From NCBI GenBank assembly GCA_964247055.1, contig OZ176057.1:3100001-3164000 (forward strand): a stretch of 64,000 nt of DNA, read 5' to 3'. The DNA is from Paragordius varius (Eukaryota > Animalia > Nematomorpha). Below, one piece after another: positions 1-64,000 of the stretch. The translations under genes were made by a program, and so were the position numbers. Every line of letters starts with the position of its first letter. The first letter of the stretch is position 1. A model generated the notes under the pieces. The model searched no databases, was not told the origin of the DNA, and saw only the letters and a program-made list of their open reading frames with translations.

Positions 1-605
1 CTCGCCGTGTAGAAACCAAGTAGGAGTTCTCTTAAGCTAGGGCTAGGCTGCTTACCCTATATAAGCTTACCTGCCGATGATCAAGGGCTTTAGGATGCCG
101 AAACCTCTATATCAAGTTTTTTTATCTTTGATCTTGCAGATAATATCTCTAATCAGTGCTATGCCTTGGAAATTTAGTCATCACTTAAAATATAGGGTTA
201 AATGATAATTGGTAGGTTGTAACTATATCACTAACTTAGAAATATCTGGAGCCAAAAATTAAAATTATAATTCTGTTGCTCTTTAATCCCTGTTATATAA
301 AAAAATATAAATTGACAACCCAATTTTTATCTCAACTTTCCCGCCAATTTTTTCGGTAAGTTCTAAATCGCAAAAATAAAAAACAAATTATGGTCAAGTT
401 TAATATAATTGTTTCCTTAATTTATATAGCGAAAATTATCTAGTCAAATAGTTGTGTCGTACGATGAAGGACCCGAAACTAGTTAAATTTGTTGAGAGAT
501 ATTAAAATGTTATAATTTTAAATATTTTATCAACTCACAGATATAAATGTTATGTAATAAAAATATTAAGTTATAGTTAAATAGTAAGGATAATTGTACA
601 CACTT

Positions 606-641
<36 letters not shown>

Positions 642-1014
642 ATTTAATAATATATGGCAAATCAGGAATACGCTAATAAAGTTAAATAAACTACAATTTT
701 ATTTTTGGTTATTCTATGGAATTCATTCGATGGAAAATATATTAAGTTTTTTCAATCAGACTTCATCTATTAAGTTTACGTTTTAAAATTACGTTATACT
801 GTAATATTCAACTTTTTGTATGGGGCCAAGGAGAGCAAAAATGTAATAATAATATATTTTTTACCAAAAAATTTTAATATAATAAACCTAAATAAAATCA
901 GATCCAAAAAGATAATTGCCTAAAATAAAAATTTTGATATAATTATTATATCAATAAAAATCACATTAATTTTTTAATAAATTTGGAAGATTGAAAATTG
1001 AATGCCATGAAACC

Positions 1015-1022
1015 TATATAAG
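1015..1022 (+). promoter_or_regulatory. TATA box of repeat-protein gene 1
   Basis: AACC-TATATAAG 49 nt upstream of the ATG. The same AACCTATATAA context occurs 54 nt upstream of the paralog ATG. Confidence 0.7.
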
Positions 1023-1063
1023 GATGCGTTATTTAAATAAAATTTATCTTTTTTTTAAATAAA

Positions 1064-1262
1064 ATGCGAACGTTTGTGTGCATCATTTCCTTATGTCTTG
1101 TCATTGTTAAAGTTTCCTCCGGAGGTATATATTTAGGTTATTGCCCAAAACCTCAAATATATTATATAACTAAAAGAAATTCAAAAAATTCATACAACAC
1201 GAACCTACATTATTTGTATAGAAATTGTTTTTAAAATGTAATTTTAAAGACCTTTGTCAGCA

Positions 1263-1303
<41 letters not shown>

Positions 1304-2320
1304 CGAGGGGGATGTGGATGCGGTGCCAAGCCAGATGTAACCAAAGAATTAATTACAGAAGTAGCAGAGATAGATCAGTCCACAGAAGCTACGAAACGTC
1401 CAAATCGACCTTGGCTACCATGGAGAAGAACTACTATTTCACCTACATGTAAACCTCATCCTCCGCGACATACAACTGAAGAACAGATAACAGAAGAAAC
1501 TACTATTCGTCACACAAAACCTACAAGACCGACGAAACCCCCAGGGTCTACTACCACGTTTCCCACAACATCAAAATCGACTGAAACTGAAGAAACTACT
1601 TGCTCAACACGACCGACTCGATTAACAAGACCAAGCCGACCAACTTGTCACACAAGACCAAGGCCTACAAAACCAATTTGTACAACACGACCAACCCGGC
1701 CCACAAAACCAACCCGACCGACGAAACCAACCTGCACCACACGACCAACTTGTCCCACAAGACCAACCCGGCCCACAAAACCAACCCGACCGACGAAACC
1801 AACCTGTCCCACGCGACATACTCGGCCCACAAGACCAACCCGACCTACAAAACCAACCTGCACCACACGACCAACCCGGCCCACAAGACCAACTCGACCC
1901 ACAAAACCAACCCGACCTACGAAACCAACCTGTCCCACAAGACCAACCCGGCCCACAAAACCAACCCGACCTCCAAAACCGACTTGCCCCACACGACCAA
2001 CCCGGCCCACAAGACCAACTCGACCCACAAAACCAACCCGACCTACAAAACCAACCTGTCCCACAAGACCAACCCGGCCCACAAAACCAACCCGACCTAC
2101 AAAACCGACCTGCCCCACACGACCAACCCGGCCCACAAGACCAACCCGACCTACAAAACCAAGCTGTCCCACACGTCCGACCCGACCCACGAGACCAACT
2201 TGTAAAACTACACCAAAACCAACAAAACCCACCAAAACAACATGTAAGCATCAGCCCAAACCGACCAGACCATGTCCATGCAGGCCAACAACTAAACCAT
2301 CGTATGAAGATCACGAATGA
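1064..2320 (+). CDS. Secreted Pro-Thr-[Arg/Lys/Cys] repeat protein, paralog 1 (glue/silk/mucin-like); two exons, join(1064..1136,1308..2320), ~361 aa
   Basis: Exon 1 from ATG 1064 gives MRTFVCIISLCLVIVKVSSGGIYL (signal peptide), with a phase-1 GT donor after 1136 (alternative phase-1 donor after 1124). The acceptor tttcgag| is at 1307. Exon 2 is one stop-free frame (GGCGCGAKPDVTKELITEVAEID...TTEEQITEETT...(PTR/PTK/PTC)n...[39 protein letters not shown]) ending at TGA 2318-2320. A TATA box lies upstream and AATAAA downstream, and the paralog at 19421 has the same structure. Confidence 0.9.
1266..1300. repeat. (TA)n microsatellite in the intron of gene 1
   Basis: Pure TA run ending 7 nt before the splice acceptor. 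Other (TA)n tracts lie at ~607, 2514, 7183, 39281, 49828, 57661, 58657, 60511 and 60712. Confidence 0.95.
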
Positions 2321-2425
2321 AATTAGTTGGACTAATATAAAATTATAACGACATTTTTTATTGTATGATATATAGGGGAAATCAAATTAAATGATTTTAA
2401 TGTTAATAAATGCTATATTATAGGA

Positions 2426-2431
2426 AATAAA
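2426..2431 (+). promoter_or_regulatory. Candidate polyadenylation signal, gene 1
   Basis: AATAAA in the context AATAAATATTTGCT, matching AATAAATATTAGTTGCT after the paralog. A second AATAAA is at 2405-2410. Confidence 0.5.
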
Positions 2432-2537
2432 TATTTGCTACCTGTAAAAGGATTAATTAACTTAGTGTGCAAAATAAATACTTTTGTCCTTCATACATTA
2501 ACTCTTTCTCTATTATATATATATATATATATATATA

Positions 2538-2820
2538 CCATTTACAGTTCAAATTCACCCTTAAATAATTCAAATTCACCTTTAAACAATTCAAATTCAC
2601 CCTAAAAAATAAATTAAGTGTTTTCGAACTAATATAATTTATTATTAATATGAAATATATCTTTATGGCAGAGTTTATTATTTTTTCATATTATAGTTAA
2701 AAACAAAATTTTATTGTTTAAAAATATAAAAAAATATAGGTAATTCTCAAAAAATAAATAATTTATTTAAGGGTGAATCAATTCAAGGGTTTGAATTGTT
2801 AGGGTCAATAATTGTAATGG
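2538..2820. mobile_element. MITE, family A (TATA|CCATTTACA termini, aattcaaattcaccct subterminal repeats)
   Basis: Left end CCATTTACAGTTCAAATTCACCC and right end GGGTGAAT...TTGTAATGG are inverted; flanked by TATA/TA runs; homologous to 13239-13484 and 63043-63534. Confidence 0.75.
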
Positions 2821-2866
2821 TATATATGACCTTAACCGTGAATGGTTTTAGTTTTCCCGTTAACTC

Positions 2867-2886
2867 CCTCTCTCTCTCTCTCTCTA
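2867..2886. repeat. (CT)n microsatellite
   Basis: Direct reading of the sequence. Confidence 0.9.
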
Positions 2887-2902
2887 TACACACTTACATA
2901 TA

Positions 2903-3050
2903 ATGGTTGCTTATTTCACACTATAGTTGGGCAATTTGCAACATAGTAATATATGAAGAAAGGAAACGATTGTTTATTCCACATTTTGTTGTTTTTTCCA
3001 TACACTAATGTGTTGCCAATTGCCCAACTATGGTGTGAATAAGCAACCAT
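2903..3050. mobile_element. Short foldback MITE with ~45-bp TIRs
   Basis: ATGGTTGCTTATTTCACACTATAGTTGGGCAATT...AATTGCCCAACTATGGTGTGAATAAGCAACCAT inverted repeat; second copy at 62508-62678. Confidence 0.75.
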
Positions 3051-3068
3051 CAAAATGCATACTATATT

Positions 3069-4150
3069 TGCAGTGAATCCACAAAAAATATCCTGATGAA
3101 ATATATATTTATAGGAAAATATATTAGAATTATCATAATGCTTTTAGCTTTGGCCTTTATGAGTGCTTTAAGAAGGTTAATTAGATTTTTATGGTAAGAG
3201 GTCCATATCAGAAAGTAACCAAATTTGAGCAGTTTTCAAATAAATTTTTTGATGAAAGCTAAATGTTTCATTCCAAAAAATATCACTAAAATACATAAAC
3301 TAAATATAAAAACAATAAATTAAAAAAAATTATTTTTAGATGTGGCCTCGAAAGTCCCAAATTTTTTCGCTCTTTTAAAATGGACTAGTTGTATTTTAAA
3401 CATAAAAACGGGATGGCGCAATATTTTTCTAAAATATCTGCTAGATTATTAAGCAAAAATGAATTGATAAATTAACTTATAGCAAAATTTGTTAAAGCGT
3501 ACTTCATACCATTTAAAGGCATAATAAAATAGCATAAGATACGCTTTAATATTTTATAAAAATACACTTTATCTATTTAAATCAATAATGCTCATAATTT
3601 CTATTATCCAAAAATTATAAAATTATACGTCGTCTCAAATTTATGTTAAATATAAATTGTGCTATTTTGCTAAAATTCACAAAAATTTAAAAGCAAACGA
3701 AGCTTTAAACTAAAATTCTGAAGCGAGGGAAATGTTCAGTCTCATATTTTTATAGAAATCTTGTCACATACCATATTCCAGTCAAAAGCAACATTTTTTT
3801 CAAACAAACGCAACATTTTTCAAGTTGATGCTATAAAATAGTAAGAATGCCCACAACAATATTAAAAATTCAATCTTTGAAAAGTATGTTTTTTTAAATC
3901 TTTATAGTTGATATCAAAACTTAGCATAAAGTTTTTTATCACCGATCCCGGCATTTTTGTATTTATAAGAGAACTAGCCCATTTTAGAAGAGCGAAATAT
4001 TTGCGACTTTCAAGGCCATATCTAAAATTAAATTTATTAAAAATATTGGTAGGCTTTTTATATGTACTTTATGATGATATTATTAAAGGATTTAACTACC
4101 AACTCCTGATACATTTTCCTATCAAAATATATATATTTCATCAGGATATT
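3069..4150. mobile_element. Non-autonomous TIR element (Tc1/mariner-like family C), decayed
   Basis: Inverted segments atcctgatgaaatatatatttataggaaaat (3090) and attttcctatcaaaatatatatatttcatcaggat (~4148). Shares the ttgatatcaaaatttagcata core with 47400-47890, 49330-49760, 57870-58733 and 58870-59325. Boundaries are approximate. Confidence 0.55.
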
Positions 4151-4379
4151 CTATTATACCCCCCATTCGGATGCAGTGTATATAATACCTTGGTTGTGAA
4201 TGCAAATAATTTTAGTTATTATACTATTTTTAGCCTTTTTAAACACCGAATCATGAGTTAGAGTTTCACACCAATTTTTTTGTTACCCGCTAATTTAATA
4301 AGTTTCAATTTTTAGGTGAGATGAATTTGAAAAGAAAATTAAGTAAACCCAAAAATGATCACGTGGTGGAAAACACTTG

Positions 4380-4585
4380 GATTGCTTTAATTTTATATGG
4401 GTAGGAATGGTTTTCAAATAATATGACCTAAGTTTTCCATGGATTTTCCGAGGTTATCGCCGTGCAGTTTAAACCCGATTGTTTCTAATTTCGTAAATAT
4501 AGTTATTTGATTTTCCTTGTAATTTATGTCGGTTTCACCTGCTACAATAATTTCGTCTAAATAGACAGCTGTATTTATGCAATCA
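4380..4585 (-). pseudogene. Ty3/Gypsy reverse-transcriptase fragment
   Basis: The minus strand translates to TAVYLDEIIVAGETD...TKLETIGFKL...ENLGHII, resembling the YLDD...G.KL...LGH region of Gypsy RT. Isolated and stop-interrupted. Confidence 0.6.
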
Positions 4586-5019
4586 TTTTAATAATCCAAT
4601 TATTTGATGAAAGAAACTTGGGTGCAATTCAACCCCAAAGGTAAACACATACTCTTAAGAAAAAACCTTATTCTGGGTGTACCCAAATTGTAAATATGCA
4701 TTTTAAATCTAGCGTCGATAATGATTTGCCGTTAGAATTTTCGACACTAAGCTTCTTATTAGGTCTAAATATTAACATTAGGATCGAACAATTCATGTCT
4801 TTTGTGGATCGAGTTTAAATTATTTTAAATTTAACCAATCTTACTCATTCTCTACTTTGCAGTAATAATAGCGGTACCGTCAAACTTGCGAATGCTTAAA
4901 AATATTTTATTCACCTCGAGCGACCAAGGCTCTTAGACAATAACTTGTTATATTTATTTTATATCACATATTGCTTATTTTATATATTATTAGCCTAGAA
5001 GAATGTTCTTGAACACTTC

Positions 5020-5550
5020 TAGTTGGTCTTTGAACACTTCAAGTTGGTCTTTTAACACTTCAAATTGGTTTTTCAACTTTATTTATAACTTTTGTCAATC
5101 ACGTGCATTACTCATATATTTTGTTATTTTACACCATTTTCTTTCTTTAACCAATTTTAGATCAATATTAAGTTTCAATCATTCAAAAACCGGATATCTC
5201 TATTAAAGTCTTAATAAAAATATTGTAATAATATTTTAACAACATGTAAAAAAAATTAGTTTTCTGGGTTATTATTCACAATTTTTCGTTGAAAACCTTT
5301 TTTATAATTAAGTAATATTGTTAAATTGGAAAAATTAGGTCGATATGAAAAATCGTTTAAACGAAAAATAAATTTTAAAAAATTAAATATATAATAAATG
5401 AAGAAAATTGGGCAAAATTGATAAAATAAATAATTTCAAAATTTATGATAAAAAAATTTAAAAACTTAAAGGACCAACTTAGTGTTCAACGACTAACTTG
5501 AAGTGTTCGAAACCAACTTGAAATGAAGGACCAACTTAAAGTGCAAATGG
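5020..5550. mobile_element. MITE, family B (21-bp cttgaacacttcaagttggtc arrays), left terminus decayed
   Basis: Direct 21-bp repeats at 5025-5090 and their reverse complements at 5470-5540, ending GTGCAAATGG|TATAT. Confidence 0.65.
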
Positions 5551-5667
5551 TATATTTAATATTTATCAATTCATTCCGAATATTGCTGGTAAGCTCTTCT
5601 TTATAATATGGCACTAGAATGTGTGTAATTTTAGCCAATTCAATCTTTAAGTTATTTGCCTAATATA

Positions 5668-6152
5668 CCATTTGCACTTCAAGATTTTCCTTGAACTTGC
5701 AAGTGGTCCTTAAAATTCTTAAGTTTTAATTTAACCATAATCCTTGCTATTTTATTTTATTTTAACCTAATTTCCTTTATTTTTTATATATTCATTTTAA
5801 AATAAAAATTATGCAAAAATCACTTGTTTGTTTCAAAATAATATTTTCCCAATTTAAAAAAATTATTAATTATATGTTTTGATGAAAAATTCTAAATTAT
5901 AAGCCATTAAATTTATTTCTTTTATTATTACGTGTTAAATCTTATAAATATCCAAAATTTGAAAATTAAGATATACAGTTTCTTAATGATTAAAAGTTAA
6001 TATGGATTTAAAATTTATGTTAAATAATAGAAAATAAGTTAAAAATGATAAAAAATATGAATGATACACGATTTAATTGATAAAATTTAAAAACAAAACA
6101 AAAATGTTTAAGAACCAATTTGAACTGTTCAAGGACCTTGAAGTGCAAATGG
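5668..6152. mobile_element. MITE, family B
   Basis: TATA|CCATTTGCACTTCAAG ... CTTGAAGTGCAAATGG|TATA terminal inverted repeats. Confidence 0.8.
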
Positions 6153-7180
6153 TATATTTTAATACGAATATTGTTATACGCATGTATGAAAATATTATTG
6201 TTATGATATCGACCGTAAAAATCATTCGATCGTTAAATTGTCAATTTTTGGAAAGATTTTGGGTTATGTGCCTTATTAAAAAAGGAAATAAATTTAAAGG
6301 TTACTTTATACCATCGTGAGAATTAGTTTAGACGATGTGGCATCATGACATTATTTCCAATATTCTCACAGTCAACGTTCTTAGCCGCAGTTCCGTTGGT
6401 ACTGATTGGGAGGTGTCGGAATATTCAAGATGTTATAATTATTATGGTTTTTCGATTTGAGGATCGTGGTTATTCAATCCCCTTTTATTAATGTGGTTAT
6501 TATTATTGTTTATCAATGGTGCCATTATTTAGCGACAGCACTTCTACATTCGTCATTCCATTTCCGCTTCATGTGTGACAAGGCGATATAACTACTGAAA
6601 AGGGAGCTCCGTTTGCCTCTGTTTAAATAGTTCCATGTACACTGCTTCTCTTATATAAAATTATAATCACATATTTTATTTGTACGATTACAAAGGGAAT
6701 ATTTAATGATTTTAATGCATTATTAAAAATAAATAATGACGCCCTAATATTATTTTGCCTCTAAAGATAAAAAATTTTAAATTTTTTTTATTAGAATTTA
6801 TTAATTTCATCCTTGTGTTAAATGTGTGAATGTTTAAATTGCACCCCTTCTTTTGATAAAGTGTGTAGGTACTATTCGGAATATATAAATCAATTTAATT
6901 TATAATTGACCATTAAAAACGTGAAAGTTAATTAACAATTTCCCTTTTTCCCATAATATTTTTAAGGACTAACAACAATAATCCAGTGCGTTTAACATGC
7001 TTAATAACCTTATTTAACTTATTCCTATTCGCAGTCTTTTTTAAGCAATAACTATTCGATTATATGAACCTAATGTAGGAATAATGTTTTTTGCACAATC
7101 TCATAGTAGCTACAATATTAAATGAGTAGGGATTCAATTAATTAGGCTCCTAAGTAGAAAATTTTGATGATTTTAAAGTG

Positions 7181-7215
<35 letters not shown>

Positions 7216-7599
7216 CGGCTTTAGTACTTTTTTATGATCGGCTGTAGGCGCGGAGAAGAACTTGGTGTGTTCACTCCCGTGGGGCTTATACCTTTTAATT
7301 TTATAGGAAATTTTGTTTACATTCGGTGATAAATGTTATCTTATTATCTTCATCAATCCATTGTCAGTTTTATCATTCGTAAGAAATTCTATCCCTTAGA
7401 ATTACAAGCACTTATAAATTATTCTACAGAGCATACAACTCCAAAATTTACATCGACAGTTTTTATGCTTAACAATTATATTATTCCCTAAAATCCATTC
7501 TTAAACATCAGTGGACATATCATAATTCTTTCTATTGATTCTTATATTTCAGTACACCACCAGTAGTCCAAATTCCTATATGGAAAGCAATAACTCTAA

Positions 7600-9623
7600 A
7601 ATAAACTCCCGTAATTTACCAATAAATATGGCGACTTGGAATATACGTGGCAGTTCAAATAACAAATTGGATATAAATTGGATATAATAGCGAGAAGAAA
7701 CGTTTATACATCCATGTGTTAGGGCTGTCGGAGACTCATATGCAACACAACTCACACAAAATATACGACAATTACTCGTTTTATAACTCAGGCGGGGAGC
7801 TCAACGAAAAGGATGGGGTTTCTTAATATCGAATAATCTTGCCAAACATACCGATATATAGACCTATCTCCGATCGAATTATATCCCTACGAATTAACAC
7901 GAGACCCCAGGCTATAACAATATATCAAATCTATGCCCGCCTGCCACAACTAAAAACAAAGTTACCATATCACAACAAAGCATCGACTTAATTGAACAGA
8001 GAAGAATAGCAAAATCCAAGGGCACTCCCCTTGAGTACAAAAATATTAATAATGAACTACAAAAAAGCATAAGATCCGACAAAGAATCTCATTATAATAC
8101 AACGCTAACCTAGAGCAAGCTGCTAAACTTAATCACAACTACTTCTCTTATATTTAAGACATTCAACCGCGCAAAAAACAAATGTACAAAGGTCCTATGT
8201 CTCATTTAAACGGAAAAATTCTAACCGATAAGAAAGAAGTAAATAAACTTCGGGAAGAATACATCCAAAATTTATTCACAAAACAATCAACTTTAATCGC
8301 TACGAACCTTGAACATACTTATGACTCACCAATACTAAAAGAAGTTGAATGGGTCCTGAGGCACTCATCAACCGGCAAAGCAGAGGGATTCAAAGACATC
8401 CCTACAGACCTACAAAGGCACATTCCCATAAAATTAATTCATTCATTATTCCAAAAAAACTTTAGTGAGGCAACATTCCCGGCGGACTGGAACAAATCAC
8501 TAGTGGTCCCGATATTTAAAAAGGGCGAACCTAAATTATGTGAAAACCGCACAATAGCATTAATCAATTAAACCTCAAAAGTGTTCTTAAAAATAATACA
8601 TAACCGTCTACAAACATATGTCAACCCGGAAATCTTAATGACGCAGGCAGGCTTTAGAAAAAGAGGATGCCGAGACATGATCTCAAACATTAGATGGATA
8701 ATGAAAAAAACTGTGAATTCCAAAATGAGCTACACCTATGCTCCGTGGATTTCTCTAAAGCCCTCTATACCGTTCAACATGACATTCTCTGGAAGGCCCT
8801 TAAACAAATAGGTTCCGATCACTTAATCAAACTAATTAAATCCACATACTCCAACTCCTACCTATCACTAAACACCCATGGCCCGACCTCTTGGAGTCCA
8901 ATGAACATAGGCCTGCGTCAAGGCTGCATTTTATCCCCCATGTTGTTCAACATATATTTGGAATGTATCATGAGTCTAAATCTGCCAGGAATAAAAGTAG
9001 GAGTCATACTCTGACGACTCTTCATTACGCAGACGACACGGTAATCTTAGCAAATTCATAAACAAACCTCGAAAACAGTCTCCGAACTTTTATAAATGGT
9101 GCAAAAAATACATAAACCTTAACAAAACTAAATATTGCTTATCAACTCCCCTCATTCCTATGCTAAAAACAAAGATTCGACTAATAAACGCATTAATATT
9201 TTCTATCATGTTATACGGATGTGTGGACTATTAAAAGTGAAGACGAAAAAAGAATAAACGCTTTTGAAATGTTTTGCGGGAATACTTGGTATAACATGGA
9301 AGGACAAAATAAAGAACATCGACATTGTAAATAAAATTAACGAAACAACGCTTCGGGGTAAAATAATAAAACAAAAATTCGGTTACTTTGGACACATTAT
9401 TCGGGGACATTCTTTGGAAAAGGATATTATGTTAGGAAAAGTAAATGGCAAGAGAGGAAGAGGACGAAGACGTATTCGCTGGATAGACAAAATCTTATCA
9501 CTTTCCAAATTGTCACTGCAAAAACAATCTCAAAAAGCCCACGACAGAGCCGAGAGGAGGAAGTTTTCTACAAAATCGCTAATGGTCGATAACCGACTAC
9601 AAGCTCAACAACAACAACAACAA
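7600..9623 (+). mobile_element. Non-LTR retrotransposon, RTE clade, frameshifted and internally deleted
   Basis: Endonuclease start MATWNIRG at 7628. RT motifs in ORFs 8182-9014: DWNKSLVVPIFKKG, QAGFRK, VDFSKA, GLRQGCILSPMLFNIY, then HYADD at ~9025. The C-terminal FGHIIRGHSLEKDIMLGKVNGKRGRGRRRIRWID is typical of RTE/BovB, and there is a (CAA)6 tail at 9606-9623. The 5' boundary is approximate. Confidence 0.88.
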
Positions 9624-9899
9624 AGCTCTAACCACAAACTTTTAAGAACCGTTTAATAAAAAATTTAATTTAATTTTTTTTGGTTAATAGGAGTATATAT
9701 TGAAGAAAGCGCTGTTATACAATTATTTTGAATCGCTTATCTACATATATATTTTTGCGGATTTCGTTCAAATTTTATCAGAAAATTGATATGTAGGCTT
9801 AGAACTTGGAGCCAAGCTATCAACTATTTGATCAAAAACATGGAACTGGACCGCGACCATTTTTCTGGAAAATTCGATCAGGAATCGGATCATTTAATC

Positions 9900-10060
9900 C
9901 TGGAAACTGGCTAATTTAACCACATTAAAACGTTTTCTAAACTACATACGCTTTTGTCACATCTTGTCTAAAACCAACAACACCTCTTTGTACACCCACA
10001 TCCCGTGCGTTTCAGCGCTTTCTCCATCACTCTCTAAAAGATTGGTTTTGACTACACTTC
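9900..10060 (-). pseudogene. Possible decayed Gypsy RT fragment
   Basis: The minus strand gives IF*RVMEKSAETHGMWVYKEVLLVLDK, loosely like IFQRVMEQVL...VYLDDVLV. Short and weak. Confidence 0.3.
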
Positions 10061-11101
10061 AAATGATGCATAAGTTTGCAAAAAAAACTTTTGTGTGATT
10101 GTAAAGCGTTGTGACTCTAAGTAGGCGTTTTTTAGACTTATATTGGTAAAAGTCCACTTTTCGATAGTTCATTTATTATTTTTAGAAGTTTACTCTATAT
10201 ACCATGGAACACGTATGCTAATTTTAAGGTCGATATAAAATCATATACTTTAAGGATAAGTTTGAAATTTAACGAAGTTATTCTCTTATTAATTTATAAC
10301 AGTTAATATTACACATATTGCATATGCACTTAAAGACCTTTAACATTTCAAGGTCTTCCGTGTAATTTCAATACTTCGAGTTGGTCCTTATTTCATTAAT
10401 TTTTATATCTATTTTTGCATATATTTATCTATTTTTTAATTTTTTAACCTAATATTTATATAATTTCCTTTTTTCAGTTAAAATTAATTTTAATAAAGCA
10501 AAATTTTTTGTTTCAAACTAATTTTTTTTCAATTTAACAATGTTTAAAATTATGTTTTTAACGTAAATATTAGCCCATAATCATATGTTTTTTTATTTAA
10601 AACCTTAATAATTAAATAGTTAAATTATTTTTCAGGAAATTAATAAAGATATACGGTTCTTGAATGAAAAAAACTGATATTGATTTAAAAGTTTGAATTA
10701 AATAAAGATATTAGGTTTAAAATGATATACATGGCTCGATTAATGAAAGTAAACAAAATACTGAAGGATATACAATTTAATTAAAAATATCAGGATAATT
10801 ATAGTGATTTTGATTATTGGCTTTGCGAGTCAATTAAAAAATTATATTTTGGTACAGATATTATTCTTAATTTTGGAAGCTAACTTTATGTTATCACAAT
10901 ATAATACACCATGTATAAAATTAATAATATCGAATAATACTCGTATATTGGCTGTGAAATTAAGTTTTTGGATTTAATTTTGAATTACAAATATATGTTC
11001 TATTATAATAATAAAATATATTATTTTAAAACATCACCATTAAATTTAATTAGAGAAATATGTCTTTAAAACCATGATAGAAACAAATACATTATATGAT
11101 A

Positions 11102-13078
11102 CAAGCTGGCCCTGTCACGCTTCGCTGTGAGGTAGTCTTACCGATAATTATTAATAATTTGCAATAAATAGAGGTAATGGAAAAAAAAGATAAAAAACAT
11201 AAATAAAAAGAGTGTCTTTAATTATTCTTTTACGGGTTTGCATAGGCTAAAATATTGTTTAATCGAATTTAAAATTATCGTTTACGAAATCATGGTTAAA
11301 AGTTTTGTTTAAAATTGTGTTCAGGGATCAAGGGATATAAAAAGTAAATCATTTGTGGTATCTTTTTAGGAAGATATTATAGAAATTCCCCAGAAAGGGT
11401 TTAAATGAAATAGTATAGCTTTTTAGGTTTTTGGAAAATTAGCTCCAAACCACGCCATTTTAGTATGGCGTATCATTTTTAAACCGGTAGACCCCTACCC
11501 ATAGATCTATATAGAAAAAGCGCTGAGTTAAATACTATGTTTTTATTGGGCAAGTATTTGGAATAATCTTTGATACCATCGTCTCATGGGTTATTCAAAA
11601 AAATACCTTAACACTAAATAATTGTTATATTATGGCGTTTTTTTAGGGCATAAAGGCCCTAAATTAACGGCTAAAAAACGCCTGACTTCTTTTACCTAGT
11701 TAGGTTAATAATTAAGCTAATGAGCTCATATGGCTGCATAAATTTTCTGTAAATTAGCTCCAAAACAACGCAATTTCTATATAGTTGCGCAGTTTTTGGC
11801 TGGTAGCTCCTTACCCAGCGGCAAGTATAAGTCGAGCAAAATTTTTGCCTTTATATGGGGAATATCTGGAATTATCATTGATTACATATGTTCCTATTAG
11901 ACTCATAGGTTTTGTGAAATTTGGTTTTAAAGGCAGGCTGTGTCCATATGGTGGTGCAGTTTTAGGCGGATAGCCCCCTACCCAGAGGCCAATATATAAA
12001 AAACGTTCGATAAAATTTTCTTTCTAGGGAAAATCTGCAATCATAATCAATCCATATGTTAAGATTTTTTGGAAGAATGACTTCAAAACAAAATATATGA
12101 TAGCGCATTTTTAGGGCGTAAAAGGCCTAATTAACGGCTAATTAAAAAAACCGCTCAACCTAAATTTTTGCTTTTTTACGGTAATATTTCAAGCCCTTAT
12201 TAAACTTGTGTGGCCTGATAAGTTTTCTGAAAATAAATTCCCACACAATGCAATTTTCGATATGGTGGCGCAGTTTTAGGCGGGTAGCTCCCTACCCAGA
12301 GGCTGATACAAAAAAGTCCTTGATGAAAATTTTTCCCTTTTTACGGAGAATGCCTGGAATCATTCATATGCTGTCATTAGTTTTTGGAAAAATACCCTCA
12401 AAACAGAAAAATCATTGTGGAGCATTTTTTGAGGGCGTGAAGGGCCAAATTAACGGTTAATTTAAAAAAACTGCACGACCTAATTTTTGCCTTGTTACGG
12501 GTATTATTTTAAGCACCTATTGAACTCATGCCTGATAGGTTTTCTAAAATTTAGCCATAACACGCTATTTCGATATGACGGGGCAGTTTTTGGCGGGTAC
12601 TTGTTTACCCAGCAGCCAATATATTATAAACGTACAACTAAAATTTTTGCCTTTAAAAGGGAACACGTGGAATTCTCATAGATTTTTACGGTCTTATACC
12701 TTGGTCGAAAAACATATTTAAAAAATTATTTTTGTGGACTTTGTTTTTTTTGAAAAAAATGCCATTTTACGGGGGAGGGGGGGGGTGTAAAAAGAGGGCC
12801 TAAAAGAAGCTAGCCGATTATGTTCGGCGCGCCATCAATAAATAAATAAATATAATTTAAATCTTATAGAGAACATGTTTTCCGGAAAATTTCAAAGACA
12901 CGATTTTTGTGGACTTGTGTTTTCAAAAAAAATCGTTTGTTACACGGGGTAAAAGGGCGAAGCTATTGTCCGGAAATTCATTAATGATTATATTTTTTCG
13001 ACATTTTGATTTTAATGATTCTACCGGTTTTCCGAAAACAGATCACAAAGCCACCATTTTCCATTTTTATAATATAGA
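11102..13078 (-). mobile_element. Non-autonomous Helitron copy A
   Basis: On the minus strand it starts A|TCTATATTATAAAAATGGAAAATGG (13078) and ends with the GTCAC-AGCGAAGC-GTGAC-type hairpin plus CTTG|T (11102; CTAG in other copies). Inserted between A and T, with an internal ~150-167-bp tandem array. Confidence 0.82.
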
Positions 13079-13238
13079 TTATAACCCTTTACATAATTGG
13101 ATGTTGCTAAATTTCTATCACCCGAAATTAAACATTGGTTGTCTGTAAAAATATACTAAAGTAGATGAGTGTATCTCTTAATTCAAATTTCCATAGGGTC
13201 CAAAAATGTCAAATTTTTGCGTATGACATGTATAATTA

Positions 13239-13484
13239 CCATTTACACCTCAAATTCACAAACAATTCCAATTCACTTTAAAGTAACTTATCGTTTTTAA
13301 TGATTAAAATTACCTGTATTTTAATATATTGTTAAAAATCAAATGGTTAAAATTATTATACTGAAAAAATAAATTGAGCCATAAAGATTATTTCATATTA
13401 ATAATGAGTTATATTAGCTCGAAAACACAATTTATTTTTAGGGTGAATTTGAATTGTTCAAGGGTGAATTTAAATTGGAAATGG
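13239..13484. mobile_element. MITE, family A
   Basis: CCATTTACACCTCAAATTCAC ... GGGTGAATTTAAATTGGAAATGG|TATA inverted ends. Confidence 0.75.
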
Positions 13485-14149
13485 TATATATATAATTAAA
13501 ATATTGGTATTCCAGTCAAACAAATTGTATTTTTATTTTTTGTCATATGCTATAACTAACTGGCCATTTCAATTTGTTTCTGCCTTCATACGCGGTTTTC
13601 CTTTTATGATACTCTACGATTTCTGAAAATTTTCACAGGTTTATATAATATATCATAAATAAATAAAATATACATTCCAAACATTGATATCTGAGGATAA
13701 TGGTGATATCTGTTTTCGGACATTTTTATATTTATAAGTAAAGCAATGTTTTAAATTTTGTTTGTTTTACGCTAAATACTTGAGAATAAGATAGAATATA
13801 TTTAATATATGTTGGATTTACCCAACACAAATATCTTCACAGGTCGCATTTTTGACCGAAAATCCGTGGTTTATTATATAGACATGGGCATAAATAAATA
13901 TTTATCGTCAAAACATATGATTGTATTTTCCTTACTAATACATAATGCCATATATCTCTTATTATTAATTAAAAGTGCTGCATAAAATCGGAAAATTTGC
14001 TAATTTCGAAATTTACAAAATATCTCTATAATCAAATTTCCCAAACTATCTGGTATGAGCATATATAAATTCTTAAAAAAATTATATTTTATTAAGTACT
14101 CTTTTTTATTACATTATATGTTTTCACTCATGAAAGGTGTCATGTATGT

Positions 14150-15620
14150 GAGACAAACTATTTCTCCATAAATCTATCTATAGCTTTTTTAGCTTAAGTT
14201 GCTATCAAATTGTGTTTATTTATCTCGTTTAGTGCGCCTACATCCTCATTTTCCTTCAACTTTATGACTGTCTATTGTATAATGAAATAACTCTTTTCAA
14301 TGGCCCTAACCAACATAGTCTATTTTTTGTTATTTTTCCACCTATAGATTTAACATGCGTGTACCGTCGTATATATTTATTCTTAACTCAGTACTTACTT
14401 GTTACAGTAAGCATTTTTATTCTAATAACCATATAATAGATTTCTTCGGATTTTTGGACCACTGTGAATTATACATCATTGGTAACAACTGTACTGTATC
14501 AATTCACTTTAACATTAATTATTACATGCGCTTGAAATCTTTCTATTTACAAAACTGCTTTTGATTCTTAAATAAATACCGTCAGTGAGTGAACCATCTT
14601 ATTTACCCATAAATTTGCACCTTTATTCCCCCACCTGCATCAACCTTCATTTCATATTGTTTTCCCCCAAAGCTAATAAATTCTGTTTTTTCAGTGTTGA
14701 CTTTCAGAACGGATTCCTTTTTTAATAGCCCATTTTATACCGTTTGCTTGAACTCAGCCTGTAAATAAGACATAATGAATATGTCATCCGCATAAGTATA
14801 ATACCCTAACCTTTGATCAACAATTTTGGTACCTAATCAAAATCAAAAATGGACTATGCGAGAGCCTTATTAGACGTCATACAAAGGGTTTCGTAGGTTT
14901 TAACCCTTGAAGTTTAGGATTAATTCTAATTTTTAATAACTTTTATACTTTCCATGTTTACGAAGTACATTTTACCAAATTTCTAATAATGTTAAACGCC
15001 TTTTCTATGCCAATAACCCGGTTCTATTCTTCTGTTCAAAGTACTTTGCAATCAACCTGCTAAACGCATGTATAGTGGTGTATAGTAACTTTGTTGTCAA
15101 TTGACCAATTTTTTATATGCATCTCCCTGACTCGTTTTACATTTATTTATAAGCAATTATGTGGGGCCTCAATTTAAATCTCTATTAATGAAAGAGCCAT
15201 TTATATATCTTTTTTTAAATTAAGGTACCGTTACACATACTTCTCATTCAATACAAATACGCTCCATTTGATCGCCCATTCCCAAGCACACCAACAATTA
15301 ATATTTATGTCAGCGATAAAACAACTTTCTTTGACTTTTTTAGTAAATTGAATTGTACTTTTTCTGCTCATGTTTCTTTGTTTTATCAGAAGCTACGACT
15401 GTCTGGTAAAAAAAGTTTCGCCTATTACTTCGCCCATACAATTAACTTCCCATCTTTTTTATTATTTCTTATTTTGGAACAGGTTTCCATCTTTTCATTT
15501 ATAGTTGTCGCATATTCTTGCAAATCATCTTGCGTAAATTCATCACCTACATTTAAAATTCTTTTTTATAAGAAATTTTTTATCTTTATGCGGATCGTTT
15601 TTTCATAGTATATACTATTT
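14150..15620 (-). mobile_element. Decayed non-LTR retrotransposon (RT remnant, RTE-like)
   Basis: The minus strand has YADDIFI at ~14794-14774, followed by LKVNTEKTEF and upstream IAKVL-like motifs. There are many stops and the boundaries are approximate. Confidence 0.65.
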
Positions 15621-15824
15621 TATATTTTTGAGGACTTTTTGGCATCGGAATAATTAGTGGCGGAATTGTAAAGAGTTTCAATTGTGTTTGTAAATATATT
15701 TAAAACCCCATGCTTAATATCTAATAAAATATTTATTAATACGCATGTATTAAATTTTAAATTGAGTTGAAAATGGCACCCATTTGTATTGGGCTCCCTA
15801 CAAAAAACATATAATCATATAGAG

Positions 15825-18156
15825 CAGGGGTCGGCAAGCTTTTTGGAAGGCAGGCCACTTCGGAAAAAAATCCAACTGTTAATGCTCTTATCATTCTTGG
15901 GTACAAATATTATGATGAATATGTAATTTATTTTAAATTAAAACTGTTGTTATATATTTTGTAAAATAATATACAATTTCATGATAAACTTATCTATCAA
16001 AAAAAGTTATATATTTTTGTAAAGTCTATAAATAACCGGTATAATTCGAGATTTGGGAATTTCATAATTTAAGAATTAATAGCTTAGTCTTGAGATTTGA
16101 ATAGAGTTTTTATGATAGAAAAGGGAAGTGCTATAAAAAATTGTAAAATTCAAATGGATAAATGCGTTAACATTTCTTGTTGCTACGATTCAACGAAATA
16201 TTAAATACCGAGCTATTTTCAGATCTTGTTTATTTATCTTAAAATGAATCATTGAGGTTTTTCTACTTTCTATCGTTTGTAACGACAAACAATCTCCAAA
16301 TTAAATTTTTTAATATTGATAGTTAAACAATTACAAATAATTTATCAACGTCCGTTTGTGTTTGCGATACTGAGATCCTCACCAAATTATGGAAATTTTT
16401 ATCCGTTTATCTCGTTCTATGCTTTGATTTTATATTAATTTTTGAAAATCTTTGTTCACATAAATAAGTACTAGTATACAAAATATTTTGGCAAATTTTC
16501 TTAAATGAAAAAATTATTTTTGGGTAAATTTGAATAAAATGCAATTAAATCATTTTCCTTAAAATTATATTATACGCCTTACTCGATTGCAAAACAATGA
16601 GCTCAAATCTAAAACTAAAAAGATTTTCAAACAATATTATTGTTTTGCATACAGACTTTTACCGATTACGAAAATTTTTATCTAGTGCTTTTGTTGAATT
16701 AAAAAATTAACAATGAATGTCGTTTTTGGTTACAAACGATTGCATAGTAACAAATGACAGTAATTATTTTTTTCAAGATGAGATATAAACAATATATTTT
16801 AGACCGGAAACCTTTACAAAATTATATTAGTAGTAATGTCTACGAGAAACGCTAACTCACTCAACCATTCAAAATTTGATAATTCTAGTATATTGTTTCC
16901 CTTTCAAATTAAATTTGATCTCATCTATTACTCAAAAAATCTTTTAAAACCTTTACGACTGAGACATCTTATTTTAAAAGAATATATGATATCTTCGTAT
17001 TCTGCATCAATTTCAGCTAAAAATTTTAAAATACTCAATGATTTACCGTTTCTCCGGGTATAATTTATAGATTTTACAACAATAGTCATTCAATTTTCTA
17101 AATTTTAAAAAAGGAGGCTTTTTATTCAATTCTATAAATTTCTTATTAATAAGACCAATCAAACTAGTATTACAACCAGTCATGTTCTTTTCCTCATCAG
17201 GTTACATTATTTAATTCTTCCAATTTGAGGTCGATACTGAAAACATCTAATAGTTGCAGAAAAATATCTTCACCTCTTGTATTCTTGCGTAGACTTTTTA
17301 GTGCAGCGAGTTCTTCTGTTACACAATATAGTTTATCAATACATCGGATAAATATTAAGTGTACTTGTCATGTCATGGCCTTTATCGCGCGCTATTGAGA
17401 GGTATTCAAATCGGGAAGTATTTTATATTTATTTTTTAACCCGGCTGATATATTTTCAATTCGTCGCACGGTATGTGCCGACAAGCTTAAAAATTTAAAT
17501 TTTTCCATTTGTTCGGGGCATATTTGATTGACGGCAACAAGGAGACACTTTTTTATAAAATCTCCTTCGGTGAATCGTTTGTTAAGTTCTGCAATCAATT
17601 TCGATATATCAAAGTAAGTTTTGATTTGCGGAATTTAACTGGTTGCCTTTAAAATAGTTTGCTGGTTTCCTAATTTTGTTAAGATTCAATTTTGTTTTGT
17701 CTGAGCTGAAATGAATATTTATCATGTTCATTGTTGTATTTCGTTCAGTAGTGGGGACGCATATCAAATTTTTTAGACTCATTTCATAATGCTTTGTTAG
17801 TTATAATAAAACACTAATCAAGTCCGATTTACATTAAATTCGCGGTTTTCCTCCTTAATTTATTTTCTTTGACTTTTATTACATTTTTTTTATAATAAAA
17901 TATAAATCTTACCGATAAGTTAAATGGCTTACTTCAAGTATTCATTCACGTGTTTATGTGAGCCTATAAACATCCAGCAGCAAGCAAATGAAAGAATGCG
18001 TTTTAAGCAAACCTTTACACAAAACTAGATAATGTTTATTGGATTTGTGGAACAAAAAAGATTTTTGCACAGTAGCTAAAAATTTATTATCTTTTTAAGA
18101 CTTTGAAAAAATTATTGAGCGCATGCCGCCCGAAGGCCGCATGTTGATGACCCCTG
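15825..18156 (-). mobile_element. hAT DNA transposon (Charlie/SPIN/GTF2IRD2-like), decayed
   Basis: TIRs CAGGGGTCGGCAA (15825) and CAGGGGTCATCAA (reverse complement, 18156); 8-bp flanks atatagag / ttataaag (6/8). Minus-strand ORF 17392-17598 (IAELNKRFTEGDFIKKCLL...ICPEQ...LSLSAHTVRRIENIS) matches the GTF2IRD2-type transposase N-terminus. Confidence 0.85.
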
Positions 18157-18659
18157 TTATAAAGGCAATAATGTGGTACGTAATCCTTTTATAAGTAAAA
18201 ACATGGTCTTCGTAAAATTTAATCAACGTGTAACAGGCAACCACCTTAAATTTTATTTATATTATATTTAATTATTATTATTTAATATAATATTTTCTTT
18301 GTTAAAGTCAAATTAATTTTTACTATGTATTGTATTTTTGGTGTTTTATATGTGCAAAATATCGCAAAGCCCCTTCACGTGTTGGAGACCCTTGTGCAGG
18401 ATCATAATATAAAATAATTCATGAAACTTAAAATAATTTTTGAAGGCGATTTACTTTTTAAAAATCGGAAGCGCCTGAGCATATGTAAAACAAGTGTCAT
18501 AATATTTTAAGAGAATATCGTTTTCCAGCGTGCTACAAAGTGTTTTAGCTGCAATTAAAAAATTTTACTCATATATAATTTACGATGTAGAAATATTTTA
18601 GCGAAAATAGCCAATAGTAATTTTTACGCAATCTTGTTATTTTTGCTTATATTTTAAAA

Positions 18660-18910
18660 CAGGGGTGGCCAACACGCGGCCTTCTGAGACATTGTGTGTG
18701 ACCCGCGAAGAATTTGGAAATTTATTTACAAAAATATGCTTATAACTAAGTGAAACTATTGAATACAATTTTTTGAATAAGTCTATCCAATTGGCAACGA
18801 ACTAGAAAAATTGTATTGTGTTTGTATATTCAGTCTTATGTTTAATATCTTATAAAGGCCCATATAAACTCTAATGCGGCCTGTGAAGTGATTTGCGTTG
18901 GGCACCTCTG
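18660..18910. mobile_element. hAT-family MITE (251 bp)
   Basis: TIRs CAGGGGTGGCCAAC and CAGAGGTGCCCAAC (12/14); 8-bp TSD ttttaaaa / ttctaaaa (7/8). Confidence 0.8.
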
Positions 18911-19366
18911 TTCTAAAACAATGTCCTAAAAACGCATAATAATACTTAAGCATATAAAAAGCAATAAAACACGATAAAAATATAAATGGACCCCAAATAT
19001 TGACATCAGTAAGATAAATTAAAATAGATTGACTTAAGTTTTACCCAAATCTATTTTATGAATTAAGTGTGAAGGTTTTTTGAAATATGATTTAACTTTA
19101 ATTATAAATAGATAACAGGTATGACCCAAATTCCCTTCATACATATAAAGAAATAAAATTATTTTTATGTATAATGGTAAATAGGCCAAATTTTAATGAT
19201 TGAATTGTTATCAATAATTTTATGTATATCAATAAACCTAAATAAATCAAATCCAACCCATAAACCAATAAATACCATAACATAAAAATGACATTAATTT
19301 AAAAATTCACATTAAATTTTATGACCAATTTTGGATCTGAAAAATATAGAATAAGAGATCAAAACC

Positions 19367-19375
19367 TATATAAAG
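19367..19375 (+). promoter_or_regulatory. TATA box of repeat-protein gene 2
   Basis: AAACC-TATATAAAG 54 nt upstream of ATG 19421; conserved with gene 1. Confidence 0.7.
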
Positions 19376-19420
19376 GCAAATTTCGTATCATAATAATAAA
19401 TAATTTTGTTAAAATATAAA

Positions 19421-20515
19421 ATGCGAACTTTGGTGCTATTTTCTCTGTGTCTTGTCATTGTTACAGTATCCTCCAGTAATTATAATTTGGGTAAGTGTAT
19501 TCTTTTTATTTAAATATTTTTGAAAATATTAAAAGACTTTTAAAAAACTAATCTATTGTTTTATCTTCTCCCTTAATTTAAAAATTATTAATTACACACA
19601 TGTATAATAAACCTGATATCGCGTCTAGTACGTTATAGTTATTTGGTAATTAAAAATGCTTATTCATTGTAAGGGCCTAAATGTAACGGTGGCGAATCGG
19701 AAGTTACTAAAGAAATAGTTACCGAAAAAGTTCCAGAAGATGAAACAACCGAAGTCACCGAAAGTTCAAACCATTATCCCAGCCGGCCACATTGTCCCAA
19801 CAGACCCCCTGTCCCTCCTGTAAAACCTACTCGTCCCCCACGACGCACAACGGAAGAACAGGTAACTGAGGAAACTACTGTTCGATTTACCAGACCTACC
19901 AAACCACCCAGACCTACTAAGCCTACTTGTAAAACAACAACCACCGAGGCGCCTGAAACAGAGGATACCACGGTTAAGCCTACTAGACCCACCCTACCAA
20001 CAAAACCAACCTGTAAGCCACCACGTCCTACCCGACCTAAACCAACTTGCAAAACTACTCCAGCTAAAACAACTCCTAAGCCACCGTGCACACGCACTCG
20101 CCCAACAAAACCAACAAGACCTACCCGACCAACATGTCCCACACGGCCCACACGACCCACACGACCCACAAGACCAACCTGTCCCACTAAACCAACCAGA
20201 CCAACAAAACCAACCTGTCCCACAAAACCAACCAGACCCACAAAACCAACCTGTCCCACAAAACCAACCAAACCCACTCGACCTACCAAGCCAACTTGTA
20301 GAACTACACCAAAACCTACAAAGCCAAGTAAGCCAACTTGCAAAACCACCCCAAAACCAACTAAACCTACCAGACCAACATGCAAAACTACGCCAAAACC
20401 GACTAAGCCTACTAAAAAAACATGTAAAACTAAACCGACTAAGCCTACAAAAACAACATGTAAGCCGCCTAAACCTACGAGACCATGCCCACCCAAATGG
20501 GAGCATGAAGATTGA
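19421..20515 (+). CDS. Secreted Pro-Thr-[Arg/Lys/Cys] repeat protein, paralog 2; join(19421..19490,19674..20515), 303 aa
   Basis: Exon 1 gives [24 protein letters not shown] with a canonical phase-1 donor G|gtaagt. The acceptor gtaag| is at 19673. Exon 2 is stop-free ([30 protein letters not shown]...[13 protein letters not shown]...(PTR/PTK/PTC)n...[16 protein letters not shown]...[14 protein letters not shown]) ending at TGA 20513-20515. Confidence 0.92.
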
Positions 20516-20656
20516 AAAGAATGTGTTTATTAAATCATTTAATTTTATGAATTTAGTTTAAACATTAAATCATGCATACACACGGGAACTATATTAATCA
20601 ACACTAATCCTATTTACAAATGATTAATTTGTCATTCTAATATACAGCATTGCAAC

Positions 20657-20662
20657 AATAAA
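20657..20662 (+). promoter_or_regulatory. Candidate polyadenylation signal, gene 2
   Basis: AATAAA ~140 nt after the stop, in a context conserved with gene 1. Confidence 0.55.
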
Positions 20663-23528
20663 TATTAGTTGCTCATATATATTATTATTTTAATTTTTCA
20701 TAGCTAATATTACAGGAGGAAATCATATTTAAAAATCATGTCTTTGGCCGAAATTGAGTTTTAGTATGAATAACATTTTTAGATCTTTAATTGGTATTAT
20801 TTTCAAATGACCTTTGCTGAATCAAATATAACTAACCGAAAAATATAAATTTCAAAGGTCCAAATCAGATTGCTAAATGACATTTAAAAATGAAGAGGAC
20901 CTTTCTAAGCATTAATTTGATTCGGTTTGGCACGGCATTGACTGCACACAAGCGGGGGGGGTGGGTTAAATCGTTTGTGCGAACTCGAATTTTCTAAAGA
21001 AAAAATCAATCGTATTAATACTAACCTCAAAAAAGTAAAATTGTTATTTAATAAAGGTATATTTACTTTTTTTGTTAAAAATTTATAAAATGAAGACTTT
21101 TTATTTTCAATAACTTATAAAAAAATAAGAATGATATACTGATTCCAGATTGAATGTTTATATCTATATCTTAGTGACTATTTGATAACCTAACTAAAAC
21201 AACATAAAGACCCCAACATTTCGAAGAATGAGACCGTTGTAAAAATTGAGATATAAATAAGTTAAACTTAAGTGACTCAGTATTTTGGGCCACAGCGCAT
21301 TATTGCTTTAAAACATAATCAATTATAATAAAACGTATATAAAAATTAAGATTACGACATTCAAATAATCTTCTTTTAACCAAATTAATTTTTCATAGCT
21401 TTATAAAAATATTGAATAAAATATTATATACATGCAATTAAATAATTAAAAAGGAAATGGAGATGGTGAAGCGTTCTTAGAATGCTGATATTTTTTTTGA
21501 ACATTCATTCATATAAAAAGAAATTAAACGATGTTGTGAGAATAATGAATATATTAAACATAAAAACTTTTAGCATTGCACCATAAACCGCAAGAATAAA
21601 AAAGTCTGGAAGGGAATTGTTGATTTCAGGTGATGATGAACGCTGTGGAGTGGAGTTATAAACCCCGTATATATCGGTAAAGATATTAGACAACCAAATG
21701 ATAAAATAGTAACGAGGTTACAACATTGCTTATGAAAGCACAAAAAATAGATTATACGAAAACCTAGGCAAAAAATTAGTGCAGAACGACACTTGTGGGA
21801 TTTTTAATGGTCATTTTGGTTCAAGCAGAGAATCGTTTTATATATGTTATAGGAGATAATCTGAAGGAGAAAAAATAGGAAGGAGTTAATTAGTTTAAAT
21901 TTGGACAATCTCACAAGCTGGCTGTAGCAAACGCGTTTGTGAATGTTAGTGTCATTTGATGGCTTAAAGCGATATATAAACACGTTTTTAAGAAAAAAAG
22001 TGCGTCATTTGAAAACCACAAAGGAAATATACTTAAGTTACAATTAGATATAATACTAGAATAAATATTTTAGTTATATAAAAATCCTGCAGCATAATTT
22101 ACTTTAATTTCGTCAAAGAGAAGGCAAAATAAATTAATCTTTTCAAAAATCTTAAAATCATTAAATGGGAATTATCAAAAACAGGAAGCATTTACAAAAT
22201 AATAATTTTTGTGAAATGGCAAATGGTGATTCTGCTAAATGAACTAGTGGACATTCATAAAGCATTTGTAATTAAGGTGTCAGAATTACACTTTAGTCCA
22301 AAATGTTTATGCCAATATTATTTTTAGCCTAAAAATCTGCGATGACCATTATCTTAATTTTTTGAATGGTTTTAAAACTAAATATTTTTTACTGAATATT
22401 AACACAAAAAGCCACGATAGCGAGATATGTGCTAAATGTTAATTATCCTGAAACCTTAAATGTAATTTGAAAAATCAGCAATATTTCTGGAAATTTTAAC
22501 TATGTAACATACAAGAAAGGGCTTTGAATGTTTCGAACCCCTTTACACAACATTTTAAATTTAGATGAGTCCGGGTAAAAGCATCGTAATCGTGTGATGA
22601 ATGCCCCAATAAAAAGGCGGTTTAGATCTTGATAGATTTTAAAATTATTTGCTACTAACAAATGGATAAATAGTATTTTCCCTCACCCTAGGTTGCTTAA
22701 ATTTTAGAATAGAATATAACACTTATTCAAACTTTGTATATTAATTGCTAACGTAAAATTTTATATAAGGTTTAAATATGCTGAGTAGGGTATCATATGA
22801 GCTAAATCGCCTTTGTACGGATTAAACAAAAAGGCGATTATGTGATCAAGGATTTTAATTTTCCTAGTTAATATACATAACTATACCTTTCTTTGAAAAC
22901 AAAACTAATAAAAAAATAATACACAATCTGCATCATAAATATGATTAAAAATCGGGCATTGTTATTAATGTGAATAGGGCATAGTAAAGGTAACTTATAT
23001 TATTAGTATATAGAATTTTAAATCAAAATAGCCATAATTAAAGGAATTATAAAATTCATTTCCGCCAGTCTAGATTCAATTTCAAAGTTATCATTCTATC
23101 GATTAATGAAAACCCGTGAGTCGAATTTCAACCCCTGAAAAATTTAAAGTTTTATAAGAAATTCCACAAATATATTTTTGAAAAAATTCTATTTAAATTA
23201 AAATAAAAATAATTATTCATAATATATGAATACGCCAAATATAGTGAGAAAGTTTATTGATTGATTATATTTATTCGAAATAATAATACAATTAGAATTG
23301 TTATGGTTGTAGTTATTTCCCTTCTATAAGAAATTTGTAAAATTGTTTTATTAATTACATGATTAATTACAATCGGTCAAAAGCGTACCAAAACATTTGT
23401 GGAATCGAATCTTTTTTTAACTGTTTTAGAACCAAAAGAAAAACCCAAATACTTTCAGCACCGTTTTGGTACCTTAAGTTCTCTACGTTTACAAAATAGT
23501 AATATATATTCTATCTTTTTATTATTAA

Positions 23529-25832
23529 CTAGATGGCCCTGTCACGCTTCGCTGTGACGTAGTCTCACCAATAATTATTTTTAATTATTTGCAATAAATA
23601 GAGGTAATGGATATAAAAAAATAATAAAAAACATATTTAATAAAAGCAATGTCTTTATTTATTTACGGGTTTTTGCATAGGCTCAAATATTGTTTACCCA
23701 AATTTGACCATATTTAAACTGTCCCTTATTAAAGTTAATACATAACTATTATTGGATGTATTTTATTTTTGTTTTACGCATTTTTGGTTAAGAGTTTTAT
23801 TTTGAAAATGTGACACAGCTGAGATCAAAAGATAAAAAAGTAAATCATTTGTGGTCCATTTAAGGAAAGAATGATTATATACAAATTCCCGGGAAATGTG
23901 TTTAACCGAAGTCGTATGGCTTCTTAAGCTTTTCTAAAATTATCTCCAAAGCCACGCCATTTTGTATGGCATCTCAGTTTTAAACCGGTAGACCCCTACC
24001 CATAGACCTATGTGGAAAAAGAGCTTTCTTTGCCTTTATAGAGCAAATATTTGGAAGCTTCTTTAAAACCCGTCTCATGGGTTATTCAAAAAAATACCTC
24101 AATAAATTATCGTTGTATGATGGCGTATTTTTAAGGCACAAAGGTCCCAAATAACGGCTAATAGAAAAACGCCTGCCTTTAATTTTTACCTTGTTACGGT
24201 ATTTCAAGTTTAGAGCGCATATGGCTTCTTTCTCTAAATTAGCTCCAAAAAACGCAATTTGTATATAGTGGCGCAGTTTTTGGCGGGTAGCTAGGGACAG
24301 GTGCAAAAAAGCGTTAAACTTTGACCTTATATGGGGAATATCTAGGAATATTGATTCCTGTTCCTATTCTTATCATAGGTTTTCTGAAATTTGGCTCCAA
24401 AGGCATGCTGTACCGATATGGTGAAGCAGTTTTACGCGGATAGCTCCCTAACCAGAGGCGAAACAAAAAAAACGCTAACATTTTTGCCTTAATTTGGGTA
24501 TTAATGGATTCATGATTGATTCCATGTACACTGGGATTTTCGAAAAATTGAATCAAAACCAAAAGGTTATTCTCTGGTGGCGCATTTTTCAGGGCAAGGG
24601 CCTAATTAAGGGGTAATTAAAAACCGCTTTACCTAAATCTATTTACGGGTAAAATTTCAAGCCCTTTTTTGTCATATGGTATTATTGATATGGTGGCGCA
24701 GTTGTTGGCGGGTAGTCCCCTACCCGGAGCCAATATGGAAAAGACGCTCGATAAAAAATTTTATTATAGGGGAATACCTACATTCATTTTATATTCTTAA
24801 TAGTTTTTGGAATGCTTCAAAACTAAACAATAGCTTATAATAGCTCATTTTTTAGGGCGTAAAGTGCCTAATTAACGGCTAATTTCAAAAAACTCGACTT
24901 AAATTTTTGCCTTTTACGGGTAATATTTCAGACTCCTACTAAACTGATGTGGCCTAATAAGTTTTCTGAAAATTAACTCCTAAACAATGCAATTTAGATA
25001 TGGTGGCTCAGCTTTGCAGGTTAGCTCCCTACCCAGAGACAGATACAAAAAAAGCGCTTGAATAAAATTTTTGTCTTTTTACAGAGAATTCCTGAAATCA
25101 TAATTAATTCCATATGCTCTCATTGGTTTTTGGAAAAATTGCCTCAAAATAAAAAAATCCATCTATGGTGGCGCATTTTTCAGGGTCTGAAGGGCCTAAT
25201 AAACGGCTAATTTTGAAAAACCGCACGATCTAAGTTGCCTTGTTACTGGTAATATTTTAAGCACCTATTAAAATCATATGGCCTAATAGGTTTTCTGGAA
25301 CCCCAAAGGCACGCTATGATATAAAGGGGCAGTTTCTAGCGGGTATCTCCTTACCGAGCAGCCAATATAAAAAAAACGCACGGCTAAAATTTTTGCCTTT
25401 TAATTAAATACATCCTTATTGAAATTTAACGGTCTCATACCTTGGACAAAAAATAGATTCAAAAATTTTTGTGGAATTTTTTTAAAAAAATGGCATTTTA
25501 CGGGGGGAGCGGGAATATAGAGAACCTAAGTTAAAAAAGCGAGCCGACAATGTTCGGCGAAATCAAAAAAAAGTAAAAAATCATATTTGAAATCGAATGA
25601 TTCAACACGTTTTTCGGAAGTCTCGATGACACGATTTTTATGGACTTATGTTTTCAAAAAAAATCCTGTTTTTTGCACATGGTGGGCCCAAACTGGGGCC
25701 CTAATTTAATGGGCGAAGCTATTGTCGGGTCATTCATTGATTATATTTTTAGACATTTTGATTTTAATTGGGTCTACCGGTTTTCCGAAAACAGATCACA
25801 AAGCCAGTATTTTTATAATTATATAATTATAG
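23529..25832 (-). mobile_element. Non-autonomous Helitron copy B
   Basis: 3' end on the minus strand is the hairpin (23541-23558) followed by AGGGCCATCTAG|T. Colinear with copy A throughout; the 5' TC end is degenerate near 25832. Confidence 0.82.
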
Positions 25833-28765
25833 GAAAGCACCTAATTTGTTATTCAAATTTTTTTTATTTTTTCATATTTTTATTTTTAATAATTATTGTT
25901 TGTTTAAGATTTCTAAAAATGAAACATAAAAAAATCGAATCTGATCCAAAAGTTTTTAGAAAAGAAGAAACTTACAATGGAACCGAAGCCAAAATTGTTT
26001 ATAAATATTTTAAACCTAAACTATAGATACTTTGACCTGCTGTCTGGCACAATATCTGAATATTATATCAACGTTTATGCCACTTTATACAAACGCACCA
26101 TTAAAACTTCACATATAGTCCAGGAAAATTCATGAATGCTATTAAGGTGTCTTCTATGAGAAACGGTTAAATTTTAGTGGTTAGGCCCCCACATTAAATC
26201 GCGACCACATATGACTTGAGAGTAACTTTTGGAAAATCCCATGCGACAACTATATGTCAAGATGATAAATGATTTTTTATATGAATATAAAAATTTCCAT
26301 TAACTGTTTTTGAAGATGTGTTACTCTAAATACGGAGTCAACTACAAAAAGTATGATGAAAACATGCATCATTGGGATAAATAATAATTTTAGTATTCCC
26401 TAATTGAATGCATTTTTCAAATAAACGCATGATTATGGCCTTATCCACTGTTTAAAATGGCTTAGCGTTTTCCAAAAACCTATCACATTAGATGACTATT
26501 AGGTTATTTTGGTTATTATAAATTAGGCACAATTTCGCTTAAGTGTTTTGGTTACATTCACCGTCGTTAAGTCACCACTTTTAAAGAGTGTGAAAGCAAA
26601 CATTAAGGAGGACCCAAAAAGCCATATATTGGTAATAATTTATTTCTGTAATAAAATAATATTTATAAGCGTTAATTAATAAGACGATAAGGAATTACTA
26701 TGTTAAATAGACCAGATATAAAATAACGTGGTCTTTGAGGCAACTTTTTGGAGAAAATGAGTGATATTATTGTAATTGTTTCAAATAAACATATGAAAGT
26801 GAATATAATTAAATATTTCCAAACATACGGTAGAGCTCTACCCCATCAGATGCTTTAAACAGTATTTTAATATCTTTTGTAAGGAATCTTAGGACACAAC
26901 CGAACGCTTGATAGGCTACTGATATTTGTCTGCTGTGCAATTACTTTCGATATTAAATTTCAACATCAAACATACGAATTGCCCAGCCGCCTATCAAACA
27001 TCCAGTTTTAAAGCATGAATGCTCGACACAAACGGATTGCTGGCCGCATTTAAACTGTAAAATTCGGCGCCGCATTTGAAAATATTTAGTCAGAAATATT
27101 TTATTAGACTTTAATCAAAAGATTGTAAAACATTTGTGCATATAATATATTATTCATCTGGTCGAACTAGAACCAGAACCACATAGACAGTCCCGTTAGG
27201 TTGGAACCAACCGTCCACAAACCACCCCGGTTTCAGTCCCATTTTTTTCGTACTGGTTCGAAGCCCTGCTATCTACATTAATTTTTGTTAGTTTGCTGCC
27301 GAAATTTGGAAGGAGCTATTTAGAAAATTTGTTTATAACAATAAAATATTTATAAACCACCATATGGGATTGGTAATTTTTGTCGGGCTGACATATCTAG
27401 AATCGCATAAGCATACTGTACATCCCAGTTAGCTGTGCACTCTTTCCTGCTAAAGAAAGATTGAAAAACTAAAGTATTTAATATGTATTTAAAGTATACA
27501 GCTAATTTAAAATGGTTTATTTCCCAATAAAAACAGGAATGCATTAAGATTACACCAATTTAAATATATTTTAAAAATTGTAATAAACAAAAATAGGTAT
27601 TTTGAAGGTATGCATCCAGTTTCAATGGTGAATGTTTCGAAGAATTTTTAAATATTTGCCAAAATTATAGAACAATTCGTTTAGAAATTTTGCACTATAG
27701 CGTAGTTGTTACAGTTTTTACAACAGGTCAAACCCAAAAAACAATCCTATTTTTACCATATAACATTTTCATTTCAGTACTCTGATTCGAATTAAGATCT
27801 TTGGGATGTTTAGCTTAAAATATATGTTTAAAAATGTGGAACAAAATCAAACCATTGCCAAGTTTACTATAACATTGATGCACCAAAATAAAAATGTTTT
27901 AATTAATTTGATTTTACTATTAATGAATAAATTTCAAGGTAATTTAGCTGCTTTTACTAAATATATAAATAATTCAAAATAAATCACATTTCCTCAAATA
28001 GATGTTATTTATTTAAATACCAAATTGGCTATTTTATCTTTAGAAATAAAAAAACATTATTTACAAAAATTTAGTATAAAAATTGCATCGAAGTAGTTTA
28101 AGATGGGACATTTTTCTGAATTTATTTAATTTTGGCTTTATATATTTGTAGAAAAATAGAAGCATAAAGTTAAACTAGAACCGTTTTTTTCTGTATTTTT
28201 ATAAATATCAACTTAAATATTGTGTGGGGTCGTCCCTATACCCAATTCGGCTCCAAAGTGAAATAAAATATACAATATTGTTTTGTTTTAATTATTAATT
28301 AACTTCTGTTTTGATCTAATAAAATCCAGCCTACCAGCCAAAACTCATTTTTATATAACCATGGTAGCGGTAAATGACTAAAAATGCGTTCTCAATATTT
28401 TAAAAATCTATACAGTCAAATAAAATCAGCCTTCCCATTTTTTTCCACTTATTACTTATGTAATATATTCATCCCAAAATTTTTTAGTTGTTTTATATTT
28501 TAATTTTAATCAGCAGGTTGCATACATGTACTTCAAATATATTATTTACATATATATTTTAAATTAATTATTAGGATAATACCTAAGTTGAACTTTCAAT
28601 TTATTTTTAGAGATTTTTTTAAGAACCTTGGTCAATAACATATTTGTACTAGGCAAGCAATTTTAATCTCAAAATTATTGTATCTAATCAAATATAATTT
28701 TTCAAAGATATTTAATAGCTTACACTTCTATTTCCCTCAATTATTCTATTGAAATTAACATTATA

Positions 28766-31700
28766 ATGAACAAAGTATTTTACGCTTATTCTTGGAGTTT
28801 TTTATGGCTAATACTACTCCTTTGTTCATTAAGAGGGTTTGTAAAAAGCGATGAACTAACAGAACATTTAATTACAATGGTGTCTGACAATGAATTTTCA
28901 ACGCTAGAATTACGTATACATCATTGCGATAAACTGTTTCGAAAAACATCTGGGGACAATGGTATGCGGGTACGAAATCTTAATCGAGAACGATTGCTTC
29001 AAAGCATTTTGTATCAAAATAATTCAAATAATATAACTCATCATTATAGTACTTCCTTCCTCAATCGTAGCAACCTTAACTATGATAATATTGATAGAAT
29101 TTTTTCACATATAATTTCACAAATCCAGCTAAACGTGAGCGAATATCACATTTATGTTGGGGAAATAAAAATTCGTAATGTATATTTTGACAATATTACA
29201 GAAGACATTCATTCTATAGCTGTGGAAATTGTTGGACATATAATTGTAAAATTTTTTTGGTTGGATTATTATGAAATTAATTATTTGGAATCTATTTAGG
29301 CGAGATGTTATTAACAGTGGGATTAAGTATTTATTGTTTTAAATTTCATGGTCTGTTTTGTTTTGGGAGACTAAATTTTAGATAGAGCTAATGATTAAAA
29401 TTCGCGAAATTTAGCATTACATGCTATAGAAAACAGATATACGCTACACAGATTAACTCGTTATTATTTTTTCAGAATTTATGGAGGTTTAATTTTACAT
29501 TAATCATCAGAAAAGCTCTGTTTAATAAGCCATATAATACAAGTGTCATAAAACTATATATTGAAAGTTAATATTAGTGTTTAGTATATGAGAGTAAACA
29601 ATGGATCAGCGGCACTAATAAATATAATTTAAACGCAAAAAATATTGCATTGGCCGTGCAACACATAATTCACAAAAAAAATTTATAACTGTTTGACACA
29701 TAAAAATATTTTACACAAAATACCTTCAATAAATTTAATATATAGTTGAGAGCCAAAAAGGCACTTTTAGGGCGGCATGCCGCCTGTGGCCACGGTTCGA
29801 TATCACCTCTGTGGATTGAACAAACACACAAACAACGTGTAACTCACGCGGCCAGAATTGTGGAAATAAAACAAAACATTTTATAATTAACTTCTAAAAT
29901 ATCTTAGTTAGATAACATTTATTTATAACACTAGACAACAAATTTTAACTTTTTTTAACTGCCATTCTTGTAAATTTATTTATTTCTTTTAATACATAAT
30001 TAGTATATCTGAAAAGAAAATTGGTCTAGAACCCCATAATTTTTTTATATTAGAGTTTATTGATAATTTTTGGCCCCGATTTAACATTAAACTCGAAATT
30101 TTGAAAAATAAAAGTTTTAGATATGAAGCCATGTATTTTATATCATTCGCAAGAGCGCAAAAAACTGCATTTAAATGGTAGTAAGTCATTTAAATCAATC
30201 GAATGTAAAAGTTATTTGGATTTAAATGTCGAAATTTTCAATCCTTAAATAAGTCAAGAATTTTCACAGACAAACTAATTTGAAAATCATATAAATTATT
30301 TTAATATAATTATTAGGGTTACATTACTTAATTTAAAAAAATGTTTGAAAAAGCTTTTGGTTTGCTTAATAATAAAAATTATTATTATGATAAATATTTT
30401 ACCTAGTGGATACTCAAATGCATAGTTATAACTGTAAATTTATTACATAATAGCTATAAAAGATCAAAAATACCTTAAACTTTGTTTTTATCTTTAAAAT
30501 TTCGAAATTATCGGCCTCGTAAAGAAAATAAATTAATATTGATGAGATGGTAATTTTTAAAACTTAAAAATGGCTGTTTTGAGTGACATAAAAGCAATAA
30601 AACAATGTTTTAATCAAAAAAACTTTCTTGTGTTATATTTTTTGGACATCCATCACCATCTAAATAAAGTTTGACCTATTTTCATCCATTAGTTAAAATA
30701 AAATAATTAAAAAAAATGCTTTCGCTTCGCGCGTTTGTCGCTCTTTGTGTCCAATATACTGTCGATGTAATACATATTAGTATGCATTTTATAGAGTTTA
30801 TATTACTCTTTCGAATGATATATTACAAATGGGCATTACTTGTATATTTTCAATGAAAAACATATTTTAGTAAAATTTTGATAAAGAGGGCGCATAATCA
30901 AAAAATCAAATTATACAAAATTCTTCCATCGAGTTATGTCTTTTATTTCATATTTACTGTTAAGATACTAAATATCAGAAAATGCAAAAAACTCGAGTGG
31001 CAGTAAATTTGTTGTCCAGTGTAATTTATTCACAATTACACCTTGTGCTTATTAACACCATTGTTTGTTCGGCAGTTATTAGGCCGTTAAATATTAAATA
31101 TACCGCATAAATTTGTTAAATTTAAGGTAAATATTAGCATTGATTCATAATAATATATAAAAACTTTAAAAATAATTATTTTTTTTATTTGGATAAACTA
31201 AGTTCTTTAGAAATGTTGGCAATTACACTAGACAACAAATTTTGACTTTTTTAAGTGCCATTGTAAATTTAGAATTTGTTTCATTAAAATGCATAAATAT
31301 ATATCTGAAAAAATATTGGTCTAACACTTAAGAATTATTCTTTTATTAGGGTGATATTTGACCCCGATTTAACATTAAACTTGAAATTTTCAAAAAAGTT
31401 TTAGATATAGGCCATGTACAGTGGCGTACCGAGCATTCGCGGCGACCGGGGCATAAAACCCTTATGGCGCACCACCCCTCTTTTTGAAAGCCAATAAAAC
31501 AATTTATTAAAAATACAAATTAAATGCTTCTAATTTTAGAATCTTGCAATCTAGATCCCTATCGATTCTTCTAAGTATTTGATGCAAAAAAAATAATGTT
31601 AAAAAATTGAAATTTAAAAAACTCTGAAGTAAAATGATGCCTCACTTCTTGTTTCACTAGTATTTGATGTTTTACTTATCTTCCAACAGCTCTATCAAAT

Positions 31701-34700
31701 CATCTATTCCCTCAACAATGGCATTAACTACTTGAAATCTAGCACTCCATCGGGTTTCAGACTCACGTTTAGCAGTTTTTTTAATTTATATTTTAATAGG
31801 TCCCATCTAATAGTAAAACGTGTAAAAAAATTAATTTTAAACTATTCCGAAGCAGGTCATAACAATAACATCTTGTTTTGTTACCGTGACTCCTACTAAA
31901 TCATGGAATGATTGTCAGTGTTGACAAATATTGCTCTTTACTTTTTTCCAGAATTCTTTGTTAAACGCCTGAAATATGACCCGACATCGCAGCTGCATTC
32001 TCATAGCATTGAGAATTACAATTCGATAACTGAATATTATCCATAATTAGATTTTCTAAAATTACCTTTTCAGTTGATATGCATCTTGTTGAACAAACTG
32101 AAAAACCCAATAAGGATTCTTTTATGACAACTTTTTCTCATCCTACCTGACACTTTAGAAATTTGTTCTCGGCGGATAATATTTACTTTTTTATGTCATA
32201 GATTATTTTAGCTATAACTCTTGAAGTTTAAAGATGTATAAACTCGTTTTGGATTTCGGGTGAAATATAGAAGAAATTAGGAGATTCAATTTCTAATGTG
32301 TTTTCCCATTATTGGGTCAAACTGAGCTACAATTTTTTAGTGAAGATAAGAGGTTTCCAGGATTTGGTGCTGAGTCATCTAAATACATTAAACATTCAAC
32401 ATATTCTCGAAAAGATTAGAAATTTTATGCAGGCCAATCGATGTAAAATATTTCGTCATCGATCCTTTTCCGATCGTATGTGAGCTTCTAGAGCAATTAA
32501 TCTACTTTCTGCCTTTCCAAATAATAAATGCTTTCCGATGATTGAGGCTATTTTTATGATGGATTAATTTATCTTTTTTCCTTTATTTATTAAAATCATG
32601 CGTAGATGACGGTAAAGAATTAGATCGATCAAAAAGTAGGCAACAAAAACAATACGCAGATCTGTTCTTTGGTGATTACCCAAGACCTCTCAACTTCAAA
32701 TCCTTCTTTTTTATCGACACGTCGAAAAAACCAAGTTTGGGGCATTAAGCGATGAATTTTAGTTTCAAAGAGATTGCATTTAATTTTAAATCCTTGAGAT
32801 CCACGAATCATTTCTGTGAGGATTAAACAATACGGGAATAATTTTATTAGTAAATTTTAAAAAGGCGCATCATTAACCCTATAGGTATAGCGCTTGGAAT
32901 TACTGATGGTATATTGGTAGTTCTTTCATCTCTATTTATAGGATCAATAACTAGGGTTTCAGGTGTATTTAAGTTATTATTATTATTATTAAGGGGCACC
33001 GTTATGTTTGTGTCGCATACACTTTTTTCAATGTTATGGTCAGATATTTTCGTTAAATAAGATTTCATACTCATTCGCCTTTTGTTTGTCTTATTCTTCC
33101 TGGATTTCTCGTTTCATATTTGCGTAACCGTTGAGTTTAGGCATTAATATCTGGTTGATATGAAAGTAATTATAAAAAATACAAGGTTATATTAATAACA
33201 AAAACCTACCTTGTTAGAGATGGATTTAGGGATTTTAATAAATAAAATTGTGTTTTGAAATTATATGATTAAAATCAAAATGCAATTTTAAATAAGAATA
33301 AGAAATAAGGTTTTGAACAGAGAGAGAAGTTAAAATAATTTAATTAAAGGCAATAAAAGAGTTAACAATATGTGCGTGATAAAACGTTTTTTAAGCGAAA
33401 AAATAAGTTTGCACCTGTTGAAGGGAATACCTACATGAAAGTTGTCTTTTGCATAATGTTTGCTCTTGATATTATATTTTTTATATTAGGGATTATTACG
33501 TAAATTGCTAAAAAATCTTACTTGAAAGTTGTTATTATTTTTGCATAATTTAAATTTAATTTACAAAAATCATTTAGGCGCCCCTAAATAACGGCGCCCG
33601 GAACATGATGACCCCCTTGCCCCCCTCCCCCCTCGGTACGCCACTGGCCATGTAATCTTTGGAAAAGCTTATGCTTTTTTAATAAAACTTCTTATCAAAA
33701 TTTTACCTAGTGGATATTAAAATGCATAGTTATAACTCTGATATTACATATTCGTTAAAAAAATCAAAAATACCGAAAAATTTTTTTAGCCTTTGTAATT
33801 TTAAAATTATAAGCCTCCTAAAGAAAATAAATTAATATTGATGAGATGGTAATTTTTTAAAAATCGAAAACCTAAATATGGCTGTTTTGACTGACATTAA
33901 AATAATAAAAAAGTGTTTTAATCAAAAAAACTTTCTCGTTTTATTTTCTTTAGATATTCATTGCCATCTCGACAAAGTTTGGGCTAATTTCATCCATTAG
34001 TTTATATATTAATTAGAAAAACGATCTCGCTTAGTGCGTTTGTCGCTTCCTATGTCCAATATGAACTATCAATGTAAAACATATTAGTGTACATATTATA
34101 GAGTTTTTTTTGAATGATATATTACAAATGGGCATTTGTTGTATATTTTAAAGATAATTTCGTAAAATTTTAATAAAGAAGGCGCATAATCAAAAAAATA
34201 AAATTATATAAAATTCTTAGGTGAAATTATAGATTTACTGTTTAGATGATGATAATTATCAGAAAATGCAAAAATATTGAGTGGTGGAAAAATTTGCTGT
34301 CTAGTATGATGAATAATCTTTTCAATGGTAAATAATAAAAACCAAAATAATTAGAAGTATATTGATGGTGGTAGAACGTTTTTACCATCCCATGATTGAA
34401 ATATAAAAGTCTGTTAGTTTTATTTTTTCAACGTGGCCAGCCAAATTTTTTAGGCTATAAATAAGGCCCACAAGGCAATTCATTTGTACGCCCCTTGAAT
34501 ACGGTAAAACACTGAAATCCCTTTTTTTAAATTTAAATTAAATTTTTGAAGCATTAGGCGTTATTAAGCATTTACAACTAACATCATTATGAATGCAAAA
34601 TTAGATTTTTGAAAAGTTAACAACAAATATATAATTTTTTGGCATTCATTCTCTTGTATGTCTTCAAACTTTTTTAATTCTGAAAATTTATTATTTTTCT

Positions 34701-37700
34701 TTAAACTAAGAGGCCCCAAAAGGTATATAGCTTCGCCGGCCGCAATATATATTTTATAAGATTTAAAACAAAAGACTATAAAAACCACTGTTTATATTTA
34801 ACAATTTTCGCTAGTTGAATGACAAAATTGAGTAAGACTTATTCAGAAAATTGTTGAAATAACTCATTTTTAAAATTTAGTAAAATTTTGGTATTTGAAT
34901 TTACTGGCAGGCTGTAAAAATATTTCGGGTGCAGCCTGCGGGCTACGTGTTGGACACCCCTGGTGCAAACAAAAGCCAAAACACACAATATATATTCCTA
35001 ATAAATATTTCAAATTGTCTCTAAGTTAATTTTTAACTTCAATAAACTTTTGTTATATGCGAATTCTCATATTATACCTATTTTTTAATTAAAGCGTATC
35101 TTATCTTATAGTATTGCTCTACATTAGATGACTGATTCGCATTTATGTCATATAATTAATTATATTTAATTTTCATATTTGTTAGAATGGTCTTATCTTT
35201 GACATAACTAACAAAAAATACTTCCAAATCAACAATGACAATCTGGTATATCGTATAACAGATGCACAAACTAATATAGAATGGGCGTCACCATATACAA
35301 GTAAATGATCCTTTATTTTTGATTATATACTATTGTTATTTTTTTACGGTTTTGGACACAAAACATTTATATTATTTTGATATTTTTTAAATAATATAGT
35401 AACAAGGTGGAATACCGTTAGAAAGAACCGCCCTCCCAGGCGAGTTACTAGAAAGGAGAAATTATTCATAGAAACTGGCATTTTCTTTTCCAGCCAAGAT
35501 CTTAGTTTTCCAAAAGGATATTTAATTCTCATCATAGCACACGTAATAACTGACTTTTTATTATTTCCCAAATTATAAAATAATATTTTTAATTATATAA
35601 TGATTTTAATTATTTGCCCTATAAAGGCAAAGAATTTAACTCAAGGCTTTTTCCATGTAGGTCTATAGGTAGGGGTCTACCGGAAACTGAGACGCCATAC
35701 ACAAATGGCGTGGTTTCGGAGCTAATTTTCAAAAACTTAGAAAGCCATATGAGTCCAATAGAGGCTATAAATAATAGTAAAAGTTATAGTATAGCGTTTT
35801 TTCTTTAGCCGTCAATTTGGGGTCTTTCCACCAGATAATATATTATCATGTATGCAAAGTTTTTAAAATTCCATAAAGCACCGTTTTGAAAATCTATAAG
35901 ATCATAACTATTAAATAATGTTTCGAAATAATCCACATATATGGATCGCAATTTTTTGATATTTTACGCCCTCCTTTCCCCAAAGATAGAAGGACTTCCT
36001 CGGTCTGCACCCAGAGGCTGATACAAAAAAGGCGCTTAATTTAAATTTTTGCCTTTTACGGAGATTACCTGCAATCATGATTGCTTCCATATGCTTTCAT
36101 TAGTTTTTTGAAATTGCCTACACCAAAAAATCATTTTATGGTGGAGCATTTTTCAGGGCGTAGGGGCTAATTAACGGCTAATAAAATCGCATCACCTCAA
36201 TTTTTGCCTTGTTATGGGTAATATTTTAAGCAGCTATTGGACTCATATGGCATGATAGGTTTTCTGATATTTAACTCCAAAGGCATGCTCTTTCGATATG
36301 ACCTGACAGTTTTTAGTGGGTATCTCCTTATCCAGCAGCCATAAAAGAAACTCACGACTAAAATTTATGCCTTTAACAGGGAATAGCTAGAATCCTCATT
36401 GAATATCTACGGTTTGATACCTTGAGTGAAAAATAGATTCAAAAAATTATTTTTGTGAACTTAGTCTTTTTGAAAAAAATGGGCTTTTTCAGGGGACGGG
36501 TAAAAAGAGGGCCTAAATTGAAAAGGCTAGCCCACTATGTTCGGCGCAATCGAAAATAAGTATAAAACAATTATATCTGAAATCGAATGGTCCAGCATGT
36601 TTTCCTGAAAATTCTCTCAAAGACACGATTTTTGTGGACCTGTTTTAAAAAAACCGTTTTTTACAAGGGGTGGGCCCGAACTGGGGACCTAATTAAAAAA
36701 AAATGGCGAAGCTATAGGGGTATTAATTAGTGATTATATTTTTTTGACATTTTTGAATGGGTTTACCGGTTTTCCGGAAACGTATCACAAAGCCAGCATT
36801 TTCCATTTATGAATATATAGATTATTTTTGTATGACAGATTATTTTACATTACTTAGTCAATTGGCCTGATAAAAGCTATATATTATTTAAAAAATTACT
36901 TACCACCCTACGAGATTTAGCATTTTGCGTTTCTTTGAATTATAAATAATTTAAATTGGATATACCTTTTGTAAAATTATCTTAATTAACGTTAAAACCA
37001 AGATCAAAATTTTTGTTATAGCTTTCATAAATAACAGGCATTTAAACCAGTTTAGCACCCAAACAATTGAATCAATTATTATTTATCTATCTTAATAATG
37101 TTTATAGGAGGCTACACCAAATCAATTTTTTAGACATAACAAATATAAAATAAATAAAATATTTTATGTATAAAGGATCGAATTGAACTCAAGTACAATA
37201 AAATATACATGAATATTTATATAATAAAATCGTTTTCTCATTAAATTATCGGATCAAAATATTCGATAATTTTTAATATAGAAAATATTTATTATAGTTT
37301 ATAAAAAACTTTGATGTAAATTTTTGGAGTTTATTAATTTAAAACTATGCCCTAAATGGAATCAAAATGGTTATAAAGGGGCCAGGATTGTATTTTAAAA
37401 AGGGGGAAATATCACATATCTATGTGAAGATTCCTTATGTTCAATTTCGGCTTAAAACCTACAAAAATTTAAAAATTATTTCTTTACCGGTTTTCACAGG
37501 CAAAATTATTTTTACACGGCTTTCCTTGCTTTTTATAAAAGAATAAATTTATTTCGGTTAGGTTTACAACTAACTGAATAAAATTTGAATATATTTTTAA
37601 TAAGCATCTCAGTCATAATTTTGATATTTTATATCTTTAGGTGAATTTGATGCTGAAAAAGATACAGTACATAGATATTCAAATTGTGATTGATATGTTA

Positions 37701-40700
37701 TACGAAATGGAGGTTTATCGCAATATTTTTTATTAACAAACTTTTTTTTTATATACATTATCTGTTTAAAAGACAACTTGGTTAAGCGATGATGCATCTG
37801 TAGACCATGATAAATTCCAAGCCTGGGTCCGCCAAAATTTTGAAGATCATGATTTACATATCCTAATTAGCCAGTATGATATATTTTTACAAATAAAATA
37901 ATTTAAAAATGAGGCGAGTGTAATCTTCTAAATGAGTGTGTGTAAAAACAATATATTTTTTGTCGATTTTATACTTTCCCAATATTAACCATTCCTTCTA
38001 TGCACGATTTTTATTTACCCCATTCAAAATTATTTTAATTTGATACCATATATAAGAAGTGATTTATTGTTGATTTTTGGGAATCCTAAATCAATTGAAC
38101 ATCACAAAATGCTAATTTAAAAGAATAATGGTTATAATATATATATATCACTAGTCGACAAATTTGGACATTTTTAAGCACCACCACTCAAACTATTTAA
38201 ATTATGACTAATTTCAGTGTTTTAAAACCGAATTTGAAAAAAAATTGATCCCGCCAATCAGAATTTTGAAATTTTATAGGTTTTTCAATTTTTCAAAAAC
38301 AAGAGAAAATCGAGAGAAAATTAAATATAACTTTATAATAAAATGTTATTATATTATAAACTTAATATCATTTAATAAAGCGTTTTAAACTCTATCTTTT
38401 GAATATAAATATGTCATTTAAATATCAGAGAGAAAAAAATAGTACGGACTCAAACGTCAAAATTTAGTCTTTTTTTTCAAGTAAATTTTTAACACATGTA
38501 AAAAATTTTTAAAAAAATACTAAAAAAGGCATTCTATGGTTTAAACCTTCGGCTTTCAGATAGGCAATATTTTTTTTTGTTAGATTTCGTTCTTTCGAGT
38601 ACTTATTAGACTTTTTCTCTTGAGTTTATAAAAAATCCTTTATTTATACCTAGTGGTACCTTATTTTTTTAAAATTATTGGTTGTTTTGTATTTTGAATT
38701 TCAGATGGATGTTGTGTAGCCACTTTTAGTAGAATTTACTGTTATGGGGTTGGACCATTTGTATTTACCTAATTTATATTCAATTTAATTGTAGAATTTA
38801 TCTAACTTTATTCTGTAAATTGGTTAATTTGACATGTCAATTTGCCACGATTTTGCTTGCAAGTCTCTCTTATCGGACTTTACGATTACTTATTGTTATC
38901 TTTGCCATATCTGGCATAATTATAGGATCGCTTGGGGGATATGCAGAGCTTGTGCAGCCGCCGATATCTATAACACTATACATAAGCCCCTTTTAGATTT
39001 TTAATACTTTGGCTCTTAGCTTGTTTAGTATCTTATTTAATGCCTAGAATTTGTTATCCATGCATGGAATATTACTTGTATCGACTTAATTGTTTGAATA
39101 TTTAAACATATGTACACCAGGAATGATTGTTATTTTTGAATTACATACAAATTTAAAAATTAAATTTTGGAAAAATCCTATTGGTTGCCTCAATTTTCTT
39201 TTTTGTTTTGGCCTTTCCATGCCATTAGGTATCAGAAAATGCAAAAATATTGGGGTGGTGCAAAACCTTGTTGAGCAGTGTATATATATATATATATATA
39301 TATATATTGATCAATACAAGTGATACTTTGCAAACTAAATTTGCGTGTGAGAATCAATTTTTTCAGATGTAGGCTGATTCAATTTCTATTATATTATATG
39401 ATCAATTATTAAGGTGTCGATCGTTGAGCCTATTTGAATTTATTATCTGATAATATGTCTGAGCTATTTGTTTGAATGCAATTGAAAATTCAATAATAGT
39501 CATAAGTTAGCCTCTGGTATAGCCCTATCACATGCAACATAACCCATCATAACAAAATACATCATAAGTGAGAAACGTACATTTTCTGAATTATTAAAAT
39601 CTTTTATCGAATAATCACTTTTGAAATGTTTCGATCAACATCAGATGTGTAAAAATTGGCTTTTTAAAAACAATATCAGAAAATCGCTTTTTAAGCATTT
39701 TTGAAAAGTGCATTTTATATTTAACATTTCGCTTCGGCACAAATCATTTTTTGATTATATATCCAAAACGTATACTGTAAAGATTTACCCAGAAAGAATA
39801 TTCACCTATGGTTAATACCCTAATTTTTTTAAATAATTTTAAACAACTTGATTAGCAACATCATTGACCAACCACACTCCCAGGACCACATTGAGGTTAA
39901 GAAATTTTGTCGCAAAATATTATTTAGTTTTATAATTCATACCATTTATTTCTGTGAAGTTTTTTTCAATAAAATGTATGTTTTTGCACAAACTGTAGAC
40001 GATTAACGGGCGCTGTAACATTGGATGGATATTTTTGTATATTCTATTTTTTCTTAATTTTGATTTTGATTATATCCGATATTTATACATTTGTCCGATA
40101 ATATTTTTAAAGTTGGAGGTATTACAGTTGAAAACGATTTATGTCAACCCGGGAGTGTCATGTTAATTAAAGATTATGGATTCATAGATGCATATTCCAT
40201 TGCCCATGAAATTGGACACAAGTATCATTTTAAGCGGGCTTTTTAATTTTAACAAATAATTTAATTATTAATTCTATATTTATTTTTTTTATTTTGGTCA
40301 ATGACAATTTGTTAAAACGTTGGCTTTTTATTATTATAATCGCCATGATCGAAATTAATGGGTATCAGATAAGTTGAAATATTATTCATTAACTACTCAT
40401 ATAATTTTCTCAATATATTTATAAAAATGGAAAATCCTGGCTTTGTGATCTGATTCCAGAAAACCGGAAGACTTATTCATATCCAAATATTGTAAAAATA
40501 TAATCATCAATGAATGGCCCGACAATAGCTTCTTTTTTGAATTAGGTCCCCAGTTCGGGCCCAACCCGTGTAAAAAACGGGTTTTAAACAGTCCACAAAA
40601 ATCGTGTCTTTGAGAAAATTTTCCGGAAAAAATGTTGGACCATTCGTTTCATATATGATTTTTTTCACTTATTTTTGATTGCGCCGAACATAGTCGGCTT

Positions 40701-43700
40701 GCTTTTTTAATTTAGGCCCTCTTTTTACCCACTCCTCCCGTAAAATGCCATTTTTTCAATGGAATTAATTCCACAAAAATAATTTTTTGAATCTATTTTT
40801 CGGATATAAGACCAAAAAATTCAATGATGATATCAGGTATTCCCTGTTAAAAGGCAAAATTTTTAGTCAAGCGTTTCTTTGATGATAGCTGCTGGGTAAG
40901 GAGATACTCGCTAAATGCGCCATCCTATCGAATTAGCGTGCCTTTGGGGATAAATTTCAGAAAACCTATCAGGCCATATGAGTTCAATAAGTGCTTAAAA
41001 TATTACCCCTAACAAGGCAAAAATTTAGGTGGTGTGGTTAAATATTAGCCTTTAACTAGGCCCTTCACTCCCTGAAAAATGCGCCACCATAGAATTTTTT
41101 AGTTTTGAGGCAATTTTTCCAAAAACTAATGAGAGCATATGGAATCCTCATGATTCCGGTCCGTAAAAAGGCAAAAATTTTAATCTAGCGCTTTTTTTGT
41201 ATCAGCCTCTGGGTGGAGAGCTACCCGGCCAAAACTGCGCCACCATATCGAAATTGCGTTGTTTAGGAGTTTTTCCGAAAACTTATCAGGCCAAATAAGT
41301 TTTAAAATGGCCTGAAATATTACCCGTAGAAAAAATTTAAGACGAGCAGTTTTAAAATAGCCCTTATTAGGTTCTTTACGCCCTAAAGCGCTAATAGAAC
41401 TATTATTTAGTTTTGAAGCCATTGTTCCAACTATTAAGAACAAATATGAAATAAATGATGATTCCAGGTTTTCTGTTATAAAGGCAAAAACTTTTCTCGA
41501 ACCTCTTTTTATATTGGCTTCTGGGTAGGGGGTTACCAGGGTAAAATTGCGTCACCACATCGACACAGCATGCCTTCAGAAATTTTATCAGGTCATAAAA
41601 GTTCAATAAGGGCTTGAAATATTACCCGTGAAAAAGGCAAAAATTAAGTAGAGCGTTATTAATTACCCCTTAATTTGTCCCTTGCCCTAAAAAATGCGCC
41701 ACCATAGAATGAATTTTTGGTTTGAGGCAATTTTTCGAAAAGCCAGATCATATGAAATTAAATATGATTCCAGGCATTCCCCGAATTAAGGCAAAAATTT
41801 AATCGAACGTTTTATTGTTTCGCCCCTGGTTAGGGGACTACCCGCGTAAAACCACATCACCATATCGATACAGCATGCTTTTGGAGCCATTCAGAAGCAA
41901 ATATTTTGCCCAACGCTTTTTTTATACCTGGCCCAGAAATTGCGTTGTTTTGCGTACCGAAAACTTATAAAGCCATTAAGCTCATTAAAACCCTGAAATA
42001 TTACCCGCAACTAGGTAAAAAAAGTCAGGCGTTTTTTATTAGCCGTTATTTGCCTTTATGCACTAAGAATACGCCATCATATAACGATTTAGTGTTGAGG
42101 TGTTTTTTTGAAAAACCCATAAGACGATGGCATCAAAGATGATTCCAAATATTTGCCTTATAAACACAAATTAAACTTAGCGCTTTTTCCATATAGGTCT
42201 ATGGGTAGGGCTCTACCCGTTACTGAGACGCCATAGAAAAATAGCGTGGTTTTGGAGACATTCATAAAAACTTTAGAAGCCCTATGAGTTGACTTAAACA
42301 CATTTCTTGTTAATTTGTATAATATCATTCTTACCTTCAAAAAGAAACCACAAATAATTTATTTTTTATATTCCTTGTTCCCAGTAGTGTGAACATTATA
42401 AAATAAAACTTTTAACCATGATTTCGTAAAACGAAAATCTTAAAATAATTCCAATGATAGTTAAATATAAACTGTAATAAGGGACAGTTTAAATATGGTT
42501 TCGAGTGAGCCTATACAAAAACCTATAAAAGAATAATAAAAAACATTTTTTTATTGAATATATTTTTTACTTTTATCTCCATTACCTCTATTTATTGCAA
42601 ATTATTAAAAATAATTATCGGTGAAACTACGTCACAGCGAAGCGTGACAGGGCCAGCTAGTAATAAATATAAAACTACAATAACTTACAAACAAAGGGCA
42701 AAAAATAATTTAATGGATCAAAACAACAGGACTAATTAAATATTATTCATATTCAAATAACAAAATATTAAAACATAAAATCATTTTTTTCAAACGAGAG
42801 CCATACTTTTTTAACGAATTTTTACTCCATAAACTATTTATGAAATATATACATTAGGCACAATTATACTTGCTTATTAACATTATTATTGATTTGATTT
42901 ACAATAGCGTATATTATAGTTTTTGTCCCTTATCAAATAAACAAAGTAAAGTAAAATGGGAAAGATTCTTTTTTTAACATTTCGTTGTTTTTTTAATCAC
43001 TACTGTGTAGCCATTTAAGCAAATATAATTTAAATGGCATAAATACTGTATTGAATATGTTAATTACAAATTCCTTCTGCAATCCAAAAGGATAAATTGG
43101 ATTTATAAATAATCAAGATTTGAAAATATATGGTGTTTGTTGTTATATTTTTACATTGGTCAGTATAATTTAAATTTTTACTATTTTCCCGTTGTCGGCT
43201 TAATGAGTGCGCCTGGAATAATTCCAATTGCATATAACCGTTTGATAAACGACAATACCATGCAGGTCATACTATTTGAATCACATTTAAAAGCTTCATT
43301 TATCTTAAATGTTAAATTTATTCAATTTATATATATGTTAGATTTGGATGCCCTCATGATCAAAGTGTTGAAGAGTGCAATGGCACAGAAACAAGAGGGA
43401 TTATGCATTACGATTCAGTGGGTCATCAATTAAAGCGTTGGTCTTCGTGTTCAGAACAAGCAATTAGACAATTTGTTGAGTATATAATTTTATGTAAATG
43501 AGATTTTCCAGACTTAAATAATATCCCCATCCCCGTCGATAAGTGATAAAAAAATAAATCAAACAAACATAAAATAAGTTTTATCTTCATTGTCCGTAAT
43601 CTTTTTACTAAAATTTACTAAGATGTTTGATCTTTGTATAAAAAAATATTTTGTTTAACAATAACAAACCGAAAAAATCGAACCGTATTTTAACAATTAT

Positions 43701-44776
43701 CAGATTTTATATATTATATGTAATTTTTGTTACGGGTCAGCTCAAGTGCAAGTAATTGTGTTCGAAACGAACCAATAATCGATCTCTATTCATCAACACA
43801 ACTTCCTGGTTACGCCCTTGAACATGGCCTATGTCAAACGCCAGGCTATAATCCTGACGGGAAAATTGTCCATACGGTTGGTTTTATACTTAAATATTTA
43901 TAATATTTGTAAATAAATTAAAAATTATGTTACCAATATTATACAGGAATCCAATTGTACCTACCTTATGTGCCAATACAATGAAACGTCAAATTACATT
44001 GCCAATTTCCATCCATGGAATGGAACGCCTTGCATTCGGAGAGGACAAAATCATACTCTTAGTGAGCCCGAAAGAAAAACTCAGGTTACACAGTATTTCA
44101 TGCCATATTTACATAGCATATGTCGGATCCATGGTTATTCAAATAGCCCTTTTATTAAATATATCTCTTTTTTTGTTTGATCTAGGTCTGTCATAATGGG
44201 AGATGTCGTTATCTATCTAACCTTGTTCGCGAACTCAATATGGGATGGACACCGTGGTCGGGCTGGAGTGAATGTAGAAATGGAAAAAAGTTTAGAGAAC
44301 GTCGGTGTGGAAGCATAGAGTATAAACCATTGTTTTGCATAATTTTTTTAATTCTAGAAGAGTACTGGAAATATTGAACTGATAAAAAGTAGTGCCTACT
44401 TTTTAAATCACTCTTCTTAACATTGTTTGTTAAATATTTAAAAAAATATTTTTGACGGCTTAACCGACATATACAGTCGTGTAGGATACTAATGTAATTC
44501 TAGAAGGGATTTGGAAGATTTCGTTAATTTACCTAAAATTTAAGTAAGCGTCTGGAACAGTTAAACCATAAATTATTTGATTTCCCTTATTCTTATGTGA
44601 ATGCATAATATACATACATGAACAGTACTGGGCGCTAAATTCAAAAATGGGTTTATATTGAATTATTCATCTCACATTATTAATATATTCTGACAGTATA
44701 TAAAAAATATAATGTTAATTATTTTTTCAGATTCGATTTTTGCACGGGAGATTTCGTAACTACAGTATCGTGTTAA
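28766..44776 (+). CDS. ADAMTS-like M12B (reprolysin) zinc metalloprotease, truncated after one TSP1 repeat; ~551 aa in ~13 exons
   Basis: Manual model: 28766-29245 (signal peptide + prodomain), 35186-35300 (NGLIFD..KYFQI), 35400-35542 (RKNRPPRRVTRK furin-like site, LFIETG, YLILII), 37108-37167 (tentative), 37773-37873 (KFQAWV..DHDLHILIS), 39856-39895 and 39999-40014 (tentative), 40113-40221 (DLCQPGS..DYG..AHEIGH), 43342-43479 (KFGCPHD..GIM..WSSCS), 43741-43876 (CVRNEP..LPG..LC), 43947-44084 (CTYLMC..NGTPC), 44186-44319 (VCHNGRC..GWTPWSGWSEC..RERRC), 44731-44776 (FCTGDFVTTVSC-stop). All introns are GT-AG with consistent phases, and the total of 1656 nt is divisible by 3. Confidence 0.88.
29929..31021. 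mobile_element. Non-autonomous Tc1/mariner-like element, family D, copy 1 (intron 1 of the protease gene)
   Basis: TIRs CACTAGACAACAAATTT ... AAATTTGTTGTCCAGTG|TA; colinear with the copy at 31226-34296. Confidence 0.75.
31226..34296. mobile_element. Non-autonomous Tc1/mariner-like element, family D, copy 2, interrupted by a hAT insertion
   Basis: TA|CACTAGACAACAAATTT left end and AAATTTGCTGTCTAGT right end; homology to copy 1 breaks at 31418 and resumes at 33647. Confidence 0.75.
31419..33646 (-). mobile_element. hAT transposon (Tip100/ZMYM1-like), internally deleted, decayed
   Basis: Perfect 15-bp TIR CAGTGGCGTACCGAG and perfect 8-bp TSD GCCATGTA (31411-31418 / 33647-33654). Minus-strand remnants include WFFRRVDKKEGFEVERSW (TTF-type Zn finger region), QCYENAAAMSGHISGV and KRESETRWSARFQVVNA. 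Confidence 0.92.
34900..34962. mobile_element. Isolated hAT (Charlie-type) right end
   Basis: gcagcctgcgggctacgtgttggacacccctg, whose reverse complement is CAGGGGTGTCCAACAC. No partner end was found. Similar orphan ends occur at ~29811, ~27268 and ~18395. Confidence 0.5.
35610..35830 (+). mobile_element. Helitron internal fragment (sense orientation)
   Basis: Reverse complement of copy B 23920-24050 (ggtaggggtctaccgg...gagacgccatac..aaatggcgtgg). Confidence 0.7.
36000..36821 (-). mobile_element. Helitron copy C, 5' part only
   Basis: The minus strand begins A|TCTATATATTCATAAATGGAAAATGCTGG at 36821; colinear with copies A and B for ~820 bp. Confidence 0.8.
38149..39280. mobile_element. Non-autonomous Tc1/mariner-like element related to family D
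   Basis: Left end CACTAGTCGACAAATTTGG; right end atcagaaaatgcaaaaatattggggtggtgcaaaaccttgttgagcagtg|TA. The subterminal atcagaaaatgcaaaaa is shared with the family D copies. Confidence 0.6.
40113..40221 (+). CDS. Catalytic exon of the ADAMTS-like gene (HEIGH)
   Basis: GGITVENDLCQPGSVMLIKDYGFIDAYSIAHEIGH; CAT GAA ATT GGA CAC at 40205-40219; flanked by taaag| and |gtatca. Confidence 0.92.
40410..42660 (+). mobile_element. Non-autonomous Helitron copy D (best preserved ends), inside the intron splitting the zinc-binding motif
   Basis: 5' end TCAATATATTTATAAAAATGGAAAAT; 3' hairpin GTCACAGCGAAGCGTGAC (42631-42648), 8 nt, then CTAG|T at 42657-42661. Confidence 0.88.
43342..43479 (+). CDS. Exon of the ADAMTS-like gene with the third zinc ligand and Met-turn
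   Basis: (K)FGCPHDQSVEECNGTETRGIMHYDSVGHQLKRWSSCSEQAIRQFV; phase 2 at both ends, matching its neighbours. Confidence 0.92.
44186..44319 (+). CDS. Exon of the ADAMTS-like gene: end of the disintegrin-like domain and start of TSP1
   Basis: VCHNGRCRYLSNLVRELNMGWTPWSGWSECRNGKKFRERRCGSI, between tctag| and |gtataa. Confidence 0.9.
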
Positions 44777-44898
44777 AGGATGTAACAATATACCAATATA
44801 TTCTCCATATGTACCAATCAAAATCCATATGATTTTAGATTATTAATTGCCTATTATATGTGTTTTTCATTTCTGATTTATTTCAGTTATTTACCAAT

Positions 44899-44904
44899 AA
44901 TAAA
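44899..44904 (+). promoter_or_regulatory. Candidate polyadenylation signal of the ADAMTS-like gene
   Basis: AATAAA ~120 nt after TAA 44776 (weak evidence in AT-rich DNA). Confidence 0.4.
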
Positions 44905-45462
44905 GTTTTAATGAAAATTGTTATTTAGCATATCTGATAAATTGAATTTGGGAGGCGCTGACCTTTTGGGGTGTTAAAAATTTAAGCCAGTCTATGAAAG
45001 CTTATAATATTTACCAAATAAACATTATGTAATTTTTTTACTATGCCAAACGACTTTTAAAAGTTGGTTGAAGCAGGGATTAAATACGGAATCATTTAAA
45101 GATTAGATTTGGCCTAGAGTCTTTGATCACATTTATGGTTTAACAATAACCATAATTTTAGGTAAAATATATATGGCAAAGGAATGATTCTTAAAAAATA
45201 TAAAATATAAAGTTTTTTCTACTGTTAATTTAATAAAGTGATATCGATTAATTATTTTGTGGAAAAAGAGGTGCGAAGCTATTTAATTTACAAGATATTG
45301 TTAAACATTTTTTTGGTATTATAAAAAGGATTATTATTTTTCTAAGCGTTAAATTATTTTTATATTTTGAAGTTTTATGAATATTTACCATCAAATTATG
45401 TCAAATAATGTTTAATTTTATCTTATTTTTTACCTCTACCATCATGCTTCAAAAAACATATA

Positions 45463-47134
45463 CCATCGCACTTCAAGATTGTCCTTGAAAACTTCAAGTT
45501 AATCCTTGAACATTTCAAGTTGGTTCTTGGTCCTTTAATTTTTTGTTTTTTTATTAATCATATCCTTTATATTCAGCTATTATCAATTTTAATTTATTTG
45601 CTTTATTTAACATAAAATTCACTACAAAATTAAAATGTAATAGATTTTGACGCGCCATTAAAAAATAGATATTTTTCTGGGTTATAAAATTTTTTTATTA
45701 AAATCCTTCCTCTATATATTTATAAAAATGGAAAATGCTGGCTTTGTGATCAGTTTACGAAAAACCGATAGACCCATTCAAATCCAAACATCGAAAAAAT
45801 ATAATCATTAATGAATGCCCCAACAATAGCTTCGCCCTTTTTTGAAATAGACCCCCGGTTCGCCCCCCCCCCCCCCCCCCGTGTGATAAACGGGTTTTAT
45901 TGATAACACAAGTCCACAAAAATCGTGTCTTTGAGACAATTTTCCGGAGAACGTGTTAAACCATTCAATTTCAAATATGATTTTCGTTTACTTATTTTCG
46001 ATTGCGCCGAACATAGTAGGCTAGCTTTTTTGATTCAAGCCCTCTTATTACCCGCTCTCCCCGTAAAATGTCACCTATTTTTCGATTTTTCGCCTTAGGT
46101 ATGAGACCGTAAAAATTCAATAAAGATTCCACGTATTCCCTGTTAAAAGGCAAAAATTTTAGTCAAGCGTTTCTTGGATGATAGCTGTTGGGTAAGGAGC
46201 TACCCGCTAAAAACTGATTTCTCATGTAACTTTGTGATCTGTTTCCGGAAAACCGGTGAACGCAATCAAATCCAAATATCGAAAAAATATAATCATAAAT
46301 AAATGCCCCGACAATAGCTTCGCCCGTTTTTGGAATTAGGTCCCCAGTTCGGGCCCACCCCGTGTGAAAAATGGGTTAAGTCAATTTTTCGGAGAACGTG
46401 TTGGACCATTCAATTTCAAACATGATTTTGGTTTACTTATTTTCGATTGCGCCAAACTTAGTCGTTCACTTTTTTGATTTGGGCCCTCTTTTTACCCGCT
46501 ACCCCCGTAAAATGCCATTTTTTTAAAAAAAAAAGTCCACAAAAATAATTTTTTAAATCTATTTTTCGCCCAAGGTATGAGCCGTACAAACCTAATGAGC
46601 GTCCACGTATATCTGTTAAAAGGCAAAAATTTTAGTTAGGCTTTTCTTTGATGATAGCTGCTGGGTAAGGAGCTACCCGCTAAGAACTGATCCGATTTGT
46701 GATCTGTTTCCGGAAAACCGGTAGACCCATTCAAATCCAAATATCGAAAAAATATAATCAATAATGAATGCCCCCCCCAACAATAGCTTCGCCCTTTTTT
46801 TAAATTAGGCCGCCAGTTCGGGTTGAGACAATTTCCCGGAAAACGTGATGGACTTCAATTTCAAATAATAACAAATAACTCCAAAACAATAAAGTGGTTT
46901 TGAAAAAAATATCTTTCAAATGAATATATTATAAATAAGAAAATTAGGTTAAAAAATAATAAAAAAATAAATACATGCAAAATTATGGTTAAATTACTTA
47001 AATATTTTATGGACCAACTTGAAATGTCTAAAGACCGATTTGACGTGTTCAAGGAATAACTTAAGAGGTCAAGGATCAAGAAGTTTTCAAGGATTAACTA
47101 GAAGTGTTCAACGACACTCTTAGTGAGCAAATGG
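45463..47134. mobile_element. MITE, family B, interrupted by Helitron fragments
   Basis: TATA|CCATCGCACTTCAAG left end and GAGCAAATGG|TATATA right end, with 21-bp arrays at both ends. Confidence 0.7.
45711..46860 (+). mobile_element. Tandem array of three Helitron 5' fragments (copy E)
   Basis: TCTATATATTTATAAAAATGG at 45711. The sequence restarts at tttgtgatctgtttccggaaaaccgg near 46231 and 46698, each time after gggtaaggagctacccgctaa.aactgat. Confidence 0.8.
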
Positions 47135-49769
47135 TATATATTGTTAAGTAAAGAATAAATATGGAAGTATTAATATAAAAAATATTTTAATGTCAATTTC
47201 GACCATTCAATTTAAAAGTTACCAGTATTATTTTACTCTAGATTTACCCTGTATTGAAAATCGAATGAATCTTATAAAAAATGTATATTCTAATAGGAAA
47301 ATGTATCAGGATTATAATAGTGCTTTTGTGTTTATTAAACTAACAATTTTTTATCATAAATTTATGGAATGAATATTTTAATCAATAATCTGAAGTGATG
47401 AAATGTTTAGCATTATCAAATAATATATAAAAAGTTTTTTTATTATGTGTAATAGCGTTTTTATACCGTTTCCACCATGCCTTAAAAAAGAATAAAAAGT
47501 ATGCATTCATTAAAAAATATTTTTTTATGTCAAAATTTAGCATATATTTATAAATTTTAACGCGCATCCCGGAATTATTACGTTTATTGGAAAAAACTCC
47601 ATTTTAGAGCGAAACAATTTAGGACTTTCGGAGCCTAAATCAAAAATTAAAATATTTTAAAAATATAGTTTTTCTTTTTATAGGTTTTATGATTAATTTT
47701 AGTGATATTTTTGGAATAATGCATTTTCATCATAAATTTTCCATTATTAATACGTAGCATCCAAAATTTAAAGAACTTTCTTATATCACTCGTAACGGCC
47801 AAAACCAAAAGCAGCATAATAATCCTGATACATTTCCCTAGAATATATATATTTCAACAACTTATTTTTTTGTCGAGACAGTGTTTATAATATAAACTTT
47901 TTGAAATGTAAGTTTGTAATATTTGGTGTATAATTATTATTATTATCATAATATACTATATTAAAACTTCGGTTCAAATTTCTAAAAATCCCAGACTTAT
48001 GTGGATATTTATAAAAAAATTACTGAAAAAACGGTTCCGATTCGAATTTGCTATCCTAACATAAATTATATAAATAAGTCGAAATATCTAAATAAAGTTT
48101 GGTTTAATTCCATATTATATTATTTCAACGCCATTATTATACTACAACATTTTTGCAAAATATGTTTATTAAATTTAAAAATAATTAATAATATTTAAAT
48201 CTCATCTAACATTAACACTTAGATACAACGCATTCATTTCGTTCCTTCGATTCATTGGGGTAGTTGGATACCCCGGTCCTTTTTAAAAAAAATAATTTAA
48301 AAAATATGGAAGGAATTAAACCATAACAAAAATTTGCACATATATAACATTAATTAACCAAAATATATAAAAAAGTTGCATCAAAAATCTTTGATATTAC
48401 TTATTTTAAGGTAAAAAGGTAATTTAGTCAACCTGACATGTGTGCATTAGCTAATTTGTAAAATAATATAAAATAAACCACTTTTTATGTTTCTATCAAT
48501 GTAAGATGTGATTTAAATGAAACATTAACTTGGCTTTAAAATAATGTGACCAGATAGTCTGTTTTTCGCAGTACAGTACTGGGTTTTCAGAAAAAAACTG
48601 CGCCTGTACTGCGTCCACTTTGTATTGCTTTTTGAAATTAAAAAAAATTAATTTTTTACATTTATATAAAAATTACCTTTTATTTATTCAAAAAATTATT
48701 TTAGAATTTAATAAAGTATCCTCTGTAAAAATAACTCCATAATTTATAAAGAAATGGTTTATTTTGCTGTAAAAAACTAAGATTGGCCTATTTTTAATTG
48801 GTTAATATTATTTTTTGCTTGAAATATACATAAAACTTAGGATTGCAGCCTTTCGATCAGTGGCGAAACTATAAATCTCGGACTCCACATCGTAAGATTC
48901 AGGCTAATTGCTTCCGCAAAAAAGGTGCCACAAAATTTAAAATTAACAATTAATTTATGATATTTTAATAAATGTTTGATCAAGTTTAGAAAGTTCATTT
49001 TTTGTTATAATTATCAAACGAATTATATAGAAAATTGTTATTCCCGTATCATATTATATAAAATTTATTATATATGGATGATTTCGAAACCTTTTTTCCG
49101 TATTAAAAAATTAAGAGTTTTTTTACACTTTTAACACTCATTAGGTGGGAGGTAGGATATTTCTTAATTTTTTTTCTTTAATTTAATGGTTGGTTTGCTT
49201 GCAAAAATTGGTTAATTTTTATAAAAAAACAATTTAGTTTGAAAACGAACGAACATTTTAACCAAAATTCTGAGTCAAAAATGTATAGCCTTATCGAATT
49301 ATATATATAAAGTGTTGTAACACCTTTATGAAGTACGCTTCAACAAAATTGTGCTAAAAATTAAATTTTTGAAAGTATGCATTTTTTAAAAAATATATAT
49401 TGATATCAAAATTTAGCATATATTTAAAATAATTGGACAATGTCGGAATTTTTGCGTTTTCTTTAACAGAACAGTCCATTTTAAAGAGCCAAAAAATTTG
49501 AGACTTTCAGCCCACATCTAATAATTTTAAATTTTCAAAAATATCGTTTTGCTTTTTTGTAGTGTTATATTATAGTGATATTTTTTAAAATAAAGCATTT
49601 GGCTTTCACTATTCGCAAAAATTGCGCACCTTTTGCAATTTTATACGGAGCACGTACTAAAGTTTATATATCTTTCTTTAATAACTCGTAAAGGTTAAAA
49701 CCAAAAGCAGAATGATAATCTTGATATTACCTATCAGAATATATATATTTCATCACTGTGTAATATACC

Positions 49770-49823
49770 TGATAACTGGGGACGACTCAATGGTAAATTT
49801 ATTGTATATCGTATTGTATAATG

Positions 49824-49871
<48 letters not shown>

Positions 49872-50117
49872 TTATATATCTAAGATAATTAGGTCTAATG
49901 TATTCACATATATCAAGGTGAGATGTTTGCTTTTACACAATTAACTCAAGGTATAATAATAGTCACACGTAGTGGTGAGGTTATAATAATATAATAATAG
50001 TACACAGATAAGTTAATAGGTAATTATAATAATATATAACGAATGTTGTTTGTGCAGTTAATCTAATCGTGTAATAAAAGATTCATTCAAATTAGCCTGT
50101 CAGTTAACACTCTAGCA
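49770..50117 (-). repeat. 3' LTR of the Gypsy element
   Basis: Direct repeat of 53968-54296; contains a (TA)n tract and an AATAAA-type signal; abuts the PPT. Confidence 0.9.
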
Positions 50118-50123
50118 TCACTA

Positions 50124-50132
50124 CCCCCTCCT
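50124..50132 (-). promoter_or_regulatory. Polypurine tract
   Basis: AGGAGGGGG on the minus strand just upstream of the 3' LTR. Confidence 0.75.
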
Positions 50133-53100
50133 AACGAAAGCGGGCGGGTTTCTGACGACTTCTTGTCGGGTACCGTGGTTCTTGTGTTTTAGCGGGGGAG
50201 TAGATTGTCGCAGATTTCTGGGTATTATCATTATTTAGACTTTCGGCTGTCGGGGTAATTGGTTCGATTTCGTCCTTTGAATTGATCGTGTTTGGTTGCG
50301 TTTCAGCGATTGCTCCATCATCCGTGGCAGTGGTTATCTCCTCCTCATTTGTGTTGCTGGCAGTGGTCGGCTGTGGTTATGGCTGTTGGTTGCTATTAGG
50401 TCAGCGTGTCACAACTTTGTCTCGGTCCTTGTCCCATACCTTGTATGAAAATAACCCTGTACGGTCCGTAATCTCTCCGGGGCGCCACTCTGGACTTAAC
50501 TCATTTTTAATAATTACCTGGTCATTAATGGCAAACTGCCGTCGGGGGTCCGGTGTAGCAATCTCGCCCTACTATTTAACCAGGTTAAGGGGGTATGGGT
50601 GAACATTAACTGGGCCGGGGTTTCTTTCGTTGTTGAGTGTATAGAATTTCTATACGCCCACAGGCAAGTGTTAAACGCTTCGTGGGTGAATATCACATTA
50701 TTTTTTATTCTTTTTTTATTTTTTATTGTACTTACTAACCTTTCTACCATCCCATTATTCTTAAGATGGTAGGGGGTAACCCTAATATGTTTCACCCCTA
50801 ACGTACTTAAGGTTGACGTAAAGTACTCATTACTGAAATACGAAGCGTTATCGCTAACATCTCTCTTGCAAAGTCAAACCTTGCAAACGTTTCTTCTACT
50901 TTGTGGATTATATTCGCTGCGGTTACCTTTTTCAAAATAAATCCTTCTCCCCATTTCGAGGCACTATCAATTATCAACAACCAATAAAAACCGTCTACCG
51001 GTCCGGCTATATCAATATGCAAGCGCTCCCACACAGCAACATTATGATCCCACTGATACGTGGAATTCTGAGTAACATTCGGCCCACTACGTTGGCACGA
51101 TTCGCATTGACTACTGGCTTTTACCAGGTCATTTTCTAATTCTGGCCAATAACACGTAAATCTGGCCATTGCTTTCATGGTCTCTACGTTGTTATGACCG
51201 TTGTGCAGGCATCTCACCACCTCTTTTTGGAGGGGCTTCGGAATTACAATCCGATCATTTAAACTTAATAAGCCATTTGATATGCCAACTCGTCTTTACG
51301 GTTTACAAACTTTTTTAATTCTGGAGAACTTTAGTCATGGTTGTTTAACGCTTTAATTACTTTTTGTAATACTGGCTAATGCGGTTTTCGAATTTCATCT
51401 CTGCTCCGCACGTTATGACAATTCAAAAATCTCAGATATCTGCTAACCGCATACTCTTCATCATAGGCAACGATCTCGTCCATCGGTCATCTCGATAAAT
51501 AATCAGCTCTATTTTGAGCCCCTTTTTGATGACTTATTTCAAAGTCGTATTCAAATATCATATTAATCCACCTTAGTACTTTAGCATTATGTATATCTTT
51601 TAAATTTCGATCTATTTATTAACTTTACTAAAGTTAAATAGTCAGTTAATATTATAAATTTTCTACCGTATACGAAACTATGAAACTTTCGTAACGCAAG
51701 CAATATTACTTTTAATTCCAGTGGAATAATTCCTTTCAGCGTTGCTACACTTTTGTGAGGCATACGCTATCAGTATCCTTTCACTATTAACTTCATGACT
51801 CAAAATACACCCGAATCCCAAATCTGACGCATCAGTTTCTATTATCAATTTCCTATTCGGATTATATGGTGTTAAAAACACTTTTTCGCTTAACAAATTC
51901 TTAGCTGCTAACCAGCTTTTCTCATTTTTCTCGGTCCAAAACCATCTCGTATTTTTACTAATTAATTCATGTAAGAGACCGACTATCATTTGTAATTTTG
52001 GTATAAAGCGTTCATGAAATGTCAAAAAACCTAAAAAACTACGTGATGACTTTTTATCTACCGGCCTTTTTAGTTCCTTAATAGATTTGATTTTGCTTTC
52101 ACATGGGCTTATACCCTTTTTCGATATGCACCTATCATTATTTTATCTTTTCTTAATTTAAATCCGGCCTCGTTAATACGTTATTTAAATTGTTAATGTG
52201 CTCCTTTTCCTTCCTACCAGTCACTAAAACGTCATCTAAATATACGCATGTTCCCGGACTTTCAGCCAGCACTTGTTCCATCACTCGTTGGAAGATGATG
52301 GATGCCGTAACCAGTCCAAACGGCATGCGTTTGTATCTAAAAAAACCTTTATGTGTTGATATTGTTAACAATTCTTGACACTCCTCTGCTACTGGCATTT
52401 GGAGGTAAGCAACTTTTAAATCAATTTTTGTGAGTGTGATACCTTCGCCTATTTTCGACACCAACTCATCAAACGTGATTATATGAGAGCCTTCTTGCAA
52501 CCACTTATGAATCGTTACCCGAAAATCACTACATTCTTAATTCGCCATTCGGTTTAAGTACATTAACCGTAGGCGTGGCCCATGTCACAGGTGTGGTGTT
52601 AGGATCAACTGGTTCTAAAATGCCTAACTTTTCTAGCCTTGTCAGATTCTCAACCTTTTCTTTTAAAGGAAAAGGCACCCTGCGACATGGCCATACTTTC
52701 GGGATCGCATTCGCTGCAATGCGAATTTTTACAGGGTCTTTATAACACCCTAACTTATTTTCAAAAAGTTTTTAAATTAACTTTAACCTGTGGCATCGCA
52801 ATCTGGAATTTCGCCATCCAGTCCAGTCCACAGATCAGCGGAGCCATCCCCATCGTTTTGCTTAGGACACTTATGTCCCCGACCATTTGTTTACCATTTA
52901 CCTGGACCTTGACACTTGCTGTCCCCATCATTAGCACTGTGGTATTGTTGTACGATTTTACTGGGGGTGTGGGACGCAGCTTGGGTTTACCGATTTGCTC
53001 CCATGTGGCAAAGTTTATTACACTAATGTCCGAACCAATATCATATATAAAAACTTTTTTTAACCCGTTTATTACTAGTGTTATCAGTAAGGAAGTTAGC

Positions 53101-53948
53101 GCCTTATGACCCACGTTAACTTCCTTCAACAATTGCTTATTGAAGTTTTTTGTCTCTTGGCCACACACATTCTCGCAAAATGGCTCTGCTTTCCGCATTT
53201 GTTGCAAGATCGTCTCCAGGCTGGACACTTGTTAGGTGGGTGTGTGGTGCCGCAATATTTACATGTAGTAGAAGATTTTACTACTGTGTGTCGATTGGAT
53301 TTATAATGTTGTAACCGATTGATATTATTATTGCTGTTACTATATCGATGCTATTGTTATTACTATTATTGTTATTCTGTAATCCAGCCCTAGCAGCCTC
53401 ATGTGCTAGTGCGAGATCTACGATTGTTTCTAATGGGACAGGAATAGCGTTTATCAAATCTGGATACCTAGAATGGATATCCATATCTAGTTGAGGTTGT
53501 CGCAGTCCTATCACGAATGCATCACGAATACGCTGCTCTATGGCTTCAGTGAATTGAGCTTCTTTTGCTCCTATCTTGACACGTTCGAGGAATTGGGTAA
53601 AAATTTCACCCTCGTTGCGTACCAGTTTATAAAATTTAAAACGGCTTTGGAATTTTGATTTGGTCGGATTGAATATTTTTTTGCCTGTTTCCGTGATCTC
53701 CACCCATGTGGCGTCTTTTATTTACTTGGGGTATAAACGTTGGTTAATCTTTTTTATTTATCATGAATCCGCCATATGCTAGTATAGTTGATTTAAGCGT
53801 TTTTTCGGTTACCAGAATATCCTTTGCCTCAAGTACGTTGCTAATATACTCGAGGTACTCTTCGAATTTATTATTATCATTGTATTTTTCTATGGCTAAA
53901 TTCGCAATACTAGCGTGAAGGCTGTGATAATCATTGGTTCGTCTGCCA

Positions 53949-53966
53949 TACTCGTCTTGGTCACCA
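53949..53966 (-). promoter_or_regulatory. Primer-binding site, tRNA-Trp-like
   Basis: TGGTGACCAAGACGAGTA, one nt inside the 5' LTR, compared with the tRNA-Trp complement TGGTGACCCCGACGTGAT (recalled, not computed). Confidence 0.6.
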
Positions 53967-53967
53967 C

Positions 53968-54296
53968 TGATAACTGGAGACGACGTAAAGTCAATGGCAA
54001 ATTTATTGTATATCGTATTGTATAATGATCTATATATATATATATATAATATATATATATATCTAAGATAAATAGGTCTAATGTATTCACATATTTCAAG
54101 GTGATGTTTGCTTTTATACAATTAACTCAAGGTATAATAATAATAGTCACACGTGGTGGTGAGGTTATAATAATATAATAATAGTACACAGATAAGTTAA
54201 TAGGTTAATATAATAATATATAACCAATGTTGTTTGTGCGGTTAATCTAATCGTGTATTAAAAGATTCATTCAAATTAGCCTGTCACACTCTAACA
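53968..54296 (-). repeat. 5' LTR of the Gypsy element
   Basis: Direct repeat of 49770-50117, followed on the minus strand by the PBS. Confidence 0.9.
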
Positions 54297-56289
54297 ATAC
54301 CATACCGATGATGTAAAAACAGGCAAAGTATTTTTTAATTTTGTAATGCGTCAAAGTTCAAACTATCTGGTGTATAAAATTAAATAAAATCGATATTTGC
54401 CAAGATGTTGCAAAATAAAAATGCCGTCGAACTAGTTTGATATGGAACTTTTTTTCTCAAAATTAAATATTTAAATATTTCGGCTTATTTATATAATTTT
54501 TAATAGGAAAGAAGCATATATTTAAATTGGGACCGTTTCTTTCAGTAGTTTTTTAAAAAATATCAACTTAAATATAGACTAGGGTATTTAATTACCCAAT
54601 CAAAGTGTACAGAAAAAGAGGTTTATTTTGTTTTGTTTTTTAATATAGCTATTGCAAAAAATGTCATGGTGTTTAAATTTTTACTCCTGGGTTTTATCTT
54701 AAAATAAGTAATAACAGGTATTCCAGATTTTTTTTCGGTTCATTAATATAAGTGCAAACTTTTTCCATGGTTTAAAATCCTTCCATATTTTTTGAAGTAT
54801 CTAATTTTAGACCCCAATGTGAATCGAAGGACTGAAATTAATGTGTAGTATTCTAGTGTTAAAGGACTCGCAAATTATAATCCAAAAGCGCCATCAGAAC
54901 CCTGATACATCTTTTATTAGTATATAGCTGAACTATTTAAACAAGGTATTTTAAAATCCGATACACATTGCGTCCTAAATATAAAAATGTATCAGTTGTG
55001 CCCGAGTAATATAACATATATGAGATCATCTAACAATAGCCATTTCGCAAAAATTTCTGTAATTGTAAAGCATTGGTAAAAATATATATTATGATAAAAA
55101 TGTTGTAAACTAAAAAAAATTTTAATTAGGAAAGTTTGCTTTTCTTACGAAATTATTTATGTATATTTGGAGTTAAGATCTATCTTAATCTAGCAAAAGG
55201 GGCTTACTGCAGTACATTATTTACAAAATATTTAGATATCACAAAAAAATACTGTATTAAAACTCCAATTAAACATCAGGATTAAAGATAAACTATATTT
55301 TCCGAAGTTGTCAGGGCTGGAGCTTCTAGCCTGGAAATCGTTTCCAGAATTTGCCAAAGGATTTTTCAGAAATTTTAATTCAACCGATGCAACTTAAACA
55401 AAATAAAAAATGTAATCAATAATTAAAAATATACAGTATTTAATTCTATTAATTAATGTTTTTTATTTTATTTGTATTATTATTTTTTATGAGTATTTTG
55501 AATGACGCGGGTAGGCTAGACCTGGCCAGTCTCTGCACGCACTAGGACCTAGAATAAAGTTACTGTAAGGTGTGTTATGCCAGTAAGTTGGTTTGTTAAG
55601 AAGTAATCAATATGAATTAGTTAAAACTATGACAGTATACTTGTCAGGAGACTAGATATCGTGAAAACGGCACCAATAATGTTAGAAAGTAGCTCGAAAA
55701 AGTTTTAGTCAGGATCTAAGGATGGTTACACTGAGGTAGAGTGCGTTTAAGATTTGCCAATCAATTAATTAAGTTTTGATGTAAAGATAAATTGTAATAG
55801 ACATTTTATTGAATTGGAGCATTTTATAACCTTTAACGTTTATGCCCCATGATAGGGTTGCCTAAACTGAAAAAAAATAAACTTTATGATATGTTGGACG
55901 GAGAAATGACTTTTTACCGAAGGAGAGAGTCCTATTTTGTGTTGATTTTAATCGGAATATGGTACAATATCTTAGAGGTTTTCAGCCTTGGCAGGCGGAA
56001 AAGGTTATGGGGTTAAAAATTAAGAAAAGGCTAGTTTATTAATTTGCGCAATTCATAACTTATCTATGGTAAATAATTTCTTTACTAAAAGGGATTGATA
56101 TTTAACACCTACGAAAGTGAAATAAAGGAGTATGTTCTTTTTTGTTGTGAATTGCATCATACTTGCCTGAAAATTAGTACACGACATCATTTAATTATGT
56201 GTAAGAGAAAATCCTATAATTATTATAGATGGGGTAAATTAGAAGCAGTAAATAAATTAACTTTTTTAGTTCTATAATTACCGAGGATG

Positions 56290-56760
56290 GCTAATCTCCT
56301 GACATTAGAAGAATAGGTTAAAGTAGGGAAGCGATGAATAAATTAATAAAGGTTTGGAAAAATAAAAGTTTAGGTTCAACCAAAAAATGTTTACTTTACT
56401 GGTCCCGGTAACCGCCTATGGTTGTGAGAGCTGGACTCTGAAAAATGAGACAAAAAAGTTTCATTGCTTTTGAAAGAAACTGCTCTTGTAGTAGCTAGGA
56501 TACACCTGGAAACATAAAATAAGAATTGAAAGCTAACTACATTGATAAATTGTAAAATAAATATCTTAGATGCAATTCTAAAAAGAGCGATAACTTATTT
56601 TGGTCACGTCATGCAAATTCTTTATAGAACGACACAATGATTGAAAAGATAGAAGGACAAGGGAAACGAGGACCTGTAGTATACATGATAAAAGATGAGA
56701 CTAAGTTGAACGATTTGAATGTAGCGATAAAAGATAGAAAGAAGTATAAATCATTAGGGA
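56290..56760 (+). mobile_element. RTE-clade LINE 3' fragment, decayed
   Basis: AYGCESWTLKNETKKFIAFERNC, YFGHVM and MIEKIEGQGKRG motifs of the RTE C-terminal region. Confidence 0.7.
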
Positions 56761-56799
56761 AAACTTATACAAAATTACGACTTAGTAGTAAATAATCAA

Positions 56800-57630
56800 C
56801 CATACGAAATATAAAGCGTAGCTTATAGCGCCGAAAGGAATTTCTTAAGAAACATAAAAAACTATGTAGAAACGGTAGGCTATTAGACAGAACAGCGATC
56901 CAAGAGTTGGGTCTCAGCTGGCTAAACAATTGATAGGAGGGAGCTAAGGTGTGTTGAAAGAAAGATGGTATAAATTAGGTGTATGGCTGAAGTTCGAAAA
57001 AATAATTTGGAAATTGCGAGACAAGATTTTAATATGTTTATATATACCAATCAATCAGAAGACAAGGAAAAATATAAATGAATTAATAAGGAACTTAAAA
57101 GGCTTGTGAGAATGGTAAAAAGAGAAAACGCCACTTTAAGGGAGTTGAATAGTAAGCAAGGTTTAAAAGTTTCTAAAATCGCTCAACAAAGACACAGCAA
57201 AGGGTTAAGCTTTTCCCCTTATGCGACCGCTATTAAAGACAAAAACGGTAAAGTACTCATTGAGTAAGAAAAAAAAATAATGAGATGGGAAGTATATCTG
57301 AAAGACCTTGAATTGGGCATCAATAAAACAAATCTACCCGAATCACCTGATTATGAATCTGCGCATTGAAAAATTTACTAAAGAAGAAATTACGATTTAC
57401 AGTGCTGTCTTATAGCTAACAATAATGTAACTCACAGAAAGGCATTTGAAGTTACTGCACTGTGAATGCTTAGATTGATGTGTGTAACGAAAAAAGACAA
57501 AGTGAGGAATTTATATACCAGTGGAAAAACACAAATCACTCGATAACGCAAATGATGTTAAATCGCCTTATATGGTGTGGACATGTAGAAAGAAGAGATG
57601 GTAACTACATTGGTAAAAATTTGATGAATA
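56800..57630 (+). mobile_element. Second RTE-like LINE fragment, heavily decayed
   Basis: IKDKNGKVLIE linker motif and WCGHVERRDGNYIGK C-terminal motif. Confidence 0.55.
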
Positions 57631-57656
57631 ACAGTGCTTATAAATATTAACGTAAT

Positions 57657-57691
<35 letters not shown>

Positions 57692-57869
57692 TGTAATATG
57701 AAATTCTATCATTATTATGGTGCTTTTGTTTCGTTTGTTTAAGATAGTTTTTAAGTATTTTAGTAAGTAGTTCATAGGACTACTTTTGCATACTTTTTTT
57801 AAAATTTTATTGGCCAAAGTAAATGCTTCTTTTTAAAAATATTAATACAATCTATTATAAATAAAAAAA

Positions 57870-58650
57870 GATAATATTAGTTTATTAAATTTAAGATGTC
57901 GGCTCCGAAAGCCCAAAGTTAGATCTTTTTGATAAGATAGCCTCGAGATCAATGCTTAATTGCCAGTATTGCGCGATAAATTTTAATTATATGCTAATTT
58001 TGATATCAAAAATATTTTTTAAAAATGCATATTTATTTAAAAATTTAATTTTTTACAAAATTTTGTTGGATACTATTATGATTCAATTATTATATTCTTT
58101 TGTCTTGAAAATTATGTTATATTGAATATTTTTTACAAAAATACCCTAATTCGAAAGAAAACGAACTTTTCAATCGAGTTCCGATGTGATAGATAGGCAT
58201 CTTCAAATTACATAAAAAAAAAGTTTTTACAAAACCTCTAGCGTTTTTAAACCGTTACCACACTGCCTGAAAATATTATCAAATAGTTTTCAACAAAATT
58301 TTGCTAAAAGTAATATTTTTAAAAGTATTTATCTCTTTGAAATATTTTTAGTTGATATTAAATTTTAGCATATATATATTAAATTTATTGCGCATTCCCA
58401 GCATTTTTGCGTTTATTTTTAGAAAATAGGGGCCACGTCCAAAAATTATAATTTTTTAAAATATGGTTTTGATTCTTGTAGCTTTAGTGATATTTTTTAA
58501 GTGAAGTTATAGCCCAAAAAATTATAAAAATATGCCAAATTTTGCGATTTTTTGATGTGGAGCATTACTAAAAAATGCAAACTATTTAAATCACTCCTAA
58601 AAGCCAAAACTATAAGCAACCATGATAATCCTCATATATATTATCATCAA

Positions 58651-58703
<53 letters not shown>

Positions 58704-58733
58704 TTCCATAGTATATCTTTTGTGGACACTGTG
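57870..58733. mobile_element. Non-autonomous TIR element, family C
   Basis: Right end ATATCTTTTGTGGACACTGTG|TA; inverted internal ttgatatcaaaat/ttagcata cores; left boundary approximate. Confidence 0.55.
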
Positions 58734-58869
58734 TATTTTATTTTTAAGTTGTTTTTTAAATATTCACCAAATTTGACAGCAAACGTACCTTTGAGTTATA
58801 TTACCACGTGATGAAAATGTTTAACACAACTGAATTATATAGAAAAAGTTATTATAATATTATGCGTTT

Positions 58870-59325
58870 TATACCGTTTCGATGCATCATAGATAGTATG
58901 GAAAAGGCCATAATTTTGCTATCAAATAAATTTATAAAATATCCATTTTTTTAAATTATTGATGTCAAAATTTAGCATTGATTTATATTTTTATCGCGCC
59001 TTGCATTTTGGCATTTATTTTAAGAGGAATAGTCCATTCTAGAATGCGAAAAAAATAGGAGTAACCTTACAGTTACAAAATAAAATTCGTTTCGCCTTTT
59101 GCATGTAGTTAATAATATATTTAAGGGATATTTATTGGATGACGCAGAGAATTATCAGCAAAAATATTTTATTAGACAAAATGTGAGAATTTGTCATTGA
59201 TATGGAACAGTTTTGACATAGGTTCACTAGTAGGAACCAAAACCAAAAGTAGCATAATAATTCAAATACATTATAATATCATAATATATATATATATATA
59301 TATTTTATCAATTGTGGACACAGTC
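58870..59325. mobile_element. Family C partial copy (right half)
   Basis: Colinear with 58330-58733 and 49330-49760; ends ttgtggacacagtc. Confidence 0.5.
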
Positions 59326-60504
59326 TAATAAATGAAAAATCGTTTTTTTAATTTGAATTATCCACACTTTTTCCTGAAAAATGCTTCAGAGCCATAATTA
59401 TAACTGGTCTGGGAATGGATACCATCAATAAGTGTGTAAATAAATATTATTACTTTTTGAGCCTAGATTTGGTAAATCGTGTTACCCCCAAAAATATCAT
59501 TTTTAAGATTGGAGCTAAACTGAGTTTATTTAAAAAAGACTCAATATTATTACTGCATCGGTAAAGCAATGCATGCATTGGAAACGTCGCTTAAACTTTG
59601 AATTAGTAATTTCCATTTAAAAAAAATAGTTTTACAATGCATAGAGCAACCATGAGCTAGAAATTCAATCTCCCTTTGCAATTTCCGTAATTAAAGAATT
59701 TTACTTTGTAATTTTAAAGAGCTTAGACGTTTTTAAATATCTTTTAAAGTCCACACCTAATAATTGTCTAAATATCTTGATTATAATTAATTTTACAGTA
59801 TAATTTAAGTCATCTGTTTGTACTTGTGGTAGATGATGTAATTTTTAACCATGTGGAACTTTGATTTAAATTTAAATTGGTTAAGGTGGTATGCCTACTA
59901 AATCCAGGAAAATATGTTTGTTAGGTTATCCATCATCAGGTGTAATAAAAATATATATATTTAAGGTAAGACATCTCTATTGCAACAATTTTTAAACCAA
60001 TCATTTAGTTCAATATATGATCCGACGCTTGAGACAAGTACACATGATATGCACATATTTTATTTAGTTATTAATGCGCAAATTTATTTATATACCATTT
60101 GCATTGTTTATTTAATTAAAAAAAATCTTGACAAACATTTTTCTATTAAATATTTGATATATATATTTGTCGCGTACTCATTTAAATATTATATGTTAAA
60201 CAAAAATAATAAATTTAATAGTTTATTTTACCCTTTAATTTTATGAAAATATAAATAAATTTTTCATCCAATTATTGAATTTACTGTCAAAAATTAATTG
60301 AATGCATTTTTAACGGCCTAAAAGCCTAATGCATGTTTCTTAATCAGACCCAATATATGTAAAATGATTTAATTTTGATTTTTGGTCGAAAAATTGAGCT
60401 TAAAGGGTAATGTGCTGTCATCAATTAAATTTACTGACTTTTATATAATTGGTTAAATTATTCATAATTATATTCATATTAATAAAACCCTAAAAAACCT
60501 TTAT

Positions 60505-60555
<51 letters not shown>

Positions 60556-60708
60556 TCGGTAATATACAGTACTAGAAAGCATCAATTATTGCCAAATAGC
60601 ATATACAGCAAAGAGCAGTATTATTGGCTTATAGCTATTTTTTCACTTTTTACTATTATTAGCCAATAATATTGATGATAAGCTATTTGGAAATAATAAA
60701 TTTCTAGC

Positions 60709-60765
<57 letters not shown>

Positions 60766-61050
60766 TTCATACTATATTTTTTAAATTTGTGTCAGGAAAA
60801 TTACTTGTTACTACACCCTTCCATTTATTTTACCTTACTAAGTTTAGTTAATTATTTTAATGTTTTGACTTATATATAAAATAAATCTGTTTTATTTATC
60901 GTAACTTAAATTATTATTTTTCTTGATAAAAAATAAAGTTTTTTTTCTTTAAATATTTAGCCATAACGACAAACATAAAATTAAATCATCAAGAATATGA
61001 GATTACATTGTTGGATATTGGGGGACAGGTAATTAATTATTTTACATATA

Positions 61051-61568
61051 CCATTTACACTTCAAGAGTGTCCTTGAACAATTCAAGTTGGTCCTTAAAA
61101 TTTATAAATTTTGATTTAACCATAATTGCATTTATTTTTTTATTTAATTATTTATTAACCTAATTTTCTATATTTATTATATATTTATTTATTTAAAAAT
61201 AAAAAATTTTATTGAAAAACCTTTTTTTTGTTTCAAACTATTTTTTTTTAATTAAACAAAATTTTTGACTTTTAAATGTTTTTAATAAAAAATTTTAATT
61301 AATAACCTAGAAAACTTATCTATTTTTTTATTTCGTGCTAAAATCTTATTAATATCCAAAATTATTTTAAGAAATTAATAAAGATATACTGTTTCTCAAA
61401 GATTAAAAGTTGATATCGATTTAAAATTTATGTTAAATAATAGAAAATAGGTTAAAAACAATAAAACATACGAATTATTTTCGATTTGATTGATAAAAGT
61501 TAAAAACAAAACAAAAAAGTTAAAGGACCAACTTGAATTGTTCAAGGACACTCTTGAAGTGTAAATGG
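61051..61568. mobile_element. MITE, family B, with perfect long TIRs
   Basis: CCATTTACACTTCAAGAGTGTCCTTGAACAATTCAAGTTGGTCCTT (46 bp) is the exact reverse complement of 61523-61568; flanked by TATA on both sides. Confidence 0.9.
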
Positions 61569-62507
61569 TATATAGTTTCTAATTTCATAAAAAAAATTCT
61601 TTTAAGAAATTAAAAAAATCAATTTTTTATCTTAATATGATAATTAGGATAAAACCGTAGAAATTTTGTCAGCTAGACGTAAAATAAAAAGTTTTAACAC
61701 TTTATTACTTTTCAATTTTTGTCCTAGTTTACATTTTGGGGTAGTTTTATATCCCAGAACTTAATTTAGTGAATAAACTAGGGGTCTAAAAGTTATTTTA
61801 GTTAATAATTGTTAAACATTGTGTCATTTATTTTTTTACATTGTGACTTCTACCTAATATTAACACAGCTCCAAAACGCGATTGAAATAAACACCTGATA
61901 TAAATATCAAAATATATCATGTTTTTGCTATATACATTTTCGAACGAACCTTAATATGCATTTATTTGCCTGTTGCATTAGCAATTTAAAAAATTTACAG
62001 AAAAAAATGGCGGTAAATAACTTTAAGATGATGATTTTCTTACAATTTTACATTTTTTTAAAAAAATGGTGTAATGTTCCTAATATATAGACTAAAGAAA
62101 GCATATATATATATATATATATAAATTCGGCTTAATAACTTGCACAATATTTAAAATATTCAAATTTTAAATCGCTTTGGGATATAAAACTACCCCAAAA
62201 GGTAAGGAGTGTTTGCCATTTAATTAGTTTTGATGTACAAAAATTAAAACTAAAATAATCACATTTATGTTAAACTACTGCATAGATTTAAAACACATGC
62301 CAGAGTATTTAAATCATTTTTTATGCCATATTTATTTCAAACATATATTTTTTTAATGTTACTATCTTTTGATTGCAAGATATGTTTATATGCTTTTCTT
62401 CTGACTGGTATAATCTTTTTGGGCATCTATGTAAATTGTCACTTTTTCAAACGGTTAGTTCGGTTAACATTTTTAATTGCCTTAGAATCTTATGTAATTA
62501 CAATATT

Positions 62508-62678
62508 CATTTTAATGGTTGCTTATTTCACACTATTGTTAGGCATTCTCTAACACAGTAGTGTATGGAAAAAAGACAACAAAATTTTGAATAAACATTT
62601 TTTCCTATCTTTTTCCATACTACACTACTGTGTTGCAAATTGCCCAACTATAGTGTCAAATAAGCAACCATTAAAATG
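62508..62678. mobile_element. Short foldback MITE, second copy
   Basis: CATTTTAATGGTTGCTTATTTCACACTA ... TAGTGTCAAATAAGCAACCATTAAAATG; homologous to 2903-3050. Confidence 0.75.
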
Positions 62679-63042
62679 CATACACTAATGTAATTTTTTA
62701 ATTTAGTATACAATTTTTTATACTAAATTAGAGCAAAAATTAAAATCATACCGACAAAACGTAAACTCAAAGGATAAATATTTTTTTGTAAAAAGGCAAC
62801 AACCATACTTTCCAAACGTTTCATTTTCCTATATAATCTAGGCGGTTACAATAATTTAACATTGACAGTTTTCCACCAATTTACTTTTATCATCATTATT
62901 TTGTAACTCAATTCGTCATATTTTAAATCATTTTATGTTTGAAATTATTTTTGTCATTTTCTATTAATACATTTTTTTACAATTTGATTTATACCATAAA
63001 TTTTAAACAAAAATAATATAATATAATTTTAAATTAACTATA

Positions 63043-63534
63043 CCATTTACGATTCAAATTCACCATTGAACAATTCGAATACCCTCGAACAATTCAAGTT
63101 CACCCTAAAATAAATTATGTGTTATTTAAAATTAAAAATTACCCATATTTTTTTATATTTTTATAACATGAAATCTCGTTTAAAATTAATATAATACTGA
63201 TAAAATAATAAACTATTCCATATAAATATATTTTATATTAATAATGAGTTATATTATCCCGAAAACATATAATTTATTTTTAAGGGGAATTTGAATTGTT
63301 CAAGGGTGAATTTGAATTGTTTGAGGGTGACTTTGTATTATTTAAGGGTGTTTGAATTGTTTGAGGGTGAATTTGAATTGTTCAAAGGTTAATATGAATT
63401 GTTTGAGGGTTAATTTAAATTGTTCCAGGGTGAATTTGAAATGTTTGAGGGTAAATTTGAATTGTCCAAGAGGGAATTCGAATTATTTAAGGGGGAATTT
63501 GCATTGTTCAAGGGTGAATTTAAATTGTAAATGG
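63043..63534. mobile_element. MITE, family A, with an expanded 21-bp subterminal array
   Basis: TA|CCATTTAC ... GTAAATGG|TATA; about ten tandem copies of gggtgaatttgaattgtttga at ~63285-63525. Confidence 0.82.
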
Positions 63535-63540
63535 TATATC

Positions 63541-64000
63541 TCATTTGCACTTCAAGAGTTTCCTTGTACACTCCAAGCTTTTTCAATCAAACCGTGCATT
63601 TATATATTTTTTTATTCTCTTGATAACCAAAAAATCAAAATCAACTTTTAATCATTCAAGAAACCGTGTATCTTTTATTCTTAAAATATATTAGTTTTTT
63701 TAGATTTTAAATGTAATAAAATATCAGTTTGGTTATTAATTACAATTTTTGTTGAAAATTCATAATTGAATATTATTGTTGGATTGGAAAAAAATTGATT
63801 ACAAAAAAGGGGCTTTTAAATGAAATAATTTAAAATGACATATATAACAAATCAAGAAAATTAGTTTAATTATTTATTTAATTAGTTTGGGCTTAAACAC
63901 AACAAAAATATAAATAATTAAATAAATGGCATGGAAAATTTTTGGTTAAATCAAAATATAAAATGATTAAGGACTAATTTGAAATGTTTAAAGACCAACT
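63541..64000. mobile_element. MITE, family B, runs off the window end
   Basis: TCATTTGCACTTCAAGAGTTTCCTTG directly after the family A element; reverse 21-bp arrays begin at the last bases of the window. Confidence 0.65.

Follow-up and report, generated by a model that had tools for sequence, protein, structure and literature searches.

An ADAMTS-like gene spanning positions 28766 to 44776 of the window (the whole 64,000-nucleotide stretch of DNA analysed) raises the question of whether a member of this protease family can end within its first thrombospondin repeat (TSR). Reviews describe the ADAMTS core as protease, disintegrin-like (Dis) domain, central TSR, Cys-rich domain, and spacer, the last three providing substrate recognition and matrix binding; the Cys-rich and spacer domains are held to be common to all ADAMTS (PMC4885070, PMC4448532). 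From the coding sequence, the stretch at 43741–44776 is probably the 3' end of an intact plus-strand gene of at least 11 exons encoding a secreted, ADAMTS-derived M12B zinc protease, one of a short-type subfamily of at least five or six genes in this genome. The predicted product consists of a signal peptide and a prodomain with a furin-like site, a catalytic domain, a disintegrin-like domain, and one TSR, and would end on TSR Cys5.

In the gene model, GT-AG introns with consistent phases run from 35400 to the stop. In 43741–44776 we reproduced the translations and splice sites of the initial annotation (43741–43876, 43947–44084, 44186–44319, and 44731–44776, all introns GT-AG). The exons are as follows.

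28766–29174, plus strand: exon 1, with the start codon, signal peptide, and most of the prodomain; its 3' end is tentative, and the open frame at 28688–29296 begins MNKVFYAYSWSFLWLILLLCSLRG
35400–35542, plus strand: furin-like-site exon, RPPRRVTR followed by the catalytic start KEKLFIETGIFF; the aligned sites of paralogs B and D are RRQ and KKRIKR
37641–37712, plus strand: catalytic exon, VNLMLKKIQYIDIQIVIDMLYEME, with AG/GT boundaries and phase 0
37773–37873, plus strand: catalytic exon, with KFQAW where canonical ADAMTS has F-C-x-W
39999–40036, plus strand: small exon, RLTGAVTLDGYF, at the Ca-binding-loop position; neither of the two loop Cys of ADAMTS1/4/5 is present
40113–40221, plus strand: catalytic exon, GGITVENDLCQPGSVMLIKD through AHEIGH(K), carrying the zinc motif's first half; Val takes the place of the S-C Cys
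43342–43479, plus strand: catalytic exon, with FGCPHD (third zinc His and an extra Cys), EEC, the Met-turn IMHYD, and WSSC; Reprolysin E = 0.0096
43741–43876, plus strand: exon running through SNCVRNEP to GLCQTPGYNPDGKIVHT, with SNCV, the final Cys of the catalytic domain, and GLCQ, Dis Cys1; there is no Dis Cys2
43947–44084, plus strand: exon beginning ESNCTYLMCQYNETSNYIANFHPWNGTPC and ending KTQ, with Dis Cys3, Cys4, and Cys6 (ESNC, LMC, TPC); Cys5 is replaced; ADAMTS_CR_2 E = 0.021
44186–44319, plus strand: exon running from VCHNGRC (Dis Cys7 and Cys8) to WTPWSGWSECRNGKKFRERRCGSI, with TSR strands A and B
44731–44776, plus strand: last exon, (E)FDFCTGDFVTTVSC, with TSR Cys4 and Cys5 and a TAA at 44774–44776

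The 37641–37712 exon was assigned by reading frame, splice phase, and by-eye comparison with a canonical ADAMTS frame; its best tblastn match among the paralog loci was not significant (E = 0.26). A donor scan found a phase-1 donor at 29175 compatible with the next exon. Additional prodomain exons are possible. Low-stringency tblastn for upstream exons returned mostly noise. The zinc motif, HEIGHKFGCPHD, is interrupted by a 3.1-kb intron. The long introns of the gene are filled with repeats.

Several features point to an ADAMTS-derived product. Its N-terminus is hydrophobic (MNKVFYAYSWSFLWLILLLCSL) and reads as a signal peptide from the sequence letters, and the RPPRRVTR site lies directly upstream of the catalytic start. 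The M12B signature HExxHxxGxxHD is present as HEIGH(K)FGCPHD across the 40221/43342 splice, followed by the Met-turn. Per-exon Pfam matches are weak but concordant (Reprolysin, ADAMTS_CR_2, TSP_1); the Reprolysin match and a Reprolysin_3 match (E = 0.13) both fall under the curated cut-off because the exons are only 37–47 aa each, and ADAMTS_CR_2 reaches 15.7 bits against a cut-off of 27.3 with one exon alone. The Dis exons align to the frame of a canonical ADAMTS in the same genome (L019). The TSR contains W-x-x-W-x-x-W, R-x-R, and four Cys, matches TSP_1 with E = 0.12 on the exon, and in the PDB matches the complement C7 TSR with E = 2.5e-5 for the single exon and 3.8e-7 for a family profile. 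PDB searches with the Dis exon alone and with the second catalytic exon alone gave no match. The domain order is that of ADAMTS, with a prodomain bearing a furin-type site, a Reprolysin domain, an ADAMTS_CR_2-type Dis directly next to it, and a central TSR, and the retained Cys positions match those of the canonical ADAMTS. In contrast to ADAMTS, the gene has no Cys-rich domain and no spacer anywhere in the window or along this part of the contig, lacks two of the four disulfides in the catalytic domain, one of the four in the Dis domain, and one of the three in the TSR, and carries an extra Cys in the zinc motif.

The Cys pattern was mapped by local pairwise alignment of each exon to L019 (C4:8.04 Mb), which has all canonical Cys. 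It agrees with the counts first proposed for this locus: the Dis domain has six of eight Cys, Cys2 (SSFC) being absent and Cys5 aligning with Tyr/Ile (GQCIYAF versus SNYIANF), and the TSR has four of six, with C-RNG in place of CSRTCGGG at Cys2 and a stop before Cys6. Around the missing Cys2, the TSR reads WTPWSGWSEC (Cys1), RNG replacing the Cys2 loop, and FRERRC (Cys3). In the catalytic domain, the F-C and S-C Cys, which pair with each other according to ADAMTS1/4 annotation, are both lost (FCDW to FQAW and SCSIAED to SVMLIKD), and both members of the Ca-loop pair (DxCxxxxC) are absent as well. For the other two domains, the pairings first proposed agree with published structures: the Dis disulfides of ADAMTS13 are 311–337, 322–347, 332–366, and 360–371, i.e., 1-4, 2-5, 3-7, and 6-8 (PMC6706451), and those of TSP-1 TSR2 are 429–466, 433–471, and 444–456, i.e., 1-5, 2-6, and 3-4 (PMC2173040), so the missing Dis and TSR Cys are partners of one another. 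By our own arithmetic, the chance that random loss of these numbers of Cys would strike partners only is about 1/7 x 1/5 x 6/70, or roughly 0.002. Judged by the residues present, the catalytic domain keeps two of the four ADAMTS disulfides, the Dis domain three of four, and the TSR two of three, which would cap its Trp/Arg-layered core. The TSR would be a group 1 variant without the third disulfide, with the residues of Cys1-Cys5 and Cys3-Cys4 present and Cys2 (in the AB loop) and Cys6 (at the C-terminus) absent. The absence of Cys6 appears to be more than a by-product of truncation, because paralogs in an array on another contig (C4) lack TSR Cys2 and Cys6 yet run on into Cys-rich exons.

The proposal that Cys were lost strictly in pairs holds for the Dis domain and TSR but is too strict for the catalytic domain, where this gene has the extra, non-canonical Cys of FGCPHD and paralog D keeps the F-C Cys with its partner absent. 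There are 15 Cys after the furin-like site, and therefore one is an orphan. The likely partner of the FGCPHD Cys is kept in paralogs A and B and in another locus, L022 (WSxCC), and is Ser here (WSSCS); its loss could mean that this copy is under relaxed constraint.

Paralogs A, B, D, and E are 35–54% identical to this gene, show the same Cys pattern, and are saturated at synonymous sites (pS about 0.7–0.8 against pN of 0.29–0.48; dN/dS about 0.19 for A versus B). All retained Cys are kept in every paralog exon recovered. The shared pattern and the low pN despite synonymous saturation favor selection on a folded protein over pseudogene decay, as had been suggested from the Cys pattern of this gene alone. 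A and B end ...CTG[DE]FVTS[VI]xC-TAA, directly after TSR Cys5, while D and E run on past it for 10 and 16 residues, none of them Cys; the paralog stops are all TAA, and their flanks are unrelated. With at least four sister genes ending alike, the short form looks like a real and old design. What had been described as a deliberately minimised ADAMTS is, in its short build, real, but the build is a trait of a family with a stepwise history rather than of this gene alone.

The short family could be real and this copy nevertheless silent or becoming a pseudogene, to which we assign a small but appreciable chance. The orphan Cys sits beside the third zinc His, with its partner kept in A, B, and L022 and lost here; no RNA run was found among the sequencing runs that share the stretch's words; the long introns are repeat-filled; and sister copy C has lost its zinc ligands (RMGVKYD). 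Against decay, however, the exons from 35400 on are all open, with splice sites, zinc motif, Met-turn, and furin-like site intact, and the retained structural Cys and Trp are all in place despite saturated synonymous divergence from the nearest paralogs. We therefore favor an intact gene whose short build looks selected rather than decayed.

The stop codon itself also looks genuine, as first annotated. If it were bypassed, a donor just upstream would join unseen downstream exons and the protein would be a longer, ordinary ADAMTS; the GT dinucleotides found at 44765, 44770, and 44772 might in principle act as donors before the stop, and in the related C4-array and C6 paralogs the same exon is indeed followed by Cys-rich exons. 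Such splicing past 44776 is unlikely, however. The 19 kb downstream and this part of the contig gave no coding signal for a Cys-rich domain, spacer, or TSR; the ADAMTS_spacer1, ADAMTS_CR_3, and TSP1_ADAMTS profiles have no match on C8:3.10–3.164 Mb, while other loci in the genome score clearly; ADAMTS_spacer1 matches 16 places in the genome and none on C8, the window's contig. With frames for the Cys-rich, spacer, and TSR regions of this genome as queries (the spacer-bearing ones taken from L002 and L019), tblastn gave no match in the window or at paralog loci A–E, and neither did a scan for the CGxCGG motif; positions 47601–47700 were masked in the local window scans for Cys-rich signal. The first recognisable feature downstream of the stop is a broken retrotransposon on the other strand. 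Moreover, A and B have their stop at exactly the same codon, with D and E stopping shortly after, and the GT found at the stop of this gene is absent in A (TGC-TAA). A micro-intron of 22–27 nt that would remove the stop was rejected, as no AG lies at a suitable distance. Poly(A) signals beyond the stops are at background frequency and are uninformative on the transcript end.

An assembly or frame error at the stop is very improbable: a one-base shift after Cys5 would give ...KGCNNIP, with a Cys near the Cys6 position and a +1 frame after 44773 that stays open for about 20 codons, but A and B stop at the same place with shifted frames that lack Cys and stop within 2–3 codons, four DNA runs of one organism contain 0.64–0.74 of the stretch's sampled words, and Cys2, the partner of Cys6, is absent anyway.

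The short, TSR-terminated protein can be set against several known systems. ADAMTS4 is the minimal human ADAMTS (M-D-TSR-Cys-rich-spacer). MIG-17 of Caenorhabditis elegans, a protease of the ADAMTS family, has a drastically shortened ancillary region; it has no TSR and a PLAC domain at its end, while the gene described here has one TSR and no other ancillary domain. ADAMTS13 lacks the Ca-binding-loop disulfide found in ADAMTS1, 4, and 5 (PMC6706451), and the same Cys pair is missing here, but ADAMTS13 retains a complete Dis domain and a TSR1 with six Cys, together with Cys-rich and spacer domains, a further seven TSRs, and two CUB domains.

The C-terminal TSRs of complement C6, C7, C8 alpha/beta, and C9 have a short AB loop and no third (Cys2-Cys6) disulfide (Tan et al. 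2002, PMC2173040), so a TSR of this kind is a natural type already known. Among solved structures, the TSR exon is matched best by those of C7, C8, and C6, which align without gaps; the family profile aligns to C7 residues 501–525 without a gap, whereas alignment to TSP-1 repeats needs a 4-residue insertion. Unlike the repeat described here, the complement TSRs belong to pore-forming proteins of the MACPF type, have one additional, unpaired Cys located between their first and second Trp, and are followed by further residues. Domain loss with paired Cys loss also has a precedent in M12B proteases of snake venom, where, from P-III to P-II/P-I, duplicated genes lost domains downstream of the D domain together with two to four Cys, amounting to one or two whole disulfides (PMC4885070). 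These differ in belonging to the ADAM rather than the ADAMTS lineage, in having no TSR, and in being vertebrate venom-gland genes with toxin products. Because each single element (TSRs without the third disulfide, paired Cys loss, and M12B domain loss) has precedent, the short ADAMTS is of moderate interest.

Genes in this genome can be arranged in a putative stepwise series. It would begin with canonical ADAMTS, continue with the C6 paralogs, in which TSR Cys2 is still there and a Cys-rich-like exon is kept, and with the C4-array paralogs, in which TSR Cys2 and Cys6 are gone and the Cys-rich exons are kept, and end with the short type. With apparent intermediates in one genome, the order of loss, from third TSR disulfide to spacer to Cys-rich domain, could be studied directly. 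A conserved and multiplied subfamily keeping only the first TSR would show how much of the ADAMTS core is dispensable in vivo, and would be a natural counterpart of the truncation constructs of human ADAMTS4, 5, and 13.

If made and folded, the product would presumably act as a soluble protease, without the exosites for matrix anchoring and substrate selection that known ADAMTS owe to their Cys-rich and spacer domains. Many ADAMTS need TSR O-fucose for secretion; the TSR of the short protein would be unable to receive it, as there is no C-x-x-S/T-C-G site. Tentatively, one animal lineage may have evolved and multiplied ADAMTS-derived proteases without the Cys-rich/spacer region, with the intermediates still living genes in the same genome. 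These proteases would diffuse freely, with a TSR escaping O-fucosylation quality control, possibly for remodelling of host tissue or cuticle.

A profile search with the Dis/TSR exon alignment against 1.84 billion representatives gave 546 matches; the best 150 of these are multi-TSR proteins, one of them with an M12B zinc motif (1652 aa), and are uninformative on the short build in other species. Two further DNA-like sequencing runs sharing sampled words of the stretch come from two other organisms, with 0.43 and 0.29 of the words.

The window is strongly AT-rich eukaryotic DNA with short exons, and translation of 42800–45400 yields four coding pieces that agree with the initial annotation of a short ADAMTS-type M12B zinc protease. 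They make up the 3' end of a gene that starts at 28766 on the + strand; all of their introns are GT-AG, with consistent phases (2/1, 0/0, 0/0, 2/1). The exons from 35400 onward total 1055 nt and, with one base of the preceding exon, form an open reading of 351 codons.

Coding features of the window's gene
35400-35542, +, furin-like RPPRRVTR and start of the catalytic domain
37641-37712, +, upstream exon
37773-37873, +, exon with KFQAW
39999-40036, +, small exon RLTGAVTLDGYF
40113-40221, +, exon ...NDLCQPGSVMLIKD...AHEIGH
43342-43479, +, exon FGCPHD...EEC...IMHYD...WSSC
43741-43876, 43947-44084, 44186-44319 and 44731-44776, +, four 3'-terminal exons (boundary DNA)

The zinc motif HEIGHKFGCPHD is intact and is divided by a 3.1-kb intron. 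At the 5' end, a phase-1 donor at 29175 fits as a candidate 3' end of exon 1 and would yield a protein of ~487 aa. Searches were run exon by exon; the resulting Pfam matches (Reprolysin_3 and Reprolysin, ADAMTS_CR_2, TSP_1) are mutually concordant but weak, as expected for pieces of only 37–47 aa.

The same genome encodes a canonical ADAMTS (C4:8.036-8.046 Mb) with Reprolysin, CR_2, TSP1, CR_3, spacer, and several C-terminal thrombospondin type-1 repeats (TSRs), the long open frames of which hold all canonical cysteines. Each exon of the window's gene was compared with these frames by local alignment.

Cysteines of the canonical gene and their counterparts in the window's gene (Dis, disintegrin-like domain)
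FCDW to FQAW, Cys lost
SCSIAED to SVMLIKD, Cys lost
YCLLNRP to NCVRNEP, kept
HQQCQ to HGLCQ, Dis Cys1 kept
SSFC, absent, Dis Cys2 lost
QPCKYLYC to SNCTYLMC, Dis Cys3 and Cys4 kept
GQCIYAFAPW to SNYIANFHPW, Dis Cys5 lost
GSAC to GTPC, Dis Cys6 kept
TCFNGEC to VCHNGRC, Dis Cys7 and Cys8 kept
WSEWSEYSPCSRTCGGG...RHC to WTPWSGWSEC-RNG...RRC, TSR Cys2 lost

TSR Cys4 and Cys5 come from the last exon (FCTGDFVTTVSC), directly followed by the TAA. In the catalytic domain of ADAMTS1 and ADAMTS4, the presumed partner of the F-C cysteine is the S-C cysteine. The exon at 39999-40036 has no Cys and occupies the place of the Ca-loop Cys pair of ADAMTS1, 4, and 5, a disulfide likewise absent as a pair from ADAMTS13 (PMC6706451). 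The ADAMTS13 crystal structure pairs Cys311-337, 322-347, 332-366, and 360-371 in Dis, that is, 1-4, 2-5, 3-7, and 6-8 (PMC6706451). In the TSR, the layered core is capped by the two bonds Cys429-466 and 444-456, while the third bond, Cys433-471, joins the AB loop to the C-terminus, for an overall scheme of 1-5, 3-4, and 2-6 (Tan et al., PMC2173040). For Dis and the TSR, the pairings assumed in the initial annotation thus match published structures, and the missing cysteines of these two domains are partners; by our own arithmetic, the probability of losing only partners by chance is roughly 0.002.

The further claim that cysteines were lost strictly in pairs holds for Dis and the TSR, but as a general statement it is too strong, because a zinc-motif Cys appears to have lost its partner in the window's gene, and paralog D has the F-C cysteine (DVFCEY) but no S-C cysteine to pair with it. 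The additional Cys, within the zinc motif (FGCPHD), brings the window's gene to 15 Cys after the furin-like site. Paralogs A and B and the C6 locus L022 share it together with a second Cys directly after that of W-S-x-C (WSDCC, WSNCC, WSECC), and paralogs without the zinc-motif Cys are also without the second; in the window's gene the second position is Ser (WSSCS). The two look like a family-specific extra disulfide near the active site, one half of which is gone in the window's gene.

A four-Cys TSR is a known, folded natural form, since the C-terminal TSRs of complement lack the third disulfide. Both the TSR exon and a profile of six paralogs found their best solved-structure matches, gap-free, among complement TSRs, namely the C-terminal repeats of C7, C8, and C6, which are described as lacking that bond by Tan et al. 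(PMC2173040), whereas alignment to TSP-1 repeats requires a four-residue insertion containing Cys2.

A two-exon genome search recovered paralogs A and B on C7, which have a common exon structure and lie 30 kb from each other, C on C5, D and E on C3, and others on C4 and C6. The last exons of A (ELCTGDFVTSVDC-TAA) and B (EYCTGEFVTSIGC-TAA) stop immediately 3' of Cys5, as does that of the window's gene, while D (FCPGNSYERERC) and E (FCIGASVQRRRC) end after Cys-free tails of 10 and 16 further residues, respectively; sequence past the stops is unrelated among the paralogs. Retained Cys, the three TSR Trp, and the TSR R-x-R are conserved in all paralog exons recovered, at pairwise amino-acid identities of 35–54%. 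Synonymous differences are at or near saturation (pS 0.61–0.86), pN is well below them (0.29–0.48), and dN/dS is 0.19–0.57 among pairs where distance was computable. A copy that had been decaying for so long would not have preserved ten open exons with intact splice sites, and these observations together argue that the stop at 44776 is genuine, as first proposed. Paralog C (G000:C5:10731968-10736640, minus strand) has RMGVKYD at the site of the third zinc His, and no last exon was recovered for it within 6 kb.

A micro-intron of 22–27 nt that would excise the stop lacks an AG at the required distance, and the GT overlapping the stop in the window's gene is missing from A (TGC-TAA). The +1 frame of the window's gene offers a KGC; because the shifted frames of A and B past the stop contain zero Cys, we attribute it to chance.

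Cys-rich, spacer, and further TSP domains, which had been proposed as discarded, were sought downstream by three routes, and none was found. Profiles for ADAMTS_spacer1, ADAMTS_CR_3, and TSP1_ADAMTS have many genome matches, none on C8 3.10-3.164 Mb; tblastn with the canonical gene's frames for Cys-rich, spacer, and TSR and with those of a C2-array member matched the window at the catalytic exon only; and Cys-rich exons of a C4-array gene and a CGVCGG-block motif scan found no match in the window or in loci A–E. Local scans of the window had 47601-47700 masked. The gene is followed by about 5 kb of AT-rich DNA carrying a dispersed repeat and then by a broken Ty3/gypsy-like element on the opposite strand. 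In this LTR-retrotransposon pol (50282-54121, minus) there are an integrase-like part, ORFs that resemble gag, and the VYLDD motif of a reverse transcriptase; its G+C is 0.39 versus about 0.29 in its surroundings. The repeat lies at 45400-46000 and at 40400-42400, most of the intron splitting the zinc motif, as well as near loci A (about 10980-11750) and E (9300-10000).

Other loci look like intermediate stages. The C6 paralogs (C6:3297000-3395000) have TSR Cys2 (WSSCKGFCPLGY...C; KGFC) and a Cys-rich-like exon next, while the C4-array paralogs (C4:885000-975000) lack TSR Cys2 and Cys6 (WSEWTPCKGDTQYG...C; HPCIGNGIQTKLCKNPK) and have Cys-rich CA and CB exons next; profile searches gave no spacer signal in either. 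As the C4-array genes lost the Cys2-Cys6 bond and keep Cys-rich exons, its loss is not a by-product of truncation. Genes of the window's type appear to have gone beyond this state, losing the Cys-rich exons as well.

According to reviews, every ADAMTS contains M (the catalytic domain), D, a central TSR, and the Cys-rich and spacer domains, and ADAMTS4 consists of nothing more than this core (PMC4885070, PMC4448532). Because two of these defining features, Cys-rich and spacer, are absent, we classify the window's gene as ADAMTS-derived rather than as a full member; a narrow literature search found no description of an ADAMTS of M-D-TSR-only build. In kind, the closest counterpart is the series of snake-venom proteases from P-III to P-II/P-I, whose M12B genes shed their post-D domains and with them one or two complete disulfides (PMC4885070).

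What the sequence shows is the coding capacity, the conservation of the family, and that ancillary exons are absent. The product would be a secreted zymogen cleaved at RRVTR, the active enzyme working through its intact zinc site with Dis packed against the protease in ADAMTS fashion; its sole ancillary module would be one TSR, held by two capping disulfides and a Trp/Arg ladder. The POFUT2 site C-x-x-S/T-C-G is absent from this TSR, so the usual O-fucose step does not apply. From truncation studies of ADAMTS4 and ADAMTS5, an M-D-TSR build would be expected to show little proteoglycan-type specificity or matrix retention.

At G000:C2:1302000-1420500 (minus strand) there is a further array, in which a gene is repeated in tandem about 12 times at intervals of roughly 10 kb. 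Its open frames measure 340–370 aa and give signals for ADAMTS_CR_2, CR_3, spacer, and TSP1_ADAMTS; some copies contain stops. Since the Reprolysin signal is only faint, these genes may be ADAMTS-like rather than proteases. Finally, 0.43 and 0.29 of the 31-letter words sampled from 43300–44900 of the window occur in runs X5 and X6, labelled as two other organisms, and this sharing suggests that close relatives probably carry the locus.
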